Origin: Alphaproteobacteria bacterium | Lineage (GTDB): Bacteria; Pseudomonadota; Alphaproteobacteria; Bin95 | DNA length: 64,000 nt | Direction: 5' to 3' | NCBI GenBank assembly: GCA_964291285.2 | Contig: OZ219785.1 | Span: 160,001 to 224,000, forward strand | In this document: piece after piece, positions 1-64,000 of the stretch | How positions within the stretch are numbered: position 1 is the first letter of the stretch | How the letters are laid out: every line of letters begins with the position of its first letter | The notes under the pieces: generated by a model | What the model saw: the letters and a program-made list of their open reading frames with translations, nothing else | Databases searched by the model: none | What the model was told of the DNA's origin: nothing | Position numbers and translations under genes: made by a program

Positions 1-1016
1 TCGAACAGGTCGGCCTGAGGCGGCGCCGCAGACGGTTCATCCTTGCCGGTGTCGATGCCGTCATGTTGCTTGCCGTCCCCGCCGATGCTTCGCTCCCTCG
101 CCCTGGCCACAAGTGCCCTGGCATCGAAGCCGAGGTCGGCGGCCTGCCTGGCCCAGGTCTCGCGCAGCGCCTCACGGTCGACATCGCGCTTGGCCGCCCG
201 CGTCATCAGCGCCGCGCGGCGGGCCAAGTGCTGGTTCTCCGCCGTGCCGCCGAGACCCCGGCCCGCCAGCGCCGCCTCGATCTCGGCCCGGCGGGTGGAG
301 AAGGCCGCCACGATCTCGCGCGATACGCCCGCGATCTCGAACCGCCCGTCCGCATGGGTCTTCTGGATGCCGTAGCCGAACCTGGCGAGTTCCCCGGCAA
401 GCTCGCTTCTGTACAAGGCGCCCAGCAGCATCTTCGAGGCATACAGGCTTTCGTTGGCCATGGTCCGCCACTTGCCGTCCGGCCCGAGCAGCATGTTGGC
501 GACCACCGAATGGGTGTGCAGCGCCGGGTCGAGGTTGCGGGACGTTTCGTGCCGGAAGGTGGCGACCACCGTCTTCTGACCCCCGGTCCGCACCATGCGC
601 CCGGTCTCCCCGTCCTGCATCCGGGTCTTGGCGGCATTCCGCTCGAACCAGTCGAGGGTGCGCCCGACCGCCCGGTCATGGGCATCGACGATGCGGCCGT
701 CGCCGCCGACGAGTGCGGCCAGAGAGACGGATTTCGGGGCGCTGAAGGTCAGGTCGCGGCCGGGACGGTGGCGGATTTCGCCATCGCCGAGCCTTCGGCC
801 CAAGCGTTTCCCCGAACCGTCCGGAACCTCGCCTTCCAGCACTGACCGGAAGGTGTCCGGGTCTACCGGCCCTTCGAGGCCGAGCGCCTCGGCGCCCTTG
901 CCAGTCCACGCACTGGCTGCCCGGTGCTCAGGGGAGTCCCTGGCGTAGTAGCCGTCCCTCTCATAGTAGCCAGCACCCTGGGACGGGCTTGCCACCGCGC
1001 CGACCGAGGCAACCAT
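1..1016 (-). CDS. trwC: MOBF/TrwC-family conjugative relaxase, N-terminal part (runs off the left edge; absent from the ORF track)
   Basis: Manual translation from ATG at 1016: MVASVGAVASPSQGAGYYERDGYY..., W-x-GKGAEALGLEG, RPGRDLTFSAPKSVS, and HUH motif HETSRNLDPALHTHSVVAN. Confidence 0.93.
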   Translation of the reverse strand, partial: MVASVGAVASPSQGAGYYERDGYYARDSPEHRAASAWTGKGAEALGLEGPVDPDTFRSVLEGEVPDGSGKRLGRRLGDGEIRHRPGRDLTFSAPKSVSLAALVGGDGRIVDAHDRAVGRTLDWFERNAAKTRMQDGETGRMVRTGGQKTVVATFRHETSRNLDPALHTHSVVANMLLGPDGKWRTMANESLYASKMLLGALYRSELAGELARFGYGIQKTHADGRFEIAGVSREIVAAFSTRRAEIEAALAGRGLGGTAENQHLARRAALMTRAAKRDVDREALRETWARQAADLGFDARALVARARERSIGGDGKQHDGIDTGKDEPSAAPPQADLF

Positions 1017-1723
1017 CAGACCCAGCACCCATGATCGCGCCTGCGCCGTGTGCGGCCGGCAGGGGTTGAACCAGCGGGTTCGCCGCGCCGCGCGACAGCG
1101 GCATCCGGCTTGCCGGGAGGAGATGCGGCGGGTCCGGGCGCAGCGATTGCCGATGCAAAATCCCGCACGGCCGATGACGACGCGGCACCATGTGCAACAG
1201 TATCTGGCGCCGATACCGGCCTCTCTCTCGGCAAGGACAATCGCTCCTGCTCTTCAGACCACTGTGCGAACGCCCGCTCGTGGGCGGGGCGTTGTTGGGT
1301 TCGGCCCCCACCCCTCCGCCGCCCAATCAGCACGAGGCACAGCAGCGCGCCGCCCGACCCCGACAGGGCGCCCAGCGTTGCACCGTTCCAAGCCGCCGCC
1401 AGAATATCCTCCCGCGCCCAGCGCGCCTCCAGGGTGACCGTGAGGCCGTAACGACTGACCGTCTCGACCGTACCGTTCGCCCTGCGGTATTCCACCGGCG
1501 TGTCCTCGCCGAACCCGGCGGCGATCAGAAGGCCCGCGACCGTGACCTTGGCCGCCGCGTACCAGTCATGCCCCGAGGTGTCCCGCGCCAGAACGACCGC
1601 GCCGCCGAGAATCGCCATGGAGACCGCGGCCATCGCCGCGGCGACGAACCCTTGCCGCCACAACTCGCCGTCGAAGACGGGCCGCCATCCGGTGCGGCGC
1701 CCGTGATGTGCGCGGTTTGCCAA
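1016..1723 (-). CDS. Membrane protein coupled to the relaxase; possibly an isolated N-terminal anchor of a type IV coupling protein
   Basis: Two or three hydrophobic segments; its TGA overlaps the relaxase ATG (TGATG); no Walker motifs. Confidence 0.5.
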   Translation of the reverse strand: MANRAHHGRRTGWRPVFDGELWRQGFVAAAMAAVSMAILGGAVVLARDTSGHDWYAAAKVTVAGLLIAAGFGEDTPVEYRRANGTVETVSRYGLTVTLEARWAREDILAAAWNGATLGALSGSGGALLCLVLIGRRRGGGRTQQRPAHERAFAQWSEEQERLSLPRERPVSAPDTVAHGAASSSAVRDFASAIAAPGPAASPPGKPDAAVARRGEPAGSTPAGRTRRRRDHGCWV

Positions 1724-2067
1724 TGGATCGTCCTCCCTGCCGCGGCCGTTGCCGGATCACGGGCGTGGTTTCCGGGGACGGCACTGCGGGCGCCCCGGTC
1801 GCCGCCACTGCAGAAACATGATGGGAACCCGTGGTCTTCTCAACCGGATCAGTTGAGTATTACCAATGGATTGACGACACAGATGCGTAACCCTGCGCGT
1901 GGCTACGGTCTTTTTTCCCGAACGATCAGGCCCGCAAACGCACGACAGCCATGGACGGCGCAGAGATGTGAAAGAAATTCTCGACTGCGATATAATGGGG
2001 AGCAGGTTCCCCGCCGCCTGCGGGTGCCGGGGGGCCTGGCCGAAACCAACCGGGTTGGCAAACCGAC

Positions 2068-5000
2068 ATGGACACGAGCGAACGGTTCTTCGACCAGCCG
2101 GTTCTCAATTCGCCATACGAGGTTCCCGCGCGGCACTGGGAGCTTGACGAAAGCGGCCAGCCCACCGACCGCCTCCTCGAGCGGCGGCGCGAGGTCTCCT
2201 TCCTTACGCCGATCCCCAGGCCCCGGAAGGGCAAGAGCGCGCAACAGACGCTGATCTTCGACGAGGCGGCGCAGCGGGCCTCGACCGACGGCCAGCAATA
2301 CGAGTTGGCCCAGACCATCAACAGCGTGCGCAACGAGGTCGGCCGCTGGCGCGCGCTGCCGGACCCGGCGCAGTGGAGGGTCACGCCGGAGACGGCGCGG
2401 CTGCTGCGCCACTGGCGCCACCACAGGTTCAACGACATCCGCCCGTTCTTCTGCCAGGTCGAGGCCGTGGAGACGGCGATCTGGCTGACCGAGGTCGCCC
2501 CGAGTTACGGCAACGCCGGGCGACGGTTCCTCGAACATCTGGAAGGGGCCAGCGAGGAGGCGAACCCCGGTCTTGCCCGGCTCGCCCTGAAGCTCGCCAC
2601 GGGCGCCGGCAAGACGACCGTCATGGCCATGCTGATCGCCTGGCAGACCGTCAACGCGGTCCGCCGCCCGAACAGCCGGCGGTTCACCCGGGGGTTCCTC
2701 GTCGTCACCCCCGGCATCACGATCAGGGACCGGCTCCGCGTCCTTCAGCCCAACGACCCTGACAGCTACTACAAGAGCCGGGAACTGGTGCCGGGCGACA
2801 TGCTGGCCGACCTCGGCCGGGCCAGGATCGTCATCACCAACTTCCATGCCTTCAAGCGCCGCGAGACGATGGAGGTCTCGAAGGGCGGCCGCGCCCTCCT
2901 CCAGGGCCGCGGCCCCGACCTGCGCTCGCTGGAGAGCGAAGGCCGGATGCTCCAACGGGTCATGCCCGAACTCATGGGCATGAGGAATGTGCTCGCGCTG
3001 AACGACGAGGCGCACCACTGCTACAGGGAAAAGCCGGGGGAGGGCGACGAAGGCAGGTTCACGGGCGACGACCGCAAGGAGGCCGAGAAGAACCGCGAGG
3101 CCGCGCGGCTCTGGATCTCCGGGCTGGAGGCGGTGGAGCGCAAGCTCGGCCTCGCCCGGGTGATCGACCTCTCCGCAACGCCGTTCTTCCTGAGCGGTTC
3201 CGGCTACGCGGAAGGCACGCTCTTCCCCTGGACGATGAGCGACTTCTCGCTGATGGACGCGATCGAGTGCGGCATCGTCAAGCTGCCGCGGGTGCCGGTG
3301 GCCGACAACATTGCCGGCGGCGACATGCCGAAATTCCGCAACCTGTGGGAGCATATCCGCCAGGACATGCCGAAGAAGGGCCGCGGCAAGGCCGCCAGCC
3401 TCGATCCCCTGCAGATTCCGGTGCCCCTGCAAACGGCCCTGCACGCCCTCTATGGCCACTACGAGAAGACCTTCGAATTGTGGCGGGAGGCGGGGATCGA
3501 GGTGCCGCCCTGCTTCATCGTCGTCTGCAACAACACTTCGACCTCGAAGCTGATTCACGACTACATCGCCGGCTTCCGGCGCGAGAACCGGGACGGCTCC
3601 ACGGTGCCTGAAAACGGCCGCCTCGAACTGTTCCGCAACTTCGACGAGCACGGCAACCCGCTGGCGCAACCGCGCACCCTGCTGATCGACAGCGAGCAGC
3701 TGGAGTCCGGCGAGGCGCTCGACCGGAACTTCCGCACGGTGGCCGCCGACGAGATCGACCGCTTCCGCCGTGAGATCGTCGAACGCACCGGCGACCGGAA
3801 GCGCGCTGAAAACCTGTCCGACCAGGAGCTGTTGCGCGAGGCGATGAACACCGTCGGCAAGGAAGGCCGGCTCGGCGGCGCCACGCGCTGCGTCGTCTCG
3901 GTCTCCATGCTGACCGAAGGCTGGGACGCCAACACCGTCACCCATGTGCTCGGGGTGCGCGCCTTCGGAACCCAGCTTCTGTGCGAACAGGCGGTCGGCC
4001 GTGCGCTGCGCCGTCAGTCATACGCACTCAGTGACGAGGGCGTCCTGCCCGTCGAATATGCCGATGTGCTCGGCATCCCGTTCGACTTCACGGCCAAACC
4101 CGTGGTCGCCCCGCCGCAGACGCCGCGCAAGACGGTGCAGGTCATGGCCATGCGTCCGGAGCGCGATGCCTGCGAGATCCGCTTCCCGCGGGTCGCCGGC
4201 TACCGTATCGCGTTGCCGGAGGAGCGTTTGCAGGCAACGTTCGACGCCGATTCGACTCTCGAGTTGACCCCCGACCTGGTCGGCCCATCCGTCACCCGCA
4301 ACGAGGGGATCATCGGCGAAGGTGTGGACCTGAGTCTGGTGCACACTCGCGATCTTCGGCACTCGACCCTCCTGTTTCACCTCACCAAGCGTCTGCTGGA
4401 AACCAAGTGGCGCGACCCTGACGGGGAACCCAGGCTGTACCTGTTCGGCCAGCTCAAGCGCATCGCGCGCCAGTGGCTCGACGATCACCTGGTCTGCAAG
4501 GCCGGCACCTGTCCCGCGCAACTCATGTATATGGCGCTCGCCGACATGGCCTGCGAGCGCATCACCCGCGGCATCGTCGCGCGCCATGTCGGCGAGCGGC
4601 CTGTCGAGGCCGTTCTCGACCCCTACAACCCGGCGGGGTCGACCGCCCATGTGCGCTTCGCCACATCGAAGCAGACGCTGTGGAAGACCGATGCCCGCCG
4701 CTGCCACATCAACTATGTCGTCTGCGACAGCGATTGGGAAGCCGAGTTCTGCCGCGTCGCAGAGGGCCATCCCCGGGTCCGCGCCTATGTCAAGAACCAC
4801 GGGCTCGGTCTGGAGGTGCCCTATCGCCAGGGTGCCGAGGCGCGAACCTACATCCCCGACTTCATCGTGCTGGTGGACGACGGGCGGGGCGCGGACGACC
4901 CGCTGCAGCTGGTCGTCGAGATCAAGGGCCGTCGCGGGGAGGACGCCAAGGCCAAGAAGGCGGCGATGGACACCTATTGGGTGCCGGGCGTCAATGCGCT

Positions 5001-5154
5001 CGACACCTTCGGCCGCTGGGCCTTCACCGAGTTCGCCGCTGTCCACGAGATCGAATCCGAGTTCCGCAGCTTGCTCGATGGCCTTCTGTCGCCTGCCAGC
5101 GGCATCGCTGCCACGATGCCGCTGGCCCAACACGCCGCCCCGATACACGGATAG
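2068..5154 (+). CDS. res: Type III-like restriction endonuclease subunit (SF2 helicase plus C-terminal PD-(D/E)xK nuclease)
   Basis: LATGAGKT Walker A, NDEAHH, LSATP, MLTEGWD, Q-x-x-GRALRR, YIPDFIV...VEIKG. Confidence 0.92.
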   Translation: MDTSERFFDQPVLNSPYEVPARHWELDESGQPTDRLLERRREVSFLTPIPRPRKGKSAQQTLIFDEAAQRASTDGQQYELAQTINSVRNEVGRWRALPDPAQWRVTPETARLLRHWRHHRFNDIRPFFCQVEAVETAIWLTEVAPSYGNAGRRFLEHLEGASEEANPGLARLALKLATGAGKTTVMAMLIAWQTVNAVRRPNSRRFTRGFLVVTPGITIRDRLRVLQPNDPDSYYKSRELVPGDMLADLGRARIVITNFHAFKRRETMEVSKGGRALLQGRGPDLRSLESEGRMLQRVMPELMGMRNVLALNDEAHHCYREKPGEGDEGRFTGDDRKEAEKNREAARLWISGLEAVERKLGLARVIDLSATPFFLSGSGYAEGTLFPWTMSDFSLMDAIECGIVKLPRVPVADNIAGGDMPKFRNLWEHIRQDMPKKGRGKAASLDPLQIPVPLQTALHALYGHYEKTFELWREAGIEVPPCFIVVCNNTSTSKLIHDYIAGFRRENRDGSTVPENGRLELFRNFDEHGNPLAQPRTLLIDSEQLESGEALDRNFRTVAADEIDRFRREIVERTGDRKRAENLSDQELLREAMNTVGKEGRLGGATRCVVSVSMLTEGWDANTVTHVLGVRAFGTQLLCEQAVGRALRRQSYALSDEGVLPVEYADVLGIPFDFTAKPVVAPPQTPRKTVQVMAMRPERDACEIRFPRVAGYRIALPEERLQATFDADSTLELTPDLVGPSVTRNEGIIGEGVDLSLVHTRDLRHSTLLFHLTKRLLETKWRDPDGEPRLYLFGQLKRIARQWLDDHLVCKAGTCPAQLMYMALADMACERITRGIVARHVGERPVEAVLDPYNPAGSTAHVRFATSKQTLWKTDARRCHINYVVCDSDWEAEFCRVAEGHPRVRAYVKNHGLGLEVPYRQGAEARTYIPDFIVLVDDGRGADDPLQLVVEIKGRRGEDAKAKKAAMDTYWVPGVNALDTFGRWAFTEFAAVHEIESEFRSLLDGLLSPASGIAATMPLAQHAAPIHG

Positions 5155-5174
5155 GGCGCGGGACGGTTTTGAAG

Positions 5175-5651
5175 ATGAGCACCAGGCTCTACTCCGGGAC
5201 GGAGTTGGACGCGCTGCGGGCGATGCCCAAACGGATTGCCAACCCCCGCGCGCGCTGGCTGGAAAAGCCCAAGGGCCGACCCACCCACCGGCAATGCAGC
5301 TTTCAAGCCTCCGGAGACGGCGGCACCGAGGAGCGTTTTCTGATATATCAGCGGCAGAACCTGCAAGATGAACAGGACTTCTCCTGCGGAATCGCCCACC
5401 TGCCTCGCGGTGCGCCGCCGCTGACGCTGGCGCGCTACAATGGGCCGAGCCACGAGCACGGGGACATAGCCTACCGCCCGCACATTCACCGCGCTTCGGA
5501 GAAGACTATAGCGGCCGGCCTGAAGCCGGAGTCCGGTGCGGAAGAAACCGAACGGTTCGAGACGTTGGAAGGCGCGCTTGCCTGTCTGGTAAACGATTTC
5601 AATGTAACCGGCATCAGCGTTCAGCACGATAACGAACCGAGGTTCCTTTGA
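5175..5651 (+). CDS. Hypothetical protein (158 aa) with His-rich motif, partner of the DUF1828-like gene
   Basis: Start reassigned to ATG 5175, just after the res stop; motif LARYNGPSHEH...PHIH; overlaps the next gene. Confidence 0.7.
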   Translation: MSTRLYSGTELDALRAMPKRIANPRARWLEKPKGRPTHRQCSFQASGDGGTEERFLIYQRQNLQDEQDFSCGIAHLPRGAPPLTLARYNGPSHEHGDIAYRPHIHRASEKTIAAGLKPESGAEETERFETLEGALACLVNDFNVTGISVQHDNEPRFL

Positions 5652-6439
5652 TGGCTATCGACCCGGCCTCCCTTCAAAATCTGCTGTGCGAGCGCCTTTG
5701 CGAAGAGGTGAGGATCGACCGTCGGCCCGACGGCGCGTTGATGCTCCGGGCGCATTTCGAATTTCCCGACGGCGACCGCTATCCGATCCACCTCTCGGCG
5801 GCGGCATCGGGAGGGCTTCGCCTGTCGGACCGCGGACACACGCTGATGCATCTCAGCTATGAGCATGAGATCGACTCCTTCATGGACGGGACCCGGGGCA
5901 TGCTCCTCGAACGCATCATGGGCGAAACCGGACTCGGCTGGGACGGGGACAGCGGGGCGCTTTGCCTCGATACGGCCCCCGAGAACCTGCCGCAGGCCCT
6001 GTTCGTCTTCGGGCAGGCGCTGACGAGGGTGTACGACCTGACCCTGCTTTCGCGCTCGAATGTCGGTTCCACTTTCTACGACGACCTTGCCGATCTCCTG
6101 TTCAGCTTTGTGGACGAGGTCAGGATCGAACAGAACTTCCAGCCGGATGTTCCGAACGCCGACGCCTACCCCGTGGATTATCGCATCGACGGGAAGGGCG
6201 ATGTTCCGCTTTTCGTCTATGGTGTGCCCAACCGCGACAAGGCGCGTCTGGCCACCATCATGCTGTCGCACTTCCACCGGCACGCGCTGCGCTTCGAATC
6301 CATCATCGTCTTCGAACGCCAGGCCGAGATTCCGAGGGCGGATCTCGCACGTCTGTCGGATGTCGGCGGCGACATGATCTCGTCGCTCGCGTCGCATGAG
6401 GATTTCAACCGAAAGCTCTTGCAGCGTGTCGCGGCATGA
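5648..6439 (+). CDS. DUF1828-like domain protein
   Basis: FEFPDGDRYPIHL...LRLSDRGHTLMHL N-terminal signature; C-terminal nuclease-like region (YPVDYRI). Confidence 0.7.
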   Translation: MMAIDPASLQNLLCERLCEEVRIDRRPDGALMLRAHFEFPDGDRYPIHLSAAASGGLRLSDRGHTLMHLSYEHEIDSFMDGTRGMLLERIMGETGLGWDGDSGALCLDTAPENLPQALFVFGQALTRVYDLTLLSRSNVGSTFYDDLADLLFSFVDEVRIEQNFQPDVPNADAYPVDYRIDGKGDVPLFVYGVPNRDKARLATIMLSHFHRHALRFESIIVFERQAEIPRADLARLSDVGGDMISSLASHEDFNRKLLQRVAA

Positions 6440-6460
6440 CGCGCCGTAGCCGATGAGGGA

Positions 6461-6682
6461 ATGGGAATGAAGCTGCATTATTATCCCGAGACGGACAGCC
6501 TCCATGTCGAGTTCAAGGCCGGGCCGGGCACCGAGACGCGGGAGGTGGCGGACGGTCTGAATCTCGATCTTGACGGTGATGGCAGCGTCGTGGGCTTCGA
6601 CATCGACCGGGCCTCGCGGCGTGTCGGTCTCTCGACACTGGAGGCCGAGGCGCTGCCGCCGCGCACGACCAGGGTGGCCTGA
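6461..6682 (+). CDS. DUF2283-like small protein
   Basis: MKLHYYPETDSLHVEF...LNLDLDGDGSVVGFDID pattern. Confidence 0.8.
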   Translation: MGMKLHYYPETDSLHVEFKAGPGTETREVADGLNLDLDGDGSVVGFDIDRASRRVGLSTLEAEALPPRTTRVA

Positions 6683-6685
6683 TCC

Positions 6686-9415
6686 ATGGCGCGCGGGACG
6701 AAAACAGGGCCCAAATCCGTCGAAACCCTGACGCACGGCGAGGCGTCCAGGCGGAACATTCCGACGGCGGAATACCATCCCGTCCTGTCGGAGGAGGACA
6801 AGGCACCGGTCCGCGTGGCCTGGGAGCGCCGCAACCGCGATCTCGACCCGCAGCTCGTCTGGCGCGGCAAGGACGAGCAGGACGCCGCCGACCTCGTCGT
6901 CCAGGCGCCGCCACTCTATATCCAGGAGAAGGTGCACCCCAAGGCGCTGGTGGACGACCTGCTGCGGCAGACGAAGGAGCGCCGCGACGAGGGGGCAGAA
7001 GCGGCGCCGGACCTGTTCGCCGATTTCAACGGCCTGCCGAGCGAGGATGCGCGCACCGAGTTCTACCGCCACGACGCCAACTGGTCGAACCGCATGATCC
7101 TGGGCGACAGCCTGCAGGTCATGGCGAGTCTTGCCGAGCGCGAAGGCCTGCGCGGCAGGGTGCAGTGCATCTATATCGACCCGCCCTACGGCATCAGGTT
7201 CAACTCCAACTTCCAGTGGTCCACCACCAGCCGCGACGTGAAGGACGGCAACGCCGCCCACATCACCCGCGAACCGGAGCAGGTGAAGGCCTTCCGCGAC
7301 ACCTGGCGCGACGGCATCCACTCCTACCTCACCTATCTCCGCGACCGGCTGACCGTGGCGCGGGAACTGCTGACGGAGAGCGGCTCGGTCTTCGTGCAGA
7401 TCGGGGACGAGAATGTTCACCGTGTCCGGGCAGTGATGGATGAGGTGTTTGGTGAGGGGAACTTTATTAGCCTGATAAGCTATTCCACGACCACCGGTAG
7501 AACATCTTCGTTTGTTCCGAATGTTAACGATTACCTTCTTTGGTTTGCGAAGAATGTGAGCAGAACAAAATACAGGAAAGTGTTTGTTAATTCAATTAAC
7601 GGAGAGCAATCTGAGATAGAGCACGCAGGGACATTTGAAACTAGAGACCTGACGTCTCAGGGAGCGGCTAGTCAAAAACAACCGTTCTTTTTTCAAAATG
7701 AGGTATTTTTCCCAGCTGTTGCACGCCATTGGAGTAATGATCATATTACAGGCATGCCCCGACTTGCTAAATCTGGAAGAATAGTTAAGGTTAGCAAGAC
7801 ACAAATTCGTGCAAAAATTTACAAAAATGAGCAGACGGCTACTTTACTTACCAATCGATGGCTAGATACTCAATTTGGTGCATTTGCAAGGGATAAAATT
7901 TATGTTGTGCAAACCGCTACACGGGTCATTCAACGCTGCATCCTGATGACCACCGACCCCGGCGATCTGGTGCTGGACCCGACCTGCGGCTCCGGCACTG
8001 CGGCCCATGTCGCCGAGCAGTGGGGGCGGCGGTGGGTCGCCATCGACACTTCCCGCGTCGCCCTCGCGCTGGCCCGCGCCCGCATCATGGGCGCGCGCTA
8101 TCCCTGGTATCTCCTCGCCGACAGCCCGGAAGGGCGGCGCAAGGAAGCGGAGATCGCCCGCCAGTCGCCCCCGGAGACGCCGACGGGCAGCGACATCCGC
8201 CAGGGCTTCGTCTATGAGCGGGTGCCGCACATCACCCTCAAATCCATCGCCAACAACGCCGAAATCGACGTGATCTGGGAGAAGTGGCAGCAGACCCTGG
8301 AGCCGCTCCGCGCCCGGCTCAACGCGGCCCTCGGCAGGCAGTGGGAAGAATGGGAAATCCCGCGCACTGCGGGCGAGAGCTGGCCTAGCGCTGCCGCCGC
8401 CGCACATGCCGCATGGTGGGAGGCGCGCATCGCCCGGCAGAAGGAAATCGACGCCGCCATCGCCGCCAGGGCCGAGCATGAATATCTCTACGACAAACCC
8501 TATGTCGACAATTCCCGCATCCGCGTCGCCGGCCCCTTCACCGTCGAGAGCCTGGCGCCGCACCGGATGCTGGCGGTGGACGAGAATGACGAACCCTTCA
8601 CCGGGCTTTCCGACCGGAAGCTCGGCTATGGCGAGGCGCCGAACTTCACCGACATGATCCTGGAGAATCTCAGGACGGCCGGCGTCCAGCAGGCGCATAA
8701 GGAGGACCGCATCGCCTTCGCCGCGCTCACGCCCTGGCCCGGCCGCTATGTCTGCGCCGAGGGCCGCTATGTGGAAGGCGGCGGCGAGAACGGCGCCACA
8801 CGGCGCGCCGGCGTCTTCATCGGCCCCGAATTCGGCACCGTGGCGCGGCCGGACCTTGTCGCCGCCGCGCGCGAGGCCGCCGACGCCGGGTTCGATGTGC
8901 TGGTTGCCTGCGCCTTCAGCTACGACGCCCATGCCGCCGAGTTCGAGAAGCTCGGGCGCATCCCGGTGCTCAAGGCGCGCATGAACGCTGACCTGCACAT
9001 GGCCGGCGATCTCAAGAACACCGGCAAGGGCAACCTCTTTGTCATCTTCGGCGAGCCCGATATCGATATCCTGGACGACGGGGACGAGAATATCCGGGTG
9101 CGCATCAACGGCGTCGATGTCTTCCACCCCAACACCGGCGAGGTGCGCAGCGACGGCCCCGACGGCATCGCCTGCTGGTTCGTCGATACCGACTACAACG
9201 AGGAGAGCTTCTTCGTCCGCCACGCCTATTTCCTCGGCGCCAACGATCCCTACAAGGCGCTCAAGACAACGCTCAAGGCCGAGATCGACCCCGACGCCTG
9301 GGCCACCCTCAACAGCGACACCTCCCGCCCGTTCCCCAAACCCGCCTCCGGCCGCATCGCCGTCAAGGTCATCAACCACCTCGGCGACGAGGCGATGAAG
9401 GTTTTCCGGGTGTGA
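6686..9415 (+). CDS. mod: Site-specific N6-adenine DNA methyltransferase (type III-like Mod, beta class)
   Basis: IYIDPPYG precedes VLDPTCGSGT; an AT-rich central TRD lies between them. Confidence 0.93.
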   Translation: MARGTKTGPKSVETLTHGEASRRNIPTAEYHPVLSEEDKAPVRVAWERRNRDLDPQLVWRGKDEQDAADLVVQAPPLYIQEKVHPKALVDDLLRQTKERRDEGAEAAPDLFADFNGLPSEDARTEFYRHDANWSNRMILGDSLQVMASLAEREGLRGRVQCIYIDPPYGIRFNSNFQWSTTSRDVKDGNAAHITREPEQVKAFRDTWRDGIHSYLTYLRDRLTVARELLTESGSVFVQIGDENVHRVRAVMDEVFGEGNFISLISYSTTTGRTSSFVPNVNDYLLWFAKNVSRTKYRKVFVNSINGEQSEIEHAGTFETRDLTSQGAASQKQPFFFQNEVFFPAVARHWSNDHITGMPRLAKSGRIVKVSKTQIRAKIYKNEQTATLLTNRWLDTQFGAFARDKIYVVQTATRVIQRCILMTTDPGDLVLDPTCGSGTAAHVAEQWGRRWVAIDTSRVALALARARIMGARYPWYLLADSPEGRRKEAEIARQSPPETPTGSDIRQGFVYERVPHITLKSIANNAEIDVIWEKWQQTLEPLRARLNAALGRQWEEWEIPRTAGESWPSAAAAAHAAWWEARIARQKEIDAAIAARAEHEYLYDKPYVDNSRIRVAGPFTVESLAPHRMLAVDENDEPFTGLSDRKLGYGEAPNFTDMILENLRTAGVQQAHKEDRIAFAALTPWPGRYVCAEGRYVEGGGENGATRRAGVFIGPEFGTVARPDLVAAAREAADAGFDVLVACAFSYDAHAAEFEKLGRIPVLKARMNADLHMAGDLKNTGKGNLFVIFGEPDIDILDDGDENIRVRINGVDVFHPNTGEVRSDGPDGIACWFVDTDYNEESFFVRHAYFLGANDPYKALKTTLKAEIDPDAWATLNSDTSRPFPKPASGRIAVKVINHLGDEAMKVFRV

Positions 9416-9472
9416 CATGGGCCGCAGAGCGAGGAATATCCGCGCGGGAACGTTATTGGAGAATACCGGGAA

Positions 9473-10987
9473 ATGACTGACCGAACCGTGGACGAGTCCC
9501 TTGAACTCGAGGTGAACGATTTCGGGCCGATCGTTGAGGCGAAAGTAGACCTGCGCCCGCTGACGGTGTTCGTGGGCCCGAGCAATACGGGTAAATCTTA
9601 TCTGGCGATTCTCATATACGGACTGCATCGAGTGTTCGGCGGCGACTCATTTCTCGCGAGAAGAAAATTCCATAGAATATCCCGGTTTTTATTGGGACAA
9701 GGTGGTCGGGAATTGTCGGAAAGGAATGTTGAAGCTCTGCTTGATCTGGCAAATTTTTTCTCTGAATATCAAAAATCTAAGAACGACGAAAGTATTGCAT
9801 TGTCTCCATTAGCCGGCGAAGCTCTTCGCTCTGTATTCGGTGAGCTGGCAGACGAATTTTCCGATGAAATCGGTCGATGTTTCGGAGTCGGAGAAGCTTA
9901 TTCACTGATCCGACGAGGCCCAAAAAGGGAATCGCGCATTGTAATGAGGAGAAGCATATTCGGTCAATCTGATCTTGCAGAACATACAATTTCCCTCGCC
10001 CGGAATTCTGAATTCAAAGCTATGGTTCCTGATAAAATTCCAATCCCGATTGATTTCGAGAATCGGGGAAATATGAGCCGATTTTTGCGTGCGTTAACAT
10101 ATCATCTTGAAAAAGAAACAACTCGTGAATCTCGTCGCGAACTTGCGGCTTTGGAGATTTTGCCATTAGTCAGCAACCTAGTACTTTCATCGTTGATCGG
10201 TCCCTTGCGCTTGCCAGCATTTTATCTGCCCGCCGACCGGACCGGCATCATGCACGCCCACAGCGTGGTGGTTAGCGCTCTGATTGCAAGTGCGCCTGCT
10301 GCGGGGTTGCGGCCTGCCACCGGCACACCGATGCTGTCCGGGGTGCTGGCGGATTTCCTTGGACAGTTGATCGAAACTGCCCAATCTGCGCGTCTCCATC
10401 AAAAACAGAAACAGGATCTTGGCAAGGGTATCGAGAACGCCATTCTGGACGGTTCGGTTCGCATCGACCGCTTGGCTCCTGTCGATTATCCACGCTTTGC
10501 CTACCGGCCGCGCGGCTGGAAGGCCGACCTGCCATTAGCCAACGCATCATCCATGGTTTCGGAACTTGCGCCCGTGGTATTGTATCTTCGCCATGTGATC
10601 GAGCCGGGCAATATCCTGATCATTGAGGAACCGGAATCGCACCTGCACCCGGCGATGCAGGTCGTGTTCACCCGCCAACTTGCTGCGCTCATTGAGGTGG
10701 GAGTCCGGGTGATCGTCACCACCCACAGCGAATGGCTGCTGGAAGAGCTGGCGAATATTGTGCGGCGGTCGAAGCTCTCCAAGGCAGACCGCGGCGATAA
10801 CATCGCACTGCGTCCCGACCAAGTGGGTGTATGGCTGTTCAAGCCGAAGACAAGGCCCAAGGGTTCGGTGGTCAAGGAGATACGCTTGGAAGACTCCGGC
10901 CTGTATCCCTCCGGCTTCGATGATGTTGCAAGCGCCCTGCACAATGATTGGGCCGACACGGAAAGTCGCATTGAGGCCGGCTCGTGA
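9473..10987 (+). CDS. AAA_15/AAA_21-type ABC ATPase (defence-associated)
   Basis: GPSNTGKS Walker A, ASSMVSEL signature, IIEEPESHLHP, TTHS. Confidence 0.88.
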   Translation: MTDRTVDESLELEVNDFGPIVEAKVDLRPLTVFVGPSNTGKSYLAILIYGLHRVFGGDSFLARRKFHRISRFLLGQGGRELSERNVEALLDLANFFSEYQKSKNDESIALSPLAGEALRSVFGELADEFSDEIGRCFGVGEAYSLIRRGPKRESRIVMRRSIFGQSDLAEHTISLARNSEFKAMVPDKIPIPIDFENRGNMSRFLRALTYHLEKETTRESRRELAALEILPLVSNLVLSSLIGPLRLPAFYLPADRTGIMHAHSVVVSALIASAPAAGLRPATGTPMLSGVLADFLGQLIETAQSARLHQKQKQDLGKGIENAILDGSVRIDRLAPVDYPRFAYRPRGWKADLPLANASSMVSELAPVVLYLRHVIEPGNILIIEEPESHLHPAMQVVFTRQLAALIEVGVRVIVTTHSEWLLEELANIVRRSKLSKADRGDNIALRPDQVGVWLFKPKTRPKGSVVKEIRLEDSGLYPSGFDDVASALHNDWADTESRIEAGS

Positions 10988-11445
10988 CGGCGCTATTGGA
11001 CGACATCCGCAGGAAGATCGGGGAAAGTTGTTTTGTAAAGAAGTTGAGCAAGGACGGATGCCGGGTTGTGATGTCTGACGCGCCCACTCCCAGACTGGTC
11101 GTCGATTTCGATAAACCTGAATCGCCGCTAGCGGCGGATGAAATGCGCTGCGATTACCTATTGGTTGCCGAAGGTAAAGATACGCAGGGGTGGGTTATGG
11201 TTCTTGAGTTGAAGCGGGGACAGTTGCACGCGGATCAGGTCGCCAGCCAATTGCAGGCAGGTGCGTCTGCTGCCGAGAAGCTCATGTCTTCAGGCCATGC
11301 AATCCGGTTTCGCCCGATCGCCGTCTCTGGCAGAACGTCCATACATGAACGAAAACAGCTGAGAAAAAAAATCAGGTTCCACAAACACAGGGAACCCATC
11401 GTAAGGATGTCGTGTGGAGCCAAGCTGACAACAGCACTTCGCTAA
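10984..11445 (+). CDS. Hypothetical nuclease-like partner of the ATPase
   Basis: GTGA overlap with the ATPase; RCDYLLV...VLELK resembles a D...ExK motif. Confidence 0.65.
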   Translation: MTALLDDIRRKIGESCFVKKLSKDGCRVVMSDAPTPRLVVDFDKPESPLAADEMRCDYLLVAEGKDTQGWVMVLELKRGQLHADQVASQLQAGASAAEKLMSSGHAIRFRPIAVSGRTSIHERKQLRKKIRFHKHREPIVRMSCGAKLTTALR

Positions 11446-11582
11446 TGAAGCATATAGGAGACTATCGATGTCGCTCTACCGCTTGCAGCATCAATACGGT
11501 GTCAGCGGCCGCTCGCCTCTTACCTGTTATCTCCCGAAAACCATCTTCGATCCGACATTTCGTGGTCGGACGGGAAGTTGCC

Positions 11583-11816
11583 ATGCGGCTTCAGACGATC
11601 CGCGAATCCTTCGGCAACGCGGAAGAGATTGATGAATCGCCCGACCGAGCACCTTCGAAGCGCATCGAGGGTCTGTACCCCGGATACCCAAAACCGCTCC
11701 TGGGGACTCTGGGCGCTCTCGAAATCGGTCTGCCGGGAATTCGTGCGGCGTGTCCGCATTTCTCCAGCTGGGTAAGCCGTCTGGAGGATCTGCCGGCGAC
11801 CCTTGGAGCGGAGTAA
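11583..11816 (+). pseudogene. C-terminal remnant of a DUF4276-like protein
   Basis: EEIDESPDRAPSKRI...Y-x-K...EIGL-x-x-IR-x-x-CPHF-x-x-W is the typical C-terminus; the N-terminal half is missing. Confidence 0.65.
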
Positions 11817-11827
11817 TTTCGATCCCG

Positions 11828-13915
11828 ATGGAATTCCGCATCGCCGATACCTTCACAGCGAGCCTCGCCAAGTTGACCGGGGACGAGCAGAAGGCCGCGA
11901 AGACCACGGCCTTCGACCTGCAGGTGGACCCGTCGGCGCCGGGCCTCTCGTTTCACCGGATCGACCGCGCCAGGGACCGAAACTTCTGGTCGGTCCGGGT
12001 CAGCCGGGACATCCGGCTGATCGTGCATCGCACCGCATCGAGCGTCATGCTCGTCCATGTCGGCCGTCACGATGCCGCGTATCGCTGGGCGGAGCGGCGG
12101 CGGATCGAGCGGCATCCCAGGACCGGCGCGGCCCAGATCGTCGAGATTCGCGAGACCGTGCGCGAGATCGAGCTTGCGCGCTCCGTCGTCGCCGAAGCGC
12201 CGGACGGCGCGCGGTCCGCGACCAGGCCCGCGCTCTTCGCCGACATGGCCGACGATCAACTGTTGGGATACGGCGTACCCGAAGCCTGGCTGGACGACGT
12301 GCGCAGCGCGGACGAGGACACTCTGCTCGACCTCGCCGATCACCTGCCGGCGGAGGCGGCCGAAGCGCTGCTGGAGATTGCCACCGGCGGCACGCCGGAA
12401 CGGCCGGTACATGCGGCCGCCGACACCGACCCTTTCGCCCACCCGGATGCGCAGCGCCGTTTCCGGCTGGTGGAGAATATCGCCGAACTGGAGCGCGCTC
12501 TCGAATATCCGTGGGAGAAGTGGACAGTCTTTCTGCATCCGGCGCAACGCCGCATCGTCGAAAACGAATACGGCGGCCCGGCCCGCGTCTCCGGTTCGGC
12601 CGGCACCGGGAAAACCATCGTCGCCCTTCACCGCGCCGTTCATCTGGCCGGGGCCTACCCGGATGCCCGCATTCTTCTCGCCACCTTTTCCGAGACGCTC
12701 GCGGACGCGCTTCGCGTGAGGCTGCGGTGCCTGGTGCACAACCGGCCGAGTATCGCGGAGCGCTTGGAAGTGCAGTCGATGGGCGGCATCGGCCGGCACC
12801 TCCACGAAGCCAATTTCGGCCCGCCTCGCCTCGCTGACGACGAAGAGATACGCCTCCTCGTCGCCCAGGCCGCCGCGGGAAAGGAGCACGGATTAAGCCC
12901 GCATTTCCTGTGGACCGAGTGGAGCCGGGTGGTGGATGCATGGCAACTGGAAAGCTGGGAAGACTATCGGGACGTGATGCGGCTCGGCCGCAAGACCCGT
13001 CTCGCGGAGGCCCGGCGCAAGGCGCTCTGGCCGATTTTCTCGGCGGTGCGTCAGAGCCTCGACGAGCGCGGGCTGCTCACCGAACCCCGCATGTTCCGGC
13101 GCCTGGAACGGCACTTCGCCGGGGCAGCGCATTCGCCGTTCGAGTTCTGCGTGATCGACGAGGCCCAGGACATCGACGTTGCGGCGCTGCGTTTCCTCTC
13201 CGCCATCGGCGGCGGTCGACGCAACAGCCTCTTCTTCGCCGGCGATCTCGGCCAGCGCATTTTCCGTACCCCCTTCTCCTGGCGAGCGCTGGGAGTGGAC
13301 GTGCGCGGACGTTCCCACACGCTCCGTGTCAATTACCGGACATCCCATCAGATTCGCCGGCAGGCCGATCTCCTGCTGCCGTCCGAGATCGCCGACGTGG
13401 ACGGGATCACGGAAGAGCGGGCCAGCACGGTCTCCGCGTTCAACGGGCCGGAACCGCGCATCAGGGTTTTCGGATCGCCGGACGAAGAAGCTGCGGCCGT
13501 CGCCGACTGGCTTGCCGCGCGACGGCAGGACGGCTGCGTATCTCGCGAAATGGCCGTGTTCGTCAGATCCGGGGCGGAGGTGCCGCGGGCACGGGAAGCC
13601 GTCCGGCTCGCGGGCTTGCCGACCGTGGAATTGAGCTGGCGCTCGGACGGCACACCCGACGGGGTCACGGTGGGAACGATGCACCTCGCCAAGGGCCTGG
13701 AGTTCCGCACGGTAGCCGTCGTCGCTTGTGACGATGACATTCTGCCTCTCCAGTCGCGCATCGAGAGCGTCGCCGACCCGGCCGATCTGGAGGACGCCTA
13801 CGGCACGGAACGGCACCTGCTCTATGTCGCCTGCACTCGCGCCCGCGACCACCTCTTGGTGACAGGCGTCAGCCCGGCGTCCGAGTTCCTCGACGATCTG
13901 CGGTGCAACACATGA
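11828..13915 (+). CDS. SF1 UvrD-like helicase with N-terminal RelE/ParE-like domain
   Basis: GSAGTGKT, VIDEAQD, AGDLGQRIF, NYRT, HLAKGLEF, LYVACTRAR; N-terminal FWSVRVSRDIRLIV; start at ATG 11828. Confidence 0.88.
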   Translation: MEFRIADTFTASLAKLTGDEQKAAKTTAFDLQVDPSAPGLSFHRIDRARDRNFWSVRVSRDIRLIVHRTASSVMLVHVGRHDAAYRWAERRRIERHPRTGAAQIVEIRETVREIELARSVVAEAPDGARSATRPALFADMADDQLLGYGVPEAWLDDVRSADEDTLLDLADHLPAEAAEALLEIATGGTPERPVHAAADTDPFAHPDAQRRFRLVENIAELERALEYPWEKWTVFLHPAQRRIVENEYGGPARVSGSAGTGKTIVALHRAVHLAGAYPDARILLATFSETLADALRVRLRCLVHNRPSIAERLEVQSMGGIGRHLHEANFGPPRLADDEEIRLLVAQAAAGKEHGLSPHFLWTEWSRVVDAWQLESWEDYRDVMRLGRKTRLAEARRKALWPIFSAVRQSLDERGLLTEPRMFRRLERHFAGAAHSPFEFCVIDEAQDIDVAALRFLSAIGGGRRNSLFFAGDLGQRIFRTPFSWRALGVDVRGRSHTLRVNYRTSHQIRRQADLLLPSEIADVDGITEERASTVSAFNGPEPRIRVFGSPDEEAAAVADWLAARRQDGCVSREMAVFVRSGAEVPRAREAVRLAGLPTVELSWRSDGTPDGVTVGTMHLAKGLEFRTVAVVACDDDILPLQSRIESVADPADLEDAYGTERHLLYVACTRARDHLLVTGVSPASEFLDDLRCNT

Positions 13916-14089
13916 CGCCGCCTCTCGGAGCGGCAGCAGAGGCGGTGCGCGGTCCTCACGGCTCGCTTGCCGCGACGATCCGGCTGTCGTGCTGATATAG
14001 TGTTGATACGTTTCTGGAAATATCCTGTGTTCTCACTGTAATGGATTGTAATTGCTGTATTAATTCAGACCATTATCCGTCATGCCATT

Positions 14090-14205
14090 CAAATCAAACG
14101 CTTCAAACGCATCGCCCTGCGCTGCGAAAAGACCGCCACAAACTTCAGCTCCTTCGTCGCACTCGCCGCTGCCTTCATCTTGATCAAATCCGTCCACAGG
14201 ACCTA
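14090..14205 (+). mobile_element. IS5-family (IS427-like) 3' end remnant
   Basis: Encodes IKRFKRIALRCEKTATNFSSFVALAAAFILIKSVHRT*; ends GTCCACAGGACC|TA. Confidence 0.8.
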
Positions 14206-14347
14206 GTGCGGTATCGAACTTGCCGTTCATCACCATCACCCGCGCATGCACGACGGTGGGATCGGACGAGAGAGGCGATTGGGCATCCGCGGTTGCCGGC
14301 AACAGCACGGCCAGCATGAGGAGAAGCGCGCGGAGGAGAGTCTTCAT
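14204..14347 (-). pseudogene. Truncated secreted TPR protein, probably a Slam remnant cut by IS5
   Basis: Signal peptide MKTLLRALLLMLAVLLPATADA, then DPTVVHARVMVMNGKFDTAL, ending at the IS end; position mirrors the intact Slam of the opposite arm. Confidence 0.5.
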
Positions 14348-14382
14348 GAGGCCTGGCCAGCCGTTGGGAAAGCAGCAAATGG

Positions 14383-14415
14383 AAAAAAGAAGGGCAGCCG
14401 TGCTACGGCTGCCCT
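14383..14415 (-). terminator. Rho-independent terminator after the lipoprotein gene
   Basis: AGGGCAGCCGT-GCT-ACGGCTGCCCT hairpin followed by a T-tract on the minus strand. Confidence 0.75.
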
Positions 14416-14480
14416 CGCTGCCCGCCATGGCCCTGCCGAACATGGTTCGGCAGGGCCGGGGAGGCAGAGCCGTCGAACGA

Positions 14481-16397
14481 CTATTCGGCCGCTTCCTTGT
14501 GGGTGACGAACGCGCCGCCCATGGTCAGCGAGTAGTTGTCCTCATTGTCGCGCTCGGTGGTCAGACCGAACGTGCCGGCAGCGGAGCCTGGCTGTACGGA
14601 CCCGTCGGCGTCCGTGGCAGGACCGTAGAACTGACCGTTCCAGTAGCCCGTCAGGCCGTGACCGTTGGCGTGACCGCTGGCGCCGGCATTGAACCGAAGG
14701 GTCGAACCGTCAATCACCTGCGGTGGGTCATCGTCATTCATCCCCATAGCAAGCGCTGCCGACTCGAAGTTGACGGACCAGTCTTCAGCCTGCCCGTTGG
14801 CGACGAAGTTGCTCAGATCGCCCTGGATCGAACCCGCCGCATCAGCGGCGCCGAAGTCCGCCGTCAACGCTGCGTCTGCGGTGAAGCGGCCGGTCTCCTT
14901 GTGCTCGCCATGCGCTTCGGCATAGCGGCCGAAGGCCTCGCCCGCATAGCTCGCCGTGCCTGTCAGCCCGTTAGCGGCAGTCGCATCGGCCGGCTGGTAG
15001 GGCATGTTGCCGAACACGAACGCACCGATCGCATAGTCGCCTTCCGGATCGTCGGGAGTGGTGAGCCACACGCCCGCGGTGATCCAGTCTGTGTCGGGCG
15101 TATAGACATCCGGCTTGAACACGAGCGTGTCCGAATCCTCCGACGGCGACAACTCGCCGGCTGTATGCTGGTTGACCCGGCAAATGTCGCCTTCGTTGTC
15201 GGTTGTGCCATTCTCGCAGGTGAAGGTGCCTCGGACGCCCATATAGGAGCCCTTGACTCCAGCTGAGGGGATGTCGACTTCCATGCCGTGGCCGACCGTG
15301 ATGCCGTCGAAGGACACCATGTCGGCATCGACCGGAACCTTGGCGGGGGTGCGATCATCAGACGGCCCCCTCGCGATAGCCATCCCGGTGACCGTCCCCG
15401 TATTGTTGGGGTCGAAGTCGGAACGCAGGTCGAGATGGAGGGTCCGACCGCCGGCCAGGGTCTGCTGCAGCTGGAAGTAGCTGAGCCAGATATCGTCCTC
15501 GTCGGCATCCATGTTCTGGGTCGCGCCCATCAGCGCCGGGTCCGTCATCCACTCGGCGGCAGGGTTGAGATCCCAGTCGGCCGTAGCGACGAAGTTCGCG
15601 GTACGGGTAGTGATGACATTACCCTCGTCATCGACCAGAACCGGGTTCATGATCTCCCAAGGATCCCTGAGCTGGTCGAAACCGCCCGGCGGGTTGTCCT
15701 CATCGCCGTTCTCGTCGTTGCTCGTATCGAGGTCCACCACCTGGACTTCCTTGCTGGCATGGTCCTCGCTGGCGCGCACCTCCGAAGGATCGACGCTCAC
15801 GAAGATGTCGCTGACGCCGGTGAGAGGATCGGCATCACCCTGGCTCCCCGGCTCCTCATGCGTCGTGAGGGACGAGGTGACGCCGCCGCCATTGTCCTCG
15901 GCTTCCACCGGCGGTGTAGCAGTAGAATCTGCAGCTACATCGGCCTCATCGTGATAGAGGTTCGACATCAGGTCGCCCCTCTGGGCGGCAGCGAGCAAAG
16001 CGCCCGAGAGGTTCGCGAACGACTGGTAGCCGGTCGCATCGAGCGCGGCGACCGTAGGTTCGGCGCCGGACCACTCGGCGCTGACAGCGCCCTCCTCGTC
16101 GACCGAAACGGTCACCGTGCAGCCGCTGTCGCCTGCCGGGCAGGAGAAGCGGACGCCGGCGACCTTGTAGGTCATGCCTGCCTCAATCTCATGCATACCG
16201 GCTTCCGTGATGCCGTGCCCGCTGGGCAACGTCACCATATTGGCCGTTTCTTGCGTCGCAGGCGGCGGGTCGTCGTTTCCGCCGCCAGGGGAGCCGGAGA
16301 GGCTGGTCTGGCTGCTGCCGCCGCCTCCCCCGCACCCTGCAAGAGCCAGAGCCGAAGCGGCGATTGCCGCGAAGGCCCAATGTTTCATGGTTCTCAT
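14481..16397 (-). CDS. Acidic surface lipoprotein with TbpB-like C-terminal barrel (Slam/T11SS cargo-like)
   Basis: Lipobox LAGC plus poly-Gly; GTASYAGEAFGRY, FTADAALTADFG, WNGQFYG, terminal GAF. Confidence 0.8.
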   Translation of the reverse strand: MRTMKHWAFAAIAASALALAGCGGGGGSSQTSLSGSPGGGNDDPPPATQETANMVTLPSGHGITEAGMHEIEAGMTYKVAGVRFSCPAGDSGCTVTVSVDEEGAVSAEWSGAEPTVAALDATGYQSFANLSGALLAAAQRGDLMSNLYHDEADVAADSTATPPVEAEDNGGGVTSSLTTHEEPGSQGDADPLTGVSDIFVSVDPSEVRASEDHASKEVQVVDLDTSNDENGDEDNPPGGFDQLRDPWEIMNPVLVDDEGNVITTRTANFVATADWDLNPAAEWMTDPALMGATQNMDADEDDIWLSYFQLQQTLAGGRTLHLDLRSDFDPNNTGTVTGMAIARGPSDDRTPAKVPVDADMVSFDGITVGHGMEVDIPSAGVKGSYMGVRGTFTCENGTTDNEGDICRVNQHTAGELSPSEDSDTLVFKPDVYTPDTDWITAGVWLTTPDDPEGDYAIGAFVFGNMPYQPADATAANGLTGTASYAGEAFGRYAEAHGEHKETGRFTADAALTADFGAADAAGSIQGDLSNFVANGQAEDWSVNFESAALAMGMNDDDPPQVIDGSTLRFNAGASGHANGHGLTGYWNGQFYGPATDADGSVQPGSAAGTFGLTTERDNEDNYSLTMGGAFVTHKEAAE

Positions 16398-16492
16398 GGA
16401 ACCTTTCTCCTTTCGACCCGGACCGGCTGCGCCGGCCGGGTAAACCGTTTGGACTGTTCCTCCGTTTCGTGGATGTCCGCGCCGATCAGAAG
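16375..16492. repeat. Inverted-repeat copy 1 (porin-lipoprotein junction); partner at 19207-19324
   Basis: Core 16375-16453 matches the reverse complement of 19246-19324 at 75/79 nt. Confidence 0.92.
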
Positions 16493-17856
16493 TTGAGCGT
16501 GATGCCGGTCACGAAGGCGGTGCCCGAGACCCCGTCCTGCTCGCCGGTCATAAGCGTGGACCGCGATGCGACGCCCGGCGCCAGCGTGTAGCTCATGGAG
16601 AGCATGGTCGCGCTGACACTGGAGCCGTCATCGGCGTCGGCCATCATGTGGGCGAGGCTCACCGACATCGGGCCTTCCGAATACATCACGCCGGCGCTCG
16701 CCACCTCGTAGTCGGCGGCGGTGTTCTTCACCAGGACCGTCCGCGCGGTGTCGTTCGACGGGTCGTTGTTGTCGGCGGTCTCCCCGACAGCAGCGGTGTC
16801 AGCGTCGCCGTCATGATCCCAGGTATGGCCGTCCTCGACATTCATGATCGGGCTCTTTGCGACCATGTATTTGCCGCCGTCATGCTGGAGGTAGGCGGCA
16901 CTGAAACCGAACGATCCCATGCCGACCCGGATGCCGAAGTTGGTGAAGACATGGTCGTCGGCCTTCGAGGCCATGGTGTCGAGGGCACCCTTGTTCGAGG
17001 CCGCCGCCGCCGCTGCGTCGTTCGCCAGCACGGCGAGATCGCCGTCGGTGCCGCCGGCAACCGCCTTGTCGTAGGCTTCGATCGCCGCAACGTTTTCCAT
17101 GTAGGTGCCGACGGTGATGGCGTCATCGTTCGTGCCCGACTTGAGCATCTCCGACGCGCCGACCTGGCTGCGCTGGTAGTGGCCGATGGAGAGCGCAACG
17201 CTGGCGTCACCCATGTCGCCCTGGTAGTTCAGGCCGAGCGCCACCGCGTCATTGTCGTTGTTCACCGGCTTGCCGGCGCCGCTGTCCTCGACCGACTCCG
17301 GGCTGTAGGACAGGCCGAGCTGCACACCGCTCATGCGCGGCGTGTAGTAGGCGATCTTCTGGCTGTCGCCGGCGATGATCCACCCGGCGGTGCCGAGGCC
17401 CTTGCCGCCGCTTCTGGCGCAGGTGGTCAGGCCGTTGATGAACGAGGGATCGCCGCAGGCGAGGCCGACGCCGACATCCTGCACCGAATAGTGCATGAGC
17501 GCCGCCGGGTCGTCCTCGGACCCGAGCACGATCTGGCCGAACGAACCGCTGATCGTCGCCTGCGACTCGTCGATCACGTCAGCATGGGTGTTGCCCTCGA
17601 GCTCGAACTTGACCGAGAACCTCAGGCCGTTGTCCGCCTCCAGCGCGCCCCTGACGTAGAATTCGCTGTCCGAATACTGGCTGACGCCGCCGCTGCCGGC
17701 AGCATTGTTGTCCAGGTCGGACACGCCGATCCATTGCTGCATGTGGCCGCCCAGGCCCACGCTGAGCATGTCCGCAGCCGAAGCCGGCCCTGCGGCCATG
17801 ACTCCGGCGCATGCAAGCGCGCCGGCAGCCGCGGTCGTCGTGAGGAAATTTCTCAT
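16486..17856 (-). CDS. Alphaproteobacterial porin with long loop insertions
   Basis: Signal peptide; DSEF...G-x-L-x-ADNGL-x-F, IDES...SGSFG-x-I-x-LG-x-ED, KI-x-YYTPR; terminal Phe. Confidence 0.88.
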   Translation of the reverse strand: MRNFLTTTAAAGALACAGVMAAGPASAADMLSVGLGGHMQQWIGVSDLDNNAAGSGGVSQYSDSEFYVRGALEADNGLRFSVKFELEGNTHADVIDESQATISGSFGQIVLGSEDDPAALMHYSVQDVGVGLACGDPSFINGLTTCARSGGKGLGTAGWIIAGDSQKIAYYTPRMSGVQLGLSYSPESVEDSGAGKPVNNDNDAVALGLNYQGDMGDASVALSIGHYQRSQVGASEMLKSGTNDDAITVGTYMENVAAIEAYDKAVAGGTDGDLAVLANDAAAAAASNKGALDTMASKADDHVFTNFGIRVGMGSFGFSAAYLQHDGGKYMVAKSPIMNVEDGHTWDHDGDADTAAVGETADNNDPSNDTARTVLVKNTAADYEVASAGVMYSEGPMSVSLAHMMADADDGSSVSATMLSMSYTLAPGVASRSTLMTGEQDGVSGTAFVTGITLNF

Positions 17857-17990
17857 AATCCCCGTTCTGCGACATTGCGGGCCGGCCGGACTGTGGCGTA
17901 AGCGCCCGGAACAGCGGGCGAAGGCATGCCGGTATGACCTTCTGCAATGCGTCAGCGGGAACGGATCGGCATATCCGGTTTCATGGCCTG

Positions 17991-18010
17991 CTGTTGCATT
18001 CGTGCAACAG
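17991..18010. promoter_or_regulatory. Palindromic operator candidate between the divergent porins
   Basis: CTGTTGCA-TTCG-TGCAACAG; a second perfect palindrome TGTGTTGCAACACA at 18107-18120 shares the half-site. Confidence 0.55.
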
Positions 18011-18139
18011 CAGGCGGGTTTTTCCGCTGCTATGGAAACAGGGGTTGTGCGTCCGAGAACCTTGTCTATGCTCCCGAATCGGCTCCGCTATCGGGGCTAA
18101 TGAGACTGTGTTGCAACACACGGAAGGGAAACGGGGATT

Positions 18140-19213
18140 ATGAGAAAAGCCCTTATGACATCCGCCGCGCTTGCCTTCGCAGGCGCGATGGCTGCCGGCT
18201 CGGCTTCGGCGGCCGACAAACTCAATGTCGGCGTCGGCGGCTACATGCAGCAATGGTTCGGCATGTCCGATGTTGACGACCCGGCGAAGCCGGAGGTTGA
18301 GGGCGGCATCGCCCAGCAGTCCGACAGCGAAATCTTCATCAAGGGCAAGCTCGCGGCGGACAACGGCCTGACCTTCTCCGTCAAGGTCGAGATCGAAGGC
18401 AATTCCAACAAGATCGACGGGGCGAAGGACACGAAGCAAAGCACCGGCGTGATCGACGAATCGCAGGTCACGGTCAGCGGCGACTTCGGCTCGATCACGC
18501 TCGGCGCCGAGGACGGCGCGTCCACGCTCACCCATCACGGCAACCGGGACGTCGGCGTCTCCATGTATTGCGGCGATGTCGGGAAATGGATCAACGGCGT
18601 CGGCGGCTGCCCGTCGAAGAGCAAACAGGGCTTCGGCACCGGCGGCCACGCCATCGACGGGGACGACAACAAGATCAGCTATTTCTCGCCCCGCTTCAAC
18701 GGCGTGCAGTTCGGCGTTTCCTACACCCCGAACACCGGGCAGGAAGGCGGAGCGGAAGCGCTGAACAACAACGATGCGGACTCCTGGTCGATCGGCGGCA
18801 ACTATGTGGGCGATTTCGGCGGCGCCAGTGTCGCAATCTCCCTCGGCCACTACTCGGCGAGCACGGACACGGAGGACGACCACACCTTCTCGAATTTCGG
18901 CCTCCAGGTCGATCTGCCGAGCGGCATCGGCTTCGATCTCGCCGTTGCCGAGAATGACGATGGTGACGAGGCGAGCGACGCGGGTGACTACATGACCGCG
19001 AGCGCCGGCGTGAACTACACGGACGGCCCGATGGCGATAAGCCTCGGCCACTCGCTGACCGATGCCGACAGCGGCGTCGAGTCGGGTGTGACCATGCTCT
19101 CCCTGCAATACATGCTGGCGCCGGGCGTCACGTCGAGGACCTCCCTCTTCGCCGCCGAACAGGGCGATGTGGAAGGCACGGCCTTTGTGACCGGCTTCGT
19201 ACTCGGCTTCTGA
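18140..19213 (+). CDS. Alphaproteobacterial porin, paralogue of 16486-17856
   Basis: Same motifs (GG-x-MQQW, DSEI, ADNGL, IDESQ, YFSPR, GTAFVTG); terminal Phe. Confidence 0.9.
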   Translation: MRKALMTSAALAFAGAMAAGSASAADKLNVGVGGYMQQWFGMSDVDDPAKPEVEGGIAQQSDSEIFIKGKLAADNGLTFSVKVEIEGNSNKIDGAKDTKQSTGVIDESQVTVSGDFGSITLGAEDGASTLTHHGNRDVGVSMYCGDVGKWINGVGGCPSKSKQGFGTGGHAIDGDDNKISYFSPRFNGVQFGVSYTPNTGQEGGAEALNNNDADSWSIGGNYVGDFGGASVAISLGHYSASTDTEDDHTFSNFGLQVDLPSGIGFDLAVAENDDGDEASDAGDYMTASAGVNYTDGPMAISLGHSLTDADSGVESGVTMLSLQYMLAPGVTSRTSLFAAEQGDVEGTAFVTGFVLGF

Positions 19214-19324
19214 TCCGCGCGGCAATCCACACCACGGAGGAACGATCCAAACGGTTTGCCCGGCCGGCGCGGCCGGTCCGGGTTGAAAGGAGAAAGGTTC
19301 GATGAGAACCATGAAACATTGGGC
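19207..19324. repeat. Inverted-repeat copy 2 (porin-lipoprotein junction)
   Basis: See 16375-16492. Confidence 0.92.
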
Positions 19325-19771
19325 TCTGGCGGCAGCCGCCGCTGCGGCCTTGGGACTCGCAGGCTGCGGAGGGGGTGGAAGCTCGCCACAGGCGACAGGC
19401 CCGACCATGGAGCAGCAGCAGCAGATGGCTGCCGACGAGGCTATCAAGATGGCCATGGAGGCGGTTGACGAGCTCAACACGTCTTCGAGTGCTGAGGAGG
19501 TGGCGGCCGCCGATCAGGCGGTTATGGCCGCGAAGGACGCCGTCACGGCCGGCGCCGACCTTTCCGAAGAGGCCGTGACCGCGCTCAACATGCGCATCGC
19601 CGACATCGAGGGCGATCTGGCTCAGGTCAAGGCTGACCTGAAGGCCGTTGCCGACGGGAAGGCCGCGCAGGAGGAGCTGAGAAGGGCCGAGGAAGAAAAG
19701 CGCATGGCCGAAGAGGCGGCGGCGCGTGCCGCCATGGCCGCAAAGGGCAAGGCGCTCTACGGGAAACTTAG

Positions 19772-21785
19772 CCCGACTTCCGCAACTCGGCTTGAGAATC
19801 GACTGATTTGACGGTTTTCCGGCGCGAGAAGTGTCGGATTTCGGTGCAGTACCTCTCGGGACCGGCTTGTAGTGCCGACCTACCCCCTTGATCGGGCTGG
19901 CGAAGATCCGGACGCTGCGCTGATGTTCGTGCGCTGCAAGAGACGCTTCAAGGACGGCAAGGAGCACCGCTACTGGAGCGTTGTGGAGAACGTCCGGGTC
20001 CACGGCGGTCGGGTTGTTCAGCGTCAGGTGCTCTATCTCGGGGAGATCAACGACAGCCAGCGAGCGGCGTGGTGCCGCTCGATCGAGGTGGTGGAGGGCA
20101 AGTCGCGATCACGGCAGATGGCGCTGTTTCCCGAGGACCGGGAGGCGCCGGCGCTGACTTGCGAAGTGGTGAAGATCGACCTCTCGCAGGTGGCGCTTCA
20201 CGACCCGCGCCAGTGGGGGGCGTGCTGGCTGGCGCTGTCCTTGTGGGACCGCCTGGACCTGGACCGCTTCTGGGAAGAGCGGCTGCCGGCGAGCCGGCAA
20301 GGCACGCGGTGGCTGGACATCCTGAAGATCCAGGTCTGCTACCGGCTGATCGACCCGGGCAGCGAGTGGCGCCTTCACCGTCACTGGTATGAGCACAGCG
20401 CGCTTCGCGATCTTCTGGGTGGCGAGCGGGCGATCGCCGACGACACACTCTATCGCTGTCTCGACAAGCTGCTGGCGCACAAGCAGGGCTTCTTCTCGTT
20501 TCTGCGCGACCGCTGGGCGACGCTGTTCGAGGCGCGCTTCGACGTGCTGCTCTACGACCTGACCTCGACCTACTTCGAGAGCGATCCGCCGTTCGATGAC
20601 AAGCGCCGCTTCGGCTACAGCCGGGACAAGCGGCCCGACTGCGTGCAGGTGGTGATCGCCCTGATCGTTACGCCGCAGGGCTTTCCGCTGGCCTATGAGG
20701 TGATGCCGGGCAACACCTCCGACGACACCACGCTGGCGGCGTTCCTCAAGAAGATCGAGGATCAGTATGGCCGCTCCGAGCGGGTGTGGATCATGGACCG
20801 CGGCATCCCCACCGAGGAGACGCTGGCCGCGATGCGCGAGGGCGAGGCGCCGGTGCGCTACCTGGTGGGCACGCCCAAGGGCCGGCTGACGCGGCTCGAG
20901 AAGGTGTTCCTGGGCCTGCCCTGGCAGGAGGTGCGCCAGTCCGTGACTGTCAAGCTTCTGGTCGAGGATGGCGAGCTCTACGTCCTGGTGCGCAGCGAGG
21001 GGCGGCAGGTGAAGGAACGCGGCATGCGCCGGCGCCGGCTGAAGAGGCTGTGGCGTCGATTGGCCGAGTTGCAAGGGCAGTCGAACAGCCGGGATCAGTT
21101 GTTGCTCAAGCTCGGCGCCGCCAGGAAGGAGGCCGGCCGGGCCTGGAGCCTGGTCGACATCACCGTGCCCGGGACCGACAGCGAACTCGCCGCCAACGGC
21201 TTCTCATTCCGCCTGCAGCGCGACCGGCTGCGCCAGGTCCGCCGCCGCGAGGGCCGTTACCTGCTGCGATCCAACATGGTCGCCGAAGACCCCGCCACGC
21301 TGTGGCATCTGTACATGCAGCTCGTCGAGATCGAGCAGGCGTTCAAGGAACTCAAGCACGACCTCGCGATCCGCCCCATCTTCCATCAGCGCCAAGAGCG
21401 CATCGAGGCGCATATCTTCGTCTCGTTCATCGCCTACTGCCTGCTGGTGACCCTGAAGAACCTCGCCCGGCCGCGCGCCCCGGGCCTCACCCCACGCGCC
21501 ATCCTTGAGGCCTTCGCCACCATCCAGATGGTGGACGTCCATCTGCCAACCACCGACGGCCGGCACCTCGTCCTGCCGCGCCACACCCGGCCGAACAAGG
21601 AGCACGAGCTACTGCTGCAACAGCTCGGCATGACCTGGCCGCAGCAACCCGCACCCCGGATCTCCGCCTGACGGCACACGGCGCCGCCTCTCCGTTCGCC
21701 GCCTTGTAGTGCCGACCCTCGGGGAGACGATCAAGGCTATTCAATGAGTTAGCATCCTCATGACCCCCGAGTTGCGGAAGTCGGG
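19772..21785 (+). mobile_element. IS1634-family insertion sequence, 2014 bp
   Basis: Perfect 19-bp TIR CCCGACTTCCGCAACTCGG; TTAG duplicated at 19768-19771 and 21786-21789; internal repeat CTTGTAGTGCCGACC near both ends. Confidence 0.93.
19872..21671 (+). CDS. IS1634-family DDE transposase
   Basis: LYDLTSTYFE, IMDRG, IEQAFKELK, RPIFH...RIEAH. Confidence 0.92.
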   Translation: MPTYPLDRAGEDPDAALMFVRCKRRFKDGKEHRYWSVVENVRVHGGRVVQRQVLYLGEINDSQRAAWCRSIEVVEGKSRSRQMALFPEDREAPALTCEVVKIDLSQVALHDPRQWGACWLALSLWDRLDLDRFWEERLPASRQGTRWLDILKIQVCYRLIDPGSEWRLHRHWYEHSALRDLLGGERAIADDTLYRCLDKLLAHKQGFFSFLRDRWATLFEARFDVLLYDLTSTYFESDPPFDDKRRFGYSRDKRPDCVQVVIALIVTPQGFPLAYEVMPGNTSDDTTLAAFLKKIEDQYGRSERVWIMDRGIPTEETLAAMREGEAPVRYLVGTPKGRLTRLEKVFLGLPWQEVRQSVTVKLLVEDGELYVLVRSEGRQVKERGMRRRRLKRLWRRLAELQGQSNSRDQLLLKLGAARKEAGRAWSLVDITVPGTDSELAANGFSFRLQRDRLRQVRRREGRYLLRSNMVAEDPATLWHLYMQLVEIEQAFKELKHDLAIRPIFHQRQERIEAHIFVSFIAYCLLVTLKNLARPRAPGLTPRAILEAFATIQMVDVHLPTTDGRHLVLPRHTRPNKEHELLLQQLGMTWPQQPAPRISA

Positions 21786-23118
21786 TTAGTCGTGCCGGCT
21801 CGTTCAAGGTGGCCGACATAATGGCCGACGGCAAGATCAGCATTGAAGGAACGCTCTCGCCCGCTTTGGAAGGCTCCGACACCAGCCTGACCGATCTCAA
21901 AAAGCAGGATGCCGCCGTTGCCGCCATCGGCGGTTGGAGCGGCGCGGACTATATGAAGACCACCGGGTCGGGCCATAACAAGGTCACGGCAACGGCGCGG
22001 GTCTATTCAAACGCGGGAAGCGCCACGTCAAAACCGTTCACGCACAAGGACAATCCCTCCGGCCTGAATGTGCCTGCATCGGGGAACGCCTATGGCGGAT
22101 CGAGCGGAAGCAATGGTATCGAGCTTACCAACACGGCGGCGGCCGAGCACATTGATGGCGCTTCATTTCCGGAAGGGGGCCTGATGAGCTATCCCGAGGG
22201 CGAACGCAAATTCGCGGGCACCTACAAGGGAGCCTCCGGCACCTATATGTGTTCGGGCGCTACCTGCACGGCTGCGCCGGTAAACAGCGGCGGCTTTACC
22301 CTCGTCGGTGCTTGGACCTTCACCCCGGCGGCGGACGCGATGGTGCAGCAGGAGGACACGACATATCTGTACTTCGGATGGTGGCTGCGCGAAGACGATC
22401 ACGGTCCGACCCACGCCGGCGTGTCCTATCGGATGATCGCCCCTTCAACGGCGCCGGTCCCCGTGACCGATGTCACCACCCTTACGGGAACCGCAGACTA
22501 CGCGGGCAAGGCAGTCGGCAAATTCGCCATCAACAATCCGCTCGGCAGCGACAGCGATGCGGGCCATTTCACTGCCGATGCCATGTTGAAAGCCACGTTC
22601 GGGCCGACCTCAACGGACGACAACAAGATCGGCCTCACCGGAAGGATTGATGGCTTCCGGCTGAACGATGGCGACGTCGATCCGGGCTGGAGCCTGGACT
22701 TGAAAAGGGCCAGAGCTACTGCCGCCGGATACAGTCTTAACGGCGGGAGTGCCACCCACGACTCCGCCAGAGATGACTCTCAAATCAAAGGCACAGCCGT
22801 TGAATGGTCCATCGGCGGAACGGCGTCACCAGGGCAAACCGGAGCATGGCAAGCCCATCTGTATGACGACAACGCCAAGGACAACAGCACTGTGCCGACC
22901 GTCGCCGGCGGCAGCTTCATGGCCGGTTTCGGCGGGACTCACGAAATGGTCGGAGCCTTCGGCGCAGAGAAGCAGGACTAACGCCTGACGGAACGGGCGG
23001 TTGCGGAAACCACGGGTCGTAATCCCGGCCCTCCTTTCGCCGCAGCCGCCCTGCCCCGGTCTCCCAGCCGGGGCTCGGGGTCGGCGTCAGTGTTGCCAGT
23101 GGCACCGCCCCACTCTCA

Positions 23119-23150
23119 CCCGGCGGGGTCCGCCCCGCCGGGTTTTCTTT
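23119..23150 (+). terminator. Rho-independent terminator
   Basis: CCCGGCGGGG-TCCG-CCCCGCCGGG followed by TTTTCTTT. Confidence 0.8.
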
Positions 23151-23176
23151 ACCTGCCGCAGAAAGAAATCGGGACC

Positions 23177-23344
23177 ATGGATGAACACGAAAGAGAGGCC
23201 TGGGATCGGTTTGCGGCCCATGCCGTCGCCGGCATTCTGGCTGGCCGCCCTCTGGGGTTCGAGGTGCCCGAACAGCAGATTGCCAACAGGGCGGCGGTGA
23301 TTGCCGACGCCCTCCTGGAGGAGCGCCGGGAGCGCTCGCAATAA
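23177..23344 (+). CDS. 55-aa hypothetical protein
   Basis: ATG 23177; WDRFAAHAVAGILA...AAVIADALLEER; ends 10 nt before the Slam start. Confidence 0.55.
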   Translation: MDEHEREAWDRFAAHAVAGILAGRPLGFEVPEQQIANRAAVIADALLEERRERSQ

Positions 23345-23354
23345 GGGGAGCGCC

Positions 23355-24650
23355 GTGACCCGCCTGCTCTACTCCGTGCTCATCCTCGGCGCGGCCCTGC
23401 TCGTCTTCGCTACCGTCGCTCACGGGCAGGCCGCTCGTAACGATGGCGCCGCGCCGAATGCCGCAAACGACGACATCGCCGCCCGCTTCGAGGCCGGCAT
23501 GGCCGCCATGACGGACGGCGCACGCCTGCCGGAGGCCGAGCGCGAGGCGAAGCTGGACGGGGCGATCGCGCTGTTCCGCTCGATCCTGGTGGACGACCCC
23601 GCGCTGGTGCGCGTGCGGCTGGAGCTGGCCCGCGCGTTCTTCCTGAAGGGCGAGGACACGCTTGCCCGCCGACATTTCCGCCTTGTGCTGGCCGGCAAGC
23701 CGCCCGAGGCCGTCGCCGCCAACATCGCCCGCTTCCTGCGCATCATGCGCGCGCGCCGGCGCTGGAGCGCGTATTTCGGTGCGGCGCTCGCGCCCGACAG
23801 CAACCTCAACGCCGCCTCGGGCACGCGGACCATCTGGCTCGACTTCGCGGGGCAGCGCCTGCCCTTCCAGCGCCAGGGCGACATCGGGGCCCGGTCCGGC
23901 GTCGGCGTTTCGGCCTGGGGCGGCGGCGAATACCAGTATCCGCTTTCGCCGGTCCTTCGCCTTCGCGCCGGGGCGGGGGCCTCGGTCCGCGAATACAAGG
24001 GCCGGGATTTCGACCGGCGGTCCGCCCATGCCCATATCGGCCCGCGCCGGCTGCTCGGCCCGCGCAGCGAAGCGAGCCTGCTGGCCACGGTCAGCCGGCA
24101 ATGGAGCGCCGGTGTGCCCGACACGGACGAATTCGGCGTCCGCCTCGAAGGCGAACACCGGCTGACGCCGCGCCTGGCGCTCGACGGCCGCGCGGGACTG
24201 CGCCGGCGCAATGTGCGGGACCGCGACTGGCTGGACGGCCCGGTAGGCGAGGTCGGGATCGGCGCGTCCTGGGTGGCGCTCTCGGTGCTGCGGCTGGACG
24301 CGCGGGCCGAACACCACTGGAGCCGGGCGAACAGCGAGCACTGGCGCACGCGCGGCCCGAGCGCGAGCCTCGGCGCGAGCCTGGCGCTGCCGGCGGGCTT
24401 CACCCTGGGTGCGCGCGCGGCCATGCAGTGGACGGACTATGGCGGCAGCGGCGCCGCTCACCACACCATCGACGGCGAGCCGCGCGAGGACCGCACGACG
24501 ACGCTCTCGCTCTCGGTCCACAACCGCGCGGTGACGGTGCTCGGGTTCAGCCCGCGCCTGTCGCTGGTCCGCGAGGAGCGCAAGACCAACGCCCAGACCC
24601 TCGACTACGACCGCAACCGCGCGGAGCTCAGCTTCGTAAGGCAGTTTTGA
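23355..24650 (+). CDS. Surface lipoprotein assembly modifier (Slam / DUF560, type XI secretion translocon)
   Basis: Signal peptide, TPR-like RVRLELARAFFL, APDSNLN motif, amphipathic strands, terminal RQF; flanked by TbpB-like lipoproteins. Confidence 0.85.
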   Translation: MTRLLYSVLILGAALLVFATVAHGQAARNDGAAPNAANDDIAARFEAGMAAMTDGARLPEAEREAKLDGAIALFRSILVDDPALVRVRLELARAFFLKGEDTLARRHFRLVLAGKPPEAVAANIARFLRIMRARRRWSAYFGAALAPDSNLNAASGTRTIWLDFAGQRLPFQRQGDIGARSGVGVSAWGGGEYQYPLSPVLRLRAGAGASVREYKGRDFDRRSAHAHIGPRRLLGPRSEASLLATVSRQWSAGVPDTDEFGVRLEGEHRLTPRLALDGRAGLRRRNVRDRDWLDGPVGEVGIGASWVALSVLRLDARAEHHWSRANSEHWRTRGPSASLGASLALPAGFTLGARAAMQWTDYGGSGAAHHTIDGEPREDRTTTLSLSVHNRAVTVLGFSPRLSLVREERKTNAQTLDYDRNRAELSFVRQF

Positions 24651-24667
24651 GAGGAGGTCCTGGCGAC

Positions 24668-26173
24668 ATGCACGCATGCAGAAACCTGATGGTCATCTGG
24701 ACGGCGGTTCTGGTTCTGGGACTGGCGGCCTGCGGCGGCGGCGGCGGCAGCTCGCCGTCGCCGGCGGCAAAGGCTGCTGCCAAGCAACAGGCGGAGGTCA
24801 GCCGGGCTATCCAGGACGCGACGAAGGCGGTCCTGGAGCTGGGCGACAGCGCGACCGAAGCGGACTTCGAGGCCGCCGGGGCCGCAATCGAGACGGCGAG
24901 GAAGGCGCTGGAAGGTGCCGACGCCCTGTCCGACTCCGTAAAGGACGAGCTGTCCGCCGAGATTTCGTTGCTCGAAACGAACCTCGCGAGTGCGAAGAGG
25001 CGCGTTGAGGATGCCCGCCGGGAGCGGCGGCGGCGGACTGCGGAAGAGGCCAGGAAGCTGACGGCGGCGATGTCCGGGACCCGGATAACCGGAATCGGGG
25101 CCGTGCTGGCGTACGGCGAGGCCCCGCGCATGTCGGGAACGATGCCGGGCAGCCCGGCGACAGCGGTCACAGGGTTGGAAACCGCAGCTGCCGGCGGCGC
25201 ATCGACGGTGAGCGGCTGGAAGCGGGGCCGCTACACGGCGACCGGGGAAACGACTGCGGACACGGTAACGCTCTACACCAACATTGCCCCTCCGGGCAGC
25301 CGCCCGTTCAGCGGCGAGAACGGTAAATACAGTGCCGACAACGGGCTGGACGACGAAGGCAACCTGCCGATTGGGGAAAGCACTGACACGACGCTGATCG
25401 TCTCTTCCGGGTTCCCCGACGGGCCGGGGCTGCGGCCCCATGAGCCCGGTGCGGGTGGAACGGTGCTGGTGCCGGGCAGCTTCGACGGCGCGCCGGGCAC
25501 CTTTGTCTGCGCGCCGGCACAGGGAAGCACCTGCACGTCCTCGATTAGGGATGGCGGGGGCTACACCTTGACCGGCGGCGACTGGAAGTTCGTGCCGGCG
25601 GACGGTGCCCGGGTTCCGGAACCGGACGGGGAATACCAGTATTTCGGGTGGTGGCTTCGGGAGGCGGCCGGCGTCTATGCCCTCGGCGCCTTCCATGCCG
25701 GCGCGGGCGGTGCGGTAGACGAATTTGCCGATCTCGCGGAGCTGCAGGGCACGGCGACCTATCGCGGCCCTGCGGTCGGCAAATTCGCAATCCAGCGGCC
25801 GCTCGGCGAGGTGGAGGCAGGCGACTTCACCGCCACGGCAACACTGGAAGTGGATTTCGGGGACAGCGCCGCTCCCGGCACCGTCGAGGGCGAGGTCGGC
25901 GACTTCATGGTCGGCGGCGTGGCGCAGGACTGGTCGGTCGAGCTCGGGTCGGCGGCGATCAGCACGCATGGTGCGATCTTCTCGAACCAGACCGACACGG
26001 CGCTCACCCGATGGACCATGGCGGGAACGGAGGCCGAGACGACAGCGACATGGAGCGGCCAGTTCCACGACACCGACCTGGACAAGACCCCGGTTGTCGC
26101 AACCGGCAGGTTTGACGCCGTGCACGGCACCATCGGCCGCATGACCGGCGCCTTCGGAACCACCAAGCGGTAA
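24668..26173 (+). CDS. TbpB-like surface lipoprotein with N-terminal helical region
   Basis: Lipobox LAAC plus poly-Gly; YQYFGWWL, GTATYRGPAVGKFAI, FTATATLEVDFG, GAFG. Confidence 0.82.
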   Translation: MHACRNLMVIWTAVLVLGLAACGGGGGSSPSPAAKAAAKQQAEVSRAIQDATKAVLELGDSATEADFEAAGAAIETARKALEGADALSDSVKDELSAEISLLETNLASAKRRVEDARRERRRRTAEEARKLTAAMSGTRITGIGAVLAYGEAPRMSGTMPGSPATAVTGLETAAAGGASTVSGWKRGRYTATGETTADTVTLYTNIAPPGSRPFSGENGKYSADNGLDDEGNLPIGESTDTTLIVSSGFPDGPGLRPHEPGAGGTVLVPGSFDGAPGTFVCAPAQGSTCTSSIRDGGGYTLTGGDWKFVPADGARVPEPDGEYQYFGWWLREAAGVYALGAFHAGAGGAVDEFADLAELQGTATYRGPAVGKFAIQRPLGEVEAGDFTATATLEVDFGDSAAPGTVEGEVGDFMVGGVAQDWSVELGSAAISTHGAIFSNQTDTALTRWTMAGTEAETTATWSGQFHDTDLDKTPVVATGRFDAVHGTIGRMTGAFGTTKR

Positions 26174-26304
26174 ACGGAGCGTGATCGCGCGGCAGGGCGG
26201 CAATCGTCCGGCAGCAGTGCCGGCGACGGCTCGGGCATGGCCGCTCCCGCCCGGCAAAGGTGCAGCCAGCCAGCCGGAAGACCGAAGGACCTGGCAAGAG
26301 GCAG

Positions 26305-27458
26305 TCAGGGAAAGGCTGTATCCATGACCCGCGACATCACGGTACCGACGCGCTCCGCAGCGGCCTCGATGTCGCGGTCCGCCAGATGGGCATCGCGCAG
26401 CGTCATCCGCACATTGGAGTGGCCAAGCAGGCGGGAGACGACCGGCACCGGAACGCCGTTCATGACCGCGTGGCTGGCGACCCCGTGTCGAAGATCGTGG
26501 AGGCGGACGTCCCCGATTCCGGCCTCCCGGCGAACCCGATACCAAAGTCCAAGTTCAGCATTGCGCGGCCTGGCGGGATCGGACGGCGAAGGAAACACGA
26601 AGGGGCTGTGGCTGCGGGGCTGGCGTTCGAGAATACGGCGGGCCTGGCTGTTGATGGGAACCTTTCTCGGACCCGTCTTGCTGTCGCCCAGGGCCAGCAT
26701 GTCGTCCTGTATCTCGGTCCAGCGCAGATTGACGATCTCACCCCTGCGGCAACCGGTGAGCAGAAGCAGCCGGATGATGTCGGCCTGTTGCTTGTCGCTC
26801 TCGCGGGTCTGCCTGTCGAGAGCCTCGTGCAGGCGGGCAATTTCCCCCCGCGACAGGAACCGGGTGAGCGCCGGGCGGCGGTTCCGTTTGAGGCCCTTGG
26901 TGGGATTGCTCTTTGCGTGACCGCAGGCTACGGCGAAATTCATGATCTGCCGCAGCATCTCAAGCGTGCGATTGGCCCCGCCCGGAGCGGTTCGGCTGTA
27001 CCGCTCGAACCAGCGCCTTACCTCTGCCGAGGTTATGCGGTCCAGAGGTTTCGTTCCGAACGCCGGAAGCAGCCGGGTGTTGAGACGGTAGGAGGCGGAA
27101 CGCCGGGTTGACGGCTTGTAGCAGTCGAAATGGGTTTCCTTCCAGGGTCCAGCGACGAAGTCCCGGAGAAGAGGAACTACGGGCGCCGGTGCCGCGGTTT
27201 CCTCCGGCTCCAGCGTCGCCCGGCGGGATTGCATTCCCGGCGGGCCTCGTCGACGGTTTTCGTGGAGACCGGGCCGAGCGACATGCGCTTCGAACGTCTG
27301 CCGGAGTCCTGCAGCAGAACCCAGCTTTGCCCGCCGGAAGGCCGGACCCGGACCCCGAGGCCGGGCACGCGGCTGTCCCAGACGGTATATTCCCGCTCGC
27401 GGGGACGGAGACGGACGATAGCGGCGTCGGTGAGATTCATGCGTTCCCTGGCGGCCAT
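26305..27458 (-). pseudogene. Tyrosine recombinase IntB, copy 1 (inactivated)
   Basis: Split over ORFs 27177-27458 and 26305-27234 by a frameshift; catalytic TLRYAH reads TLRDAH. Confidence 0.9.
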
Positions 27459-27461
27459 GGG

Positions 27462-27650
27462 TCAGCTTCCTCCCAGCACGGCGCCGACCGTCTCGGCGGC
27501 GTCCCGGATCATGGCGTCAGCGGCATGCGTGTATTTCAGCGTCGTTTCCGGCTTTCGATGGCCGAGCAGCCTGCCGATAGCGAGCACTGTCTCACCCTGC
27601 CGGAGCGCCAGGCTCGCATGCGTGTGACGCAGGTCATGGAGGTGGACGTC
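27462..27650 (-). pseudogene. C-terminal remnant of tyrosine recombinase IntA, copy 1
   Basis: HDLR..HASLALRQGETVLAIGRLLGHRKPETTLKY, homologous to the IntA C-termini at 40715 and 45512. Confidence 0.85.
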
Positions 27651-28068
27651 CTTGATGTCGGCTCTTCACCTCCGCATTCGATACCAGAGCGACAGTTCCG
27701 GACTGCGCGGTCGAAACGGATCCCGTGGTGAGGAATGGCCATCACCGATTGCGAAATCCCGATAGAGATGGCATCTTGACGCTCCGCAGGACGCTGCCAT
27801 GCCAATACCACTAGGTGCATAACACGTACACATGCTCCGTTTCTATCCACCCTCACGGCCATGCTGCTCCTCCCTGTCATGGAGTAGAGAGACTGGTATC
27901 CAGCCGCTTCAGGACTCACGACCCATTTGCAAGGCCCATCCTACCCTTAGCCAAGTCTCTAGCTATCTTTAGGAGCCAACCCAACAAGTCCCCCACACTG
28001 CCGCGCAAACCTCACTGACCTGACATCCCATGCGTTCTTGCTGGCCCTTGCTTCTGGTTTTTTTTCTA

Positions 28069-28394
28069 GGCCGTGGACTCATAAGCGCGTAGCCAGAGCC
28101 TGACAGTAGCGATCTTGATCATGGCGAGGAAGTTGGCCGCGAGCTTTTCGTATCGGGTGGCGATGCGGCGGAACTGCTTGAGTTTGTTGAAGGCGCGTTC
28201 GATCCGGTTTCGCAATTTATACAAGGGTTTGGAGAAAGCGTGCCTGGTCTTCGCGCCTTCGCGGTCGGGGATGATCGGGACGGCATCGTGTTGCTCGATC
28301 AGGTCACGGATCCATTTGGCGTCATAGGCCTTGTCGGCGATGAGGAAACTGTCGGGCGGCAGGGTCGCCAGCATGGCACCGGCGGCCGTGGTGT
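28069..28394 (-). mobile_element. 3' half of a split IS5-family (IS427-like) element
   Basis: TTAAGAMLATL...ADKAYDA...YKLRNRIERAFNKLKQFRRIATRYEK; end GGCCGTGGACTCATAAG preceded by TA. Confidence 0.9.
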
Positions 28395-28775
28395 AACACG
28401 AAGCAACCAATTTTGACGATTGTTTCATGTTTTGGGAAGCGCCGTCCTTCTCTCGTGTACGGCAACGGATACAGGGGCTTGGAGCACATGTCAAGGGGGT
28501 TGCCGGAAAGCCATACGAAGCAATCGTGGATGTGGCGGGAGCCCGTTGGTTGAATCCGGGGAACTGAAACTGCATTGCAGAATCCGTGGATACGCGCGTG
28601 GATCGCTGCCGGAACATGCTGGTCCGTAGAGATATCCGGGATAGGCATGGCGATCCGCCGAATCATGGCAAATGACGATGCCTGTTGTCTACCAGGGGTA
28701 TTCTGTCTGGAAATACGGAATGATTGTTAGGCAATTCGGGGGCGCCCGGGGCGCCAGACGGGAAGCGCCCGCGCC

Positions 28776-29383
28776 TCACCGGCTCCATGGCGGCGGTCCC
28801 TCGGCGCTCCAGTGCGGCGCGGGGTCGGTCGGCCATTTCTCCCAGGGCGGACAGAGGTATGCGGCGGTGACGTCCTGCGTGTCGGGCACGGGACAGTCGG
28901 GGCCGTCGGTGAGGAACGGGACCTGGCATGTGAAGGAACTGCTCGTCTTGCGCGCCTCGTTGATGCACCAGATGACGGCGCCGCCATACTTGTTCCAGAC
29001 ATGGGCGCGCCAGGGCCACACGCGGCTGAACAGCTCGTCCTGCATACGGGTCGGGGAGACGTATGCGCCGGTGACGAGGACGGCGATGGCAAGCGTGACG
29101 GCCGCCGCCCATGTGAGGTTGATCCTGATGCGGGTCCGGGAGCGTTCGCGGCGGCGGGCGGTTTCCTGGAGGAGGTATGCCCGGTCCACGCTCAAGGGCT
29201 GCCGGCGGGCCGGCGGCGCTTGCCCGGACCCGGCTGCCGGCCGGTTCGCGGGCGTCGGCTTCACCGGCGGCGGTGCGGCGGCCGGGGCCGGAGGGGATTC
29301 GGGAGCCGGGGCGGGGGATCGTTCCGGCGGGCCAGATCGGCCCTGAGGCGGTCGAGGGCGGTTTCGGGCGGTCTGTCGGTCAC
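28776..29383 (-). CDS. Hypothetical bitopic membrane protein (Pro-rich linker, TM helix, Cys/Trp-rich C-terminus); 5' end uncertain, possibly frameshifted
   Basis: TM WAAAVTLAIAVLVTGAYV; WRAHVWNKYG...WC...C; the plausible start (GTG, MTDRPPETALDRLR) is in another frame. Confidence 0.5.
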
Positions 29384-29447
29384 GGGCTGTCCCCCTGCGG
29401 CGGCGCGGCCGCGACCATACAGGCGATGGCGGGAGAGGACGAAGCTC

Positions 29448-29777
29448 ATGACGAGGGACAGGGAGGACCGGCGGCGCCAGCGCGCGGTCACGTTGACCGA
29501 CAGCGAGTGGCGCCGGCTGAAGGCGCGGGCGGACGAAGCGGGCATGCCGGTGTCGCGCTTCATCGTCCACCGGCTTGCGGAGGAGGACCCGGGTCCGCCG
29601 CCGGACCGGGGGCCGGGCGGGCTGCCGGCGGTGGTCTGGGGGCGGGTGGCGCGCGAGGTGCTGCTGCTCGGCCGGCTGGAGGAGGAGAGGCTGGCGGCCG
29701 CGCGCCTCTCGGAGGAGCGCGGCGCGCTCGCCGCCGAAGTGGAGACATGGCTCGCCCGGCAGGAGGAACTGGCGTGA
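29448..29777 (+). CDS. Ribbon-helix-helix (MobC/NikA-like) protein 1
   Basis: QRAVTLTDSEWRRLKARADEAGMPVSRFIV. Confidence 0.75.
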   Translation: MTRDREDRRRQRAVTLTDSEWRRLKARADEAGMPVSRFIVHRLAEEDPGPPPDRGPGGLPAVVWGRVAREVLLLGRLEEERLAAARLSEERGALAAEVETWLARQEELA

Positions 29778-29802
29778 GCGCGCCATACCGGGGGAGGTTG
29801 TC

Positions 29803-30123
29803 ATGAAGCAGGCGAAGTCGCGCTGCCTCTATCCGACGCCGGCGCAGTGGTCGCGTATCCAGGCGCGGGCGAAGGCGGCGGGCATGAAGGTCTCGCCGTT
29901 CCTGGTGGCGTGCGCGCTGAAGCGCGAGGCCGGGGGGCGGGCGGGCGAGCCTCTGGTGCTGACGGCGGAGGAACAGCGGGAGCTGTTCGACCGGGTGGCG
30001 CGGCTCGACCTTTGCAGCCGGACCATGCTGGCGCCGCTGCCGGGCATGGACATGGCGGCGTTCGAGGCGGTTGCGTTGCTCTGCCGGCTGTTCGCGCCCG
30101 AAGACCCGGGAGAGGCGCCGTGA
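29803..30123 (+). CDS. Ribbon-helix-helix protein 2
   Basis: RBS GGAGG; LYPTPAQWSRIQARAKAAGMKVSPFLVACAL...EEQRELFDRVAR. Confidence 0.72.
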   Translation: MKQAKSRCLYPTPAQWSRIQARAKAAGMKVSPFLVACALKREAGGRAGEPLVLTAEEQRELFDRVARLDLCSRTMLAPLPGMDMAAFEAVALLCRLFAPEDPGEAP

Positions 30124-30566
30124 GGCGCCCGCGCTCCGGGGTGAAGAAGATCGTGCGGTCCTTTTCCTGCACGGACCTGCAGCGCGACGAGATCGCCACG
30201 CGCGCGGCCGCGGCCGGCATGAACCTCTCGCCCTACGTGATCGAGTGCGGCCTGACGGTCGAACTCGACGCTGCCGAAGACGGGGCCGGCCCGTTGCCGT
30301 CGCTTGCCCTCGGCCGGGAGGAACAGCGCCGGCTGCACGACCGCGTCGCCGGGATCGCGGAACGCTGGCTGGGTCCGTCCGCGCCCGATCCGGCGGGCAT
30401 GGCGGACCTGCCGGCGGTGCTCGGCGTGCTGCTCGAACGGCTCATGACCGACATGGTCGAGATGGGGCATGAAGAGCGGATGCGCCGCCTGCTGCTGGAT
30501 GCCTTCGGCGAGGCCCGGGGCTCGGAGCTAGCCCGCCGGTATGCGGACAAGGCGCGCCGCCGCTGA
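30120..30566 (+). CDS. Ribbon-helix-helix protein 3
   Basis: GTGA overlap; SFSCTDLQRDEIATRAAAAGMNLSPYVIECGL...EEQRRLHDRVA. Confidence 0.72.
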   Translation: MRRPRSGVKKIVRSFSCTDLQRDEIATRAAAAGMNLSPYVIECGLTVELDAAEDGAGPLPSLALGREEQRRLHDRVAGIAERWLGPSAPDPAGMADLPAVLGVLLERLMTDMVEMGHEERMRRLLLDAFGEARGSELARRYADKARRR

Positions 30567-30711
30567 GCCTCGCACGGACATGCGAAAGGAAGGCGGCGGA
30601 CGGGAAACGGGACGGCGCCCGGCGCGGATTTCCCCGCAATTAAGACAGGCGCGGGACCGGGTACAAGAATAAACGCCCCGGACCGGAGTCGGGGCGACGT
30701 GCTGAACGTAC

Positions 30712-30746
30712 AAAGGAAAAGCCCCGGAACCCGCAGGCCCCGGGGC
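30712..30746 (-). terminator. Terminator downstream of ssb
   Basis: GCCCCGG...CCGGGGC hairpin followed by TTTTCCTTT on the minus strand; second hairpin at about 30674-30696. Confidence 0.65.
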
Positions 30747-30766
30747 GTAGTGGCGATGACGATGCC

Positions 30767-31186
30767 TCAGGCGGCGAGGTCCATCTCGTATGCTTCCGGG
30801 GGCGGCGCCGGCGGCCGGTTGTCGTTGGCCGCCCCGTCCGGCCTGGGGTCGAGGAAGTTGATGGAGCCGCGCGGGCCGACCAGGATCTCGGTGGTATGGC
30901 GGTCGTTGCCGTCGCGGTCCTTCCACTTCCGGGTGCGCAGCTTGCCGGTGACGTGCGCCTGGCGGCCCTTGGCGGCGTGCTTGCGCAGCATGGCCACCAG
31001 GCCCTCCTGGAAGACGGTGACCCGGTGCCACTCGGTCTGCTGCCTGTATTCGCCGGACTGGCGATCGCGGTAGCCTTCGTTGGTGGCGATGCTGAAATTG
31101 GCGACTTCGCCGCCGCCGGGGAGGCTGCGGAACTCGGGGTCCGCGCCCAGATTGCCGATCAGGTCGACGCGATTGAGGCCGTTCAT
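30767..31186 (-). CDS. ssb: Single-stranded DNA-binding protein (mobile-element type)
   Basis: LNRVDLIGNLGADPE, TEWHRV, GKLRTRKW; lacks the DDIPF tail. Confidence 0.93.
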   Translation of the reverse strand: MNGLNRVDLIGNLGADPEFRSLPGGGEVANFSIATNEGYRDRQSGEYRQQTEWHRVTVFQEGLVAMLRKHAAKGRQAHVTGKLRTRKWKDRDGNDRHTTEILVGPRGSINFLDPRPDGAANDNRPPAPPPEAYEMDLAA

Positions 31187-31403
31187 GATGATTTCTCCTT
31201 GCGAGAGGTTGTTTGCGAGTCGTTGCAACTCACCCCGAAAAGCCCTTTCCCGACCTTGCGGCGTCGATGCCAGCGCAGGCCGGGACAGGGTAGGCGGGGA
31301 TCGGGATGCCGGGCGAAGGACGCTGCGGAACTCACCCGGCGGGCGGGGCGAAGGGGGCGCGGACGGAGCGATGCCGCCCGCACCCGGGTCCCCGCCATTG
31401 CCG

Positions 31404-31718
31404 TCAGCGGGGGAACCGGCTCCGCTCCAGCATATGGCCCCAGATTGCGGAACTGCCCCAATATTGCACCCCCGAGTCGGCGGTCTTCTCGCCCTTGCAG
31501 ATGAGGATCTCGTTGCGCGCGGGGCGCAGCTCGCGGACGGTCTCCAGCGACAGGGTCAGCGGACGGCCCTTGCCGCCCGGCAGCCGGCGGATGTCACCGT
31601 CGATGCCGGTGCGGTACCGCTCGACCACATAGTGGTCGTCCTGCAGGCCGCGTCCGAACACGTGGACCAGAAAGCTGTTCGCACCGGGGCGGAAGGCGGA
31701 CGCATTGGTGGCGGGCAT
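31404..31718 (-). CDS. Hypothetical protein, 104 aa
   Basis: RBS AGGAG and ATG at 31718; preceded by a conserved upstream element. Confidence 0.6.
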   Translation of the reverse strand: MPATNASAFRPGANSFLVHVFGRGLQDDHYVVERYRTGIDGDIRRLPGGKGRPLTLSLETVRELRPARNEILICKGEKTADSGVQYWGSSAIWGHMLERSRFPR

Positions 31719-31851
31719 GTCGATAATCTCCTGTTGGAGGAAGGGGAGCGGGAGCCGGCCGCCCGGCCACCCGCAGGGATCGCATCGAAAACCCTTTCCC
31801 CACCTTCTTCCGGCGTCGATACCGCCAGGGCCGGGAGAGGGGAAACGGACG

Positions 31852-33156
31852 TCAGCGGCCGGCAAAGACGGCCGGGCCGGCGTCGGTCACGATCTCGACG
31901 TCGTCGAGCGTGAGCTTGGCGAAGGCCAGCGCGGCGGCGACCTCCATCGGAGTCTCCCAGGTGCCGTGGTCTGCGCCGTCGGCGATCCCGATCACGGTGT
32001 ATTGCGTCGGCAGGTCGGGCATGCCGCGATACGCGTAGCTGCGCTGCCGGTCGCGGCAGGGGCCGCATTCCCGCATGAGGGGTTCGGGCTCGCGGACGCC
32101 GCAGCGGGGACAGAGGCCGGCAGACAGGCGCTCGCGGGTCACGGCATGGTAGCGGCGGCGGTCGGTGGCGAGGCGCGCCTCGCGGCATTCCGTGCATGAG
32201 TCGAACCCGGGGTCGGGAGGCCGCTTCGTGCAATGGATGCAAACGCCCCGGGCGCGGGCCTCGGCGATCCTGCGATGCCATCTCGCGCGCTCGGCGGTGC
32301 GGCGCTCGTCCCGGCAGGGCCGGCACATTGTCGAGCCCTCGGCGGGAGAAGCCTTGCCGCAGCGGATGCAGAGCCCCCGGGAGGCCCGGGCGAGCACCCT
32401 GCGGTTGTACCCGTCCAGCGAGACGGCAAGACAGGCGTCGCAGGCCAGGCGCCCGGGCGCGGCGGGGTGGCGGCCGCAATCGAGGCACAATCCGACGGCG
32501 CGGCGGGCGTCCCGGCGGCGTCTGGCGGCCTGCTTGTCCCGTTCGGCGGGAAGCGGCCGGCAGTCCGGGCAGCGGCGGCTGCCGGGAACCGGCGGGGCCT
32601 CGCCGCACTCGATGCAGAGCGAGCGGTCGGCCTGCCGGCGGCGGCGGTCGATCCGGGCGCGGTATATCCGCCGGCGCGCGGCGAGGCAGTCGTCGCAGCA
32701 CGCATTGCCTTCGGCGGGCGCCCCGTTCCCGCACTGCACGCAGAGGCCGGCCTGGCGCCGTTCATCCTTGCGCTCCTGCAGGCGCCGGCGGCCGAGCGCG
32801 AGATGTTTTTCGTTGCAGGCCTCGCAGAGCCGCCGGCGGGGCTTTTCGGGCGTGGCGCCGCATTCCTGACAGAGGCCGCGGTTGCTCCGAAGCAGGCGGC
32901 GTTTGCGGGCGGCCTTGCGGTCGCTGGCGCGGCGGCGCTCCTGGCATTCCGGGCAGTATTTCGCCCCGTCGGGCGGGGAAACCTTGCCACAGTTCAAACA
33001 GAGGCCGCGCGCCGCAAGCCGGTCCCGGGCGCGCGAGGCGTTGGACCGCCGGGCGGGCGCGGCCCCGGTGGCGTTGCCGGAGCTGGCCCTGCAGCAATGG
33101 AAGCCCGCTGCTTCGGCGGGCGGATGGATATGAGCGGAAGCCGGCATGCCGGACAT
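31852..33156 (-). CDS. Protein with 8 tandem CxxC...CxxC (zinc-finger-like) repeats joined by Arg-rich helices
   Basis: GLCLNC/CPEC, GLCQEC/CEAC, GLCVQC/CDDC, SLCIEC/CPDC, GLCLDC/CDAC, GLCIRC/CRPC, GVCIHC/CTEC, GLCPRC/CGPC; RBS AGGAG before ATG 33156. Confidence 0.8.
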   Translation of the reverse strand: MSGMPASAHIHPPAEAAGFHCCRASSGNATGAAPARRSNASRARDRLAARGLCLNCGKVSPPDGAKYCPECQERRRASDRKAARKRRLLRSNRGLCQECGATPEKPRRRLCEACNEKHLALGRRRLQERKDERRQAGLCVQCGNGAPAEGNACCDDCLAARRRIYRARIDRRRRQADRSLCIECGEAPPVPGSRRCPDCRPLPAERDKQAARRRRDARRAVGLCLDCGRHPAAPGRLACDACLAVSLDGYNRRVLARASRGLCIRCGKASPAEGSTMCRPCRDERRTAERARWHRRIAEARARGVCIHCTKRPPDPGFDSCTECREARLATDRRRYHAVTRERLSAGLCPRCGVREPEPLMRECGPCRDRQRSYAYRGMPDLPTQYTVIGIADGADHGTWETPMEVAAALAFAKLTLDDVEIVTDAGPAVFAGR

Positions 33157-33723
33157 GGGCGACGTCTCCTGCTGGCGGGACGGGCGCGGGAGCCGGTCGC
33201 ACGGACGCCCCCCGCAGTAATCGCCCCGACAACCCTTTCCCGACCTTCCGGCCGGACAGGCCGGACGGCGGCGTTCGCCGGGAACGGCCGGCGGCGGCGC
33301 CCGGCCGGCCGCGCGGGAGAGGATTGCGACGGTCCGGACGGGGTGGGGACCGGGACGCCGGAAACCGGTCCGCCGCCGTTTCGGCTGCCCCGGCGGCCGG
33401 CGCTCCGGGCCGCCGCACCGGGAACCGCCGGCGGGCGTTCCCCCGGGGTCGCGCACGGAGGGGCGGAAACGGCGCCGGCTGAGAACCGCGTCGGCTTCGC
33501 CGATCCGGTTACCGGGTTACCGCTCGACCTGCCCTGTCCGCTCGCCAGGGCGGCGAAACGGGGCCGGGGCGGGCATGAACGCCTCGCCCTTCGACATCGG
33601 ATGCGGGCCGGCGGCCGGTCCCGACCGGCCGGGAAGAGCGCGTGCGCCGCCTGCTGCCGAACCGGTTTGAGGCGCGCGGCCAATTTGTGTTACCTTCCGC
33701 GGCCGGAACAGGGAGATTTAGCC

Positions 33724-34371
33724 ATGGCGAAACCCGGAATCACGCTTTCACCGCGCAAAGCGCACGGCGACCGTTGGGAATGGTGGAACCCCGATTTCGT
33801 CTTCGATTTTGTCGGTACCGATGGCAACGACGAGCTGTTCGGCGGCTACGGCGACGACACCATGCGCGGCGCCAAGGGCGACGACATGCTGTACGGCGGC
33901 CGGGGCGACGACCTTCTGAAGGGCGGCAATGGCGACGACACGCTGAAAGGCAGCTACGGCGACGACACGCTGAAAGGCGGCCGGGGCGACGACGACTTGG
34001 TGGACACGTCCGGCAACAATTTCATGTACGGCGGCCGGGGCGACGACTTCATGGTCGCCGGCGATGGCGACGATGTGCTCAAGGGCGGCCGGGACGACGA
34101 CATCCTGTACAGCGGCGGCGGTGCGGACCGTTTCGTTTTCGGCAGGAACAGCGGTTTCGACTCGGTCATGGACTATGAAGACGGCAAGGACAAGATCGTC
34201 TTCGAAGGCGGCATCCAGTTCTCGGACCTGATCTTCACTTACGAAGAGCAGCCCAGCGGCAGCCGCGCCGTAGCCAAAATCGAAGACGCTTCCGGTGAAT
34301 GGGCAGTTCATTTTGACAATTATGTAAAGGAAGAGGAATTGACCGAGTCCGATTTCGAGTTCCTCGGCTAA
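33724..34371 (+). CDS. RTX-type calcium-binding repeat protein
   Basis: Tandem GGxGDDxLx nonapeptides; RBS GGGAG and ATG at 33724. Confidence 0.9.
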   Translation: MAKPGITLSPRKAHGDRWEWWNPDFVFDFVGTDGNDELFGGYGDDTMRGAKGDDMLYGGRGDDLLKGGNGDDTLKGSYGDDTLKGGRGDDDLVDTSGNNFMYGGRGDDFMVAGDGDDVLKGGRDDDILYSGGGADRFVFGRNSGFDSVMDYEDGKDKIVFEGGIQFSDLIFTYEEQPSGSRAVAKIEDASGEWAVHFDNYVKEEELTESDFEFLG

Positions 34372-34419
34372 CCCGGAACCCAGAACGCTTTTTCCAACCA
34401 TCTTCAAGGGAAACAAACC

Positions 34420-35262
34420 ATGGCACGACCCGGAAAAACCATTACCGGAACCCCCGGTCATGATTATGCAGGACCTTGGCACTATCCGCAGGATGGCGGA
34501 CCGCGCTACCGCTCAAAGGACTTGGAGGGAACGAACCGCGACGACACGATCCGAGGCTTGGAGGGGCATGATCGAATCGTCGGCAAGCGTGGCGACGACA
34601 CGCTGTACGGCGGCGGCGGCGTGGATCTGATCCTGGGCAACGCTGGCCACGACACGTTGTACGGCGGCAACGGCGACGACCACCTGTTAGGCGATTCCGG
34701 CAACGACACGCTGAAAGGCGGCAACGGCGACGACGACATGTGGGGCGGCACGGGCCGGGACTCTCTTTACGGCGACGCCGGCCACGACGACATGTGGGGC
34801 AACGAGGGCCGGGACTCTCTTTACGGCGGCGACGGCGACGATGACATGGACGGCGGCGGCGACGACGACCTTCTGAAGGGCGGCGACGGAAGAGACACGC
34901 TCTGGGGCGGCAAGGGCAACGACACGCTCGACGGCGGCGACGGCGACGACTTCCTGTGGGGCAACAACGGCAACGATACCTTCATCTTCAGCGGGAACAG
35001 CGGAAAGGACGTCATCCGTGACTACGATGCGGATTCGGACACAATCCAGATCAAGGGAGTCTCCGGGATCGAAGATTCTGGCGACCTCTATCGCTTTTCT
35101 ACCAAGCTAGGCAACGACGATGCTGTAATAATCTACAAAGCAACAGAGGTTAATGAAGACAATGATGGCAAAGACGCCAGGGACAACGCAACGTGGGAAA
35201 TCAAGCTTCTTGATACGCAGTTGTCCGACGTTGATCTGTCCGACTTCGATATCATCGCCTGA
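34420..35262 (+). CDS. RTX-type calcium-binding repeat protein (paralogue)
   Basis: Tandem GGxGxDxLx repeats; C-terminal SDF as in the preceding gene. Confidence 0.9.
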   Translation: MARPGKTITGTPGHDYAGPWHYPQDGGPRYRSKDLEGTNRDDTIRGLEGHDRIVGKRGDDTLYGGGGVDLILGNAGHDTLYGGNGDDHLLGDSGNDTLKGGNGDDDMWGGTGRDSLYGDAGHDDMWGNEGRDSLYGGDGDDDMDGGGDDDLLKGGDGRDTLWGGKGNDTLDGGDGDDFLWGNNGNDTFIFSGNSGKDVIRDYDADSDTIQIKGVSGIEDSGDLYRFSTKLGNDDAVIIYKATEVNEDNDGKDARDNATWEIKLLDTQLSDVDLSDFDIIA

Positions 35263-35456
35263 CGGTTAAAACTTGCCGCCCCGGCGTTCGGGGCGCGTAT
35301 CTGCTTGCATAAGCGGCGCGGGGCCGTCGCCGGGCCGCGGCGAACGCTCGCAAGCTCGCTACACGCCGACCCCGGCGAGACCTTATCGCGCCTGAATGGA
35401 TACGGCAGAATCGAGCGCCCAACGCGCTACGCGCGGCGCTTGCCGAAACTGCCGGT

Positions 35457-35533
35457 GGTTCCCCCGCCCACGCGGGGATAGCCCCCGCCGTGCATCTGCG
35501 AATCATGACATTCGGTCTTGGTGTCTCCCGCAC
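35457..35533 (+). CRISPR. Solitary type I-E-like CRISPR repeat, possibly a mini-array with a degenerate second repeat
   Basis: GGTTCCCCCGCCCACGCGGGGATAGCCCC (35457-35485) with CCCCGC/GCGGGG stem; about 34 nt later GGTGTCTCCCGCAC; no cas genes in the window. Confidence 0.55.
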
Positions 35534-35884
35534 GAACGGCCGGCCTGCATCGCCCGGGTCACGCCGCAACGCATTCCTTCTCCGTCTCCGGGGCCTCGTC
35601 GCCATATGCCGGCCTCCGGAACGGTCCCGCGCGCTGTCTCTGTCCATGGAATCTGCTCTCATATGGTACCAGCAGGGCATGTTTTATACCACCGGCCACA
35701 GATAAGAACCGATTAGCCTCTCTCGGCGGAGATTACCTCTTGCAGTAGGAGGCCTCGGCTCAGGGGGCGAGCTGCGGAGGGAGGCTCTGCTATAGGTTCC
35801 AATCAACGACCGTTGGTATTACCTACATACCCATAGAATCACGATGGACTGTAATACCAGCGGCGCTGATTGCTGACTCATGAC

Positions 35885-37580
35885 CCTAAATCCGGCAGTT
35901 GAGTATGGCTTGGCCTTGCCGAATCCCTTGTAGTCTTCGGGTATGAGCGGCTTTTCAGGGGCCGAAGAGGCTCACCCTGTGGGTGATTATCCTGGCGCTG
36001 TGCGGGATGTCGCCCGAGCGTTCGTGAAGGTGGACACCTTCGGCGGCGCGGTTCATGTGGAATGGGACCCTGATGCGGCGGTGACGCCGCTGGGGCATCT
36101 GGCGTTTTTCGCGGAATAGCTGAAGGTGAGCGGTCGCTTTGACGCTTTGGTTGCGGACTGCCCGCTGCGGTACACGAGCCCGAACGCGCCGTCGAAGCGG
36201 GATGTCCTGGGGACGGTTCTTCTGTCGGTTCTGGCGGGGCAGTCTCGCTATGCGCACATCACGTCGCTGCGCGGCGACGGGGTGAACCCTGCGCTGCTGG
36301 GTATGGACAAGGTTGCGAGCGAGGATTCGGTGCGGCGCGGTCTGGAGCGGATCGGTGCGGATGTCGGCACATCGTGGCTTCAGGGCCATCTGGACGAGGT
36401 GGTCCGTCCGCTGCTGAGGGAGCCGTGGGTTCTGGACTGCGACACGACGATCAAGGCGCTTTACGGTCGTCAGGAGGGAGCGGTTGTGAGCTACAACCCG
36501 AAGAAGCCGGGCCGCCCCTCGCATGCCTGCCATGCGTTCCTGATGGCGGGCACGCGGCTTGTTCCGGATGTCGAGGTGGCGCCGGGCAACCATCACCATT
36601 CGAGGCGCGCGGCGCCGTCCTTGTGGGCGTTGCTCGACCGTCTTGGGCGGGATCGCTGGCCGCGTCTGGTGCGGGGCGACAAGGACTGGGGCAGCGAGGC
36701 CAACATGGCTTCGTGCGAGGCTGCGGGTCCGGACTATCTGTTCAAGCTGCGCCTGACGAAGGGGGCGCGCCTGCTTGCCGAGCGGCTGATGGCGCGGGAC
36801 GGCCGGGAGGATGCGGGCCAGGGCTGGTCGGGGATCGGGGCCGATCTGCGTCTGCAGGGCTGGAGCCGGACGCGCCGGGTTGTGGTGCTGCGCCGGCGGC
36901 TTCCTGCGACGCTGGCGCTGACGCGTGGCGACAAGGCCCGGGGCGAGCTGTTCCGGACCGGGGCGCAGCCCGGCACCGGGGTGTGGGAGTTCGCGGTGCT
37001 GGCGACCTCGCTGGACCTGGAGATACGCTCGCTGGCCCAGCTCTACCGCGACCGGGCGGACGCGGAGAACGGCTTCGACGAGTTGAAGAACCAGTGGGGC
37101 TGGGGCGGCTTCACCACGCGCGACCTGACGCGCTGCCGGCACATGGCCCGGCTGGTCGCGCTCATCTACAACTGGTGGAGCCTGTTCGTGCGCCTCGCCG
37201 ACCCCGACCATCACCGCGAGGCGATCACCAGCCGGCCGCTGCTCCTGCACGGGGTTGCCCGCCAGACCCACCACGCCGGCCAGACCCGGCTGACGGTGAC
37301 CTCCCATCACGGGCGTCGCAAGACGGTGATGGCGGCGCTGCGCCGGATCGCCGGCTTCTTCCGGTCGCTGACGCAAACTGCGGAGCAGTTGAGCGCCGGG
37401 GATCGCTGGCGCCGCATCCTCGCCGAGGCGCTCAGGAAATACCTCCATAGCCGCGAACCGGGGCGTCAACCCTGGCTGCCGCCACCCAGGGCCGCGACCA
37501 CGTGCTGAAATCCACGCCCAAATCCGACCGTTCACACTACCCCGAGACAGCGATCAAGCCCGTCAACTGCCGGATTTAGG
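35885..37580 (+). mobile_element. IS1380-like insertion sequence, 1696 bp
   Basis: Perfect 18-bp TIR CCTAAATCCGGCAGTTGA; no clear target duplication. Confidence 0.88.
35943..37508 (+). pseudogene. IS1380-like transposase with an in-frame TAG at 36117-36119
   Basis: VDTFGGAVHVEWDPDAAVTPLG...FFAE*LK; LDCDTTIK, RGDKDWG, YRDRADAENGFDELKNQWG. Confidence 0.85.
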
Positions 37581-37651
37581 ATCAACTGAAAAACCGCAAC
37601 CGGCCGAAAAATGTCAGCGAATAGGCGCGCTCTGTAACCGTCGCTAACACT

Positions 37652-38427
37652 GGGAGGATGCAGGCCAGGGCTGGTCGGGGATCGGGGCCGATCTGCGTCT
37701 GCAGGGCTGGAGCCGGACGCGCCGGGTTGTGGTGCTGCGCCGGCGGCTTCGCGGGCCTCTGGCGCTGACGCGCCGCGATGACGGCCAGGGCGATCTGTTC
37801 TGGGTCGATGGGCAGCCTGACGCCAAGCTGTGGGAGTTTGCGATCCTCGCCACCTCGCTGGACCTGGAGGTGCGCTCGCTGGCCCAGCTCTACCGCGACC
37901 GGGCGGACGCGGAGAACGGCTTCGACGAGTTGAAGAACCAGTGGGGCTGGGGCGGCTTCACCACGCGCGACCTGACGCGCTGCCGGCACATGGCCCGGCT
38001 GGTCGCGCTCATCTACAACTGGTGGAGCCTGTTCGTGCGCCTCGCCGACCCCGACCATCACCGCGAGGCGATCACCAGCCGGCCGCTGCTCCTGCACGGG
38101 GTTGCCCGCCAGACCCACCACGCCGGCCAGACCCGGCTGACGGTGACCTCCCATCACGGGCGTCGCAAGACGGTGATGGCGGCGCTGCGCCGGATCGCCG
38201 GCTTCTTCCGGTCGCTGACGCAAACTGCGGAGCAGTTGAGCACCGGGGACCGCTGGCGCCGGATCCTCGCCGAGGCGCTCAGGAAATACCTCCATGGCCG
38301 CGAACCGGGGCGTCAACCCTGGCTGCCGCCACCCAGGACCGCGCCCACAGGCTGAAATCCACGCCCAAATCCCACCGTTCACACTACCCCGAGACAGCGA
38401 TCAAGCCCGTCAAATGCCGGATTTAGG
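37652..38427 (+). mobile_element. 5'-truncated second IS1380-like copy
   Basis: Near-identical to about 36805-37580, including the right end (TCAAATGCCGGATTTAGG). Confidence 0.9.
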
Positions 38428-39210
38428 ATAAATCGCGGTCGTCCCCTGCTTCCGGTCCGTGGACTCTTTCGCGATTCCGGGGGAATCGACCAAGAACACC
38501 TTGTCCTTATCCTTCCACCGGTTGCACCATTGCTTTGCGCGCCACTGCAATTCGCAATTGCAGTTGACCATGAAGAATGTTCGAGGCGATACGTACCGCC
38601 AACGAACCGCACAGGTTCTGCTACCGAGCCCTTCCTCAAGCCGTCGTTGCCAGTGGCATACCTCCTCGGCATGGCCTCCTTTACGTCGGCTGTTGTGATG
38701 GTAGAGGATTACGGGCCTCCCTCCTTCTGATAACGCCGCTATTTCGCATTCGGGAATTCCCTTTCCGTGCCTTCTGCGACCGGGTCGAAACGACTCCTGC
38801 TCAATGAGGCCGTTGTCGGGATCGGCAAAGACCAAATCGCAATCTTGCAAATCCCTCCTGGTTTTACGAAACCACTTCTTCCTCCATGTCCCTTGTTCGT
38901 GCTGCTTGCATCCGTGGAAATCCAATTTCCCATCCGAAAAGACGGCATCCGCGAGAAGATCGGAGCTTTCAACTGCCCGGACGCTGCGATTTCCAGATTT
39001 TACGAGCCTGTAGAGCCTGTCGAATGTCTCCCTATCGCAATCTCGCCATTTCTTCGCGTTGCATAGATAACCTGTGTGTTTTCCGTCTTTCTTCTCTTCT
39101 TCGTCGGGGAAAAGATACCAGGCCACGCCCAGCTTCGATCCGTAGGAAAGCGCGCGAAGCAGACTGTATTTTGCGTAGTCGCCGATGTCTCCCGTATATC
39201 TGTCCTGCAT
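38410..39210 (-). CDS. Conserved hypothetical protein, possibly a Rossmann/methyltransferase-like fold; C-terminus runs into the IS end
   Basis: MQDRYTGDIGDYAKYSLLR, VFADPDNGL, VILYHH. Confidence 0.7.
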   Translation of the reverse strand: MQDRYTGDIGDYAKYSLLRALSYGSKLGVAWYLFPDEEEKKDGKHTGYLCNAKKWRDCDRETFDRLYRLVKSGNRSVRAVESSDLLADAVFSDGKLDFHGCKQHEQGTWRKKWFRKTRRDLQDCDLVFADPDNGLIEQESFRPGRRRHGKGIPECEIAALSEGGRPVILYHHNSRRKGGHAEEVCHWQRRLEEGLGSRTCAVRWRYVSPRTFFMVNCNCELQWRAKQWCNRWKDKDKVFLVDSPGIAKESTDRKQGTTAIYPKSGI

Positions 39211-39524
39211 TCGCGGCTTCCACCCCTCACTCCAGTCCCATCAGGCTGCGGGCGAAGTCGCGGGGGGCGAGGCGCGAGGCGTATTCTACACCGTGTTCGA
39301 GACGCTGAAGTCAAGTCTGGATACACCCGCCGCTGCGATGGCCCGAAACCTCTAACCCGGCGCGCGGCGTCATGCAATGCAGAAATTTGCGCTGCGGTGC
39401 GGCTGTGGTGCTTTTTCGGCAGCAGGAGATGGGGGTTCGCGTCCGGTCGGTGTTGTGCTGTGGCGTGTTGAGGCGAGGGCGGCGGTTGATTTTCGAGCGC
39501 GAGCGGAACCGCACAGCGGCATTG

Positions 39525-40715
39525 TCAGGAATCGGTCGCGGTTGCCCGGCCGTCACCGGCGCTGTCCGGTTCGCCCGTCATGGTCCGCGCCATCGCCTTG
39601 CCCACCCGCTCGGCCGCAGCTTCGATGTCGCGGTCGGCGAGATGGGCGTAGCGCAGCGTCATGCGCACATCGGAATGGCCGAGCAGGCGGGAGACGACCG
39701 GGACCGGCACGCCGTTCATGACGGCATGGCTGGCCATGGTATGGCGCAGGTCATGAAGGCGCACATCCCCGATGCCGGCTTCGCGTCTGACGCGGTACCA
39801 GAGCGGCAGGTCGGGGCTGCGCGGGCGGGCGGGGTCGCGCGGCGAGGGAAACACGAACGCGCTGCCCGTGCGCGGCTGCCGGTCGAGGATGCGCCGCGCC
39901 CGGCTGCCGAGCGGGACCGTCCTCGGCCCCGTCTTGCTGTCCGAGAGGGCCAGCATGTCCTCGCGAACTTCCGACCATCGCAGGCCCGTGATCTCGCCCC
40001 TGCGGCAACCGGTGAACAGCAGCAGCCGGACGATGTCGGCCTGCTGCCTGTCGCGGCTTCGGGTCTGCGCGTCCAGAACACTGTGCAGGCGTGCGAGTTC
40101 CTCGCGGGACAGGAACCGCATGAGCGCCGGGCGGCGGTTCCTTCTTGTGCCCTTGGCCGGATTGACTTCGATGTGGCCGCAGGCGGCGGCGAAGGTCATG
40201 ATCTGCTGCAGGATGTCGAGGGCGCGGTTGGCGCCGCCGGGCGCGGTCCGGCTGTAGCGGTCGAACCACTGCCGGACATGGGCCGGGGAAATGCGGTCGA
40301 GCGGCTTCGAGCCGAATGCCGGAAGCAATTGTCGCCGGAGTATCCCGGACGCGGTTTGCTGGCCCGACGGCTTGCAGCGGTTGAAATGGGCCTCCTTCCA
40401 CGGGCCGGCGACGAAATCCCGGAACAGCGGGACCGCGCCGGGCGGTTTGGCAGTCTCCTCCGGCTGCGGGGCCGCCTGGCGTTCAAGAGCCTCCCGGCGG
40501 GCTTCGGCGGCGCTCTTCACGCCGACCGGGCCGAGCGAGACGCGCCTGGTGCGCCCGCCGCTGTCGAGCAGCAGCACCCAGCTGCGCCCGCCGGCGGGCC
40601 GCACCCGGACGCCGAGGCCGGCGATGCGCGTGTCCCGGACCGTATATTCCCGCTCGCGGGGGCGGAGACGGGCGACGGCGGCGTCGGTCAGCTTCATCCG
40701 TTCCCGGCCCGCCAT
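39525..40715 (-). CDS. Tyrosine recombinase IntB, copy 2 (intact)
   Basis: Arm-binding N-terminus (LTDAAV...GLGVRVRP-x-G); TGCRRGEI, SKTG, HDLRH, LLGH, TLRY. Confidence 0.93.
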   Translation of the reverse strand: MAGRERMKLTDAAVARLRPREREYTVRDTRIAGLGVRVRPAGGRSWVLLLDSGGRTRRVSLGPVGVKSAAEARREALERQAAPQPEETAKPPGAVPLFRDFVAGPWKEAHFNRCKPSGQQTASGILRRQLLPAFGSKPLDRISPAHVRQWFDRYSRTAPGGANRALDILQQIMTFAAACGHIEVNPAKGTRRNRRPALMRFLSREELARLHSVLDAQTRSRDRQQADIVRLLLFTGCRRGEITGLRWSEVREDMLALSDSKTGPRTVPLGSRARRILDRQPRTGSAFVFPSPRDPARPRSPDLPLWYRVRREAGIGDVRLHDLRHTMASHAVMNGVPVPVVSRLLGHSDVRMTLRYAHLADRDIEAAAERVGKAMARTMTGEPDSAGDGRATATDS

Positions 40716-41839
40716 CAGTCTGCCTCCAGCACGGCGCCGACCGTCTCGACAGCGTCCTGCACCATGGCGTCGGCGACATGGGTATATTTCAGCGTGGTTT
40801 CCGGCCTGCGGTGGCCCAGCAACCGGCCGATGGCGAGCACCGTCACGCCCTGCCGGAGGGCAAGGCTCGCATGCGTATGGCGCAAATCGTGAAGGCGGGC
40901 GTCCTCCAGGTCTGCCTCGGCGCGGACCCTGCGCCAGAAGTGGTCCAGCCAGCTTCCGCTCCGGGGCCGGTCGCTATCCGGGGCCGGGAACACATGGCGG
41001 CCTTCCCGCTCAAGGCCGTCGAGAACGGCCCGGGCCGGCTCCGACAGCCAGACTGTCCTCGGCCCCGTCTTGGAGTCGCGAAGAAACAGGCGGCCTTCCC
41101 GGTAGTCGGACCATTGCAGGGTGAGGATCTCGCCCTTGCGGCAGCCGGTCAGCAGCAGCAGGCGGATGACGGCGACATGCTGCGGCCAGCGGGCCTCATG
41201 CGCCTTGAGCCGCGCGGACAGGCGGCGGATTTCCTCGTCCGGGAGGAACCGCTCGCGGCCCTTGCGGCGGTAGCGGCGGATGCCCCGGCAGGGGTTGGAC
41301 CCTTCCGGGCGCAGGCCCATGGCCTCCGCCTCCCTCATGATGACGGACAGCACCGGCATCGACCGGTCCGCCGCCACCGGCGTCGCGCGCAGGCGGGCGA
41401 ACCAGTTCCTTACCTCCTGCCGGTCGATGGCGGCAACCGGACGCCCGGCGAAATGCGGCAGAAGCCGGTTGCGCAGATAGCTGCGGTTGACAGCGAGCGT
41501 TCCGGCCTTCCAGAGCCTTGCATGGCGCTCGAACACGGTTTCGGCGACGGCTTCGAAGAGCGTCTCGTCCGGCGTGAGCGGCGCCTCCCCGCCGCGCCTG
41601 ATCGCGGCAAGCATGTCCGCAGCCGCAGACCGCGCGTCCGTGACGCTCATCGACCCGGCGTCGCCGACGATCTTCCAGATACGCACGCCGCGATGCTGGC
41701 AGTGGATGAAGAACTGCTTGCGGCCCGAGGGCGACACACGGACGCCGAACCCCCTGAGCCTGCCGTCGCGGACCTCGCGGACGGACCTGCGGGGCTTGAG
41801 CGCCTTCACGCGCGCCTCGGTAAGGGTAGTCTTCGCCAT
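40715..41839 (-). CDS. Tyrosine recombinase IntA, copy 2 (intact)
   Basis: LTEARVKAL...GFGVRVSPSG; TGCRKGEI, SKTG, HDLRH, LLGH, TTLKY; TGATG overlap with intB. Confidence 0.93.
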   Translation of the reverse strand: MAKTTLTEARVKALKPRRSVREVRDGRLRGFGVRVSPSGRKQFFIHCQHRGVRIWKIVGDAGSMSVTDARSAAADMLAAIRRGGEAPLTPDETLFEAVAETVFERHARLWKAGTLAVNRSYLRNRLLPHFAGRPVAAIDRQEVRNWFARLRATPVAADRSMPVLSVIMREAEAMGLRPEGSNPCRGIRRYRRKGRERFLPDEEIRRLSARLKAHEARWPQHVAVIRLLLLTGCRKGEILTLQWSDYREGRLFLRDSKTGPRTVWLSEPARAVLDGLEREGRHVFPAPDSDRPRSGSWLDHFWRRVRAEADLEDARLHDLRHTHASLALRQGVTVLAIGRLLGHRRPETTLKYTHVADAMVQDAVETVGAVLEAD

Positions 41840-41955
41840 TGCGTTTCTCCCGGCTCCGGTTGCAGCCGGGGAACGGGCCCTTGCGACCCGCTTGCCCGAC
41901 CGCTGCATTTCGGGAGAAAAAACGACGCTATGTCAGATAGTTAGCACCGGCAGGT

Positions 41956-42479
41956 GCGGCCGTGGTGTCGTGCGCCTGGCCAGGGCTGAGGTCATAGCGG
42001 ACCGGCAGGCCGCTCACGTCCGACACGGCGTGGATCTTCGTGGTCAGTCCGCCACGGGAACGGCCCATGCAACGATCCGGACCCCCTTTTTTGATCCCGC
42101 CGCATGCTGGTGAACCCGGACGCTCGAACTGTCGATCATCTGCACATTGCCGTCGTGAGCCTCCACCACCGCATCCATCAACTGATCCCAGATGCCCTTC
42201 TTGCGCCAGCGGTTGAACCGGTTGTAGCAGGTCGTACAAGGCCCGTAGTGCTCCGGCAGGTCTCGCCACGGCGCCCCCGCGCGAAGCACCCACAGAATGC
42301 CGTTCAACACCCGCCGGTCGTCAACCCGCGGCACCCCACGGGTCTTGTTCGGCAGCAACGGCTTGATAACCCGCCATTCGAAGTCCGTCAGATCGTACCG
42401 GCCCATGTCCTCGCTCCCTGAAGTTGGGAGCTTGAATCACAGCTTCGCTGAAGAAGAAACCCCTTATGGGTACACGACC
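41956..42479 (-). mobile_element. 5' half of the split IS5-family element (orfA 42044-42406 and start of orfB)
   Basis: MGRYDLTDFEW...WRDLPEHYG; GRSRGGLTTKIHA...LSPGQAHDTTAA; end matches the 28069 end at 14/17 nt; TA flank at 42480-42481. Confidence 0.9.
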
Positions 42480-42514
42480 TAATCTCCTGCGCTACGATAA
42501 AGGAACCGTCCACA

Positions 42515-43294
42515 ATGCCTAACGTGACGACAATTCCAGAAAATATAGAATATGTTCTTCTACACGGCTACGGTGCCAATGCGAGTTCCTGGGATTTAGT
42601 TGCCGATAGTATGAATGCAATTCACTCCACTCATGCTATTGAATTGGTTGGATTTGGTCGGAACGTTCCCCCGAAACACTTCGACTACTCTCTGGAGTCT
42701 CAAGCACAGCATCTGGCGCAATTATTCAGAAACAGGAGTAATTCCTACAGGCTAGTAGCTCACTCCCTCGGTGCAGCTATTGCTGTTATTGCGTTGCTGG
42801 ACTTCAAACTAGATCCGAAGGAGTTAATTTTGATTAGTCCGCTGTTAGTTCCCCAAGAGGCCCCGTTTTTTATTAGCATCCATTCTGTGCCCTTGCTGTC
42901 GAATATTGTCACGAACGCACTCCCACCATCTATCTTGGTCGACTCCGTACTAAAAAGAATCTATTTTGATCCCAAAAAGATAAATGCTGATATTCGGTCT
43001 GCCTATATCGGTGATTTCTCAAACACCTATCATCGACGCGCCCTGCGCGAGACAGCACGCACTCTCTATAGATTTGATGCTGAACCATACGTTAGCCGCT
43101 TCAACAATATTGAGACTCCGGTAACGATTATTTGGTCTCGAGAAGACCCACTTCTCCCATTCCGAAATGCCGCTACATTGCAATCCAAAATGCCCAATTC
43201 AAGATTGTTCCCGATAGACAATTGTGGCCATGCTCCACACGAGGAATGTCCTGGCAAATTTGTTGAGGCATTCTTGTCCTCAAGGGAAAAGTAA
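42515..43294 (+). CDS. Alpha/beta-fold hydrolase (low GC)
   Basis: LLHGYG, AHSLG nucleophile elbow, EDP, CGHAPHEE. Confidence 0.9.
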   Translation: MPNVTTIPENIEYVLLHGYGANASSWDLVADSMNAIHSTHAIELVGFGRNVPPKHFDYSLESQAQHLAQLFRNRSNSYRLVAHSLGAAIAVIALLDFKLDPKELILISPLLVPQEAPFFISIHSVPLLSNIVTNALPPSILVDSVLKRIYFDPKKINADIRSAYIGDFSNTYHRRALRETARTLYRFDAEPYVSRFNNIETPVTIIWSREDPLLPFRNAATLQSKMPNSRLFPIDNCGHAPHEECPGKFVEAFLSSREK

Positions 43295-43298
43295 ATCA

Positions 43299-44144
43299 AT
43301 GCGGTCTATATTGATCAGCCCCCTTAGAATAGTGTGGCCAATCATTGTATCGTTTGGAGCTATTGCACTGTCTGTTGCTGGTTACGGTGGGCTTCTGCCA
43401 TTTGAGTTGCTGCCATCGGGATCGGAGGTGTCAATAAGTATTTCAATCATATCGGTCCCGGTGGTGATCTCAGAAAATCAAATTTATTTCGGACTAATGT
43501 TAGTGGGATTTATGTTATTGTTGAGTTTACCCTTTCGGAATTAGGCAAAATTGTTTCCATCTCATCTTGATTTGATGCTGGCATTCGATGAAGCAGGTAT
43601 AACAAGGCGGTTGACTGGACAGGGCCTTAATAAGAAGTTGGTATTCCCAATTCATTCAAATTGGACAGAAAGACGGAAACAGTTTCTTGATCAGATTGAC
43701 GATATAATCGCAGGCCAGCTCTCCGGAATTGTGCTATTTGGGACAGAGCCGGATAAAGTATCAGGTACAGGGAGAACCACTTTTTTTGTGGAAAAGGTGG
43801 GAGCGCTTCAAAAATATAGGATTTCATCATCAGACGGATATGTACTACTGAGAAAAGAAGCTGATATCGGAGAAATAGAAACCAAATTTCAGCTAATCAA
43901 TACCATTGATAGTGTATTTTCAATAAACCTTTCACAGATATATTTTTCTTGGAAATTTCATATACATCCTGTTTTTGAGCAATTCTATAGAGTTGATCCA
44001 AAAACGACAAGAAGCCTCTTCAACCTATCTACATCTACAGTTGTTCGTTTCTTTCCAGTAATCGATATTGGCGACACCATTTACTTGGTACAGGATGGAG
44101 AGAAATTTGTGCCAATCTGTTATGGTGTGTATTCCACAAGGTAG
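43299..44144 (+). pseudogene. Low-GC membrane-anchored hypothetical protein with an in-frame TAG at 43542-43544
   Basis: ORFs 43224-43544 and 43551-44144 share one frame (PFRN*AKLFP); hydrophobic N-terminal segments. Confidence 0.65.
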
Positions 44145-44339
44145 TCGCTTACCACGCAGTGCGTGGCCCGGAACGTTGAAGGGTGGCGATAGTTGTCAAC
44201 GAAATCGCGCTTGGCAAGTCGTTATGGCGCTGTGCGGCGCGAACCGGTGGAGAGCGCGGGATCGGAGGGGACGAGGGCGTAGCCGGGCGCGGCTGACGGG
44301 GGCCGGATCGGCCCTGTATGTCGCGCGGTCTGCCTGCTG

Positions 44340-45515
44340 TTATCGCCTCCTTGCCATGTCTGCCGGCTCTCCCGTCATCGCTCGCGCCATGGCCGCTCCG
44401 ACCCGCTCCGCAGCCGCCTGGATGTCGCTGTCTGCCAGATGAGCATAGCGCAGGGTCATCTGCACGCTGGAGTGCCCGAGCAGGCGGGAGACGACCGGCA
44501 CCGGTACCCCGTTCATCACGGCATGGCTCGCCATCGTGTGACGAAGGTCATGGAGGCGCACATCTTCAATGCAGGCTTCCTTGCGAACCCGATCCCAGAG
44601 CGGCAGGTGCGGACGGCGCGGGCGGGCCGGGTTGCGCGGCGAGGGAAACACGAATGCGCTCCTGCCGCGCGGCTGCCGGTCGAGGATGCGCCGCGCTCGG
44701 CTGCCGAGCGGAACCGTTCTCGGCCCGGTCTTGGAATCCGTGAGGGCCAGCCCGTCCTCGCGGACTTCCGACCAGCGCAGTCCCAGGATCTCGCCCCTGC
44801 GGCAGCCGGTCAGCAACAGCAGCCGGACGATGTCGGCCTGCTGCCGCGCGCCCTGCCGGGTCTGCGCGTCCAGGGCGGCATGGAGGCGTGCGAGTTCCTC
44901 CCGGGACAGGAACCGGGTGAGCTTCGGCCGCCGGTTTAACGCGATGCCGTCCGTGGAATTACGTTCGATATGGCCGCAGGCGACGGCGAAATTGAGAATC
45001 TGGCGCAGACGGGCCAGGCATTGATTGGCGTTGCCCGGCGCCGTGCGGCTGTATCGCTCGAACCAGCGCCGGATGGCGGCTTCCCCGATGCGGTCGAGCG
45101 GCTTCGATCCGAAGGCCGGCAGAAGCTGGCCCGCCAGTTGGGACCTGGCGACCCTCTGCGTCGAGGGCTTGTAGCCGTCGAAATGCGCCTCCTTCCACGG
45201 GCCCGCGAGGAAATCCCGCAACAGCGGGACCGGCCCCGTGCGCACGGTCTTTCCCACGGGCTCCGGGCTCGCCATGCGGGCATGGCATTCCCTGCGAACC
45301 TCTTCCAGGCCCTTCACCCCGACCGGGCCGAGCGAAACGCGCTTCGTGCGCCCGCCCATGTCCTGCAGCAGCACCCAGCTCTTTCCTCCGGAGGGCCGGA
45401 CGCGGACCCCGAGGCCGGCCGCGCGCGTGTCCCAAACCGTGTATTCCCGCTTGCGGGGGCGGAGCCGGGCGGCGGCGGCGTCGGTCAGTTTTTTCCGTTC
45501 CCTGCCCGCCATCAT
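44340..45515 (-). CDS. Tyrosine recombinase IntB, copy 3 (intact)
   Basis: Paralogue of 39525-40715; full R-K-H-R-H-Y set. Confidence 0.93.
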   Translation of the reverse strand: MMAGRERKKLTDAAAARLRPRKREYTVWDTRAAGLGVRVRPSGGKSWVLLQDMGGRTKRVSLGPVGVKGLEEVRRECHARMASPEPVGKTVRTGPVPLLRDFLAGPWKEAHFDGYKPSTQRVARSQLAGQLLPAFGSKPLDRIGEAAIRRWFERYSRTAPGNANQCLARLRQILNFAVACGHIERNSTDGIALNRRPKLTRFLSREELARLHAALDAQTRQGARQQADIVRLLLLTGCRRGEILGLRWSEVREDGLALTDSKTGPRTVPLGSRARRILDRQPRGRSAFVFPSPRNPARPRRPHLPLWDRVRKEACIEDVRLHDLRHTMASHAVMNGVPVPVVSRLLGHSSVQMTLRYAHLADSDIQAAAERVGAAMARAMTGEPADMARRR

Positions 45516-46636
45516 TTTCCCTCCAGCGCAGCGCCGATCGTCTCGGCGGCCTCATGCACCATGGAGTCGGCAAGGTGGATGTATTTCAGCGTCGTCTCCG
45601 GCTTGCGGTGGCCGAGCAGGCGGCCGATGGCGAGCACGGTTTCGCCTTGCCGGAGCGCCAGGCTGGCTACGGTATGGCGCAGGTCGTGAAGGTGAACGTC
45701 CTCCAGTTCCGCCTCGGCGCGGACCCCGGCCCAGAAATATTCCAGCCAGGTCGCGCTCCGCGGCCGGCTGGCCCCCGATACGGGGAATATCCACCGGTTC
45801 TTGCGCGCAAGGCCGTCGAGGACGGCGCGGGCCGGTTCGGAGAGCCACACGGTCCTGGGTCCCGTCTTGCTATCGCGGAGAAACAGGTGGCCTTCCCGGT
45901 AGTCCCGCCATTGCAGGGTGAGGATCTCGCTCTTGCGGCAGCCTGTGAGCAGCAGCAGGCGGATGACGGCGACCTGCTGCGGCCAGCGGGTCTCGTGCGC
46001 CCGGAGCCTCGCGGACAGGCGGCGGATCTCCTCGTCGGAGAGGAACCGCTCGCGGCCCTTGCGGCGGTAGCGCTTTATCCCCGGGCAGGGGTTGGAGCCC
46101 TCGGGGCGCATGCCCATCCGTTCCGCCTCCCTCATGATGACGGAGAGGATGGGCATGGACCTGTCGGCCGCCACCGGCGTCGCGCGCAGGCGGGCAAACC
46201 AGTTCCTCACCTCCTGCCGGTCGATGTCGGCAATCGGACGCCCCGCGAAATGCGGCAGGATGCGGCTGCGAAGATAGCTGCGGTTCACGCGGAGCGTTCC
46301 GGGCTTCCAGACTCCCTCGTGACGCCGGAACGCGGTCTTGGCGACGGCTTCGAAGAGTGTCTCGTCGGGCAAAGGCGGCGCCTCCTCGCCTCGCCTGATG
46401 GCGTTGAGCATGTCGCCCGCAACGGACCGCGCCTCGGCGACGCCCAGGCTCCCGGCGTCGCCGACGATCTTCCAGATGCGCTCGCCGCGATGCTGACAGT
46501 GGATGAAGAACTGCTTGCGCCCCGAAGGCGACATACGGACGCCGAAGCCCCTGAGCTCGCCGTCGCGGACCTCGCGGACGGACTTGCGGGGTTTGAGGGC
46601 CTTCACGCGCGCCTCGGTAAGGGTGGTTCCCGGCAT
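45512..46636 (-). CDS. Tyrosine recombinase IntA, copy 3 (intact)
   Basis: Paralogue of 40715-41839; ATGA overlap with intB. Confidence 0.93.
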   Translation of the reverse strand: MPGTTLTEARVKALKPRKSVREVRDGELRGFGVRMSPSGRKQFFIHCQHRGERIWKIVGDAGSLGVAEARSVAGDMLNAIRRGEEAPPLPDETLFEAVAKTAFRRHEGVWKPGTLRVNRSYLRSRILPHFAGRPIADIDRQEVRNWFARLRATPVAADRSMPILSVIMREAERMGMRPEGSNPCPGIKRYRRKGRERFLSDEEIRRLSARLRAHETRWPQQVAVIRLLLLTGCRKSEILTLQWRDYREGHLFLRDSKTGPRTVWLSEPARAVLDGLARKNRWIFPVSGASRPRSATWLEYFWAGVRAEAELEDVHLHDLRHTVASLALRQGETVLAIGRLLGHRKPETTLKYIHLADSMVHEAAETIGAALEGK

Positions 46637-46747
46637 AGAATTTCTCCCGGCTCCGGTTGCAGCCAGGGAACTGATATGCTTCCCTAGCTGCAAATTTTCG
46701 GGAGAAAAAACGACGCTATATCAGATAGTTAGCACCCAAGGTGCGCC

Positions 46748-46942
46748 GCCGCGGTGTTCGTCGAAGCCGGCGCTCGCCGGGTCCCTGTCGGCGCTGTAAC
46801 TCACGGGCGCGAAATCGGGAAAGAAACCGACCCCGAGCACGCGCCCCTTTTCCGTGCAGGCGGCAGGGGCCTCCGCCGCTGCGAACAGCGCCGCGAGGCC
46901 GAACGCACCCGCAAGAAGCCGCCTGCCGGATCGCGCCGTCAT
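46748..46942 (-). pseudogene. 5' fragment of a periplasmic substrate-binding protein gene cut by the island boundary
   Basis: Signal peptide then LGVGFFPDFAPVSYS...FDEHRG, running into the integrase-module end. Confidence 0.65.
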
Positions 46943-47103
46943 CGCAGAACCCGCCTTTCCCGCCGCTCCCCGTCTCCGGCGGCGCAACCGGTTTCTATTC
47001 CATCCGCGCCCGGCCTGCCACGGCCCTTTGCCGCCGCGGAGACCGTGAGCCTTTCTTTCGGGCTTTGATTTCCTTCGCTCCCCCGGATATGCCGACGCTC
47101 GTC

Positions 47104-48402
47104 ATGCTTCGCTTTTCCCTGCGAACCCTCGGCCTGTCGCTCGCACTCGCCTCGGCGGTCGCGGCGCCGGCGGGATCGATTGCCGAACGTAACCGGAATG
47201 AGGCGCAGTGGCTGCGTCTCGCCGTCGAACGGCTGTGCCCGCAGCCCACACTGTCCGGCCTCGACGCGCAGACCGCCCTGCCCGGCAGCTGGCTGCTGGA
47301 CGAGACCCGCCGGCCCGATGACGGGGTCCCCCGGCGAATCACCATCCGCCTGCTGCTGCCGGGGGCGGACGAACTCACCGTCGAGCGGCGGCAATTCGGC
47401 GGCAGGCTGCGCCAGTTCCTGGTTTCCTACGCTGCGCATGACGGGGAAGGCGCGCAGCCATCCGTTCAGGCCATCGCCGACGGAGGATGCGTAATCCGGT
47501 CCGGCCGGGCGATCCGGACGGAGGACGGAGGCTGGCGGTATCTCGACCAGTTCGAAGGCGATCTCCGGACGCTGAAATGGGCCGAGACCCTGCAGGCCCC
47601 GTGGCCCGAGGGAACGGACCCCGGTGGCGTCCGGGTCGCCCTCGTGGACTCGGGACTGGCCTACGACCTGCCGCTGTTCCGCGACCGGCTGGCCCGCGAC
47701 AGCGAGGGCATGCCGCTCGGCTACGACTTTTGGGACCTCGATCCCTGGCCCTATGACGGCGACACGTCGCGCGGTCCCTTCCTTCCGATCCGGCACGGCA
47801 CTGCGGTCGCATCCGTGCTCGCGCGCGAGGCGCCGGCAGCCGCGCTCATCCCGTTCCGCTATCCGCGCCCCGACATGACCCGCATGGCCGCGCTGGTCCG
47901 CCGCGCCGCCGATGCAGGCGCCCGCATCCTCGCCATGCCGCTCGGCAGCCGCAATCCGGGGGACTGGCGCGGGTTCGAGCGCGCGCTCGGCAGGCACGAC
48001 ATGCTGGCCGTCGTCTCGGCGGGGAATAACGGCCGCGATATCGACAGGGGGAGCCCGGTCTATCCGGCCGCGTCCACGCTTGAAAACATCCTCGTTGTCA
48101 CTTCGGCCGACGGCTTCGGGCGCCTCGCCCGGGGGTCGAACTGGGGCCGGGAGAGCGTGGATGTCATGCTGCCGGCGGAGAATGTCGGGATCGTCGATTT
48201 TCGCGGCGCTTCGGGGACCGCTTCCGGCTCCAGCTACGCGGTGCCGCGCCTTGCCGCCCTTGCGGCGAGGCTGCTGGCGCGGGAGCCGGGACTGACTGCG
48301 GCCCGGCTCAAGGCCCGCATCCTGGCCCGCGCGACGCCGTCTCCCTATGAGCGGGAGGGCGTCGTGGCCGCCGGCTGGATTCCCGACCCGCTTTCGGACT
48401 GA
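47104..48402 (+). CDS. S8 (subtilisin-like) serine peptidase
   Basis: VALVDSG, HGTAVA, SAGN, SGSSYAVP; signal peptide. Confidence 0.85.
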   Translation: MLRFSLRTLGLSLALASAVAAPAGSIAERNRNEAQWLRLAVERLCPQPTLSGLDAQTALPGSWLLDETRRPDDGVPRRITIRLLLPGADELTVERRQFGGRLRQFLVSYAAHDGEGAQPSVQAIADGGCVIRSGRAIRTEDGGWRYLDQFEGDLRTLKWAETLQAPWPEGTDPGGVRVALVDSGLAYDLPLFRDRLARDSEGMPLGYDFWDLDPWPYDGDTSRGPFLPIRHGTAVASVLAREAPAAALIPFRYPRPDMTRMAALVRRAADAGARILAMPLGSRNPGDWRGFERALGRHDMLAVVSAGNNGRDIDRGSPVYPAASTLENILVVTSADGFGRLARGSNWGRESVDVMLPAENVGIVDFRGASGTASGSSYAVPRLAALAARLLAREPGLTAARLKARILARATPSPYEREGVVAAGWIPDPLSD

Positions 48403-48413
48403 CCCCCGCCCGG

Positions 48414-50462
48414 CTACCGGCGCTTCGGCGCGGGCGGGGCCGCGTCGATGAAGCGCCGGGCGGCCTCGGCCTGTCGGGGGTCGGCCTTCCTGAGCGCCCG
48501 GTAAGCTTCCTCCGCCAGCTCCGGGGCCTTGCCCCAGACGCCGGACTGTATGGCGAACCGCAGGGCCTGCGGGTCCTCGGGCGCCATGCCCATCAACCGG
48601 CGCGCATGGCCGGTCATCTCCTCGAAGCGCCCGCCGAGCTGCAGCGACACCAGCAGCGAAATCCTCGCATTGATCGAGTTCGGAACCTGCCGGGCCGCCT
48701 GGCCGTGGAGCGCAATGGCGCGGTCGAAATCGCCAGACCGCGCAAGCAGCCGGCCGGCTTCGAGCAACTGGCCGTGGTTCCTTGCTTTAGCGCAGGTCCC
48801 GGCCAGCCCGTCGCGGTCCGACTCGCTCGCCTCGCGGCCCCGGAATGCGTCGATTCCGGCCGCACAGGCCGAGAAGGCCGCTCCCAGCCAGCGCGTGACC
48901 TCGGCAGCCCTGGGGTCCTCACGCAAGGACAGGAGCGCGCGAACGCCCTCCAGCGGCATCGCCTCGAACCGCCCGTCGCCGCCGCCGACGGCAATCCCCG
49001 CCAATTCGCCGGCTGCGTCCACCAGTGCGCCGCCGCTGACGCCGGGCTGCATGCGCGCGCGAATGTGCAGCCGCCCAAGTTCCGCGCCCTCCCCAGGCCC
49101 CGCAATCAGCCCGCCGGGGTCGAAGACGCGCACCTCCTTCCGGGCGATATCGACGCCGACGGCGTAGAAGTCGCCATCGCCCGGGACTTCGCCCTCGAGG
49201 TCGGGGATGAACCCGTCCGAGGGCAGCCCCGGGACCTCCAGAAGCGCCAGATCGCCGGCATAGGCGGAGGGAACCACCCTCGCCTCCCTCGGCCCGCCGG
49301 GCGTGTGAACGACCGCATCCGGCCGGTCCGCCACGACATGGCGGTTGGTGACGAGCAGCGCGGGTCCGATCCGCGTTGCGCTTGCGGCCGGATCGAAGCC
49401 GGAGACCGGGAAGACCGCCTGCCGGACGAGGCAGACCGGCGCCGGATGGGGACAGTCCGCCAGCGCCTCCGGCTTATCCGGCGCCTCTTCTGCCTCCGGC
49501 GCGGCATCGAAGGAAAGCGGGACGACCCTCTGCCGGCCGTCGCGCAGCAATACGATGTCCACCGGCGCGCCGGGATCGCGTATGACCGCGAATGCCGCAA
49601 TCGCATCGCGCGGCGTGCGCACCCGGCGCTGGCCGATCTTCAGGATCGCGTCTCCGGGCTGGATGCCGGCCGCGTCTGCCGGACCGCCTTCGCTAACCGC
49701 GCCGACCATCGGCGCAGCGACGCTCGCCGGCCGGTCGTGCCCTGCCGCCGCTAGCCTCCAGCCGGGCGCGGGATATTCGACCCTGCCATCGGAGATCAGC
49801 GCCTCGACGACGCGCATGAGCAGGTCGGTCGAAACGGCGAAATTGACGCCGATATTCGTGTCGCCGTCGGAGGAGGCGAAGATCGCTGACATCATGCCCA
49901 CCAGGCGGCCCTGCCGGTCCACCAGCGCGCCGCCGGAACTGCCCGGATTGGCGGCCGCGTCGGTCTGGACGAAGTCCTCCACGGCGTTGAAGCCCGCGTC
50001 CGTCACATGCAGCGCAGAGACCACGCCGCATGTCACGGAGAGGCCGAGCCCGTAAGCATTGGCGATGGCGCATGCCGGCTCCGCCAGCTGCGGGGCGGGC
50101 GCGACCCCGATGGGCCGGAGCCTGGCATCGACGCGCAAGAGGGCGATGTCGCTCGCGGCGTCCTTCGCAACCAGTCTGGCCGGCAGAATGCGGCCGTCGG
50201 ACAGGCGCACATCGATCCGCCGGGCTGGCTCGACCGTATGCCACGCCGTCGCGACGAGGCCGGGCTTCAGGACCACGCCGCTGCCTTCGGGAGCGATGCC
50301 GGGGCGTGTGCCCGCGCCGCCCTGGGGCCGCCCCGGCCAGACCGGCAGCACCGAAACGACCGACTCCAGCGTCTCGGCAGGCAGCGCCTGCGCAGGGGGC
50401 GCCTGGACACCGGCCAGCAGGAGCAGCAGCGCGGTCGCCGGAAGGTATTTTCGACACGGCAT
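48414..50462 (-). CDS. HtrA-like protease with PDZ, a second trypsin-like domain and C-terminal TPR-like helices
   Basis: TAWH, DIALL, QTDAAANPGSSGGAL, PDZ; second TNRHVV, DLALL, QPGVSGGAL. Confidence 0.85.
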   Translation of the reverse strand: MPCRKYLPATALLLLLAGVQAPPAQALPAETLESVVSVLPVWPGRPQGGAGTRPGIAPEGSGVVLKPGLVATAWHTVEPARRIDVRLSDGRILPARLVAKDAASDIALLRVDARLRPIGVAPAPQLAEPACAIANAYGLGLSVTCGVVSALHVTDAGFNAVEDFVQTDAAANPGSSGGALVDRQGRLVGMMSAIFASSDGDTNIGVNFAVSTDLLMRVVEALISDGRVEYPAPGWRLAAAGHDRPASVAAPMVGAVSEGGPADAAGIQPGDAILKIGQRRVRTPRDAIAAFAVIRDPGAPVDIVLLRDGRQRVVPLSFDAAPEAEEAPDKPEALADCPHPAPVCLVRQAVFPVSGFDPAASATRIGPALLVTNRHVVADRPDAVVHTPGGPREARVVPSAYAGDLALLEVPGLPSDGFIPDLEGEVPGDGDFYAVGVDIARKEVRVFDPGGLIAGPGEGAELGRLHIRARMQPGVSGGALVDAAGELAGIAVGGGDGRFEAMPLEGVRALLSLREDPRAAEVTRWLGAAFSACAAGIDAFRGREASESDRDGLAGTCAKARNHGQLLEAGRLLARSGDFDRAIALHGQAARQVPNSINARISLLVSLQLGGRFEEMTGHARRLMGMAPEDPQALRFAIQSGVWGKAPELAEEAYRALRKADPRQAEAARRFIDAAPPAPKRR

Positions 50463-51577
50463 CAGCGGTCTCCGCCGGCCTGTCCGCCCTCGAAACCGCG
50501 CCGCCACTCGTCGAAGCGGCCTTGCTCTATGGCGCTGCGGATTTCGGCCATCAGGGCCTGGTAGAAGGCGGTGTTGTGCCAGCTTAGCAGGGTCGCGCCC
50601 AGCATTTCGCGCGACTTGACGAGATGATGCAGATAGGCGCGGCTGAACTCCCGGCTCGCCGGGCAATCGACGCTTGGGTCCAGCGGCGCGGGGTCCTCGG
50701 CATGGCGGGCGTTGCGCAGGTTGAGCGGCCCCTCCCGGGTCCAGGCCTGCGCGGTGCGTCCGGACCGCGTCGGCAGCACGCAGTCGAACAGGTCTATGCC
50801 GCGCGCCACGGCGCCCACGATGTCGGCCGGCTTGCCCACACCCATCAGGTAGCGGGGCCGGTCCGCCGGCAGCGCATCGGGGACCGTATCGAGGACGGAG
50901 AACATCGCCGCCTGCCCTTCCCCGACCGCGAGGCCGCCGACCGCATAGCCGTCGAAGCCCATCCGCACCAGCGTCTCGGCGGACTCCGCGCGCAGATCGT
51001 CGTGCACGCCGCCCTGCACGATGCCGAACAGGCCGTAGCCGGGCCGGTCCCGGAAGGCGGCTCGGCAGCGCTCCGCCCAGCGCATCGACCGGCGCATGGA
51101 CTCGGCCGCGCCGTCCTTGTCGATGGGCCAGGGCGTGCATTCGTCGAGCGCCATGGTCACATCGGCGTCGAGCAGGTATTGCGCCTCGACCGCGCGCTCG
51201 GGCGTGAGTTCGAGGCGCGCGCCGTCAATATGGCTCCGGAAGCGCACCCCGCCCTCCCCGACTTTGGCGAGGTCGCCGAGCGACATGGCCTGGTAGCCGC
51301 CGGAATCGGTCAGGATCGGCCCCGGCCAGCGCATGAAGGCATGCAGCCCGCCGAGCCGAGCCACCCGTTCCGCGCCGGGCCGCAGCACGAGATGGTAGGT
51401 GTTGGCGAGCACCATCTGCGCGCCGGTTTCCGCCACCATGTCGGGCGTGAGCGCCTTCACGGTCGCCGCCGTGCCGACCGGCATGAACGCCGGCGTCTCG
51501 ACCGGGCCGTGCGCCGTCTGGAGCCGCCCGCGCCGGGCGCGCCCGTCAGTGCCCGTCAGCGCGAAGACCAGCGCCAT
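50462..51577 (-). CDS. tgt: tRNA-guanine transglycosylase
   Basis: [44 protein letters not shown]. Confidence 0.96.
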
Positions 51578-51578
51578 G

Positions 51579-52400
51579 TTACCCTTCGGCCTCGGCTTCC
51601 TCTTCCGCTTCGGCTTCCGCGCGGGCCCGGCGGCGTTCGATGCCGCGCGCGAGAGCAATCGAGATTTCGTAGAGAACGAGGCCCGGGAGCGCGAGACCGA
51701 CCTGGCTGATGATGTCGGGCGGGGTCAGCACCGCCGCCGTCAGGAACACGACCACGATGGCATATTTGCGCCCGCGCGCCAGCTGGTCGGCCGAGACGAT
51801 GCCGGCGCGGGCGACCAGCGTGAGCCCGACCGGCATCTGGAAGAAGAGCCCGAAGGCGAACATGAGCTTGATGACCAGCGAGAGATATTCGGAGACCTTG
51901 GCCTCGAGCTGGATCGGGAGCGTGCCGGTCTCGCCCTCCGCCCCCGGCGCGCCCGGCGTCTCGAAGGTCAGGAAGAACTCCCAGGCGAGCGGCATGACCG
52001 CGTAATAGACCATCGCCCCGCCGGCGAAGAACAGCACCGGCGTCGCCACGAGATAGGGCAGGAAGGCCTGTTTCTCGCGCCGGTAGAGGCCGGGCGCAAC
52101 GAAGCGCCAGAGCTGGTTCGAGATGACCGGGAAGGCGAGGAACAGCCCGGCATAGATGCCGATCTTGATATAGACGAAGAAGGGCTCGTAGAGCGCGGTG
52201 AAGATCATCCGCCGCCCGGCTTCGTCGCCGAGCGCGCGGGCGAGCGGCGCGGTCAGGAACTCGAAGATGTAGCTTGCGACGGAGACGCAGAGGATGAACC
52301 CTACCAGGAGGGCGATGACGGAATAGACCAGCCGGTTGCGCAGCTCGATGATGTGGTCGAGCAGCGGGGCTTCTTTGTCTTCTTCCGCCCCCTGGTTCAC
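51579..52400 (-). CDS. tatC: Tat translocase subunit TatC
   Basis: [30 protein letters not shown]. Confidence 0.96.
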
Positions 52401-52747
52401 CAGAGTTTCGCCGGCTTGCCGGACTCGGCGGCGGCCGCCGACGCCGTCACGGAAGGCTGTGGCGAGGCTGCGGCGGGCGGAGGCTGGCTGGCCGGCGGCT
52501 TGACGACGGCCTTGTCGTCAAGCCAGTTGTCCACGCGGGTAGCGCTCTCGACCGATTTCTTGACCTCGTCGAGCTCGGCCTCGCGTGCCATGTCCTCGAT
52601 GCCGGTCTGGAGCTCGCGCACCGTCGCCCGCGCCTTGCGCACCCAGCCGCCCACCGTCTTCAGCATTTTCGGCAGGTCGCGCGGGCCTATGACGACGATC
52701 GCGATAACCGCGATCACGAGCATTTCCGTCCAGCCGATATCGAGCAT
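52397..52747 (-). CDS. tatB: Tat translocase subunit TatB
   Basis: MLDIGWTEMLVI...VIGPRDLP. Confidence 0.95.
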   Translation of the reverse strand: MLDIGWTEMLVIAVIAIVVIGPRDLPKMLKTVGGWVRKARATVRELQTGIEDMAREAELDEVKKSVESATRVDNWLDDKAVVKPPASQPPPAAASPQPSVTASAAAAESGKPAKLW

Positions 52748-52772
52748 GGCGCGTTGCCGGCCCTCCCGGCCG

Positions 52773-52991
52773 TCAGGTGCGGGCTGCGGTGTCTTTTTCG
52801 CTTTCGGCGGCGGCGACGGTCTCCGCCGGCTTGGACTCGATGGCCGTCTCGCGGTCTTCCTCGTTCAAGCCCTTCTTGAAGTTCTTCACGCCCTTGGCGA
52901 GATCGCCCATCACGCGCGGCAGTTTCCCGGCGCCGAAGAGGATCAGGATTATCACCAGGACGATGATGACTTGCCAGGGACCGATGCTCAT
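52773..52991 (-). CDS. tatA: Tat translocase subunit TatA
   Basis: ILFGAGKLP...[11 protein letters not shown]. Confidence 0.95.
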
Positions 52992-53053
52992 ATGCTGTGC
53001 CTCCTGCTGCTGGCCGCCCTTATCGCAGAAGCGCGCGCCGCCCGCAACGCGGC

Positions 53054-54136
53054 TCAATCGCGAGGAAAGACGAAGACCTGCTCGCCGTCCAGCGAAAGCT
53101 GGCGCACCTCGCCCTCGCCGGCGGGAACGCGGCCGGGGGATCGGACATGGAGATGGACGCCTTCCGGGGCGTCGGGACCGTAAACGCCCCGGGCGGCGGC
53201 GGCGAGCGTGAGATGGACGAGCGTGCTGCGGCCGACCATGCGCACGGCATCGACCCGGGCTTCCGCGCCGGCGCCTTCCGGTTCGCCGATGCGGATCGCC
53301 TCGGGCCGGACAAGCACCTGCACGGCCGATCCGTCCGCGAAACCGGGAGCGGCAACGGACCCGAGCGGCGTTTCCACCCGTCCTCCCGCCACCAGTCCGT
53401 CGAACCGGTTCACCTCACCGAGGAACATGGCGACGAAGGGGCCGGCGGGTTCGCAATAGATTTCCTCCGGCGTGCCGTTCTGGACCACCCGGCCGTCCTG
53501 CATCACCACCACCCGGTCGGCCATCATCATGGCTTCCTCGGCATTGTGGGTGACGAACAGGGTCGCGGCGCCGCTCGTCTTCAGGAGGTGCATGGAATCG
53601 TCGCGCACCCGGCCGCGCAACTCCGGGTCGAGGCCGGAGAACGGCTCGTCCAGAAGCACCAGATAGGGCTCCGGCGCGAGCGCGCGGGCGAGCGCGACGC
53701 GCTGCTGCTGGCCGCCGGAGAGGACATGGGGATAGGCGCCGGCATAGGCGGACATGCCGACCTTGTCGAGCAGTTCGTCGGCCCGGCGGCGTTGCTCCCG
53801 CCCCGCGAGGCGGCTCAGGCCGAAGGTGACGTTGTCGCGCACCCTGAGATGCGGGAAGAGGGCATAGTCCTGGAACATCATCGAGACGCGCCGTTGCTCG
53901 GGCGGCACGGTCAGGCCCGGGCCGGTCACGGTCTCGCCGGCGATGGCGACCCGCCCGGCCGCCGGACGTTCGAGGCCCGCGACGAGGCGCAATGTGGTGG
54001 TCTTGCCGCAGCCGGACGGCCCGAGCAGGCACACGATCTCGCCGGCATCCACCGCGAAGCTCACGCCGTCGAGCACGGTCTCGCCGTCATAGCCGTGCTC
54101 CAGGTCCTCCACTTCCAGAAGAATAGGTGCGCTCAT
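53054..54136 (-). CDS. ABC transporter ATP-binding protein (FbpC/PotA-like)
   Basis: [31 protein letters not shown]. Confidence 0.92.
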
Positions 54137-54150
54137 TCCCGCCGTTCCGC

Positions 54151-54840
54151 TCAGATGACCGTTATGAGCCCCTCGATGATCCATTCGACCGGCCGCCAGA
54201 GCAGCCAGTCCACCGGATTGAACCCGATGCCCGCCCTGGACAGCAGCCAGGGCAGCACAAACAGCACGAGAAGGATAAGCACGATCCCGCCGCGCTCCAA
54301 GCGCGCGAGGCGGCTGGCGATTCGGGCGGGCAGCAGCGCCGTCAGGATGCGCCCGCCGTCCAGCGGCGGCACCGGGAGCATGTTGAAGACGGCAAGCACG
54401 GTGTTGAGGATCACGCTCTTCCGGGCGGTCTCGGCCACCCAGTCGCGCCCCGGAAATTCCGGCGCCCAGCCCAGGGTCTGGAGCACGACCAGCGAGAGCA
54501 CGCAAAGCGCAAGATTGGCGGCCGGGCCCGCGACCGCCACCAGCGCCATGCCGAGCCGGACGGGCCGGAGCCGCCCGAAAGCCACCGGCACCGGCTTTGC
54601 GTAGCCGATCAGGAAGGGCGCGCCGGAAAGCAGCAGCAGCCCCGGCAGCAGCAGCGTCCCGAAAGGGTCGATATGGCGGACGGGATTGACCGTGACCCTG
54701 CCGAGCCGGCGGGCGGTGTCGTCGCCGAGCTTCCAGGCGGCCCAGCCATGCGCCGCCTCATGGCAACCCACGGCCAGCAGCAGGGGCAGCGCCCAGACCG
54801 ACAATTGGTAAAGGAATTCCTCCAGCGAAACGCCGCTCAC
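54151..54840 (-). CDS. Site-2 (M50) membrane metalloprotease
   Basis: HEAAH, AGP, FNMLPVPPLDG. Confidence 0.92.
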   Translation of the reverse strand: MSGVSLEEFLYQLSVWALPLLLAVGCHEAAHGWAAWKLGDDTARRLGRVTVNPVRHIDPFGTLLLPGLLLLSGAPFLIGYAKPVPVAFGRLRPVRLGMALVAVAGPAANLALCVLSLVVLQTLGWAPEFPGRDWVAETARKSVILNTVLAVFNMLPVPPLDGGRILTALLPARIASRLARLERGGIVLILLVLFVLPWLLSRAGIGFNPVDWLLWRPVEWIIEGLITVI

Positions 54841-55802
54841 GACGCCCCCAGCCAGTTCCGGGCGCGCCGCCAGCGCCCTGCCGCCGCCGCCGTCATGCGG
54901 CCGGCCGCGGCGGCGACCTCGGCCATCTCGGCGGCATCTGCGTTGCAGTGGAGCGCGATGTCGCAGCCGGCGTCGAGCGCCCGGCGGGTCCTCGCGCCGA
55001 ACGGACCGTCGAGCGCGCGCATGGAAAGGTCGTCGGTGAGCAGCAGCCCGTCGAAGCCGATACGCCCGCGCACCACCTCCCCGATCACCGCCGGCGAGAG
55101 CGTTGCCGGCAGCCGGGCGTCCCAGTCGCGGTAGAGCACATGCGCGGTCATGCCGACGGGGAGGTCGGCCAGCGCGGAGAAGGCCGCGACCGACGGCTCG
55201 TCCGCGTCGGTATCCGGCAGGGTCTCATGGCTGTCGGCCGCGGCCCGGCCATGGCCCGGCAGGTGCTTGAGCACCGGCAGCACGCCCGCATCCCTCAGGC
55301 CCTGGGCATAGGCGCGGGCATGGGCTGCAACGATGGCGGGATCGCTGGAGAAGGCGCGTTCGCCGATCACCTCATGGGTGAGTCCCGGCGCGTGGACATC
55401 CGCGACCGGGGCGCAGTTCACGTCGATGCCGAGCCCGGCCAGCATCCCGCCGATGGCGCGCGCCGTTGCCCGCGTCGCGCCGACAGGCCCCTCGGCCAGC
55501 CGGGCGGCGGAGGGAAAGGCCGGCCATTCAGGCGGGCCGAGCCGGGCTACGCGCCCGCCTTCCTGGTCGATCAGCACGGGCGCGGCGCCGTCCCCGACCG
55601 CCTCGCGCAGCTCGGAGGTGAGCCGGCGGATGGCGGCGGCGTCCCCGAGATTACGCTCGAAAAGGATGAAGCCCAGCGGGTCCGCATCACGGAAGAAGCC
55701 TCGCTCCCGGGCCGTGAGCACAGGGCCGGCGCAGCCGAAAATGGCTGCAAGCGGCGCCTTGCGCGAGCCGGTCCGCTCAGCGGACGAGGAAGCAATCGAC
55801 AT
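54837..55802 (-). CDS. nagZ: Beta-N-acetylhexosaminidase
   Basis: IDQEGGRVARL, KHLPGHG...DSH, TDDLSM. Confidence 0.94.
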   Translation of the reverse strand: MSIASSSAERTGSRKAPLAAIFGCAGPVLTARERGFFRDADPLGFILFERNLGDAAAIRRLTSELREAVGDGAAPVLIDQEGGRVARLGPPEWPAFPSAARLAEGPVGATRATARAIGGMLAGLGIDVNCAPVADVHAPGLTHEVIGERAFSSDPAIVAAHARAYAQGLRDAGVLPVLKHLPGHGRAAADSHETLPDTDADEPSVAAFSALADLPVGMTAHVLYRDWDARLPATLSPAVIGEVVRGRIGFDGLLLTDDLSMRALDGPFGARTRRALDAGCDIALHCNADAAEMAEVAAAAGRMTAAAAGRWRRARNWLGAS

Positions 55803-56460
55803 CGCGCGCCTTGAGCTGTTCGCAGACGAGTTGCGCCAGCGCCGCGTTCGAGACGGGGCCTGCGCGGACGCGGACGACCCCGCCGCCGTGGGCGAATTGC
55901 GCTTCCATGCGCCCCAGCAGGTCGTCATGCCGCTTCTTGAGCTCCTCCCACGCCTCGCGGGCGGCAGCCTCGGTGCCGAACGCGCCAAGCTGCACGGAAA
56001 GGGGGGTTGCAGTTTCCTGTTGCGGCCTTGCGGACGGCGTCGGGGGCGCGGGCGGGGCGGCAGCGGTCGCGCTGCCGCCCCGAGGGGCGGGCACCGGCAT
56101 GGGCGCGGCTTTCGTGCCGGCTTCCGCCGGTTCGGAGGACGGCGCGGGCGTCGGAGGCGGGATCACCGGCCGGGGCGCCTCCGGCAGCGGGCCGATGGTC
56201 TCCGGCACCGCGCCCGGCCGGCCGCGCACCAGCGCCTCGTAAATGCTCGCATCCTGATGGTCCACCTCGAGCCCTCCCGGCTCCTTCGGCGCTACCTTGT
56301 AATCCCCCTCAGGGGCCTTGACGACGGGCAGGTCTGCATCGCTCGACCCCTGCAGCGCCCAGTAACCGAACCACAGCAGCCCCCCGAGCGCGACGACCGA
56401 CAACACGCCCAGACCCGCCAGCCGGAGCGTGTGGCGCCGGTTGTCGGACGCCGCTGCCAC
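55777..56460 (-). CDS. SPOR-domain membrane protein
   Basis: TM helix, Pro-rich linker, VQLGAF, C-x-x-LK...C; between argS and nagZ. Confidence 0.88.
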   Translation of the reverse strand: MAAASDNRRHTLRLAGLGVLSVVALGGLLWFGYWALQGSSDADLPVVKAPEGDYKVAPKEPGGLEVDHQDASIYEALVRGRPGAVPETIGPLPEAPRPVIPPPTPAPSSEPAEAGTKAAPMPVPAPRGGSATAAAPPAPPTPSARPQQETATPLSVQLGAFGTEAAAREAWEELKKRHDDLLGRMEAQFAHGGGVVRVRAGPVSNAALAQLVCEQLKARDVDCFLVR

Positions 56461-56464
56461 GGCC

Positions 56465-58171
56465 CTACATCCGTTCCACCGGCTCGACGCCGAGCGTCCG
56501 GAGCCCCCCGGCGATGACGATGGCGGTCGCGCGGACCAGCGCCAGCCGGGCGCGCGTGCCAGCCGGGTCGTCCTCCTTGATGAAGCGGAGCCGGGCGTTC
56601 TCGCGGCCCTTCGTCCAGAGCGCGTGGAAATCGGTCGCGGCGTCCATGAGGTAGAAGGCCGCGCGGTGCGGCTCATGCGCGGCGGCGGCCGCCTCAACCG
56701 TCTGCGGCCACGCCGCCAGCCTGCGGATCAGCGCCAGCTCTTCGGGCTCGTCCAGCCGCGCCAGGTCCTCCGCGCCCGCCTCGCCGATTCCCTCGCCGTG
56801 GCGCAGCACGGAGCAGCAGCGGGCATGGGCGTATTGGACATAGAACACCGGGTTGTCACGCGACTGGGCCACCGCCTGGGCGAGGTCGAAATCGAGCGGC
56901 GCATCGTTGCGGCGGGTGAGCATCAGGAAGCGCAGCGCATCCCGCCCTACCTCCTCCACCACCTCGCGCAAGGTGACGAAATCGCCGCTGCGCTTGGACA
57001 TGCGCACCAGTTCGCCGCCGCGCAACACGCGCACGAGTTGGCAAATTTTCACATCCAGCCTAGCATCGGTCGCGGCCGACACGGCCGCCTGCATCCGCTT
57101 GACATAGCCGCCATGGTCGGCGCCCCACACGTCTATGAGTTCCTCGAAGCCGCGCGCCGCCTTGTCCATGTGGTAGGCGATGTCGGAGGCGAAATAGGTC
57201 CAGCCGCCGTCCGACTTCTTCAGCGGCCGGTCCACATCGTCTCCCGCCCCTGTCGAGCGGAACAGCATCTGCTGGCGGCCCGGCTCCCAATCGTCCGGTT
57301 TCCTGCCCTTGGGCGGGTCCAGCACGCCCCAATAGACCAGCCCCTTCTCCTCCAGCCCCGCGATGGCGCGCTCGACGCCGCCGGATTCGACCAGCCCGCG
57401 TTCCGAAGTGAACACCTCCTGCTCGATGCCGGCGGCGGCAAGGTCCTCGCGGATCGCCGCCATCATCACGGCGACGGCCCGGTCGCGGAAGGGCGCCAGC
57501 CATTCGGATTCGCCGGCGTCCCGGTAACGCGGGCCGAATTCCTCCGCAAGTGCTGCGCCCACCGGCTTCAGATAGTCGCCGGGATACATGTCCTCCGCCA
57601 TCGGCCCCGGCGCCGCGCCCAGCGCCTCCAGATAGCGGTGGTGGACGGAACGGCCGAGCGCATCCACCTGGGCGCCGGCATCGTTGATGTAATACTCGGT
57701 GGTGACGTCGTAGCCGGCCCTGGCGAGCAGGCGGGCCAGCGCATCGCCGAAGACCGCGCCCCGTGCATGTCCGACATGCAGCGGACCGGTCGGGTTGGTG
57801 GAGACATATTCGACATTCACCCGCCGGCCCGCGCCCCCGTCCGAATCCCCATAGGCCGTACCTGCCGCAAGGATCGCCGGAATCTGCGCCCGCCAGAACC
57901 CGGGCGCCATGCGCAGATTGACGAAACCGGGGCCGGCGACCTCGGCGCTCGCGACCCTCCCGTCGGTGCGCAGGCGCTCCGAAAGCGCCTCCGCCAGGTC
58001 GCGGGGCTTCATGCGCGCGGCGCGGGCCGCCGTCATCGCCGCATTGGTGGCGAAATCCCCATGCGCGGGGTCGCGCGGCAGTTCCACGCCGGCAGCGGGC
58101 GCGTCCAGCCCGTCCGCAACATCGCGGAGGGCGGCGCGCACGGCCTGTCCGAGTTCGCGAAAAACATTCAT
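56465..58171 (-). CDS. argS: Arginine-tRNA ligase
   Basis: [31 protein letters not shown]. Confidence 0.97.
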
Positions 58172-59331
58172 CCGGGCAAGCGGTCTCCCATGCAGAGGCG
58201 GGCATGTTTGCTGTCGGCGTAGCGGTCGGTCATGCCGGCAATATAGTCCGCGACGATGCGCGCCGCCCGGCGGGCGTCTGCTCCTTCCGCGCGGCGGCGC
58301 CATTCCGGGGGCAGCGCCCCGGGCCGGGCCGAAAACGCACGGAACAGGTCCGCCACCACGATCCTGGCCCTCCCGGTCTCCGCCTCGATACGGGGATGGC
58401 GGAAGAGCCGCTCGCGCATGAAGGCCTTGAGCGCCCGGTCCGTCTCCGCCATGCCTTCCGAGAAGGCGACTAGCGGCCGGCCCGCCCGGCGGACGTCGGC
58501 GGCGGTCTCCGGTCGGGCCTCGGCGAGCCGCCGGCGCGTCTCCGCCACCGTGTCAGCCACCATGGCGCGCACGCCCCGGCGCACCGTCTCATGGATGAGG
58601 CGCGCCGGCGGCAGCCTGCCGTAGCAGGCTTCAACCTCCGCTATGGCCTCCCCGAAGAGCGGCAGGCCCCGCAGATCGTCGAGGCGCAGCAGCCCGGAGC
58701 GGACGCCGTCGTCGATATCGTGGTTATTGTAGGCGATGTCGTCGGCGAGCGCGGCGGCCTGCGCTTCGAGGCCGGGCCACTCGTCGAGGCACAGATTCAA
58801 CTCGCGGTCGAGTTCCGCAACGGGCGGGGAGACCGTGCCGGGCGCGGCAGGCCCGTTATGCTTGGCGAGCCCTTCAAGCGTTTCCCAAGTGAGGTTCAGG
58901 CCGTCGAAGGCGGCGTAACGGGCCTCCAGCCGGGTGACGATGCGCAGGGTCTGTACATTGTGGTCGAAGCCGCCGCAGCCGGCGAGCGCCTTGTCGAGCG
59001 CGGCTTCGCCCGCATGGCCGAACGGCGTGTGGCCGAGATCGTGCGCGAGCGCCAGCGTCTCCGCCAGCGTCTCGTCGAGCGCGAGGCTGCGGCAGATGCT
59101 GCGCGCGATCTGGCCGACTTCCAGCGAGTGGGTCAGCCGGCTGCGGTAATGGTCGCCCTCATGCGAGACGAACACCTGCGTCTTGTATTGCAGCCGGCGG
59201 AAGGCGGCCGAGTGGAGGATGCGGTCGCGGTCGCGCTGGAAGGGCGTGCGGTCGGGGGCTTCAGGCTCCTGCCAGCGCCGGCCCCGCCCGGAACAGGGAG
59301 AGGCGGCATAGGGCGCAAGCGGCGCGTTCAT
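58168..59331 (-). CDS. dgt: dGTP triphosphohydrolase
   Basis: [23 protein letters not shown]-x-[12 protein letters not shown]. Confidence 0.95.
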
Positions 59332-59495
59332 CGCCGCCGGCCGGCCGCGCTGCCGCCTTCGCCCATCCTGTCGGTCATATGCTGTCCTTTTCGGGGCTTC
59401 CGCCCTGACACCCCGTCCGGCGGCGGCCCGCAACATAGCATTACGGGGCTCCCGAGGGCCAGAGGTCCGTTTTCGTTCTTGCCTGGCAGGGCCGC

Positions 59496-60296
59496 TCAGG
59501 CCCCCCGGAAATTCGCCGGGCGCGATTCGCGGAAAGCGGCGACGCCCTCGGCGAAGTCCTCGGTCAGTTCGGTCAGCATCACCTCCTCCGTGTCCATGTG
59601 GATGGCGGCTCCGGCGAGCGCGCCCGCTATGGCGTTGACCGTCGTCTTGGTCATACGCAGCGGGACGGGCGGCATGGCGGCGGCGCGGGCGGCGAGTTGG
59701 AGCGCGCAGTCCGCCGCCCTGCCGTCCTCCACCACCTCCTGGGCCAGCCCCCAGGCGAGCGCGTCGGCGGCCTCGATGCGGTCATTGCCGAGGCAGAGGA
59801 TCTGCTTGGCGCGAGCCGGGCCCACAAGCGCGACGAGGCGCGGGATCGTGCCCCAGCTCATGGAGAGGCCGAGCGCCACCTCCGGGGCCCGGAAATGCGC
59901 GCCCTTGCCCATCACGCGAAGGTCGAAGGCGGCCGCGAGCGCGAGCCCGCCGCCGATGGCGAACCGCTCTATCGCGGCGACGGTGAACTGCTCCAGCCCC
60001 TCCCAGGCCGCGCAGAGGCGCTTGCCCGCCCCGGCCGCGTGGCGCCGGGCGAGCATCGGCTTGTCGCGGCGCAATTCCATCGCGGGGTCCGCGAGGTCGC
60101 GCCCGGCCGAGAAGCCGCTGCCGTCGGGCGTGCGCAGCACGATAGCGGAGGTTTCGAGGTCCTCCGCGAAGCCCAGCGCGACCTCGGTCAATTCCTCTAT
60201 CGCCTTGAGCGACAGCGGGTTCAGCCGGTTGCCGCGGTCGAAGGTAACGGTTGCGACGCGGCCCTCGCGCCGGATGGAGACATAGTCGTAAGCCAT
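59496..60296 (-). CDS. Enoyl-CoA hydratase/isomerase family protein
   Basis: FSAGRDL, AIGGG, PEVALG, DFAEGVAAF. Confidence 0.9.
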   Translation of the reverse strand: MAYDYVSIRREGRVATVTFDRGNRLNPLSLKAIEELTEVALGFAEDLETSAIVLRTPDGSGFSAGRDLADPAMELRRDKPMLARRHAAGAGKRLCAAWEGLEQFTVAAIERFAIGGGLALAAAFDLRVMGKGAHFRAPEVALGLSMSWGTIPRLVALVGPARAKQILCLGNDRIEAADALAWGLAQEVVEDGRAADCALQLAARAAAMPPVPLRMTKTTVNAIAGALAGAAIHMDTEEVMLTELTEDFAEGVAAFRESRPANFRGA

Positions 60297-60331
60297 GACG
60301 GGAACGGTCCTTGTCGGGTGGCGGGAAGAGT

Positions 60332-60982
60332 TCAGAGGCCGAGCGCCCGGGGAATGTCCGGGAAGCGCTCCAGCAGAGGCGCTGCGCCGCATGGCCGGCC
60401 ATAGCCGTAGCCGACGCCGATGAACAGCGCTCCCGCGCTCCGCGCCGCCTCCTCGTCATTGCGGGAATCGCCAACCAGCGCCGCAGAGGCGGGCCGGCTG
60501 CCGAGCGGCTCCAGGCAGGCAAGCAGATGGCGCGGGTCGGGCTTGCGGAACGGCGTGCAATCGCCGCCGACCAGCACCTGGAACCGCTCCCGGACGCCGA
60601 GCGCAGAGAGCGTGCGGTCGGCGGCCGCCTGCGGCTTGTTGGTGCAGACGCCGAGCCTGAGGCCGGCCGCCGCCAGCCGCGCCAGCGTTTCCCCGACACC
60701 CGGATAAAGCCGCCCGAGGACCGGCTGGTCTGGGTCCACATAGGCGCTGGCGAAGGCGCGGGCGCCGCGGTCGAGCGCATCGCTGTCCATCGGTCCGCCG
60801 CGCAGCGCAAAGGCGCGTTCGACGGCCTTGCGGGCGCCGTCGCCGATGAGGCGCGCGGCTTCCTCGCTCGTGACCGGCCTGAGGCCCTCGCCCGCCAGCG
60901 CGGCGTTCGCCGCAAACGCGATGTCCGCGGCGCTGTCCACCAGCGTGCCGTCGAGATCGAAGATGACGGTGTCGATTGTCAT
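60332..60982 (-). CDS. gph: Phosphoglycolate phosphatase-like HAD hydrolase
   Basis: FDLDGTLVDS, CTNKP, KPDP, VGDS-x-ND; divergent from glmU. Confidence 0.85.
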   Translation of the reverse strand: MTIDTVIFDLDGTLVDSAADIAFAANAALAGEGLRPVTSEEAARLIGDGARKAVERAFALRGGPMDSDALDRGARAFASAYVDPDQPVLGRLYPGVGETLARLAAAGLRLGVCTNKPQAAADRTLSALGVRERFQVLVGGDCTPFRKPDPRHLLACLEPLGSRPASAALVGDSRNDEEAARSAGALFIGVGYGYGRPCGAAPLLERFPDIPRALGL

Positions 60983-61071
60983 AATCCGAAACAAAGCTTG
61001 AACCGCCGCCGATTGCGCCGCAACGATTTTCGCATAGGTTTCGGGCGGGTTCCGAAAACGGAGGGACGGAC

Positions 61072-62415
61072 ATGGCGCGGCAGGCGCCGGCGGCGGTGGT
61101 GCTGGCGGCAGGCAGGGGCGAACGGATGCGCTCGTCGATGCCGAAGGCGCTGCACGAGATCGCGGGCCGGGCAATGGTCGCCCATGTGGTCGATTCGCTG
61201 GGCGAGCTTGCGCCGGAGCGCATCGTCTGCGTCACCGGGCCCGGCATGGACGAGGTGGCCGCGGCCGCCCGGCCGGCGGAGGCGGCCGTGCAGGCGGAAC
61301 GGCTCGGTACCGGCCATGCCGTGCTCGCGGCGCGCGAAGCGCTCGCCGGTTTCGAGGGCGCGGTGCTGGTGCTGTTCGCGGACACGCCGCTCATCCGGGC
61401 GGAGACGATGCGGGCGCTTGCCGATGCGGTGGACACCGGGGCGGCTGTCGCCGTGCTGGGAATGCGCCCCGCCGGCGCCAACGAATACGGGCGGGTGGTT
61501 CTCGACGAGGCGGGCCGGCCGGAGGCGATCGTGGAATGGCGCGACGCCGGGCCGGAGGCGCGAGCGCTGCCGGTCTGCAATGCGGGCGTCATGGCGGTGG
61601 ACGGCCGCCGGCTCTTCGCGCTGCTCGACCGGGTGGGCAACGACAACGCCAGGGGCGAATACTACCTGACAGACATCGTGGCGCTCGCGCGGGCCGACGG
61701 GCTGGAAACCGCGCTGGTCGAGGTGCGGGAGGAAGAGGCGCTCGGCGTCAACTCGCGCGCCGAACTCGCCCGCGCCGAGGCCGTCATGCAGCGCCGGCTG
61801 AGAGAGAGCGCCTTCGACGCCGGGGTCACGATGCCGATGCCGGAGACGGTCTATCTCAGCTACGACACCCGTTTCGGCAGGGACGTCACCGTCGGCCCGA
61901 ACACGGTGTTCCTGACCGATGTGACGGTCGAGGACAATGTCGATATCCGGGCGTTCTGCCATCTGAAGGGCGCGGTCGTGCGCTCGGGCGCGCGGGTCGG
62001 CCCCTATGCGCGGCTCAGGCCCGGAGCCGATGTCGGGCCCGGCGCAGGGGTCGGCAATTTCGTCGAGGTGAAGAACGCCGTGCTGGAGGCGGGCGCGAAG
62101 GCGAACCATCTCGCCTATATCGGCGATGCGCATGTCGGCGCGGGCGCCAATATCGGCGCGGGCACCATCACCTGCAACTATGACGGCTTCCGCAAGCACC
62201 GGACCGAAATCGGCGCGGGCGCGTTCATCGGCTCCAACACCGCGCTGGTGGCGCCTGTCTCGGTCGGCCCGGGCGCGGTGGTGGGCGCGGGCTCGACCGT
62301 CAGCCGCAATGTCGAGGCGGACGCGCTGGTGGTGGAGCGCGCCGAACAGACCGAACGCAAGGGCTGGGCCGCCCGCCTTCGCATGCGGCGCAGCCGCCAG
62401 TCCCCGGGCGACTGA
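61072..62415 (+). CDS. glmU: Bifunctional UDP-GlcNAc pyrophosphorylase/acetyltransferase
   Basis: LAAG-x-G-x-RM, LGTGHA, EYYLTD, GNFVEVK, TCNYDG. Confidence 0.96.
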   Translation: MARQAPAAVVLAAGRGERMRSSMPKALHEIAGRAMVAHVVDSLGELAPERIVCVTGPGMDEVAAAARPAEAAVQAERLGTGHAVLAAREALAGFEGAVLVLFADTPLIRAETMRALADAVDTGAAVAVLGMRPAGANEYGRVVLDEAGRPEAIVEWRDAGPEARALPVCNAGVMAVDGRRLFALLDRVGNDNARGEYYLTDIVALARADGLETALVEVREEEALGVNSRAELARAEAVMQRRLRESAFDAGVTMPMPETVYLSYDTRFGRDVTVGPNTVFLTDVTVEDNVDIRAFCHLKGAVVRSGARVGPYARLRPGADVGPGAGVGNFVEVKNAVLEAGAKANHLAYIGDAHVGAGANIGAGTITCNYDGFRKHRTEIGAGAFIGSNTALVAPVSVGPGAVVGAGSTVSRNVEADALVVERAEQTERKGWAARLRMRRSRQSPGD

Positions 62416-62428
62416 CGGAGCCCGGCCC

Positions 62429-64000
62429 GTGTGCGGCATTATCGGCATTCTCGGGCGCGGGCCCGTCGCATGGCCGCTGATCGACGCCCTGAAGCGGCTC
62501 GAATATCGCGGCTACGATTCCGCCGGCATCGCGGTGCTGGACAACGGCGCCATCCGCCGCCGGCGGGCGGAAGGCAAGATCGACCGGCTGCGCGACCTTG
62601 TGGCGGCGAAGCCGGTGGAGGGCGCGTCGGGCATCGGCCACACCCGCTGGGCGACGCATGGCGCGGCCAATGAGGCGAACGCGCACCCGCACGCCACCGG
62701 CCGCGTGGCGGTGGTCCATAACGGCATCGTCGAGAACTTCCTGGCCCTCCGCGGCGAGCTGGAGGCGGAGGGCTGCACCTTCGTCACCGAGACCGACACG
62801 GAAGCCGTGGCGCAGCTCATCACGCGCAATCTCGAACGGGGAATGGACCCCGTCTCCGCGACCGATGCGGCGCTGGAGCGGCTCGAGGGAGCGTTCGCGC
62901 TCGCCATCCTGTTCGCCGGCGAGCAGGACCTGATGATCGGGGCGCGGCGGGGCAGCCCGCTGGCCTTCGGTCCGGGCGAGGGCGAGATGTTCCTCGGCTC
63001 CGACGCGCTGGCGCTCGCGCCCTTCACGGACCATATCGCCTTCCTCGAAGAGGGCGACCGGGCGGTGTTCACGCGCAGCGGGGCGGAGGTGCGCGACGCC
63101 GGGGGCCAAGCCGTGGAGCGGCCGGTGCGCCGCAACCGGCTTGCCGGCGCGATGATCGGCAAGGGCAATTACCGCCACTACATGCAGAAGGAGATCCACG
63201 AGCAGCCGACCGTGATCGGCGACACGCTGCGCGCGCTCTTCAACCCGCTGACGCGCGCGGTCGCGCTGCCGGAGCTCGGCATCGACCTGGCCTCCGTCCC
63301 GCGCGTCACCGCGTCCGCCTGCGGCACGGCCTATTATGCGGGCCTTGTCGGCAAATACTGGCTGGAGAGCCTGGCCCGGCTGCCGGTGGACCTCGATATC
63401 GCCTCGGAGCTGCGCTACCGCGAGCCGCCGCTGGAGCCGGGCGGCATGGCGCTGCAGATCTCGCAGTCGGGCGAGACCATCGACACGCTGGAGGCGCTGC
63501 GCTATGCGCGCCGGCAGGGCCTGCATTCGGTCTCCGTCGTCAATGTGGCGGAGAGCGCGATTGCGCGCGAGAGCGACGCCGTCATCCACACGCTCGCCGG
63601 CCCGGAGATCGGCGTCGCCTCGACCAAGGCGTTTACCACCCAGCTGGTCGTGCTGGCGGCGTTCTCGATTGCGGCGGCGCTGGCGCGGGGCGCGATGGAC
63701 GGGCGGGAAGCCGGGCGGCTGACCGAGGCGCTGCTGGAAGTGCCGTCGCGCACGGCGGACATACTGGACCAGGACGACGGCATCGAGGCGCTGGCGCACC
63801 GCCTCGCGACCGCGCGCGACGTGCTCTATATCGGGCGCGGCACCAGCTTCGCCATCGCGCTCGAAGGGGCGCTGAAGCTCAAGGAGCTCTCCTATATCCA
63901 CGCCGCCGGTCATGCCGCCGGCGAGCTGAAGCACGGGCCCATCGCGCTCGTCGACGAAGACGTGCCGGTGGTCGCCATCGCGCCCTCGGACCGGCTGTTC
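62429..64000 (+). CDS. glmS: Glutamine-fructose-6-phosphate transaminase (runs off the right edge; absent from the ORF track)
   Basis: GTG-CGIIG, RLEYRGYDSAG, GHTRWATHG, SQSGET, ELKHGP. Confidence 0.96.
   Translation, partial: MCGIIGILGRGPVAWPLIDALKRLEYRGYDSAGIAVLDNGAIRRRRAEGKIDRLRDLVAAKPVEGASGIGHTRWATHGAANEANAHPHATGRVAVVHNGIVENFLALRGELEAEGCTFVTETDTEAVAQLITRNLERGMDPVSATDAALERLEGAFALAILFAGEQDLMIGARRGSPLAFGPGEGEMFLGSDALALAPFTDHIAFLEEGDRAVFTRSGAEVRDAGGQAVERPVRRNRLAGAMIGKGNYRHYMQKEIHEQPTVIGDTLRALFNPLTRAVALPELGIDLASVPRVTASACGTAYYAGLVGKYWLESLARLPVDLDIASELRYREPPLEPGGMALQISQSGETIDTLEALRYARRQGLHSVSVVNVAESAIARESDAVIHTLAGPEIGVASTKAFTTQLVVLAAFSIAAALARGAMDGREAGRLTEALLEVPSRTADILDQDDGIEALAHRLATARDVLYIGRGTSFAIALEGALKLKELSYIHAAGHAAGELKHGPIALVDEDVPVVAIAPSDRLF

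Follow-up and report, generated by a model that had tools for sequence, protein, structure and literature searches.

The 64,000-nt stretch of alphaproteobacterial DNA analyzed here (the window) harbors a 13,561-bp mobile unit, designated el-2, which lies between two direct repeats and is precisely inserted into an insertion sequence (IS) of the IS5 family. Two integrase genes, intA and intB, are located inside the right end of the unit, and it is likely that the IntA/IntB pair integrates the element site-specifically at NNGGTGT sites that match the spacer of the element itself. The features of el-2 and of the interrupted IS are as follows (window coordinates, with E-values of domain matches):

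28069-28394, minus strand: 3' part of the IS5-family IS, C-terminal part of the transposase (DDE_Tnp_1, 2e-12; DDE_Tnp_1_2, 3e-10); TA flank at 28067-28068
28382-28394, plus strand: attL core, 13-mer GCGGCCGTGGTGT
28395-41955, no strand: body of el-2, 13,561 bp, second copy known
28395-28460, plus strand: left end of the AACACGAAGCAACC type, also in the elements at C2:1218591 and C4:596593
29445-29777, plus strand: NikA-like ribbon-helix-helix gene 1 of 3 (PF21983, 3.2e-5, below the gathering score)
29800-30123, plus strand: NikA-like ribbon-helix-helix gene 2 of 3 (PF21983, 1.9e-7, above the gathering score)
30150-30566, plus strand: NikA-like ribbon-helix-helix gene 3 of 3 (PF21983, 4.2e-6)
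30767-31228, minus strand: single-strand DNA-binding protein, cargo or accessory (PF00436, 4.8e-28)
31852-33456, minus strand: long ORF with repeated Cys-x-x-Cys pairs, true start uncertain; no family match in Pfam, NCBIfam or PADLOC
33700-35262, plus strand: two small RTX calcium-binding-repeat proteins, cargo, ending at 34371 and 35262 (PF00353, 7e-33 and 1.9e-48; 27-nt periodic repeats in the DNA)
35881-37584, plus strand: nested IS bounded by 22-nt inverted repeats; its DDE_Tnp_1_4 transposase spans 36126-37508
37652-38427, plus strand: partial second copy of the nested IS, 3' part
38410-39210, minus strand: 266-aa ORF, cargo; no family match in Pfam, NCBIfam or PADLOC, not conserved between elements
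39525-40715, minus strand: intB, encoding a 396-aa tyrosine integrase that has an arm-binding domain
40715-41839, minus strand: intA, encoding a 374-aa tyrosine integrase that has an arm-binding domain
41912-41958, plus strand: conserved right end GGGAGAAAAAACGACGCTATGTCAGATAGTTAGCACC-GGCA-GGTGCG, in which GCACC (41944-41948) and GGTGC (41953-41957) are inverted copies
41956-41968, plus strand: attR core, where the 13-mer recurs
41969-42479, minus strand: 5' part of the IS5-family IS (DUF4096 ORF and the beginning of the DDE ORF); TA flank at 42480-42481

The interrupted IS comprises 837 bp between its TA flanks (28069-28394 plus 41969-42479), has imperfect terminal inverted repeats, and matches DUF4096 (E-value, 5e-31) in addition to the two DDE domains listed above. 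It meets the criteria of the IS5 family (IS4/IS5-type DDE transposase, ~0.8 kb, short inverted repeats, TA flanks), and we take it to belong to the IS427-like subgroup. The first-pass annotation of this DNA had proposed that the two pieces rejoin as one IS. This was borne out by six full-length copies of the same type elsewhere in the genome (C2:1206651-1207499, C3:381192-382032, C3:1160944-1161783, C3:1408066-1408912, C4:491783-492631 and C5:405528-406370), which are 98.7-100% identical. In all six, both query pieces overlap by precisely the 13 core bases; therefore, the intact IS has a single core. The 13-mer occurs exactly twice in the window, as the end of the left and the start of the right IS piece. 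As a bare motif it is unremarkable (8 matches with up to two mismatches versus 4.76 expected, a count reached in 14 of 100 shuffles), and it is the position that gives it significance. The insertion is polymorphic: in contigs of two other runs of the same organism, X23 and X24, position 28065 is joined directly to 42479, a form of the locus without the IS and without the element, and the left junction (28365-28789) is spanned by an X23 contig with zero mismatches. No 'goes back' joint was present among the joints listed (15 of 17), all of which derive from contigs, where rare forms are dropped.

A second copy of el-2, 99.963% identical over 13,574 nt, was found on another contig (C2:434351-447919) inside a different, unrelated IS, 13 bp from the IS end. 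Six uninterrupted copies of this IS subtype read ...CCCGA-GCCGTGGTGT-AAGAGCC, and the two targets have in common only the 10-mer GCCGTGGTGT, which constitutes the last 10 bases of the 13-mer. Both copies of el-2 terminate at the same bases, and an identical core at both junctions, with a single core in the unoccupied site, was observed at both locations as well as in other members of the family. The earlier proposal of a delimited, cargo-carrying element is supported, and the view that it is not targeted to tRNA genes likewise holds. The proposed 13-bp att-type core needs to be revised: the repeat is real, but the functional core is shorter, with perfect repeats of 7-13 bp ending in GGTGT among the family members, and the extra GCG in the interrupted IS matches the right end of the element merely by chance. 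The genome contains 47 copies of GCCGTGGTGT, and all of the occupied ones are found within two IS families. As 38 of the 47 are not att junctions, either the 10-mer is not all that matters or insertions at other places are lost through selection.

Based on sequence comparisons, el-2 is a member of a multi-copy family, which has expanded in this genome and in its genus. Fourteen copies of intA with at least 90% identity are present in the genome, and more distant intA-intB pairs are found on gammaproteobacterial plasmids (Vibrio, Photobacterium). In sequence records, relatives are named Defluviicoccus. Collection of homologous pairs and alignment of their flanks revealed both conserved ends and flanking repeats. 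The right-end consensus adjoining intA-intB is ...GCACC-N3/4-GGTGCG-N5/6-GGTGT; GGT|GCG-N5-7-GGTGT is present at 18 of the 22 right ends of this genome, and the integrase-adjoining ends are conserved at dozens of loci in other genomes. When loose matches from this and other genomes were pooled, 56 out of 83 fitted ACACC-N5-8-CGCACC-N3/4-GGTNCTAA, with a first spacer of 6 (38 matches), 5 (15), 7 (two) or 8 nt (one). Canonical left ends begin directly after GGTGT in 12 of 14 cases.

In total, 14 complete elements were delimited, 11 of them in this genome (8.2-38.7 kb) and three in another species; many family ends in the genome remain unpaired. The end repeat is perfect over 7-13 bp in 12 of the 14 elements, with one or three mismatches in the other two, and it terminates in GGTGT in 12 of 14. 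Nine of the 11 elements of this genome have perfect repeats (13, 13, 13, 10, 10, 10, 10, 7 and 7 bp), and the remaining two match at 9/10 and 8/11 positions; the repeats of all three elements examined in the other species measure 12, 10 and 9 bp. The spacer tracks integrase phylogeny in two clades (GCCGT in four ends and GGCGC in four ends). In a third clade, with the right end GCGCTC-NNN-GGTGT, near-identical integrase modules have different NNN, and therefore the spacer is not strictly inherited in that clade. Two elements of this clade have only 7-bp perfect repeats, and a third repeat pair is the imperfect one (8/11).

Both integrases are full length, are 41% identical to each other and contain Arm-DNA-bind_3 (E-values, 1.5e-10 and 5.4e-9), Phage_int_M and Phage_integrase (2e-19 in IntA, 9e-22 in IntB) domains, in agreement with the first-pass description of a full-length, arm-domain integrase pair encoded at one end of the element. 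In both proteins, the catalytic Arg, Lys, His-x-x-Arg, His and Tyr are retained, as are the motifs TGCR(K/R)GE, DSKTGPRTV, LHDLRHT, LLGH and (K/R)Y(T/A)H, so that both meet the catalytic-residue criterion for a tyrosine-recombinase integrative element. Among solved structures, those of phage integrase catalytic domains are nearest (5c6k, E-value 7e-14; HP1 integrase, 1e-8). The stop codon of intA overlaps the start codon of intB by one base. Relatives of IntA consist of 373-374 aa, and intB follows intA in 50 of 52 loci of other genomes; of the two loci without it, one has no room for the gene and the other has a truncated intA. In a tree of 23 integrases, the A-type proteins of the genus cluster with the A proteins of the Vibrio/Photobacterium plasmid pairs (support, 95/92) and its B-type proteins with the B proteins of these pairs (92/90), and on this phylogenetic evidence the two types are old separate lineages. 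Homology between element copies ends at the intB stop codon, with no conserved gene beyond it, and profile searches found no excisionase-type gene.

The conserved third component is the ribbon-helix-helix trio at the opposite (left) end, not beside the integrases. The NikA-like trio lies 381-396 bp inside nine canonical left ends and ~1,050 bp inside the other left-end type. For each of the three intA copies listed at 78-80% identity in the species designated G015, a homologue was found 22-33 kb away, with side and strand as expected. The second gene of the trio in el-2 also matches MobA NF041264 (E-value, 1.1e-6), far under the cut-off of that model. No PF03432 relaxase, the only relaxase family searched for, was detected in the whole genome. 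The AACACGAAGCAACC-type left end is common to el-2 and to elements with an IntA only 60% identical, and the copy in the window is, by these alignments, a hybrid with its left 5.3 kb from a different family clade than its integrase module. In canonical members, an inverted copy of the right-end motif ACTATCTGACA is found in subterminal position at the left end; el-2 has none there, yet two copies of el-2 exist, so the element may have been mobilized in trans.

The hallmark of the family is an operonic pair of P4-like tyrosine integrase genes (intA, then intB) inside the right end and a ribbon-helix-helix trio inside the left one. Movement would be conservative site-specific recombination, in which the joined ends of a circle (...GCACC-N4-GGTGCG-spacer-GGTGT-AA...) recombine with a chromosomal site of the same short sequence, at minimum NNGGTGT and GCCGTGGTGT in the case of el-2, and one core copy stays at each junction. 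The copy in the window would have entered an IS5-family element that had itself been inserted earlier in a low-GC segment. It is inferred, but not demonstrated, that IntA and IntB act jointly on an asymmetric core, like XerC and XerD on dif, and that the GGTGT-adjacent spacer travels with the element and picks targets through sequence identity within the region of strand exchange. The ribbon-helix-helix proteins may be architectural or directionality factors, or transfer-origin binders for mobilization, which is also inference only. Neither a circle nor any product of excision was detected in the runs, which consist of contigs only and from which rare forms are dropped.

The searched literature offered no named family for such a twin-integrase element, and the first-pass annotation had likewise not recognized one; the family is apparently unnamed; its gene set and junctions differ from those of GInt, SE, Tn554 and RIT elements. 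GInt islands (ginABCD) need three integrase-like proteins plus GinD, and their excision yields att variants able to shift target specificity (Bardaji et al. 2017, PMC5385486). The present family resembles them in the clustering of tyrosine-recombinase genes at one end of a cargo island, in site-specificity with flanking direct, partly imperfect repeats, and in spacer turnover, which parallels the shift by att variants. It differs in that only two integrase genes are conserved at that end, each of whose products has a P4-type arm-binding domain, and in that the NikA-like trio lies at the opposite end; the four-gene gin operon is absent, there being two genes and no small conserved gene beside the pair. 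SE elements are described as intA-tfp-intB-srap elements of Gammaproteobacteria only, at whose junctions 6 bp of attB go to attL and the carried 6 bp to attR, with no empty site (PMC10214605). Like SE elements, the present family has an operon at one end that encodes two catalytic tyrosine recombinases, IntA and IntB; terminal inverted repeats that are imperfect, short target cores and 6-58 kb of cargo are further features of both kinds. The present family differs in its matching repeats, its Alphaproteobacteria hosts and the absence of a gene between intA and intB. Neither the SE gene order (here the two genes overlap, and in 49 of 52 related loci the gap is 3-29 bp) nor the differing 6-bp attL and attR spacers are found in the present family.

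Tn554 (tnpA, tnpB, tnpC) also combines two tyrosine recombinases with accessory protein(s) and a preferred short core. To our knowledge, it makes no matching repeats. No TnpC-like gene follows the present pair, the next ORF (38410-39210) being unconserved. Both integrases of the present element carry Arm-DNA-bind_3, whereas TnpA is placed in the 'simple' recombinase class, which lacks an arm-binding domain, and RIT elements encode three simple-type recombinases, RitA, RitB and RitC, as stated in PMC8138268. A fixed array of paralogous tyrosine recombinases as mobility module is shared with RIT, but the present element has two, of the arm-binding type, and instead of a ritA, ritB, ritC row only two genes are found in the window and in the 50 related loci noted above. 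The P4-like domain set and the identity of the attL and attR cores, a classical signature of integrase islands, recall P4/P2-type islands. A classical island carries a single integrase, occupies one fixed target (often tRNA) and is present once per genome, whereas the integrases of the present family form an obligate pair, its targets are many and vary in the spacer, and each genome has at least a dozen copies. In the Xer paradigm, an asymmetric core is served by two paralogous recombinases. We know of no settled division of labor between the recombinases of Tn554, RIT, GInt or SE, all of which remain poorly understood.

Several other explanations were considered. The elements could spread by a copy-out or strand-biased route like that of SE elements or Tn554, whereby the donor stays in place, no empty site arises and the spacer is not required for homology but is a 'fingerprint' that the element carries. 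Replicative spread would suit the two near-identical copies of el-2, the 14 intA copies and the different spacers of near-identical modules in one clade, and the SE IntA and IntB tyrosine recombinases work with two further proteins and leave no empty site, according to PMC10214605. However, extra copies also arise by cut-and-paste after replication or by re-integration. The matching repeats of the present family are not formed at SE or Tn554 junctions, and neither a tfp-like gene between intA and intB nor a conserved gene after intB is present; this route is considered quite unlikely. It is also conceivable that one integrase alone integrates and excises the element, the other being a regulator, a directionality factor or a resolver of tandem arrays or multimers. 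A single P4-like integrase suffices in most genomic islands, and no data demonstrate a physical or functional IntA-IntB complex or a need for both proteins. Against this stand the retention of the pair in nearly all loci, the overlap of the genes, the distinct A and B lineages across Alpha- and Gammaproteobacteria, and the fact that both proteins retain every catalytic residue as well as the arm, core-binding and catalytic domains, as a copy that had decayed or was purely regulatory should have lost catalytic residues. We regard this explanation as very unlikely.

That the segment does not move by itself, and owes its position to IS-mediated composite transposition, DDE target-site duplication or recombination between IS copies, might be suspected from its location inside an IS, the IS that it carries and the abundance of IS copies in the genome; dozens of copies of the nested IS alone (35881-37584) were noted. 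A DDE transposase makes a duplication of fixed length and no fixed sequence, but the repeats of the present family range in length between 7 and 13 bp and, with few exceptions, end in GGTGT. Moreover, the conserved ends lie beside integrase genes at dozens of loci in other genomes, and the ends of el-2 are the same in two unrelated IS families, which makes this explanation extremely improbable.

Site-specific integration by IntA and IntB thus remains the preferred reading. A wider one, which is put forward only tentatively and is more doubtful than probable, is that of an unnamed heteromeric (IntA plus IntB) tyrosine-recombinase superfamily across Alpha- and Gammaproteobacteria, with a target made up of a fixed GGTGT and a carried, exchangeable spacer of 2-5 nt. 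If true, it would represent a naturally re-programmable site-specific integrase system and would explain the transposon-like copy numbers and the nesting in insertion sequences. If the GGTGT-adjacent spacer sets the target, the family would bridge strict site-specific integrases and promiscuous tyrosine transposases, and could serve for targeted insertion of large DNA.

The family is a minimal two-integrase version with unusually rich natural data, namely dozens of copies in each genome, intact IS copies as unoccupied sites that serve as internal controls, clades that differ in a short spacer, and a natural hybrid that still moved. The elements rank among the chief sources of repeats, and probably also of rearrangements, in this wastewater- and sponge-associated group of Alphaproteobacteria. 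In current annotations, the genes of the family are described merely as 'site-specific integrase'.

The 13-mer GCGGCCGTGGTGT occurs exactly twice across the window, at 28382-28394 and 41956-41968, and flanks an element (el-2) that splits an insertion sequence (IS) of the IS5 family. The element and its two integrase genes lie as follows:

28395-41955: 13,561-bp body of el-2; its right end adjoins the integrase genes
40715-41839, minus strand: intA
39525-40715, minus strand: intB

With up to two mismatches allowed, the 13-mer gave eight matches versus 4.76 expected and is unremarkable as a bare motif; it is its position that carries weight. The left IS piece, with the 13-mer at its end, and the right piece, with the 13-mer at its start, were run as separate queries on the genome of the organism. 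Six full-length IS copies (98.7-100% identical) were found in which the two pieces meet with exactly 13 bases overlapping, thus the intact IS harbors a single 13-mer, at the point where the window copy is broken. The interrupted IS is 837 bp long between TA flanks, and encodes DUF4096 and DDE_Tnp_1/DDE_Tnp_1_2 transposase parts. The first-pass annotation, which had described one IS rejoinable from two pieces, a 13-bp direct repeat and two genes with integrase domains, was correct on all of these points; what it reported is genuine, and extends further than was seen at that time.

A second copy of el-2 was found at C2:434351-447919 of the same genome (99.963% identity over 13,574 nt), with different DNA on both flanks. 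Its right flank is the end of a second multi-copy IS, unrelated to the first. Where copies of this second IS subtype are uninterrupted (six cases), they read GATCGTGTCCCGA-GCCGTGGTGT-AAGAGCC, while in the occupied copy the element is flanked by two copies of GCCGTGGTGT, a 10-mer that is the sole sequence common to both el-2 targets. The termini of el-2 consist of the same bases at both insertion sites, and the insert is a mobile unit. The same position is taken by two further family members in other IS5 copies, and by one in the second IS. For three spacer types (the spacer being the bases that precede GGTGT at the end of an element), every occupied target site in the genome lies within a multi-copy IS-like repeat.

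In contigs from two other sequencing runs of the same coded organism (X23 and X24), position 28065 is joined directly to 42479, with neither the IS nor the element present, and the left junction is spanned by one X23 contig with zero mismatches. The insertion is thus polymorphic, although this evidence is not fully independent, since the source sample may be among the runs. No circle junction was listed among the contigs of four runs, which, being contigs, are uninformative either way. In runs X1-X21 the shares of the words were small throughout, and these runs were not taken as evidence of habitat. The IS5-family IS itself is inserted into a low-GC segment (27680-28066 and 42482-44300; 42-53% GC versus about 68% for the genome), which is uninterrupted in the X23 and X24 contigs. 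The segment encodes an alpha/beta hydrolase at 42515-43294, and its ORF at 43551-44144 belongs to no family.

A tblastn search with IntA returned 114 matches in the genome, 14 of them full length at ≥90% identity (three of these TAG-interrupted), and further IntA clades at about 60% and 44% identity. IntA and IntB are catalytically complete and bear arm domains, their genes overlap by one base, and the pair is invariant: intB follows every intA in this genome, and does so at 50 of 52 loci from other genomes. At 18 of the 22 right ends in the genome the sequence reads ...GTCAGATAGTTAGCACC-N4-GGT|GCG-N5-7-GGTGT, beyond which the DNA is unrelated; the remaining four are one-base variants or diverged. 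The same architecture was observed at loci of other genomes, the records of which are titled Defluviicoccus sp. or alphaproteobacterial MAGs. A loose 17-mer scan for right ends gave 83 matches, of which 56 fit the full pattern and were used, and 27 did not and were rejected, with many chance matches in the genome.

Of the 16 other species in the genus, 13 had an IntA relative with an E-value of 1e-100 or better, as against none of 24 genomes from outside the genus. In a class-wide sample of 300 other genomes, nine had an IntA match at 1e-60 or better, with adjacent pairs visible in three. Distant pairs (33-42% identity), annotated only as 'site-specific integrase', are carried by plasmids of Polymorphobacter, Vibrio europaeus, and Photobacterium damselae. 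Upstream of the Polymorphobacter (L060 3660-3720) and Photobacterium (L061 2730-2770) plasmid pairs there are ACACC-C-N-ACGCA-like motifs that resemble the ends of the 44% clade, which hints that the GGTGT core may be common to elements far outside this genus. In a tree of 23 integrase proteins, the A proteins of the genus cluster with those of Vibrio and Photobacterium (95/92), and the B proteins likewise (92/90), while the pairs of the 44% clade and Polymorphobacter remain unresolved. By this tree, the A-type and B-type integrases are old, separate lineages.

Of the 11 complete elements in the genome, which measure 8.2-38.7 kb, nine are bounded by perfect repeats (13, 13, 13, 10, 10, 10, 10, 7 and 7 bp), and in the other two, 9 of 10 and 8 of 11 positions are matched; all three elements examined in a second species have repeats as well (12, 10 and 9 bp). 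Twelve of these 14 junction repeats end in GGTGT, the exceptions being GGCGT (left junction) and GGTCT (right junction). A target duplication of the DDE type is excluded, because the length of the repeat varies while GGTGT is fixed. Insertion is precise: the core occurs once in an empty site, and once at either junction of an occupied one. The ends are asymmetric and conserved. The shortest perfect run among the junction repeats is NNGGTGT, and the strand-exchange region of tyrosine recombinases is 6-8 bp, a size that NNGGTGT matches. Strand exchange is inferred to occur inside NNGGTGT, with IntA and IntB presumably acting jointly on a core whose two halves differ.

The spacer of the element, in turn, is inferred to pick sites by identity. 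Besides the 10-mer shared by the two otherwise unrelated el-2 targets, this is supported by the spacer tracking the integrase tree in two clades, with four ends each. Strict targeting of this kind is opposed by a third clade, in which near-identical modules have different three-base spacers, and by the fact that 38 of the 47 genomic copies of GCCGTGGTGT are not junctions, most copies being unoccupied. In GInts, att variants arising at excision are described as shifting target choice (PMC5385486); a similar process at excision would account for spacer turnover in this family.

Canonical left ends (n = 14) carry AAATCTCGAACG...TTAGGGCACTATCTGACAG directly after GGTGT (exact in 12), and within this sequence the right-end motif recurs in inverted orientation. 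In nine canonical left ends, small NikA-like ribbon-helix-helix proteins are encoded by three genes in tandem, 381-396 bp inside. The left end of el-2, unlike the canonical one, is GGTGT|AACACGAAGCAACC, with the NikA-like trio about 1,050 bp inside. The trio could act on the left arm, either to set directionality or as an architectural factor, or could bind a transfer origin; no PF03432 relaxase was detected in the genome, other relaxase families being outside the search. The left end and first 5.3 kb of el-2 are 98% identical to the 33-kb element C2:1185350-1218591, whose integrases share only about 60% (protein) and 69% (DNA) identity with those of the window, and el-2 is thus a natural hybrid of two clades, yet present in two copies. 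A repeat search for left partners of 21 tested right ends (of 22 listed) gave clear partners for six only. Several short partner matches were rejected as chance or as ends of other elements, among them an 11.7-kb 'partner' of C5:400411, which is the end of a 44%-clade element, the true one being 10.1 kb away. In the genome, many ends of either side have no partner, as if inter-copy recombination had rearranged replicons.

The IS with the nested el-2 sits between two other integrase pairs:

26305-27670: remnant pair; intB-like ORF of 309 aa and the last ~70 codons of intA
44340-46693: third intB-intA pair, intact; IntA 81% identical to that of el-2

The intB-like ORF of the remnant has all three integrase domains, yet the frame, as predicted, lacks an arm domain; the pair is cut within intA, beyond which lies DNA of lower GC. 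The third pair shows the right end typical of the family, and GGTGCG-CCGCCGC-GGTGT stands at 46740-46757; no left end was located for it. The only ARAGORN call in 20000-50000, an 83-nt tRNA-Cys(ACA) at 45124-45206, is located inside intB of this pair, and is most likely a false positive. The 44%-identity clade has at least 11 nearly identical copies in the genome (e.g., C1:792230-794703 and C5:417037-419500), with the right end ...GGATGCGTCGGGTGT (also given as ...CAAGGATGCGTCGGGTGT) and long open frames after the second integrase. The limits of these elements are unresolved; since their flanks recur, the true ends may be further out, and the recurrence points to copies arranged in tandem or nested within one another.

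A 2023 paper on SE elements lists ICE/IME, SE, GInt, RIT and Tn554-related elements as the known prokaryotic groups with tyrosine recombinases (PMC10214605). By its gene set, the twin-integrase family belongs to none of the groups with several recombinases: its recombinase genes number two rather than three or four, both recombinases bear an arm-binding domain, and no counterpart of tfp and srap (SE), ginD (GInt) or tnpC (Tn554) adjoins the pair. Its junctions differ as well, the repeats matching at both ends. Its inferred mechanism is closest to classical site-specific integration, with recombinase function divided between two proteins in Xer-like fashion. No description of paired P4-like integrases as a mobility module was found in the literature searched; subscription journals and supplements were outside the search, and absence from print is not shown.

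No matches in Pfam, NCBIfam or PADLOC were obtained for a 266-aa ORF, a Cys-rich ORF, and the ORFs at 31404-31865, 43551-44144 and 24605-26545. The Cys-rich ORF (31852-33456, minus strand) has about eight repeats of Cys-x-x-Cys ... Cys-x-x-Cys with Arg-rich stretches between them; because the DNA is very GC-rich, its status as a genuine gene is uncertain. The stretch 35881-38427 comprises a complete nested IS with 22-nt inverted repeats and a DDE_Tnp_1_4 transposase, directly adjoined by a partial second copy (3' half) with the same terminal repeat at its end.

Follow-up and report, generated by a model that had tools for sequence, protein, structure and literature searches.

Solitary CRISPR repeats on mobile elements, and RNA anti-CRISPRs of subtype I-E (Racrs), are already in print. 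In the parts of the source available, nine solitary repeat units were tested and all of them inhibited CRISPR when expressed (Camara-Wilpert et al. 2023, PMC10651486); I-E Racrs are known experimentally (RacrIE1 and RacrIE2), and Racrs are often expressed as a small RNA from their own promoter. The locus described here resembles them in being a single full-length repeat that is intergenic, away from cas genes, on a mobile element, and of the same subtype as the system of the host. By contrast with those units, its carrier is an integrative mobilisable element—i.e. not a phage or a plasmid—the promoter scan predicts none for it, and the I-E system of the host was found broken. It also differs in that the repeat is nearer to that of a congener (27/29 positions) than to that of the host (19/29). 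What is new here is at most a new repeat family, found on an integrative element.

Other described arrangements also invite comparison. Virus-borne mini-CRISPR arrays (PMC6858448) likewise place a repeat and then a spacer-sized stretch on a mobile element, and the crRNA-like regulatory RNAs of cas loci and phages (PMC10120712; 10.1101/2024.10.29.618823) have the same layout of repeat plus spacer-sized sequence, as far as the available parts of these sources go. The present locus differs from both in that the supposed second repeat is at chance level and the searches gave the "spacer" no target. Orphan CRISPR remnants, left by array decay or by insertion sequences (IS), share with it an isolated repeat, spacer-length unique flanks, and an IS-rich junction, and an IS66 element likewise interrupts this genome's own I-E array, close to which a two-repeat remnant lies. 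Here, however, the lineage of the repeat has neither cas genes nor an array in the genome, and the repeat sits in a mobile element rather than in a former CRISPR locus. The I-E locus of the congener, G009, carries the same repeat family, also as a single repeat, but there the repeat follows cas2 and an AT-richer leader, whereas in our case it adjoins neither a leader nor a cas gene.

The window, i.e. the whole stretch of 64,000 nucleotides that was analysed, corresponds to G000:C1:160001-224000, where G000 is this genome. In window coordinates, the features that surround the repeat are as follows.

28385-41968, no strand assigned: integrative (probably mobilisable) element of 13,584 bp, with a second copy at C2:434351-447929.
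34420-35262, + strand: RTX calcium-binding repeat protein gene, 280 aa (PF00353, E 1.9e-48).
35263-35420, + strand: 3' flank of the RTX gene, common to the paralogous loci C1:805xxx and C3:133xxx.
35421-35456, + strand: upstream unique flank, 36 nt, GC-rich, resembling a coding fragment and lacking leader features; homology to the paralogues stops at 35420.
35457-35485, + strand: type I-E CRISPR repeat, solitary and full-length, with exact letters and a core equal to that of array repeats.
35486-35517, + strand: downstream unique flank of spacer length (32 nt), with a fuzzy junction at 35509-35521.
35522-35684, - strand: truncated dispersed segment of 163 nt, with five other genome copies at 90-91% identity.
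35686-35822, no strand assigned: dispersed element of 137 nt, with 27 further genome copies.
35881-37585, + strand: 1.7-kb insertion sequence, DDE transposase at 36126-37508, with 28 further full-length copies.
39525-40712 and 40715-41905, - strand: two tandem tyrosine integrase genes at the right end of the element (PF00589 plus arm-binding domains).

An earlier note on this DNA had reported a 29-nt repeat starting at 35457, and it is present exactly as written: positions 35457-35485 of the + strand read GGTTCCCCCGCCCACGCGGGGATAGCCCC in the window letters, with a 6-bp stem (CCCCGC/GCGGGG), the loop CCAC, and then AUAGCCCC. At up to 3 mismatches, the 29-mer has one match in the 64-kb window, and 0 of 100 dinucleotide shuffles matched. 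Two exact copies occur in the 6.13-Mb genome (C1:195457 and, on the - strand, C2:440834), both of them inside the 13,584-bp element, one in each of its two copies. Allowing up to 8 substitutions adds 17 genome matches, all with 7 or 8 mismatches, and brings up no second copy near the solitary repeat. Downstream of the repeat come CGCCGTGCATCTGCGAATCATGACATTCGGTCTT and then GGTGTCTCCCGCAC at 35520-35533; the letters are there as the note described them, with a spacer-sized 34 nt between the repeat and GGTGTCTCCCGCAC. The hairpin of the repeat, with its 4-nt loop, is kept in both the minimum-energy and the centroid folds of 35421-35521, and the fold of this patch is no better than that of shuffles (z = -0.8). 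In an Rfam scan of 30000-42000 with E up to 5, the only matches were three weak and unrelated ones, all away from the repeat.

We find that the 22-nt core of the repeat, GTTCCCCCGCCCACGCGGGGAT, occurs exactly in at least 80 loci of a species-representative genome collection. Among the loci listed, 55 hold three or more copies, 2 hold two, and 23 hold one. The loci with three or more copies have a period of mostly 61 nt and lie on about 40 records, and the records with arrays include Dehalococcoidia, Chloroflexota, Rhodospirillales, Acetobacteraceae, Aquidulcibacter, and others. The consensus of the family, among the same listed loci, is GGTTCCCCCGCCCACGCGGGGAT-(A/G)-G-(A/T/C)-CC, followed by a 29th position that varies. 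A single change separates the window 29-mer from common array variants (28/29 identical); being full-length and this close to working array repeats, it is not decayed.

Closer relatives (one genome per species) were compared as well. When up to 3 mismatches are allowed, the repeat occurs in only two of 37 genomes of the same family, namely G000 and G009; the latter belongs to the same genus, and its repeat is 27/29 identical to that of the window. In G009 it follows a complete operon (cas3-cse1-cse2-cas7e-cas5e-cas6e-cas1 and an I-E-type cas2, by Pfam) and an 80-nt leader, which also precedes a 30-repeat array on another record (L017). Because the core is found in arrays with a 61-nt period, and because the cas-linked copy in G009 comes after a leader common to a 30-repeat array, the sequence at 35457-35485 is, by these comparisons, a genuine type I-E CRISPR repeat whose predicted transcribed orientation is the + strand of the window. 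This agrees with the I-E-like character first attributed to it. A chance hairpin or terminator at these positions was also considered, and is ruled out because the core matches array repeats exactly. The G009 locus itself (G009:C1:602000-616000, L092) has a complete I-E operon, a leader, and only one repeat, i.e. an array without a spacer. The 181-nt stretch around the repeat is found in 0 of 16 other genomes of the genus; in that search, five genomes besides G000 and G009 gave 25-34-nt matches (E 1e-3 to 1e-2), which are unrelated GC-rich stretches and were set aside.

Single copies of the family are found elsewhere. Among the matches listed, 25 loci hold a single match (23 genomic and 2 viral), and for 15 of these no further copy lies within 400 nt when up to 8 mismatches are allowed. 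Of the 15, at least 5 abut a repeat-like end and are array edges; the clearly solitary family copies adjoin ordinary chromosomal genes (for example, MFS transporter/isochorismatase, Lon-like protease, and Cache sensor). The two viral cases are IMG/VR contigs that carry one family copy, GGTTCCCCCGCCCACGCGGGGATGGCCCC (L090 at about 1990-2030 and L091 at about 165-200), just upstream or at the start of a large-terminase gene. Judged by sequence and position, each is a candidate viral solitary repeat unit.

The repeat was said to lie inside a mobile element, and this proved correct: the segment of 13.6 kb is an integrative element, probably mobilisable, with integrases, direct repeats at its ends, and a second copy. 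Both copies are bounded by a 10-bp direct repeat, GCCGTGGTGT, which in the window lies at 28385-28394 and 41959-41968. The window copy interrupts an IS5-family element, intact copies of which carry GCCGTGGTGT once. The element encodes an SSB, NikA-like proteins, two RTX calcium-binding repeat proteins, IS, and the two integrases, and it belongs to a family with many partial and full paralogues in the genome. The two copies differ by one 5-nt indel only (34780-34784 of the window, deleted in the C2 copy). Having diverged so little over 13.6 kb, the copies are too young to tell whether the repeat is being conserved or is decaying. The deletion shifts the frame of the second RTX-repeat gene, which reads 139 aa to the first stop compared with 280. 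In two sister elements (C1:805400-808900 and C3:125700-133400), the corresponding zone is full of transposase genes and has no CRISPR repeat, so the motif is not conserved in these homologous elements.

Within the element, the repeat lies in a patch of about 100 nt (36 nt, repeat, 32-36 nt) that is unique in the genome save for the element duplicate. On the left, this patch is met by the 3' flank of the RTX gene, which extends to 35420, and on the right by the truncated 163-nt segment, which begins at about 35517-35522. The RTX gene ends 195 nt upstream of the repeat, on the same strand. The surrounding DNA is non-coding, in agreement with the earlier description: two overlapping ORFs, 35252-35680 (-) and 35396-35716 (+), match no Pfam family, and their third-position GC is 0.60-0.66, compared with 0.74-0.87 in four neighbouring genes measured. 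A coding reading of these two ORFs was rejected on composition and on the lack of a Pfam family; the only coding-like genes within 1 kb of the repeat are the RTX gene and the transposase. The IS load is heavy, with the 137-nt element, the 1.7-kb IS, and a 71-nt element (37580-37650, about 23 copies) nested in one another, and further IS fragments beyond the 1.7-kb IS.

No sigma-70-like promoter or terminator was predicted on the + strand of 34900-36000, using a consensus scan that is crude for such an organism, and comparison of the upstream flank with the leaders of same-family arrays gave background scores only. The putative spacer was meant to be compared with the genome (including the cas promoters), with phages, and with sister DNA; this yielded no target and no meaningful seed match. 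An ungapped search of the genome itself with both 32-nt flanks, at up to 9 mismatches, left the best non-self matches at 8-9 mismatches, and in a blastn search against PLSDB and phage records only the repeat part matched, to plasmid CRISPR repeats. Likewise, no protospacer appeared in an IMG/VR scan of the flanks in which every sixth base was free, and nothing was found in a metagenome scan with flank 24-mers or in the 37 family genomes at up to 3 mismatches. The 10-base seed has 162 matches in this GC-rich genome, two of which are the locus itself, and the rest lack extension; one lies 0.9 kb upstream of cas3 as part of a five-copy repeat. In these searches, no spacer match to a target was obtained, either in full or as a seed with a PAM.

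The host does have a type I-E Cas6e, in agreement with the proposal of a Cas6e-processed RNA. A single Cas6e gene is present in the genome, on C3, together with cas5e, cas7e, cse2, cas1, and cas2, and the host I-E arrays have 6 and 22 repeats, with a repeat that reads GTGTTCCCCGCTCGTGCGGGGATGAACCG in the transcribed sense. The absence of cas genes that had been reported therefore holds for the element and not for the genome, in which I-E and type II cas genes are present. The type II locus (C1:152885-158006) comprises cas9 (1046 aa), cas1, cas2, and ten 36-nt repeats with 29-30-nt spacers, and lies 2-7 kb ahead of window base 1.

Comparison of the solitary repeat with that of the host gives a divided result. 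The two are identical at 19/29 positions, including the whole CCCCGC/GCGGGG stem and the following AU, and differ at 10/29, including 4/8 bases of the would-be 5' handle. Recognition by Cas6e centres on the stem and its 3' base, and both are identical in the host and solitary repeats.

We find that the type I-E system of the host is broken. Its operon lies in three pieces on two replicons (C3:1393700-1399200, C2:452826-455537, and C2:533883-536868). The C-terminal part of cse1 (profile positions 306-449) is on C3 and adjoins an IS, and the N-terminal part (profile positions 1-303) is at C2:533883-535115 with the same kind of IS adjoining; the IS beside both halves is of the same DruA/DDE type, and the split falls at about profile position 303. 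The cas3 gene stands alone at C2:452826-455537, and the array is cut by an IS66 element, its two-repeat remnant being 770 nt away. The genome has no array or cas system with the solitary repeat. The Cas6e proteins of the host and of G009 align over only 49 residues, and the two I-E lineages are therefore distant. A search of the genome with the host spacers gave 3 marginal partial matches, none of them in the element.

Given this evidence, we favour, with modest confidence, the view that the repeat is a stranded array fragment carried as passenger DNA; its origin as a piece of an array and its lack of function are together the most likely account. We prefer this account because of the anatomy of the junction and the spacer-length flanks, because the repeat is absent from sister elements and relatives, because no promoter, leader, or target was found, because the cognate system is missing and the host system is broken, and because this genome visibly fragments CRISPR arrays. 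The flank lengths, 32-36 and 36 nt, are what breaks at the neighbouring repeats would leave. The lone family copies beside ordinary chromosomal genes in other genomes would fit the same explanation.

The source was probably a spacer-repeat-spacer scrap of an array from the second I-E lineage, which is intact in the congener. Illegitimate or IS-driven recombination may have placed the scrap in the IS landing zone between the RTX genes and the integrases, and it would then have been copied passively when the element was duplicated. It most likely has no dedicated function in the present host: if it were transcribed by read-through from the RTX gene, the hairpin could be bound and cut by the host Cas6e, and nothing indicates that this is put to use. 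If the repeat is only a relic, it provides a small, clean case of IS-driven scrambling that scatters CRISPR repeats into mobile DNA, and it warns against taking the mere presence of a lone repeat on a mobile element as proof of an anti-CRISPR.

Several observations sit less easily with a stranded fragment, and the same observations argue for an active unit. As far as sequence can tell, the repeat is intact, full-length, and 28/29 identical to working repeats, and its subtype is that of the host, with an identical stem and AU. It is also solitary, intergenic, and in the cargo zone of a mobile element, which would place it within the definition of a solitary repeat unit; in the available parts of PMC10651486, the SRUFinder-type definition asks for an intergenic sequence that fully matches a known repeat and lies on a mobile element. 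Accordingly worded, the rival explanation is that of a Racr-type solitary repeat unit, in which + strand RNA would be made by RTX read-through or from an unrecognised promoter, its hairpin would be bound by Cas6e and its flanks coated by Cas7, and the Cascade subunits tied up in this manner would leave the element protected. The target would be the host I-E system or, more plausibly, the second I-E lineage met in other hosts. We regard this as possible but doubtful.

Precedent speaks for it, since I-E Racrs are experimentally known and since catalogued I-E units can differ markedly from the host repeat, some of those in the available supplement of PMC10651486 apparently diverging about as much as this one does. 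The cognate system in G009 and the lone family copies upstream of a terminase gene on two viral contigs point in the same direction. The 22-nt core was not found in either orientation in the seven available supplementary files of PMC10651486, which may be incomplete. Against an active unit are the lack of any predicted promoter or terminator, and the scarcity of coding-like genes around it, i.e. only the RTX gene and the transposase within 1 kb; the sole plausible promoter region nearby, the segment that elsewhere precedes a mobilisation gene, would point antisense. The 10/29 differences from the host repeat, including half of the 5' handle, also count against it, as do the absence of the repeat from sister elements and the lack of host spacers that target the element. 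Finally, with cse1 split and cas3 detached, there is little for such an RNA to inhibit in this host.

Public sequencing data keep this explanation alive, because arrays with the same or a similar repeat co-occur in two DNA runs (X1 and X2) that contain the window stretch. In contigs of these runs at 85% likeness, depth peaks on 35452-35499 at about 39,900 and 28,700, compared with summed depths of 560-11,300 and 380-560 in neighbouring bins. The contigs also show joints that lead from the end of the repeat back to its start with 25-30 other letters between them (at least 4 examples for X1 among the matches listed). Since the repeat recurs at a spacing of 25-30 letters and the depth peaks there, arrays with this or a very similar repeat exist in these samples. 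The runs look metagenomic (millions of contigs), so that the arrays may belong to another organism; whether the repeats are the same or only similar, their co-occurrence is faintly suggestive of an active unit rather than a fragment, and the array hosts might conceivably be potential hosts of the element.

A decoy aimed at the second I-E lineage, present in congeners and perhaps in the co-occurring arrays, instead of at the broken host system would serve the wider host range of the element; we consider this version unlikely, though the sequence comparisons would accommodate it. If the repeat is expressed and active, it would extend the range of known RNA anti-CRISPRs by an integrative element and by a new I-E repeat family, and would present a natural case of a decoy that fits other hosts better than its current one.

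The earlier note had also proposed that the repeat opens a mini-array, closed by a degenerate half repeat. According to this proposal, the repeat, the 32-34-nt "spacer", and the degenerate repeat would form a mini-array or crRNA-like regulatory RNA that guides borrowed host Cascade against a competitor or cas genes. Such RNAs are known, in the available parts of the sources (10.1101/2024.10.29.618823; PMC6858448), and there is indeed a spacer-sized gap between the repeat and a sequence that somewhat resembles its 5' half. However, the half repeat did not withstand scrutiny. Local alignment of the repeat with the following 75 nt gives a score of 8, which is reached by 27% of 5000 random 75-nt genome windows, and the host's own repeat scores 9 on the same 75 nt, as do 10% of random windows or better. 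Of the 36 columns of the alignment near the repeat, 24 are matches and 8 contain gaps, and random windows do as well often enough to put it at chance level; it is our own local alignment, set beside the SRUFinder criterion of no partial repeat with more than 70% identity within 100 bp. The resembling sequence has no counterpart of the repeat's 3' half and is part of another dispersed element, as the first bases of the 163-nt segment are the proposed half repeat. The five sister copies of that segment lie upstream of a NikA-like mobilisation gene (for example, a NikA-like ORF adjoins the copy at C2:451454-451617), and none of the five is preceded by a CRISPR repeat.

Two or more repeats separated by a spacer, i.e. 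an array, are thus not what this locus contains, and the "spacer" fares no better. Its best non-self matches in the genome differ at 8-9 of 32 positions, no target turned up in PLSDB, phage records, IMG/VR, metagenomes, or the 37 family genomes, and the seed matches lack extension, the only one near cas3 being in a five-copy repeat. The gene for the large subunit of Cascade is also broken. The mini-array is therefore largely refuted, and we consider it very improbable.

Equally improbable is a role at the DNA level, either as a site for recombination or attachment with CRISPR arrays or as a structural hairpin or terminator. In its favour, one published proposal for solitary repeats is integration into CRISPR repeats (in the available parts of PMC10651486), and the element encodes two tyrosine integrases; against it, the core of the element junctions, GCCGTGGTGT, is unrelated to the repeat, which lies about 7 kb from either element end, the genome has no array with the solitary repeat to recombine with, and no T-run follows the hairpin.

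The integrase pair itself is widespread, with at least 14 further full-length copies (77-95% identity) over all replicons. About 5 kb separate the C2 copy of the element from the detached cas3, and the interval between them (C2:447929-452826) contains an AbiEii toxin gene, an SNF2-like fragment, and a truncated mob module.

Follow-up and report, generated by a model that had tools for sequence, protein, structure and literature searches.

The two integrase modules that we call copies 2 and 3, both within the 64-kb window (the whole stretch of DNA analysed, 64,000 nucleotides), are right ends (integrase-proximal) of genomic islands that form an integrative and probably mobilizable family. Members of this family have defined boundaries, direct repeats, exact empty sites, a GGTGT rule at their junctions and a conserved intA-intB pair, and we consider it likely that they constitute a low-specificity, site-selective integrative element family that behaves like a sequence-selective transposon. 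Insertion at short sites ending in GGTGT is unusual, since one fixed site is the norm for such integrases. In the layout that we propose, a left att core would be followed by a left-end module with NikA-like ribbon-helix-helix genes, by variable cargo and by intB and intA; to the right of intA would come an arm (TGTCAGATAGT, TAGCACC, 3-4 nt, GGTGCG) and then the right att core. The core, about 10 bp of the form N5-GGTGT, is single in the target and, once the island has inserted, stands at both of its ends. We found no published description of a dual-integrase GGTGT island family.

Right ends, island boundaries and empty sites

The window contains exactly two occurrences of a 41-nt block, TTTCGGGAGAAAAAACGACGCTATRTCAGATAGTTAGCACC, at 41908-41948 and 46696-46736, and none of 100 shuffles gave a match. 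In copy 2 the block is followed by GGCA, GGTGC, G and GCCGTGGTGT, and in copy 3 by CAA, GGTGC, GCC and GCCGCGGTGT. The GCACC/GGTGC dyad is genuine in both right ends; its two arms are 4 nt apart in copy 2 and 3 nt apart in copy 3. The 10-mer GCCGYGGTGT has three sites in the window, compared with 0.55 expected (0/100 shuffles reached three), and all three are element junctions; the third, at 28385-28394, forms copy 2's left junction and had been missed in the sequence-only reading, whose shared end sequence, dyad and target in copies 2 and 3 are otherwise all present.

41908..41958, no strand: conserved right-end block of copy 2, GGGAGAAAAAACG..TGTCAGATAGTTAGCACC, with dyad GCACC (41944-41948)/GGTGC (41953-41957) and terminal GGTGCG
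46696..46747, no strand: conserved right-end block of copy 3, with dyad GCACC (46732-46736)/GGTGC (46740-46744), then GCC

The copy-2-type block is among the most conserved stretches across 90 distinct right ends. It lies upstream of intA, whose 5' leader and ribosome-binding region are likewise conserved in this comparison, as would be expected if the block were merely a conserved intA promoter or leader and the likeness of the following 10-mers were due to chance. We regard this as scarcely credible, since empty-site comparisons place the switch in homology exactly at GGTGCG and the core, GCCGYGGTGT occurs in the window at junctions only, and no sigma-70-like promoter was found in either end. 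The ACTATCTGACA motif of the right end has an inverted copy in the typical left end, which also holds two NikA-like ORFs; the inverted motif is absent from the copy-2-type left end (AACACGAAGCAACC...), of which the genome contains four.

Copy 2 forms an island of its own, 13.6 kb long and lodged within an insertion sequence, and is not a piece of one large island. Its features are as follows.

28385..41968, minus strand: complete island copy 2, 13,584 bp including both 10-bp direct repeats (sister-island alignment)
28385..28394, no strand: left att core and direct repeat GCCGTGGTGT (attL of copy 2); the island left end AACACGAAGCAACC... comes next
41959..41968, no strand: right att core and direct repeat GCCGTGGTGT (attR of copy 2); intact insertion sequence copies show the empty site
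28067..28394, minus strand: distal piece of an IS5-family insertion sequence (3' part of DDE transposase orfB), matching positions 469-796 of the 842-bp insertion sequence
41956..42481, minus strand: proximal piece of the IS5-family insertion sequence (orfA with DUF4096, 5' part of orfB), insertion sequence positions 784-1309 (Pfam)
29847..30566, plus strand: NikA-like ribbon-helix-helix protein, cargo or left module (Pfam NikA-like, 27.1 bits against a cut-off of 27)
30767..31228, minus strand: single-strand DNA-binding protein, cargo (Pfam SSB, E = 4.8e-28)
32233..35262 (32233-34371 and 34420-35262), plus strand: two RTX calcium-binding repeat proteins, cargo (Pfam HemolysinCabind; 27-nt repeat family D1)
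35885..37580, plus strand: nested IS4-type insertion sequence of about 1.7 kb with many genomic copies (DDE_Tnp_1_4, DDE_Tnp_1), followed by a partial duplicate to about 38436

A sister island at C2:447929-434351 is 99.963% identical to copy 2 over 13,584 bp, sits in an unrelated repeat and has the same 10-bp direct repeat. Identity between the two stops exactly at GCCGTGGTGT on both sides of both loci. Intact copies of the IS5-family insertion sequence elsewhere in the genome read CACCGGCG-GCCGTGGTGT-CGTGCG, the exact empty site of copy 2, and unoccupied copies of the sister's target repeat read GTCCCGA-GCCGTGGTGT-AAGAGCC. The sequence-only reading was right that real, unrelated genes abut copies 2 and 3 and mistaken in calling them truncated: both are split. 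The remainder of the IS5-family gene lies across the island at 28067-28394, where an ORF (28066-28617) matches Pfam DDE_Tnp_1 / DDE_Tnp_1_2, and insertion sequence positions 784-796 (13 nt) occur in both pieces in the window.

The gene abutting copy 3 encodes a substrate-binding protein and is broken exactly at GCCGCGGTGT, with HRG encoded by both halves.

46748..46757, no strand: right att core GCCGCGGTGT (attR of copy 3); this 10-mer is also present before an island left end, at C4:596583-596592
46748..46942, minus strand: 5' fragment of the substrate-binding-protein gene, about 65 codons covering the signal peptide and the beginning of the mature protein, cut at the core (translation)
26305..27652, minus strand: copy 1 remnant, a frameshifted intB (26305-27461) with only the last ~190 nt of intA (27462-27652)

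When an intact homologue from genome G013 was used as tblastn query, residues 31-65 matched the fragment in the window and residues 60-340 matched C4:596600-595758, with no match beyond these two pieces. The missing 3' part thus adjoins GCCGCGGTGT and an island left end directly, as had been predicted, on contig C4 and not to the left of the window. Contigs from three other runs (independent assemblies) span the copy 3 junction without differences, and a later rearrangement or assembly join must be assumed for the two halves of the insertion to lie on different contigs. Copy 3 had also been proposed as the right boundary of one whole island; its partner end is on C4, and nothing in the window favours that proposal. 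The copy 1 remnant has no surviving right end.

Empty sites were also recovered beyond copy 2 and its sister. Two further insertion sequences supply those for TTCAGGGGTGT and GGCGCGGTGT. For a 38.7-kb island at C1:1132383-1171129, the flanks are contiguous in 9 of 11 related loci of other species, each with one GTGGAAGGTGT (or a GGTAT / CGTGT variant); in the remaining two only the right flank matched, and one of these two sits where an island end is seen on that flank. Whether independent copies or target copies are compared, homology changes over precisely at GGTGCG plus core. Targets comprise four different repeat families, the substrate-binding-protein gene and other genes, including single-copy protein-coding genes.

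These observations bear on whether the islands might instead be fossils, their copy number arising from insertion sequence transposition or inter-repeat homologous recombination rather than integrase-driven insertion. Many copies do lie inside multi-copy insertion sequences, several integrase genes in the genome are truncated or frameshifted, and the genome is rearranged, with the substrate-binding-protein gene halves on two contigs. Against this, the 99.96% identical sisters sit in two targets that are unrelated to one another, and each has a clean repeat and empty sites of its own; different islands (integrase genes 95% identical, distinct left ends and cargo) use the same site in different insertion sequence copies; single-copy genes are also hit; and the junctions follow the GGTGT rule described below. 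We consider the fossil explanation improbable and retain integrase-driven insertion.

Target sequence and direct repeats

The genome, its genus and public MAGs together yielded 82 distinct right-junction flanks. GGTGT lies 5-8 nt past the terminal GGTGCG in 66 of the 82, at offsets of 5 (21 junctions), 6 (42), 7 (2) and 8 (1), against a background of 0.00067 per position per strand; 12 others carry one mismatch to GGTGT and 4 carry two or more. At left ends, GGTGT precedes 16 of 18, and variants (GGCGT, GCGTGT) precede the other two. The flanks of other copies are thus not random, and the prevalence of GGTGT at the expected offset indicates that the family target is N5-GGTGT. The short, degenerate target of the sequence-only reading holds insofar as these ends are sequence-selective boundaries of a mobile element, but only GGTGT (5 bp) is invariant; the preceding five bases vary by lineage and happen to be GCCGY here.

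The same N5 recurred beside unrelated flanks in 11 junction pairs, compared with a shuffled mean of 3.8 (2/1000 shuffles reached 11), in a test that counts related sequences and some orthologous sites and so overstates significance. Three near-identical islands of one sub-lineage have N5 of TCACC, TCGCT and TCTCG, so a strict requirement for homology cannot explain everything about target choice. Each 10-mer is unoccupied at most of its copies, GCCGTGGTGT at 39 of 47, which implies that the 10-mer is not sufficient, that insertion is rare, or that insertions elsewhere are selected against.

Among 11 left/right end pairs, the direct repeats are perfect over at least 10 bp in seven, contain one difference in three and three differences in one. 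Since tyrosine integrases are the recombinases here, conservative site-specific recombination at a shared att core most likely accounts for the repeat, rather than a target duplication made by a transposase. A duplication arising from staggered transposase cuts would suit the fairly constant repeat length (10-11 bp) and the origin of its first five bases in the target. We nevertheless judge it very improbable: no transposase is common to all copies, the DDE genes belonging to nested insertion sequences or to the disrupted target; GGTGT always ends the repeat; and the three pairs with one internal mismatch are expected of a heteroduplex overlap, not of a copied duplication.

The IntA-IntB integrase pair

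All copies have just two genes in common, intA and then intB, both of P4/SXT type and overlapping or closely adjacent. Those of copies 2 and 3 are listed here.

40715..41839, minus strand: intA of copy 2, P4/SXT-type tyrosine integrase, 374 aa (Pfam Arm-DNA-bind_3, Phage_int_M, Phage_integrase)
39525..40715, minus strand: intB of copy 2, paralogous tyrosine integrase, 396 aa, its start overlapping the end of intA; 43% identical to IntA, catalytic columns kept
45512..46636, minus strand: intA of copy 3, 81% identical to copy 2 IntA
44340..45515, minus strand: intB of copy 3 (Pfam; alignment)

All four proteins have an N-terminal Pfam Arm-DNA-bind_3 (DUF4102) domain followed by core-binding and catalytic domains, and the integrase alignment shows no variation in the R, K, HxxR, H and Y columns. 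Within the main clade, homology extends no further than intB-intA, the right end and 0.3-0.8 kb of a left end that occurs in two types, and no third conserved gene adjoins intA-intB among main-clade copies. An intB-type reading frame lies directly downstream of each of the 39 full-length intA-type genes in the genome (3 are shortened), with the two frames overlapping or their matched parts 3 to 74 nt apart in every pair, and IntB follows IntA in 48 of 52 public loci. Upstream and downstream integrases form separate groups in three of four clades, whereas those of the fourth clade (~36% identical to IntA) are sister groups. The A and B groups remain separate down to ~42% identity, and the two diverged long ago. 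Another family within the class has a 54% / 53% identical A-B pair; there, two intA upstream regions are alike up to ...GAGGTGT and then diverge; no intB was found beside one of them.

How labor is divided within the pair can be read in two ways. A single integrase might integrate while the other serves excision, directionality control, tandem-array resolution or a second att site, without a heteromer. Both proteins carry the full catalytic set, so each could work alone; the ~36% clade suggests that pairs can arise by separate duplications; and, the NikA-like ORFs aside, nothing resembling an excisionase gene was recognised. The A-then-B order and closely joined frames, fixed in this genome and across most public loci, together with the deep separation of the two groups, argue against this division, which we consider unlikely. 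Fixed order and old separation fit co-function of IntA and IntB, which may but need not take the form of a heteromer.

Known systems and a proposed mechanism

The family shares its integrase domain architecture and catalytic residues with P4/SXT-type (IntSXT subgroup, DUF4102 / Arm-DNA-bind_3) islands, IMEs and ICEs, and, as in such islands, an integrase lies at one end, cargo varies, empty sites are exact and the short direct repeats equal a sequence that is single in the empty site. Known members, as described in PMC8138268, have one integrase and one fixed place (a tRNA 3' end, prfC or guaA). Here, in contrast, we found two paralogous tandem integrases, only 5 bp of invariant target, no single fixed locus and, within one genome, dozens of copies lodged in insertion sequences as well as ordinary genes.

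Tn554 resembles the family in having two tyrosine recombinases, no DDE enzyme and site selectivity; it is found in Firmicutes, unlike the hosts here. Tn554 is not known to make a 10-bp repeat. CTnDOT, NBU1 and Tn916-type elements, whose targets are relaxed, have a tyrosine integrase that needs a short conserved motif beside a variable, heterology-tolerant overlap. These work similarly, but their integrases are single and belong to other subgroups and phyla, with a different motif. In the accounts given by PMC10214605 and PMC3414803, both Tn554 (tnpA, tnpB, tnpC) recombinases are required for site-selective transposition and no DDE enzyme is involved; they belong to a simple group without an arm-binding domain (PMC8138268), and a third gene, tnpC, and a 6-bp footprint are described (PMC10214605). 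The tnpA-tnpB-tnpC set has no counterpart here.

Strand-biased circularizing integrative elements (SE) and GInts, as presented in PMC10214605, carry more than one tyrosine recombinase at one end, select few targets and have short spacer sequences that travel with the element. Both depend on an operon of four genes (intA-tfp-intB-srap, or ginABCD) in which one recombinase is large, their terminal inverted repeats are imperfect, and SE core genes were found only in Gammaproteobacteria, whereas the hosts here are Alphaproteobacteria. In our family intA and intB are of equal size, both encode arm-binding domains, and they adjoin without an intervening gene; neither a non-catalytic recombinase-like gene between them nor a small fourth gene is part of the module. 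The ICEPmu1 / ICEMh1 family has a tyrosine recombinase pair thought to be cooperative and 11-13-bp direct repeats, according to PMC6861422, but its recombinases are XerC/XerD-like, its one target is tRNA-Leu and its members are large conjugative elements. Three other classes were rejected: RIT (recombinase in trio, ritA-B-C), because each module has only two recombinase genes; BIM (bipartite module of Cupriavidus), described as one tyrosine recombinase plus a conserved SMC-domain protein (PMC3414803), because both genes here are tyrosine integrases; and a DDE transposon with target-site duplication, because the DDE genes belong to nested or disrupted insertion sequences.

We propose that an island would be excised as a circle with one core, although no att-site joint was found in the assembled contigs of public runs. 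IntA and IntB would then recombine the circle core with a chromosomal GGTGT site matching, or nearly matching, the island's own preceding five bases. Conserved synteny and phylogeny suggest that both integrases may act together as a heteromer, one per half-site in the manner of XerC/XerD, and the N5 bases would lie inside the strand-exchange overlap and be matched by homology. Since one mismatch is apparently tolerated, N5 could drift from hop to hop, and lineages could reach different N5-GGTGT sites. That the whole amounts to an obligate two-subunit P4/SXT-type recombinase, in which protein reads GGTGT and the element's five overlap bases match the target with about one mismatch tolerated, is a possibility that we advance tentatively. 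If true, each hop into an imperfect site would rewrite the five bases and the element would retarget itself, which would explain the ~40 integrase pairs of one family in a 6-Mb genome and would make this a naturally reprogrammable tyrosine integrase with a 10-bp site.

Shared ends and integrase pairs in the window

The dual-integrase modules copy 2 and copy 3 end in a common 41-nt string, which occurs exactly twice in the window (41908–41948 and 46696–46736) and was not matched in any of 100 shuffles. The right arm is built from TGTCAGATAGT and a GCACC/GGTGC dyad with GGTGCG, and is followed by the core, an approximately 10-bp att repeat of the form N5-GGTGT, where N5 denotes the five bases before GGTGT. 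Both ends lie directly upstream of their own minus-strand integrase gene pair, intA and intB. A third module, copy 1, is decayed.

Copy 2 end, after the 41-nt block: spacer GGCA, GGTGC at 41953–41957, then G and core GCCGTGGTGT at 41959–41968
Copy 3 end, after the 41-nt block: spacer CAA, GGTGC at 46740–46744, then GCC and core GCCGCGGTGT at 46748–46757
40715–41839, minus strand: copy 2 intA
39525–40715, minus strand: copy 2 intB
45512–46636, minus strand: copy 3 intA
44340–45515, minus strand: copy 3 intB
26305–27461: copy 1 intB, frameshifted
To 27652: copy 1 intA, last ~190 nt only

The spacings (dyad arms plus GGTGCG-to-GGTGT) are 4+5 in copy 2 and 3+7 in copy 3, and because of this the fixed pattern GCACC-N4-GGTGCG-N6-GGTGT has no match in the window. 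The copy 2 core has GCCGT as its N5. GCCGYGGTGT occurs at three sites in the 64-kb window against 0.55 expected, and the third site (28385–28394) is the opposite end of copy 2. Hence the common end block, dyad and GCCGYGGTGT sequence described in the sequence-only reading are confirmed. Promoter and terminator scans of the copy 2 and copy 3 ends found nothing. The intA leader (41840–41907 and 46637–46695), between the end block and the intA start, carries a CCGG-TTGCAG-CCGG-like dyad that adjoins the ribosome-binding site, is conserved across 90 distinct right ends and may be a regulatory hairpin.

All four integrases of copies 2 and 3 contain Arm-DNA-bind_3, Phage_int_M and Phage_integrase domains (Pfam). 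IntA and IntB are 42–43% identical, and the R, K, HxxR, H and Y columns are kept in both in the alignment. The two proteins belong to the DUF4102-bearing IntSXT/P4 subgroup (PMC8138268).

The copy 2 island and the split substrate-binding-protein gene

Copy 2 is an entire island that lies within an insertion sequence. The segment at 28385–41968 of the window (C1:160001–224000 of the source genome) matches C2:447929–434351, on another contig, at 99.963% identity across 13,584 bp, and this identity ends at GCCGTGGTGT on both sides at both loci. In the window, copy 2 splits an 842-bp IS5-family insertion sequence, with positions 469–796 at 28067–28394 and positions 784–1309 at 41956–42481; the two pieces overlap, so that 13 nt occur in both. 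Intact IS5-family copies elsewhere in the genome present the empty site as ...CACCGGCG-GCCGTGGTGT-CGTGCG.... The C2 sister sits 13 nt inside the end of another multi-copy repeat, unoccupied copies of which read GTCCCGA-GCCGTGGTGT-AAGAGCC. The copy 2 cargo comprises a NikA-like gene, a single-strand DNA-binding protein gene, two RTX-repeat genes and a nested 1.7-kb IS4-type insertion sequence (35885–37580). The latter, which has ~45 genome matches of at least 300 nt, is followed by a partial duplicate of its own 3' part (37648–38436), and 27-nt repeat arrays at 33784–34149 and 34525–34998 encode the RTX nonapeptide repeats of the two adjacent cargo genes.

Copy 3 interrupts a gene: translated on the minus strand, 46942–46748 gives a signal peptide and then the N-terminal part of a substrate-binding protein, reading ...GFDEHRG at the core. 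An intact 340-residue homologue is present in a related genome, G013, which lacks the end motif. Searched with this homologue by tblastn, the source genome gave only two matches, residues 31–65 at C1:206858–206748 (inside the window) and residues 60–340 at C4:596600–595758; a genome-wide search with Pfam SBP_bac_3 detected neither half, returning two unrelated matches. At the end of the C4 piece, the sequence ...CATA-GCCGCGGTGT gives way to an island left end of the copy-2 type. The remainder of the gene thus lies beside a repeat and an island left end (C4:596583, GCCGCGGTGT), as the sequence-only reading had anticipated, but on a different contig rather than to the left of the window. Either an assembly join or recombination between copies of an island or of an insertion sequence would account for the placement of the halves at C4:596583 and window 46757. 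Contigs from three other public runs, carrying one organism label, span the copy 3 junction at 46757 without differences.

Copy 3 had also been proposed to mark the right boundary of one whole island, and nothing in the window supports this. A search for the typical left end across the window gave no match, so the left end of copy 3 is not in the window. To the left of its integrases, once the insertion sequence and copy 2 are set aside, lie a hydrolase gene, an ORF of no known type, a unique 414-bp sequence and what remains of copy 1. To its right are a subtilase (Peptidase_S8) gene at 46741–48402 and, at 48414–51140, a gene for a large trypsin-like protease that has PDZ and TPR domains; the subtilase region is kept in most genomes of the genus, and the first 300 nt adjoining the island are not.

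The window also holds a ~2.0-kb insertion sequence with a DDE_Tnp_1 transposase (19768–21789), present in ~50 copies at 99.7–100% identity on all five contigs; this near-identity points to a very recent expansion. A 289-nt inverted repeat, 80% complementary (16321–16609 and 19090–19378), brackets ~2.5 kb with two divergent ORFs and further nested inverted repeats.

Paired ends and the target rule

BLAST located 23 right ends in the source genome, together with four left ends of the copy-2 type and 14 of the typical type, which takes the form GGTGT-AAATCTCGAACG...TTAGGGCACTATCTGACAG. Wherever a right end was compared with an empty site, island gives way to target directly after GGTGCG or 1–2 bases on. 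GGTGT precedes 16 of the 18 left ends, and variants of it precede the other two. Eleven left/right pairs could be proposed, seven with perfectly matching cores, three with one mismatch and one poor.

Proposed left/right end pairs in the source genome (left position / right position; core)
Pair 1: window, copy 2; GCCGTGGTGT, left = right
Pair 2: C2 sister; GCCGTGGTGT, left = right
Pair 3: C3:145043 / 123444; GCCGTGGTGT, left = right; 21.6 kb, same insertion-sequence site
Pair 4: C1:448756 / 412421; TTCAGGGGTGT, left = right
Pair 5: C2:1406616 / 1395568; GGCGCGGTGT, left = right
Pair 6: C4:508023 / 518088; left GGCGCGGCGT, right GGCGCGGTGT; one mismatch
Pair 7: C5:390320 / 400415; left TCCCGGGTGT, right TCTCGGGTGT; one mismatch
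Pair 8: C3:1625006 / 1616819; left TCTCTGGTGT, right TCGCTGGTGT; one mismatch; paired by position and orientation only
Pair 9: C1:1132383 / 1171129; TGGAAGGTGT, left = right
Pair 10: C4:596583 / window 46748; GCCGCGGTGT, left = right; ends on different contigs
Pair 11: C3:1587281 / 1579038; left TCAGGGGTGT, right TCGGCGGTCT; three mismatches; position and orientation only

The ends of pair 11 may not be true partners. In nine of 11 loci of related species, the flanks of pair 9 run on uninterrupted with one GTGGAAGGTGT-like site between them; the other two match the right flank only, and one of them coincides with an island end on that flank. Assembled contigs of public runs, which cannot show absence, yielded no circular joint and no empty site.

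To define the target, we pooled 82 distinct junction flanks from the right ends of the source genome, 27 same-genus loci and 52 loci in public MAGs, the last titled Alphaproteobacteria, Defluviicoccus sp. and Rhodospirillaceae, with two titled Chloroflexota and Dehalococcoidia. GGTGT begins 5 nt after GGTGCG in 21 flanks, 6 nt in 42, 7 nt in two and 8 nt in one (66/82), against a background of 0.00067 per position per strand; 12 flanks carry one mismatch to GGTGT and four carry two or more. The central claim of the sequence-only reading, a short degenerate target and transposon-like behavior, was right. Since N5 is close to random across the pooled junctions while GGTGT is kept, GCCGYGGTGT is one lineage's form of N5-GGTGT. 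Exact 10-mers are mostly unoccupied, only eight of the 47 genomic occurrences of GCCGTGGTGT being island ends.

The N5 bases are both re-used and varied. The 99.96% identical sisters, copy 2 and the C2 island, occupy unrelated targets that have all ten core bases in common. The same N5 recurs with unrelated flanks in 11 junction pairs, of which about seven look independent, the others including orthologous sites and repeats of one partner; the shuffled mean was 3.8, and two of 1000 shuffles reached 11. Counting against a strict N5 rule, near-identical islands of one sub-lineage have TCACC, TCGCT and TCTCG as N5, and in pairs 7 and 8 of this sub-lineage the third core base is not the same on the left and on the right. 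Re-use and variation would both fit a single model in which N5 belongs to an overlap where identity is favored and one mismatch is tolerated.

The dual-integrase family and its likely mode of insertion

The source genome encodes 39 full-length intA-type frames, each with an intB-type frame directly downstream (three shortened), and by identity to copy 2 IntA they sort into four classes (73–100%, ~60%, ~43% and ~36%). In a quick maximum-likelihood tree with SH-aLRT support only, the first three classes separate into one cluster of downstream proteins (33 rows, SH-aLRT 95) and another of upstream proteins. The fourth class clusters apart, with pairs found in three further genomes of the class, and there the upstream and downstream proteins are sister to each other. 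Examples of the three divergent classes lie at C1:52380–54556, C2:209006–211325 and C2:637218–639497, and several divergent pairs are near-identical multi-copy sets. Within the main clade, homology is limited to intB-intA with the right end plus 0.3–0.8 kb of left end of two types, the typical one encoding two NikA-like ribbon-helix-helix ORFs. In several islands, intB has a Slam-type (surface lipoprotein assembly modifier) gene immediately downstream (window 23301–24650, C3:410487, C5:396756, C2:222169, C3:1620477 and C3:1582648), which makes this gene recurrent cargo of one sub-lineage.

IntB follows IntA in 48 of the 52 public loci. Tandem pairs were found in three of 200 other genomes of the class (G179, G214 and G030), with at most nine candidates scored per genome. 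The G179 pair is 54% and 53% identical to that of the source genome; there, the upstream region of the paired intA and that of another intA, beside which no intB was detected, are alike up to ...GTGCAGAGGTGT and then diverge, so the GGTGT end predates the genus. Of 16 further genomes of the genus, 14 carry the end motif at the DNA level, compared with none of 24 more distant relatives.

Insertion is precise and next to GGTGT, and the target's ~10-bp sequence is repeated on both sides. The genomic comparisons show conservation of a pair of integrases with complete catalytic sets. The right arm is conserved, and its ACTATCTGACA motif has an inverted copy in the typical left arm. We propose that the island would be excised as a circle with one core, and that IntA and IntB may bind arm and core sites together as a hetero-tetramer in which, as with XerC and XerD, each protein cuts one strand. 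On the target side, GGTGT would serve as the core-binding site, and the strand-exchange overlap would comprise N5 and part of GGTGT, with its likely limits at about positions 3–8 of the core. A tolerated single mismatch would leave heteroduplex DNA, and its replication would yield left and right cores that differ, so that the element's core may drift by one base per hop.

IntSXT/P4-type integrase islands are the closest in membership, although their single integrase and fixed locus are not seen here. IntDOT, a relaxed-target integrase, is close to the family in its way of working. Closest in working are Tn554 and SE/GInt elements, which rely on several tyrosine recombinases, few chosen targets and travelling spacers (PMC10214605); ICEPmu1 and ICEMh1 resemble the family in their XerCD-like pair, but target tRNA-Leu (PMC6861422). 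The gene sets of Tn554, SE/GInt, RIT and BIM were not found in the family, BIM being rejected as one recombinase with an SMC-like protein. Open-access papers and preprints yielded no description of tandem DUF4102 integrases with a GGTGT-type target. Among tyrosine-recombinase integrative elements the dual-integrase family is notable for its tandem P4-type pair, 5-bp invariant target and very high copy number.

Integrases with a DUF4102 arm-binding domain are the textbook case of strict site specificity. Here, a DUF4102 integrase system acts like a transposon, with a 5-bp invariant motif and a lineage-specific 5-bp stretch, and the family reaches dozens of copies in one genome, splitting genes and insertion sequences and carrying varied cargo that includes RTX proteins and Slam-type lipoprotein export genes. 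The ends supply a boundary-finding rule for these Alphaproteobacteria, namely GTCAGATAGTTAGCACC-N3-4-GGTGCG-N5-7-GGTGT on the right and GGTGT-AAATC on the left, and the family offers a compact two-protein system for asking how tyrosine recombinases relax or re-programme target choice.
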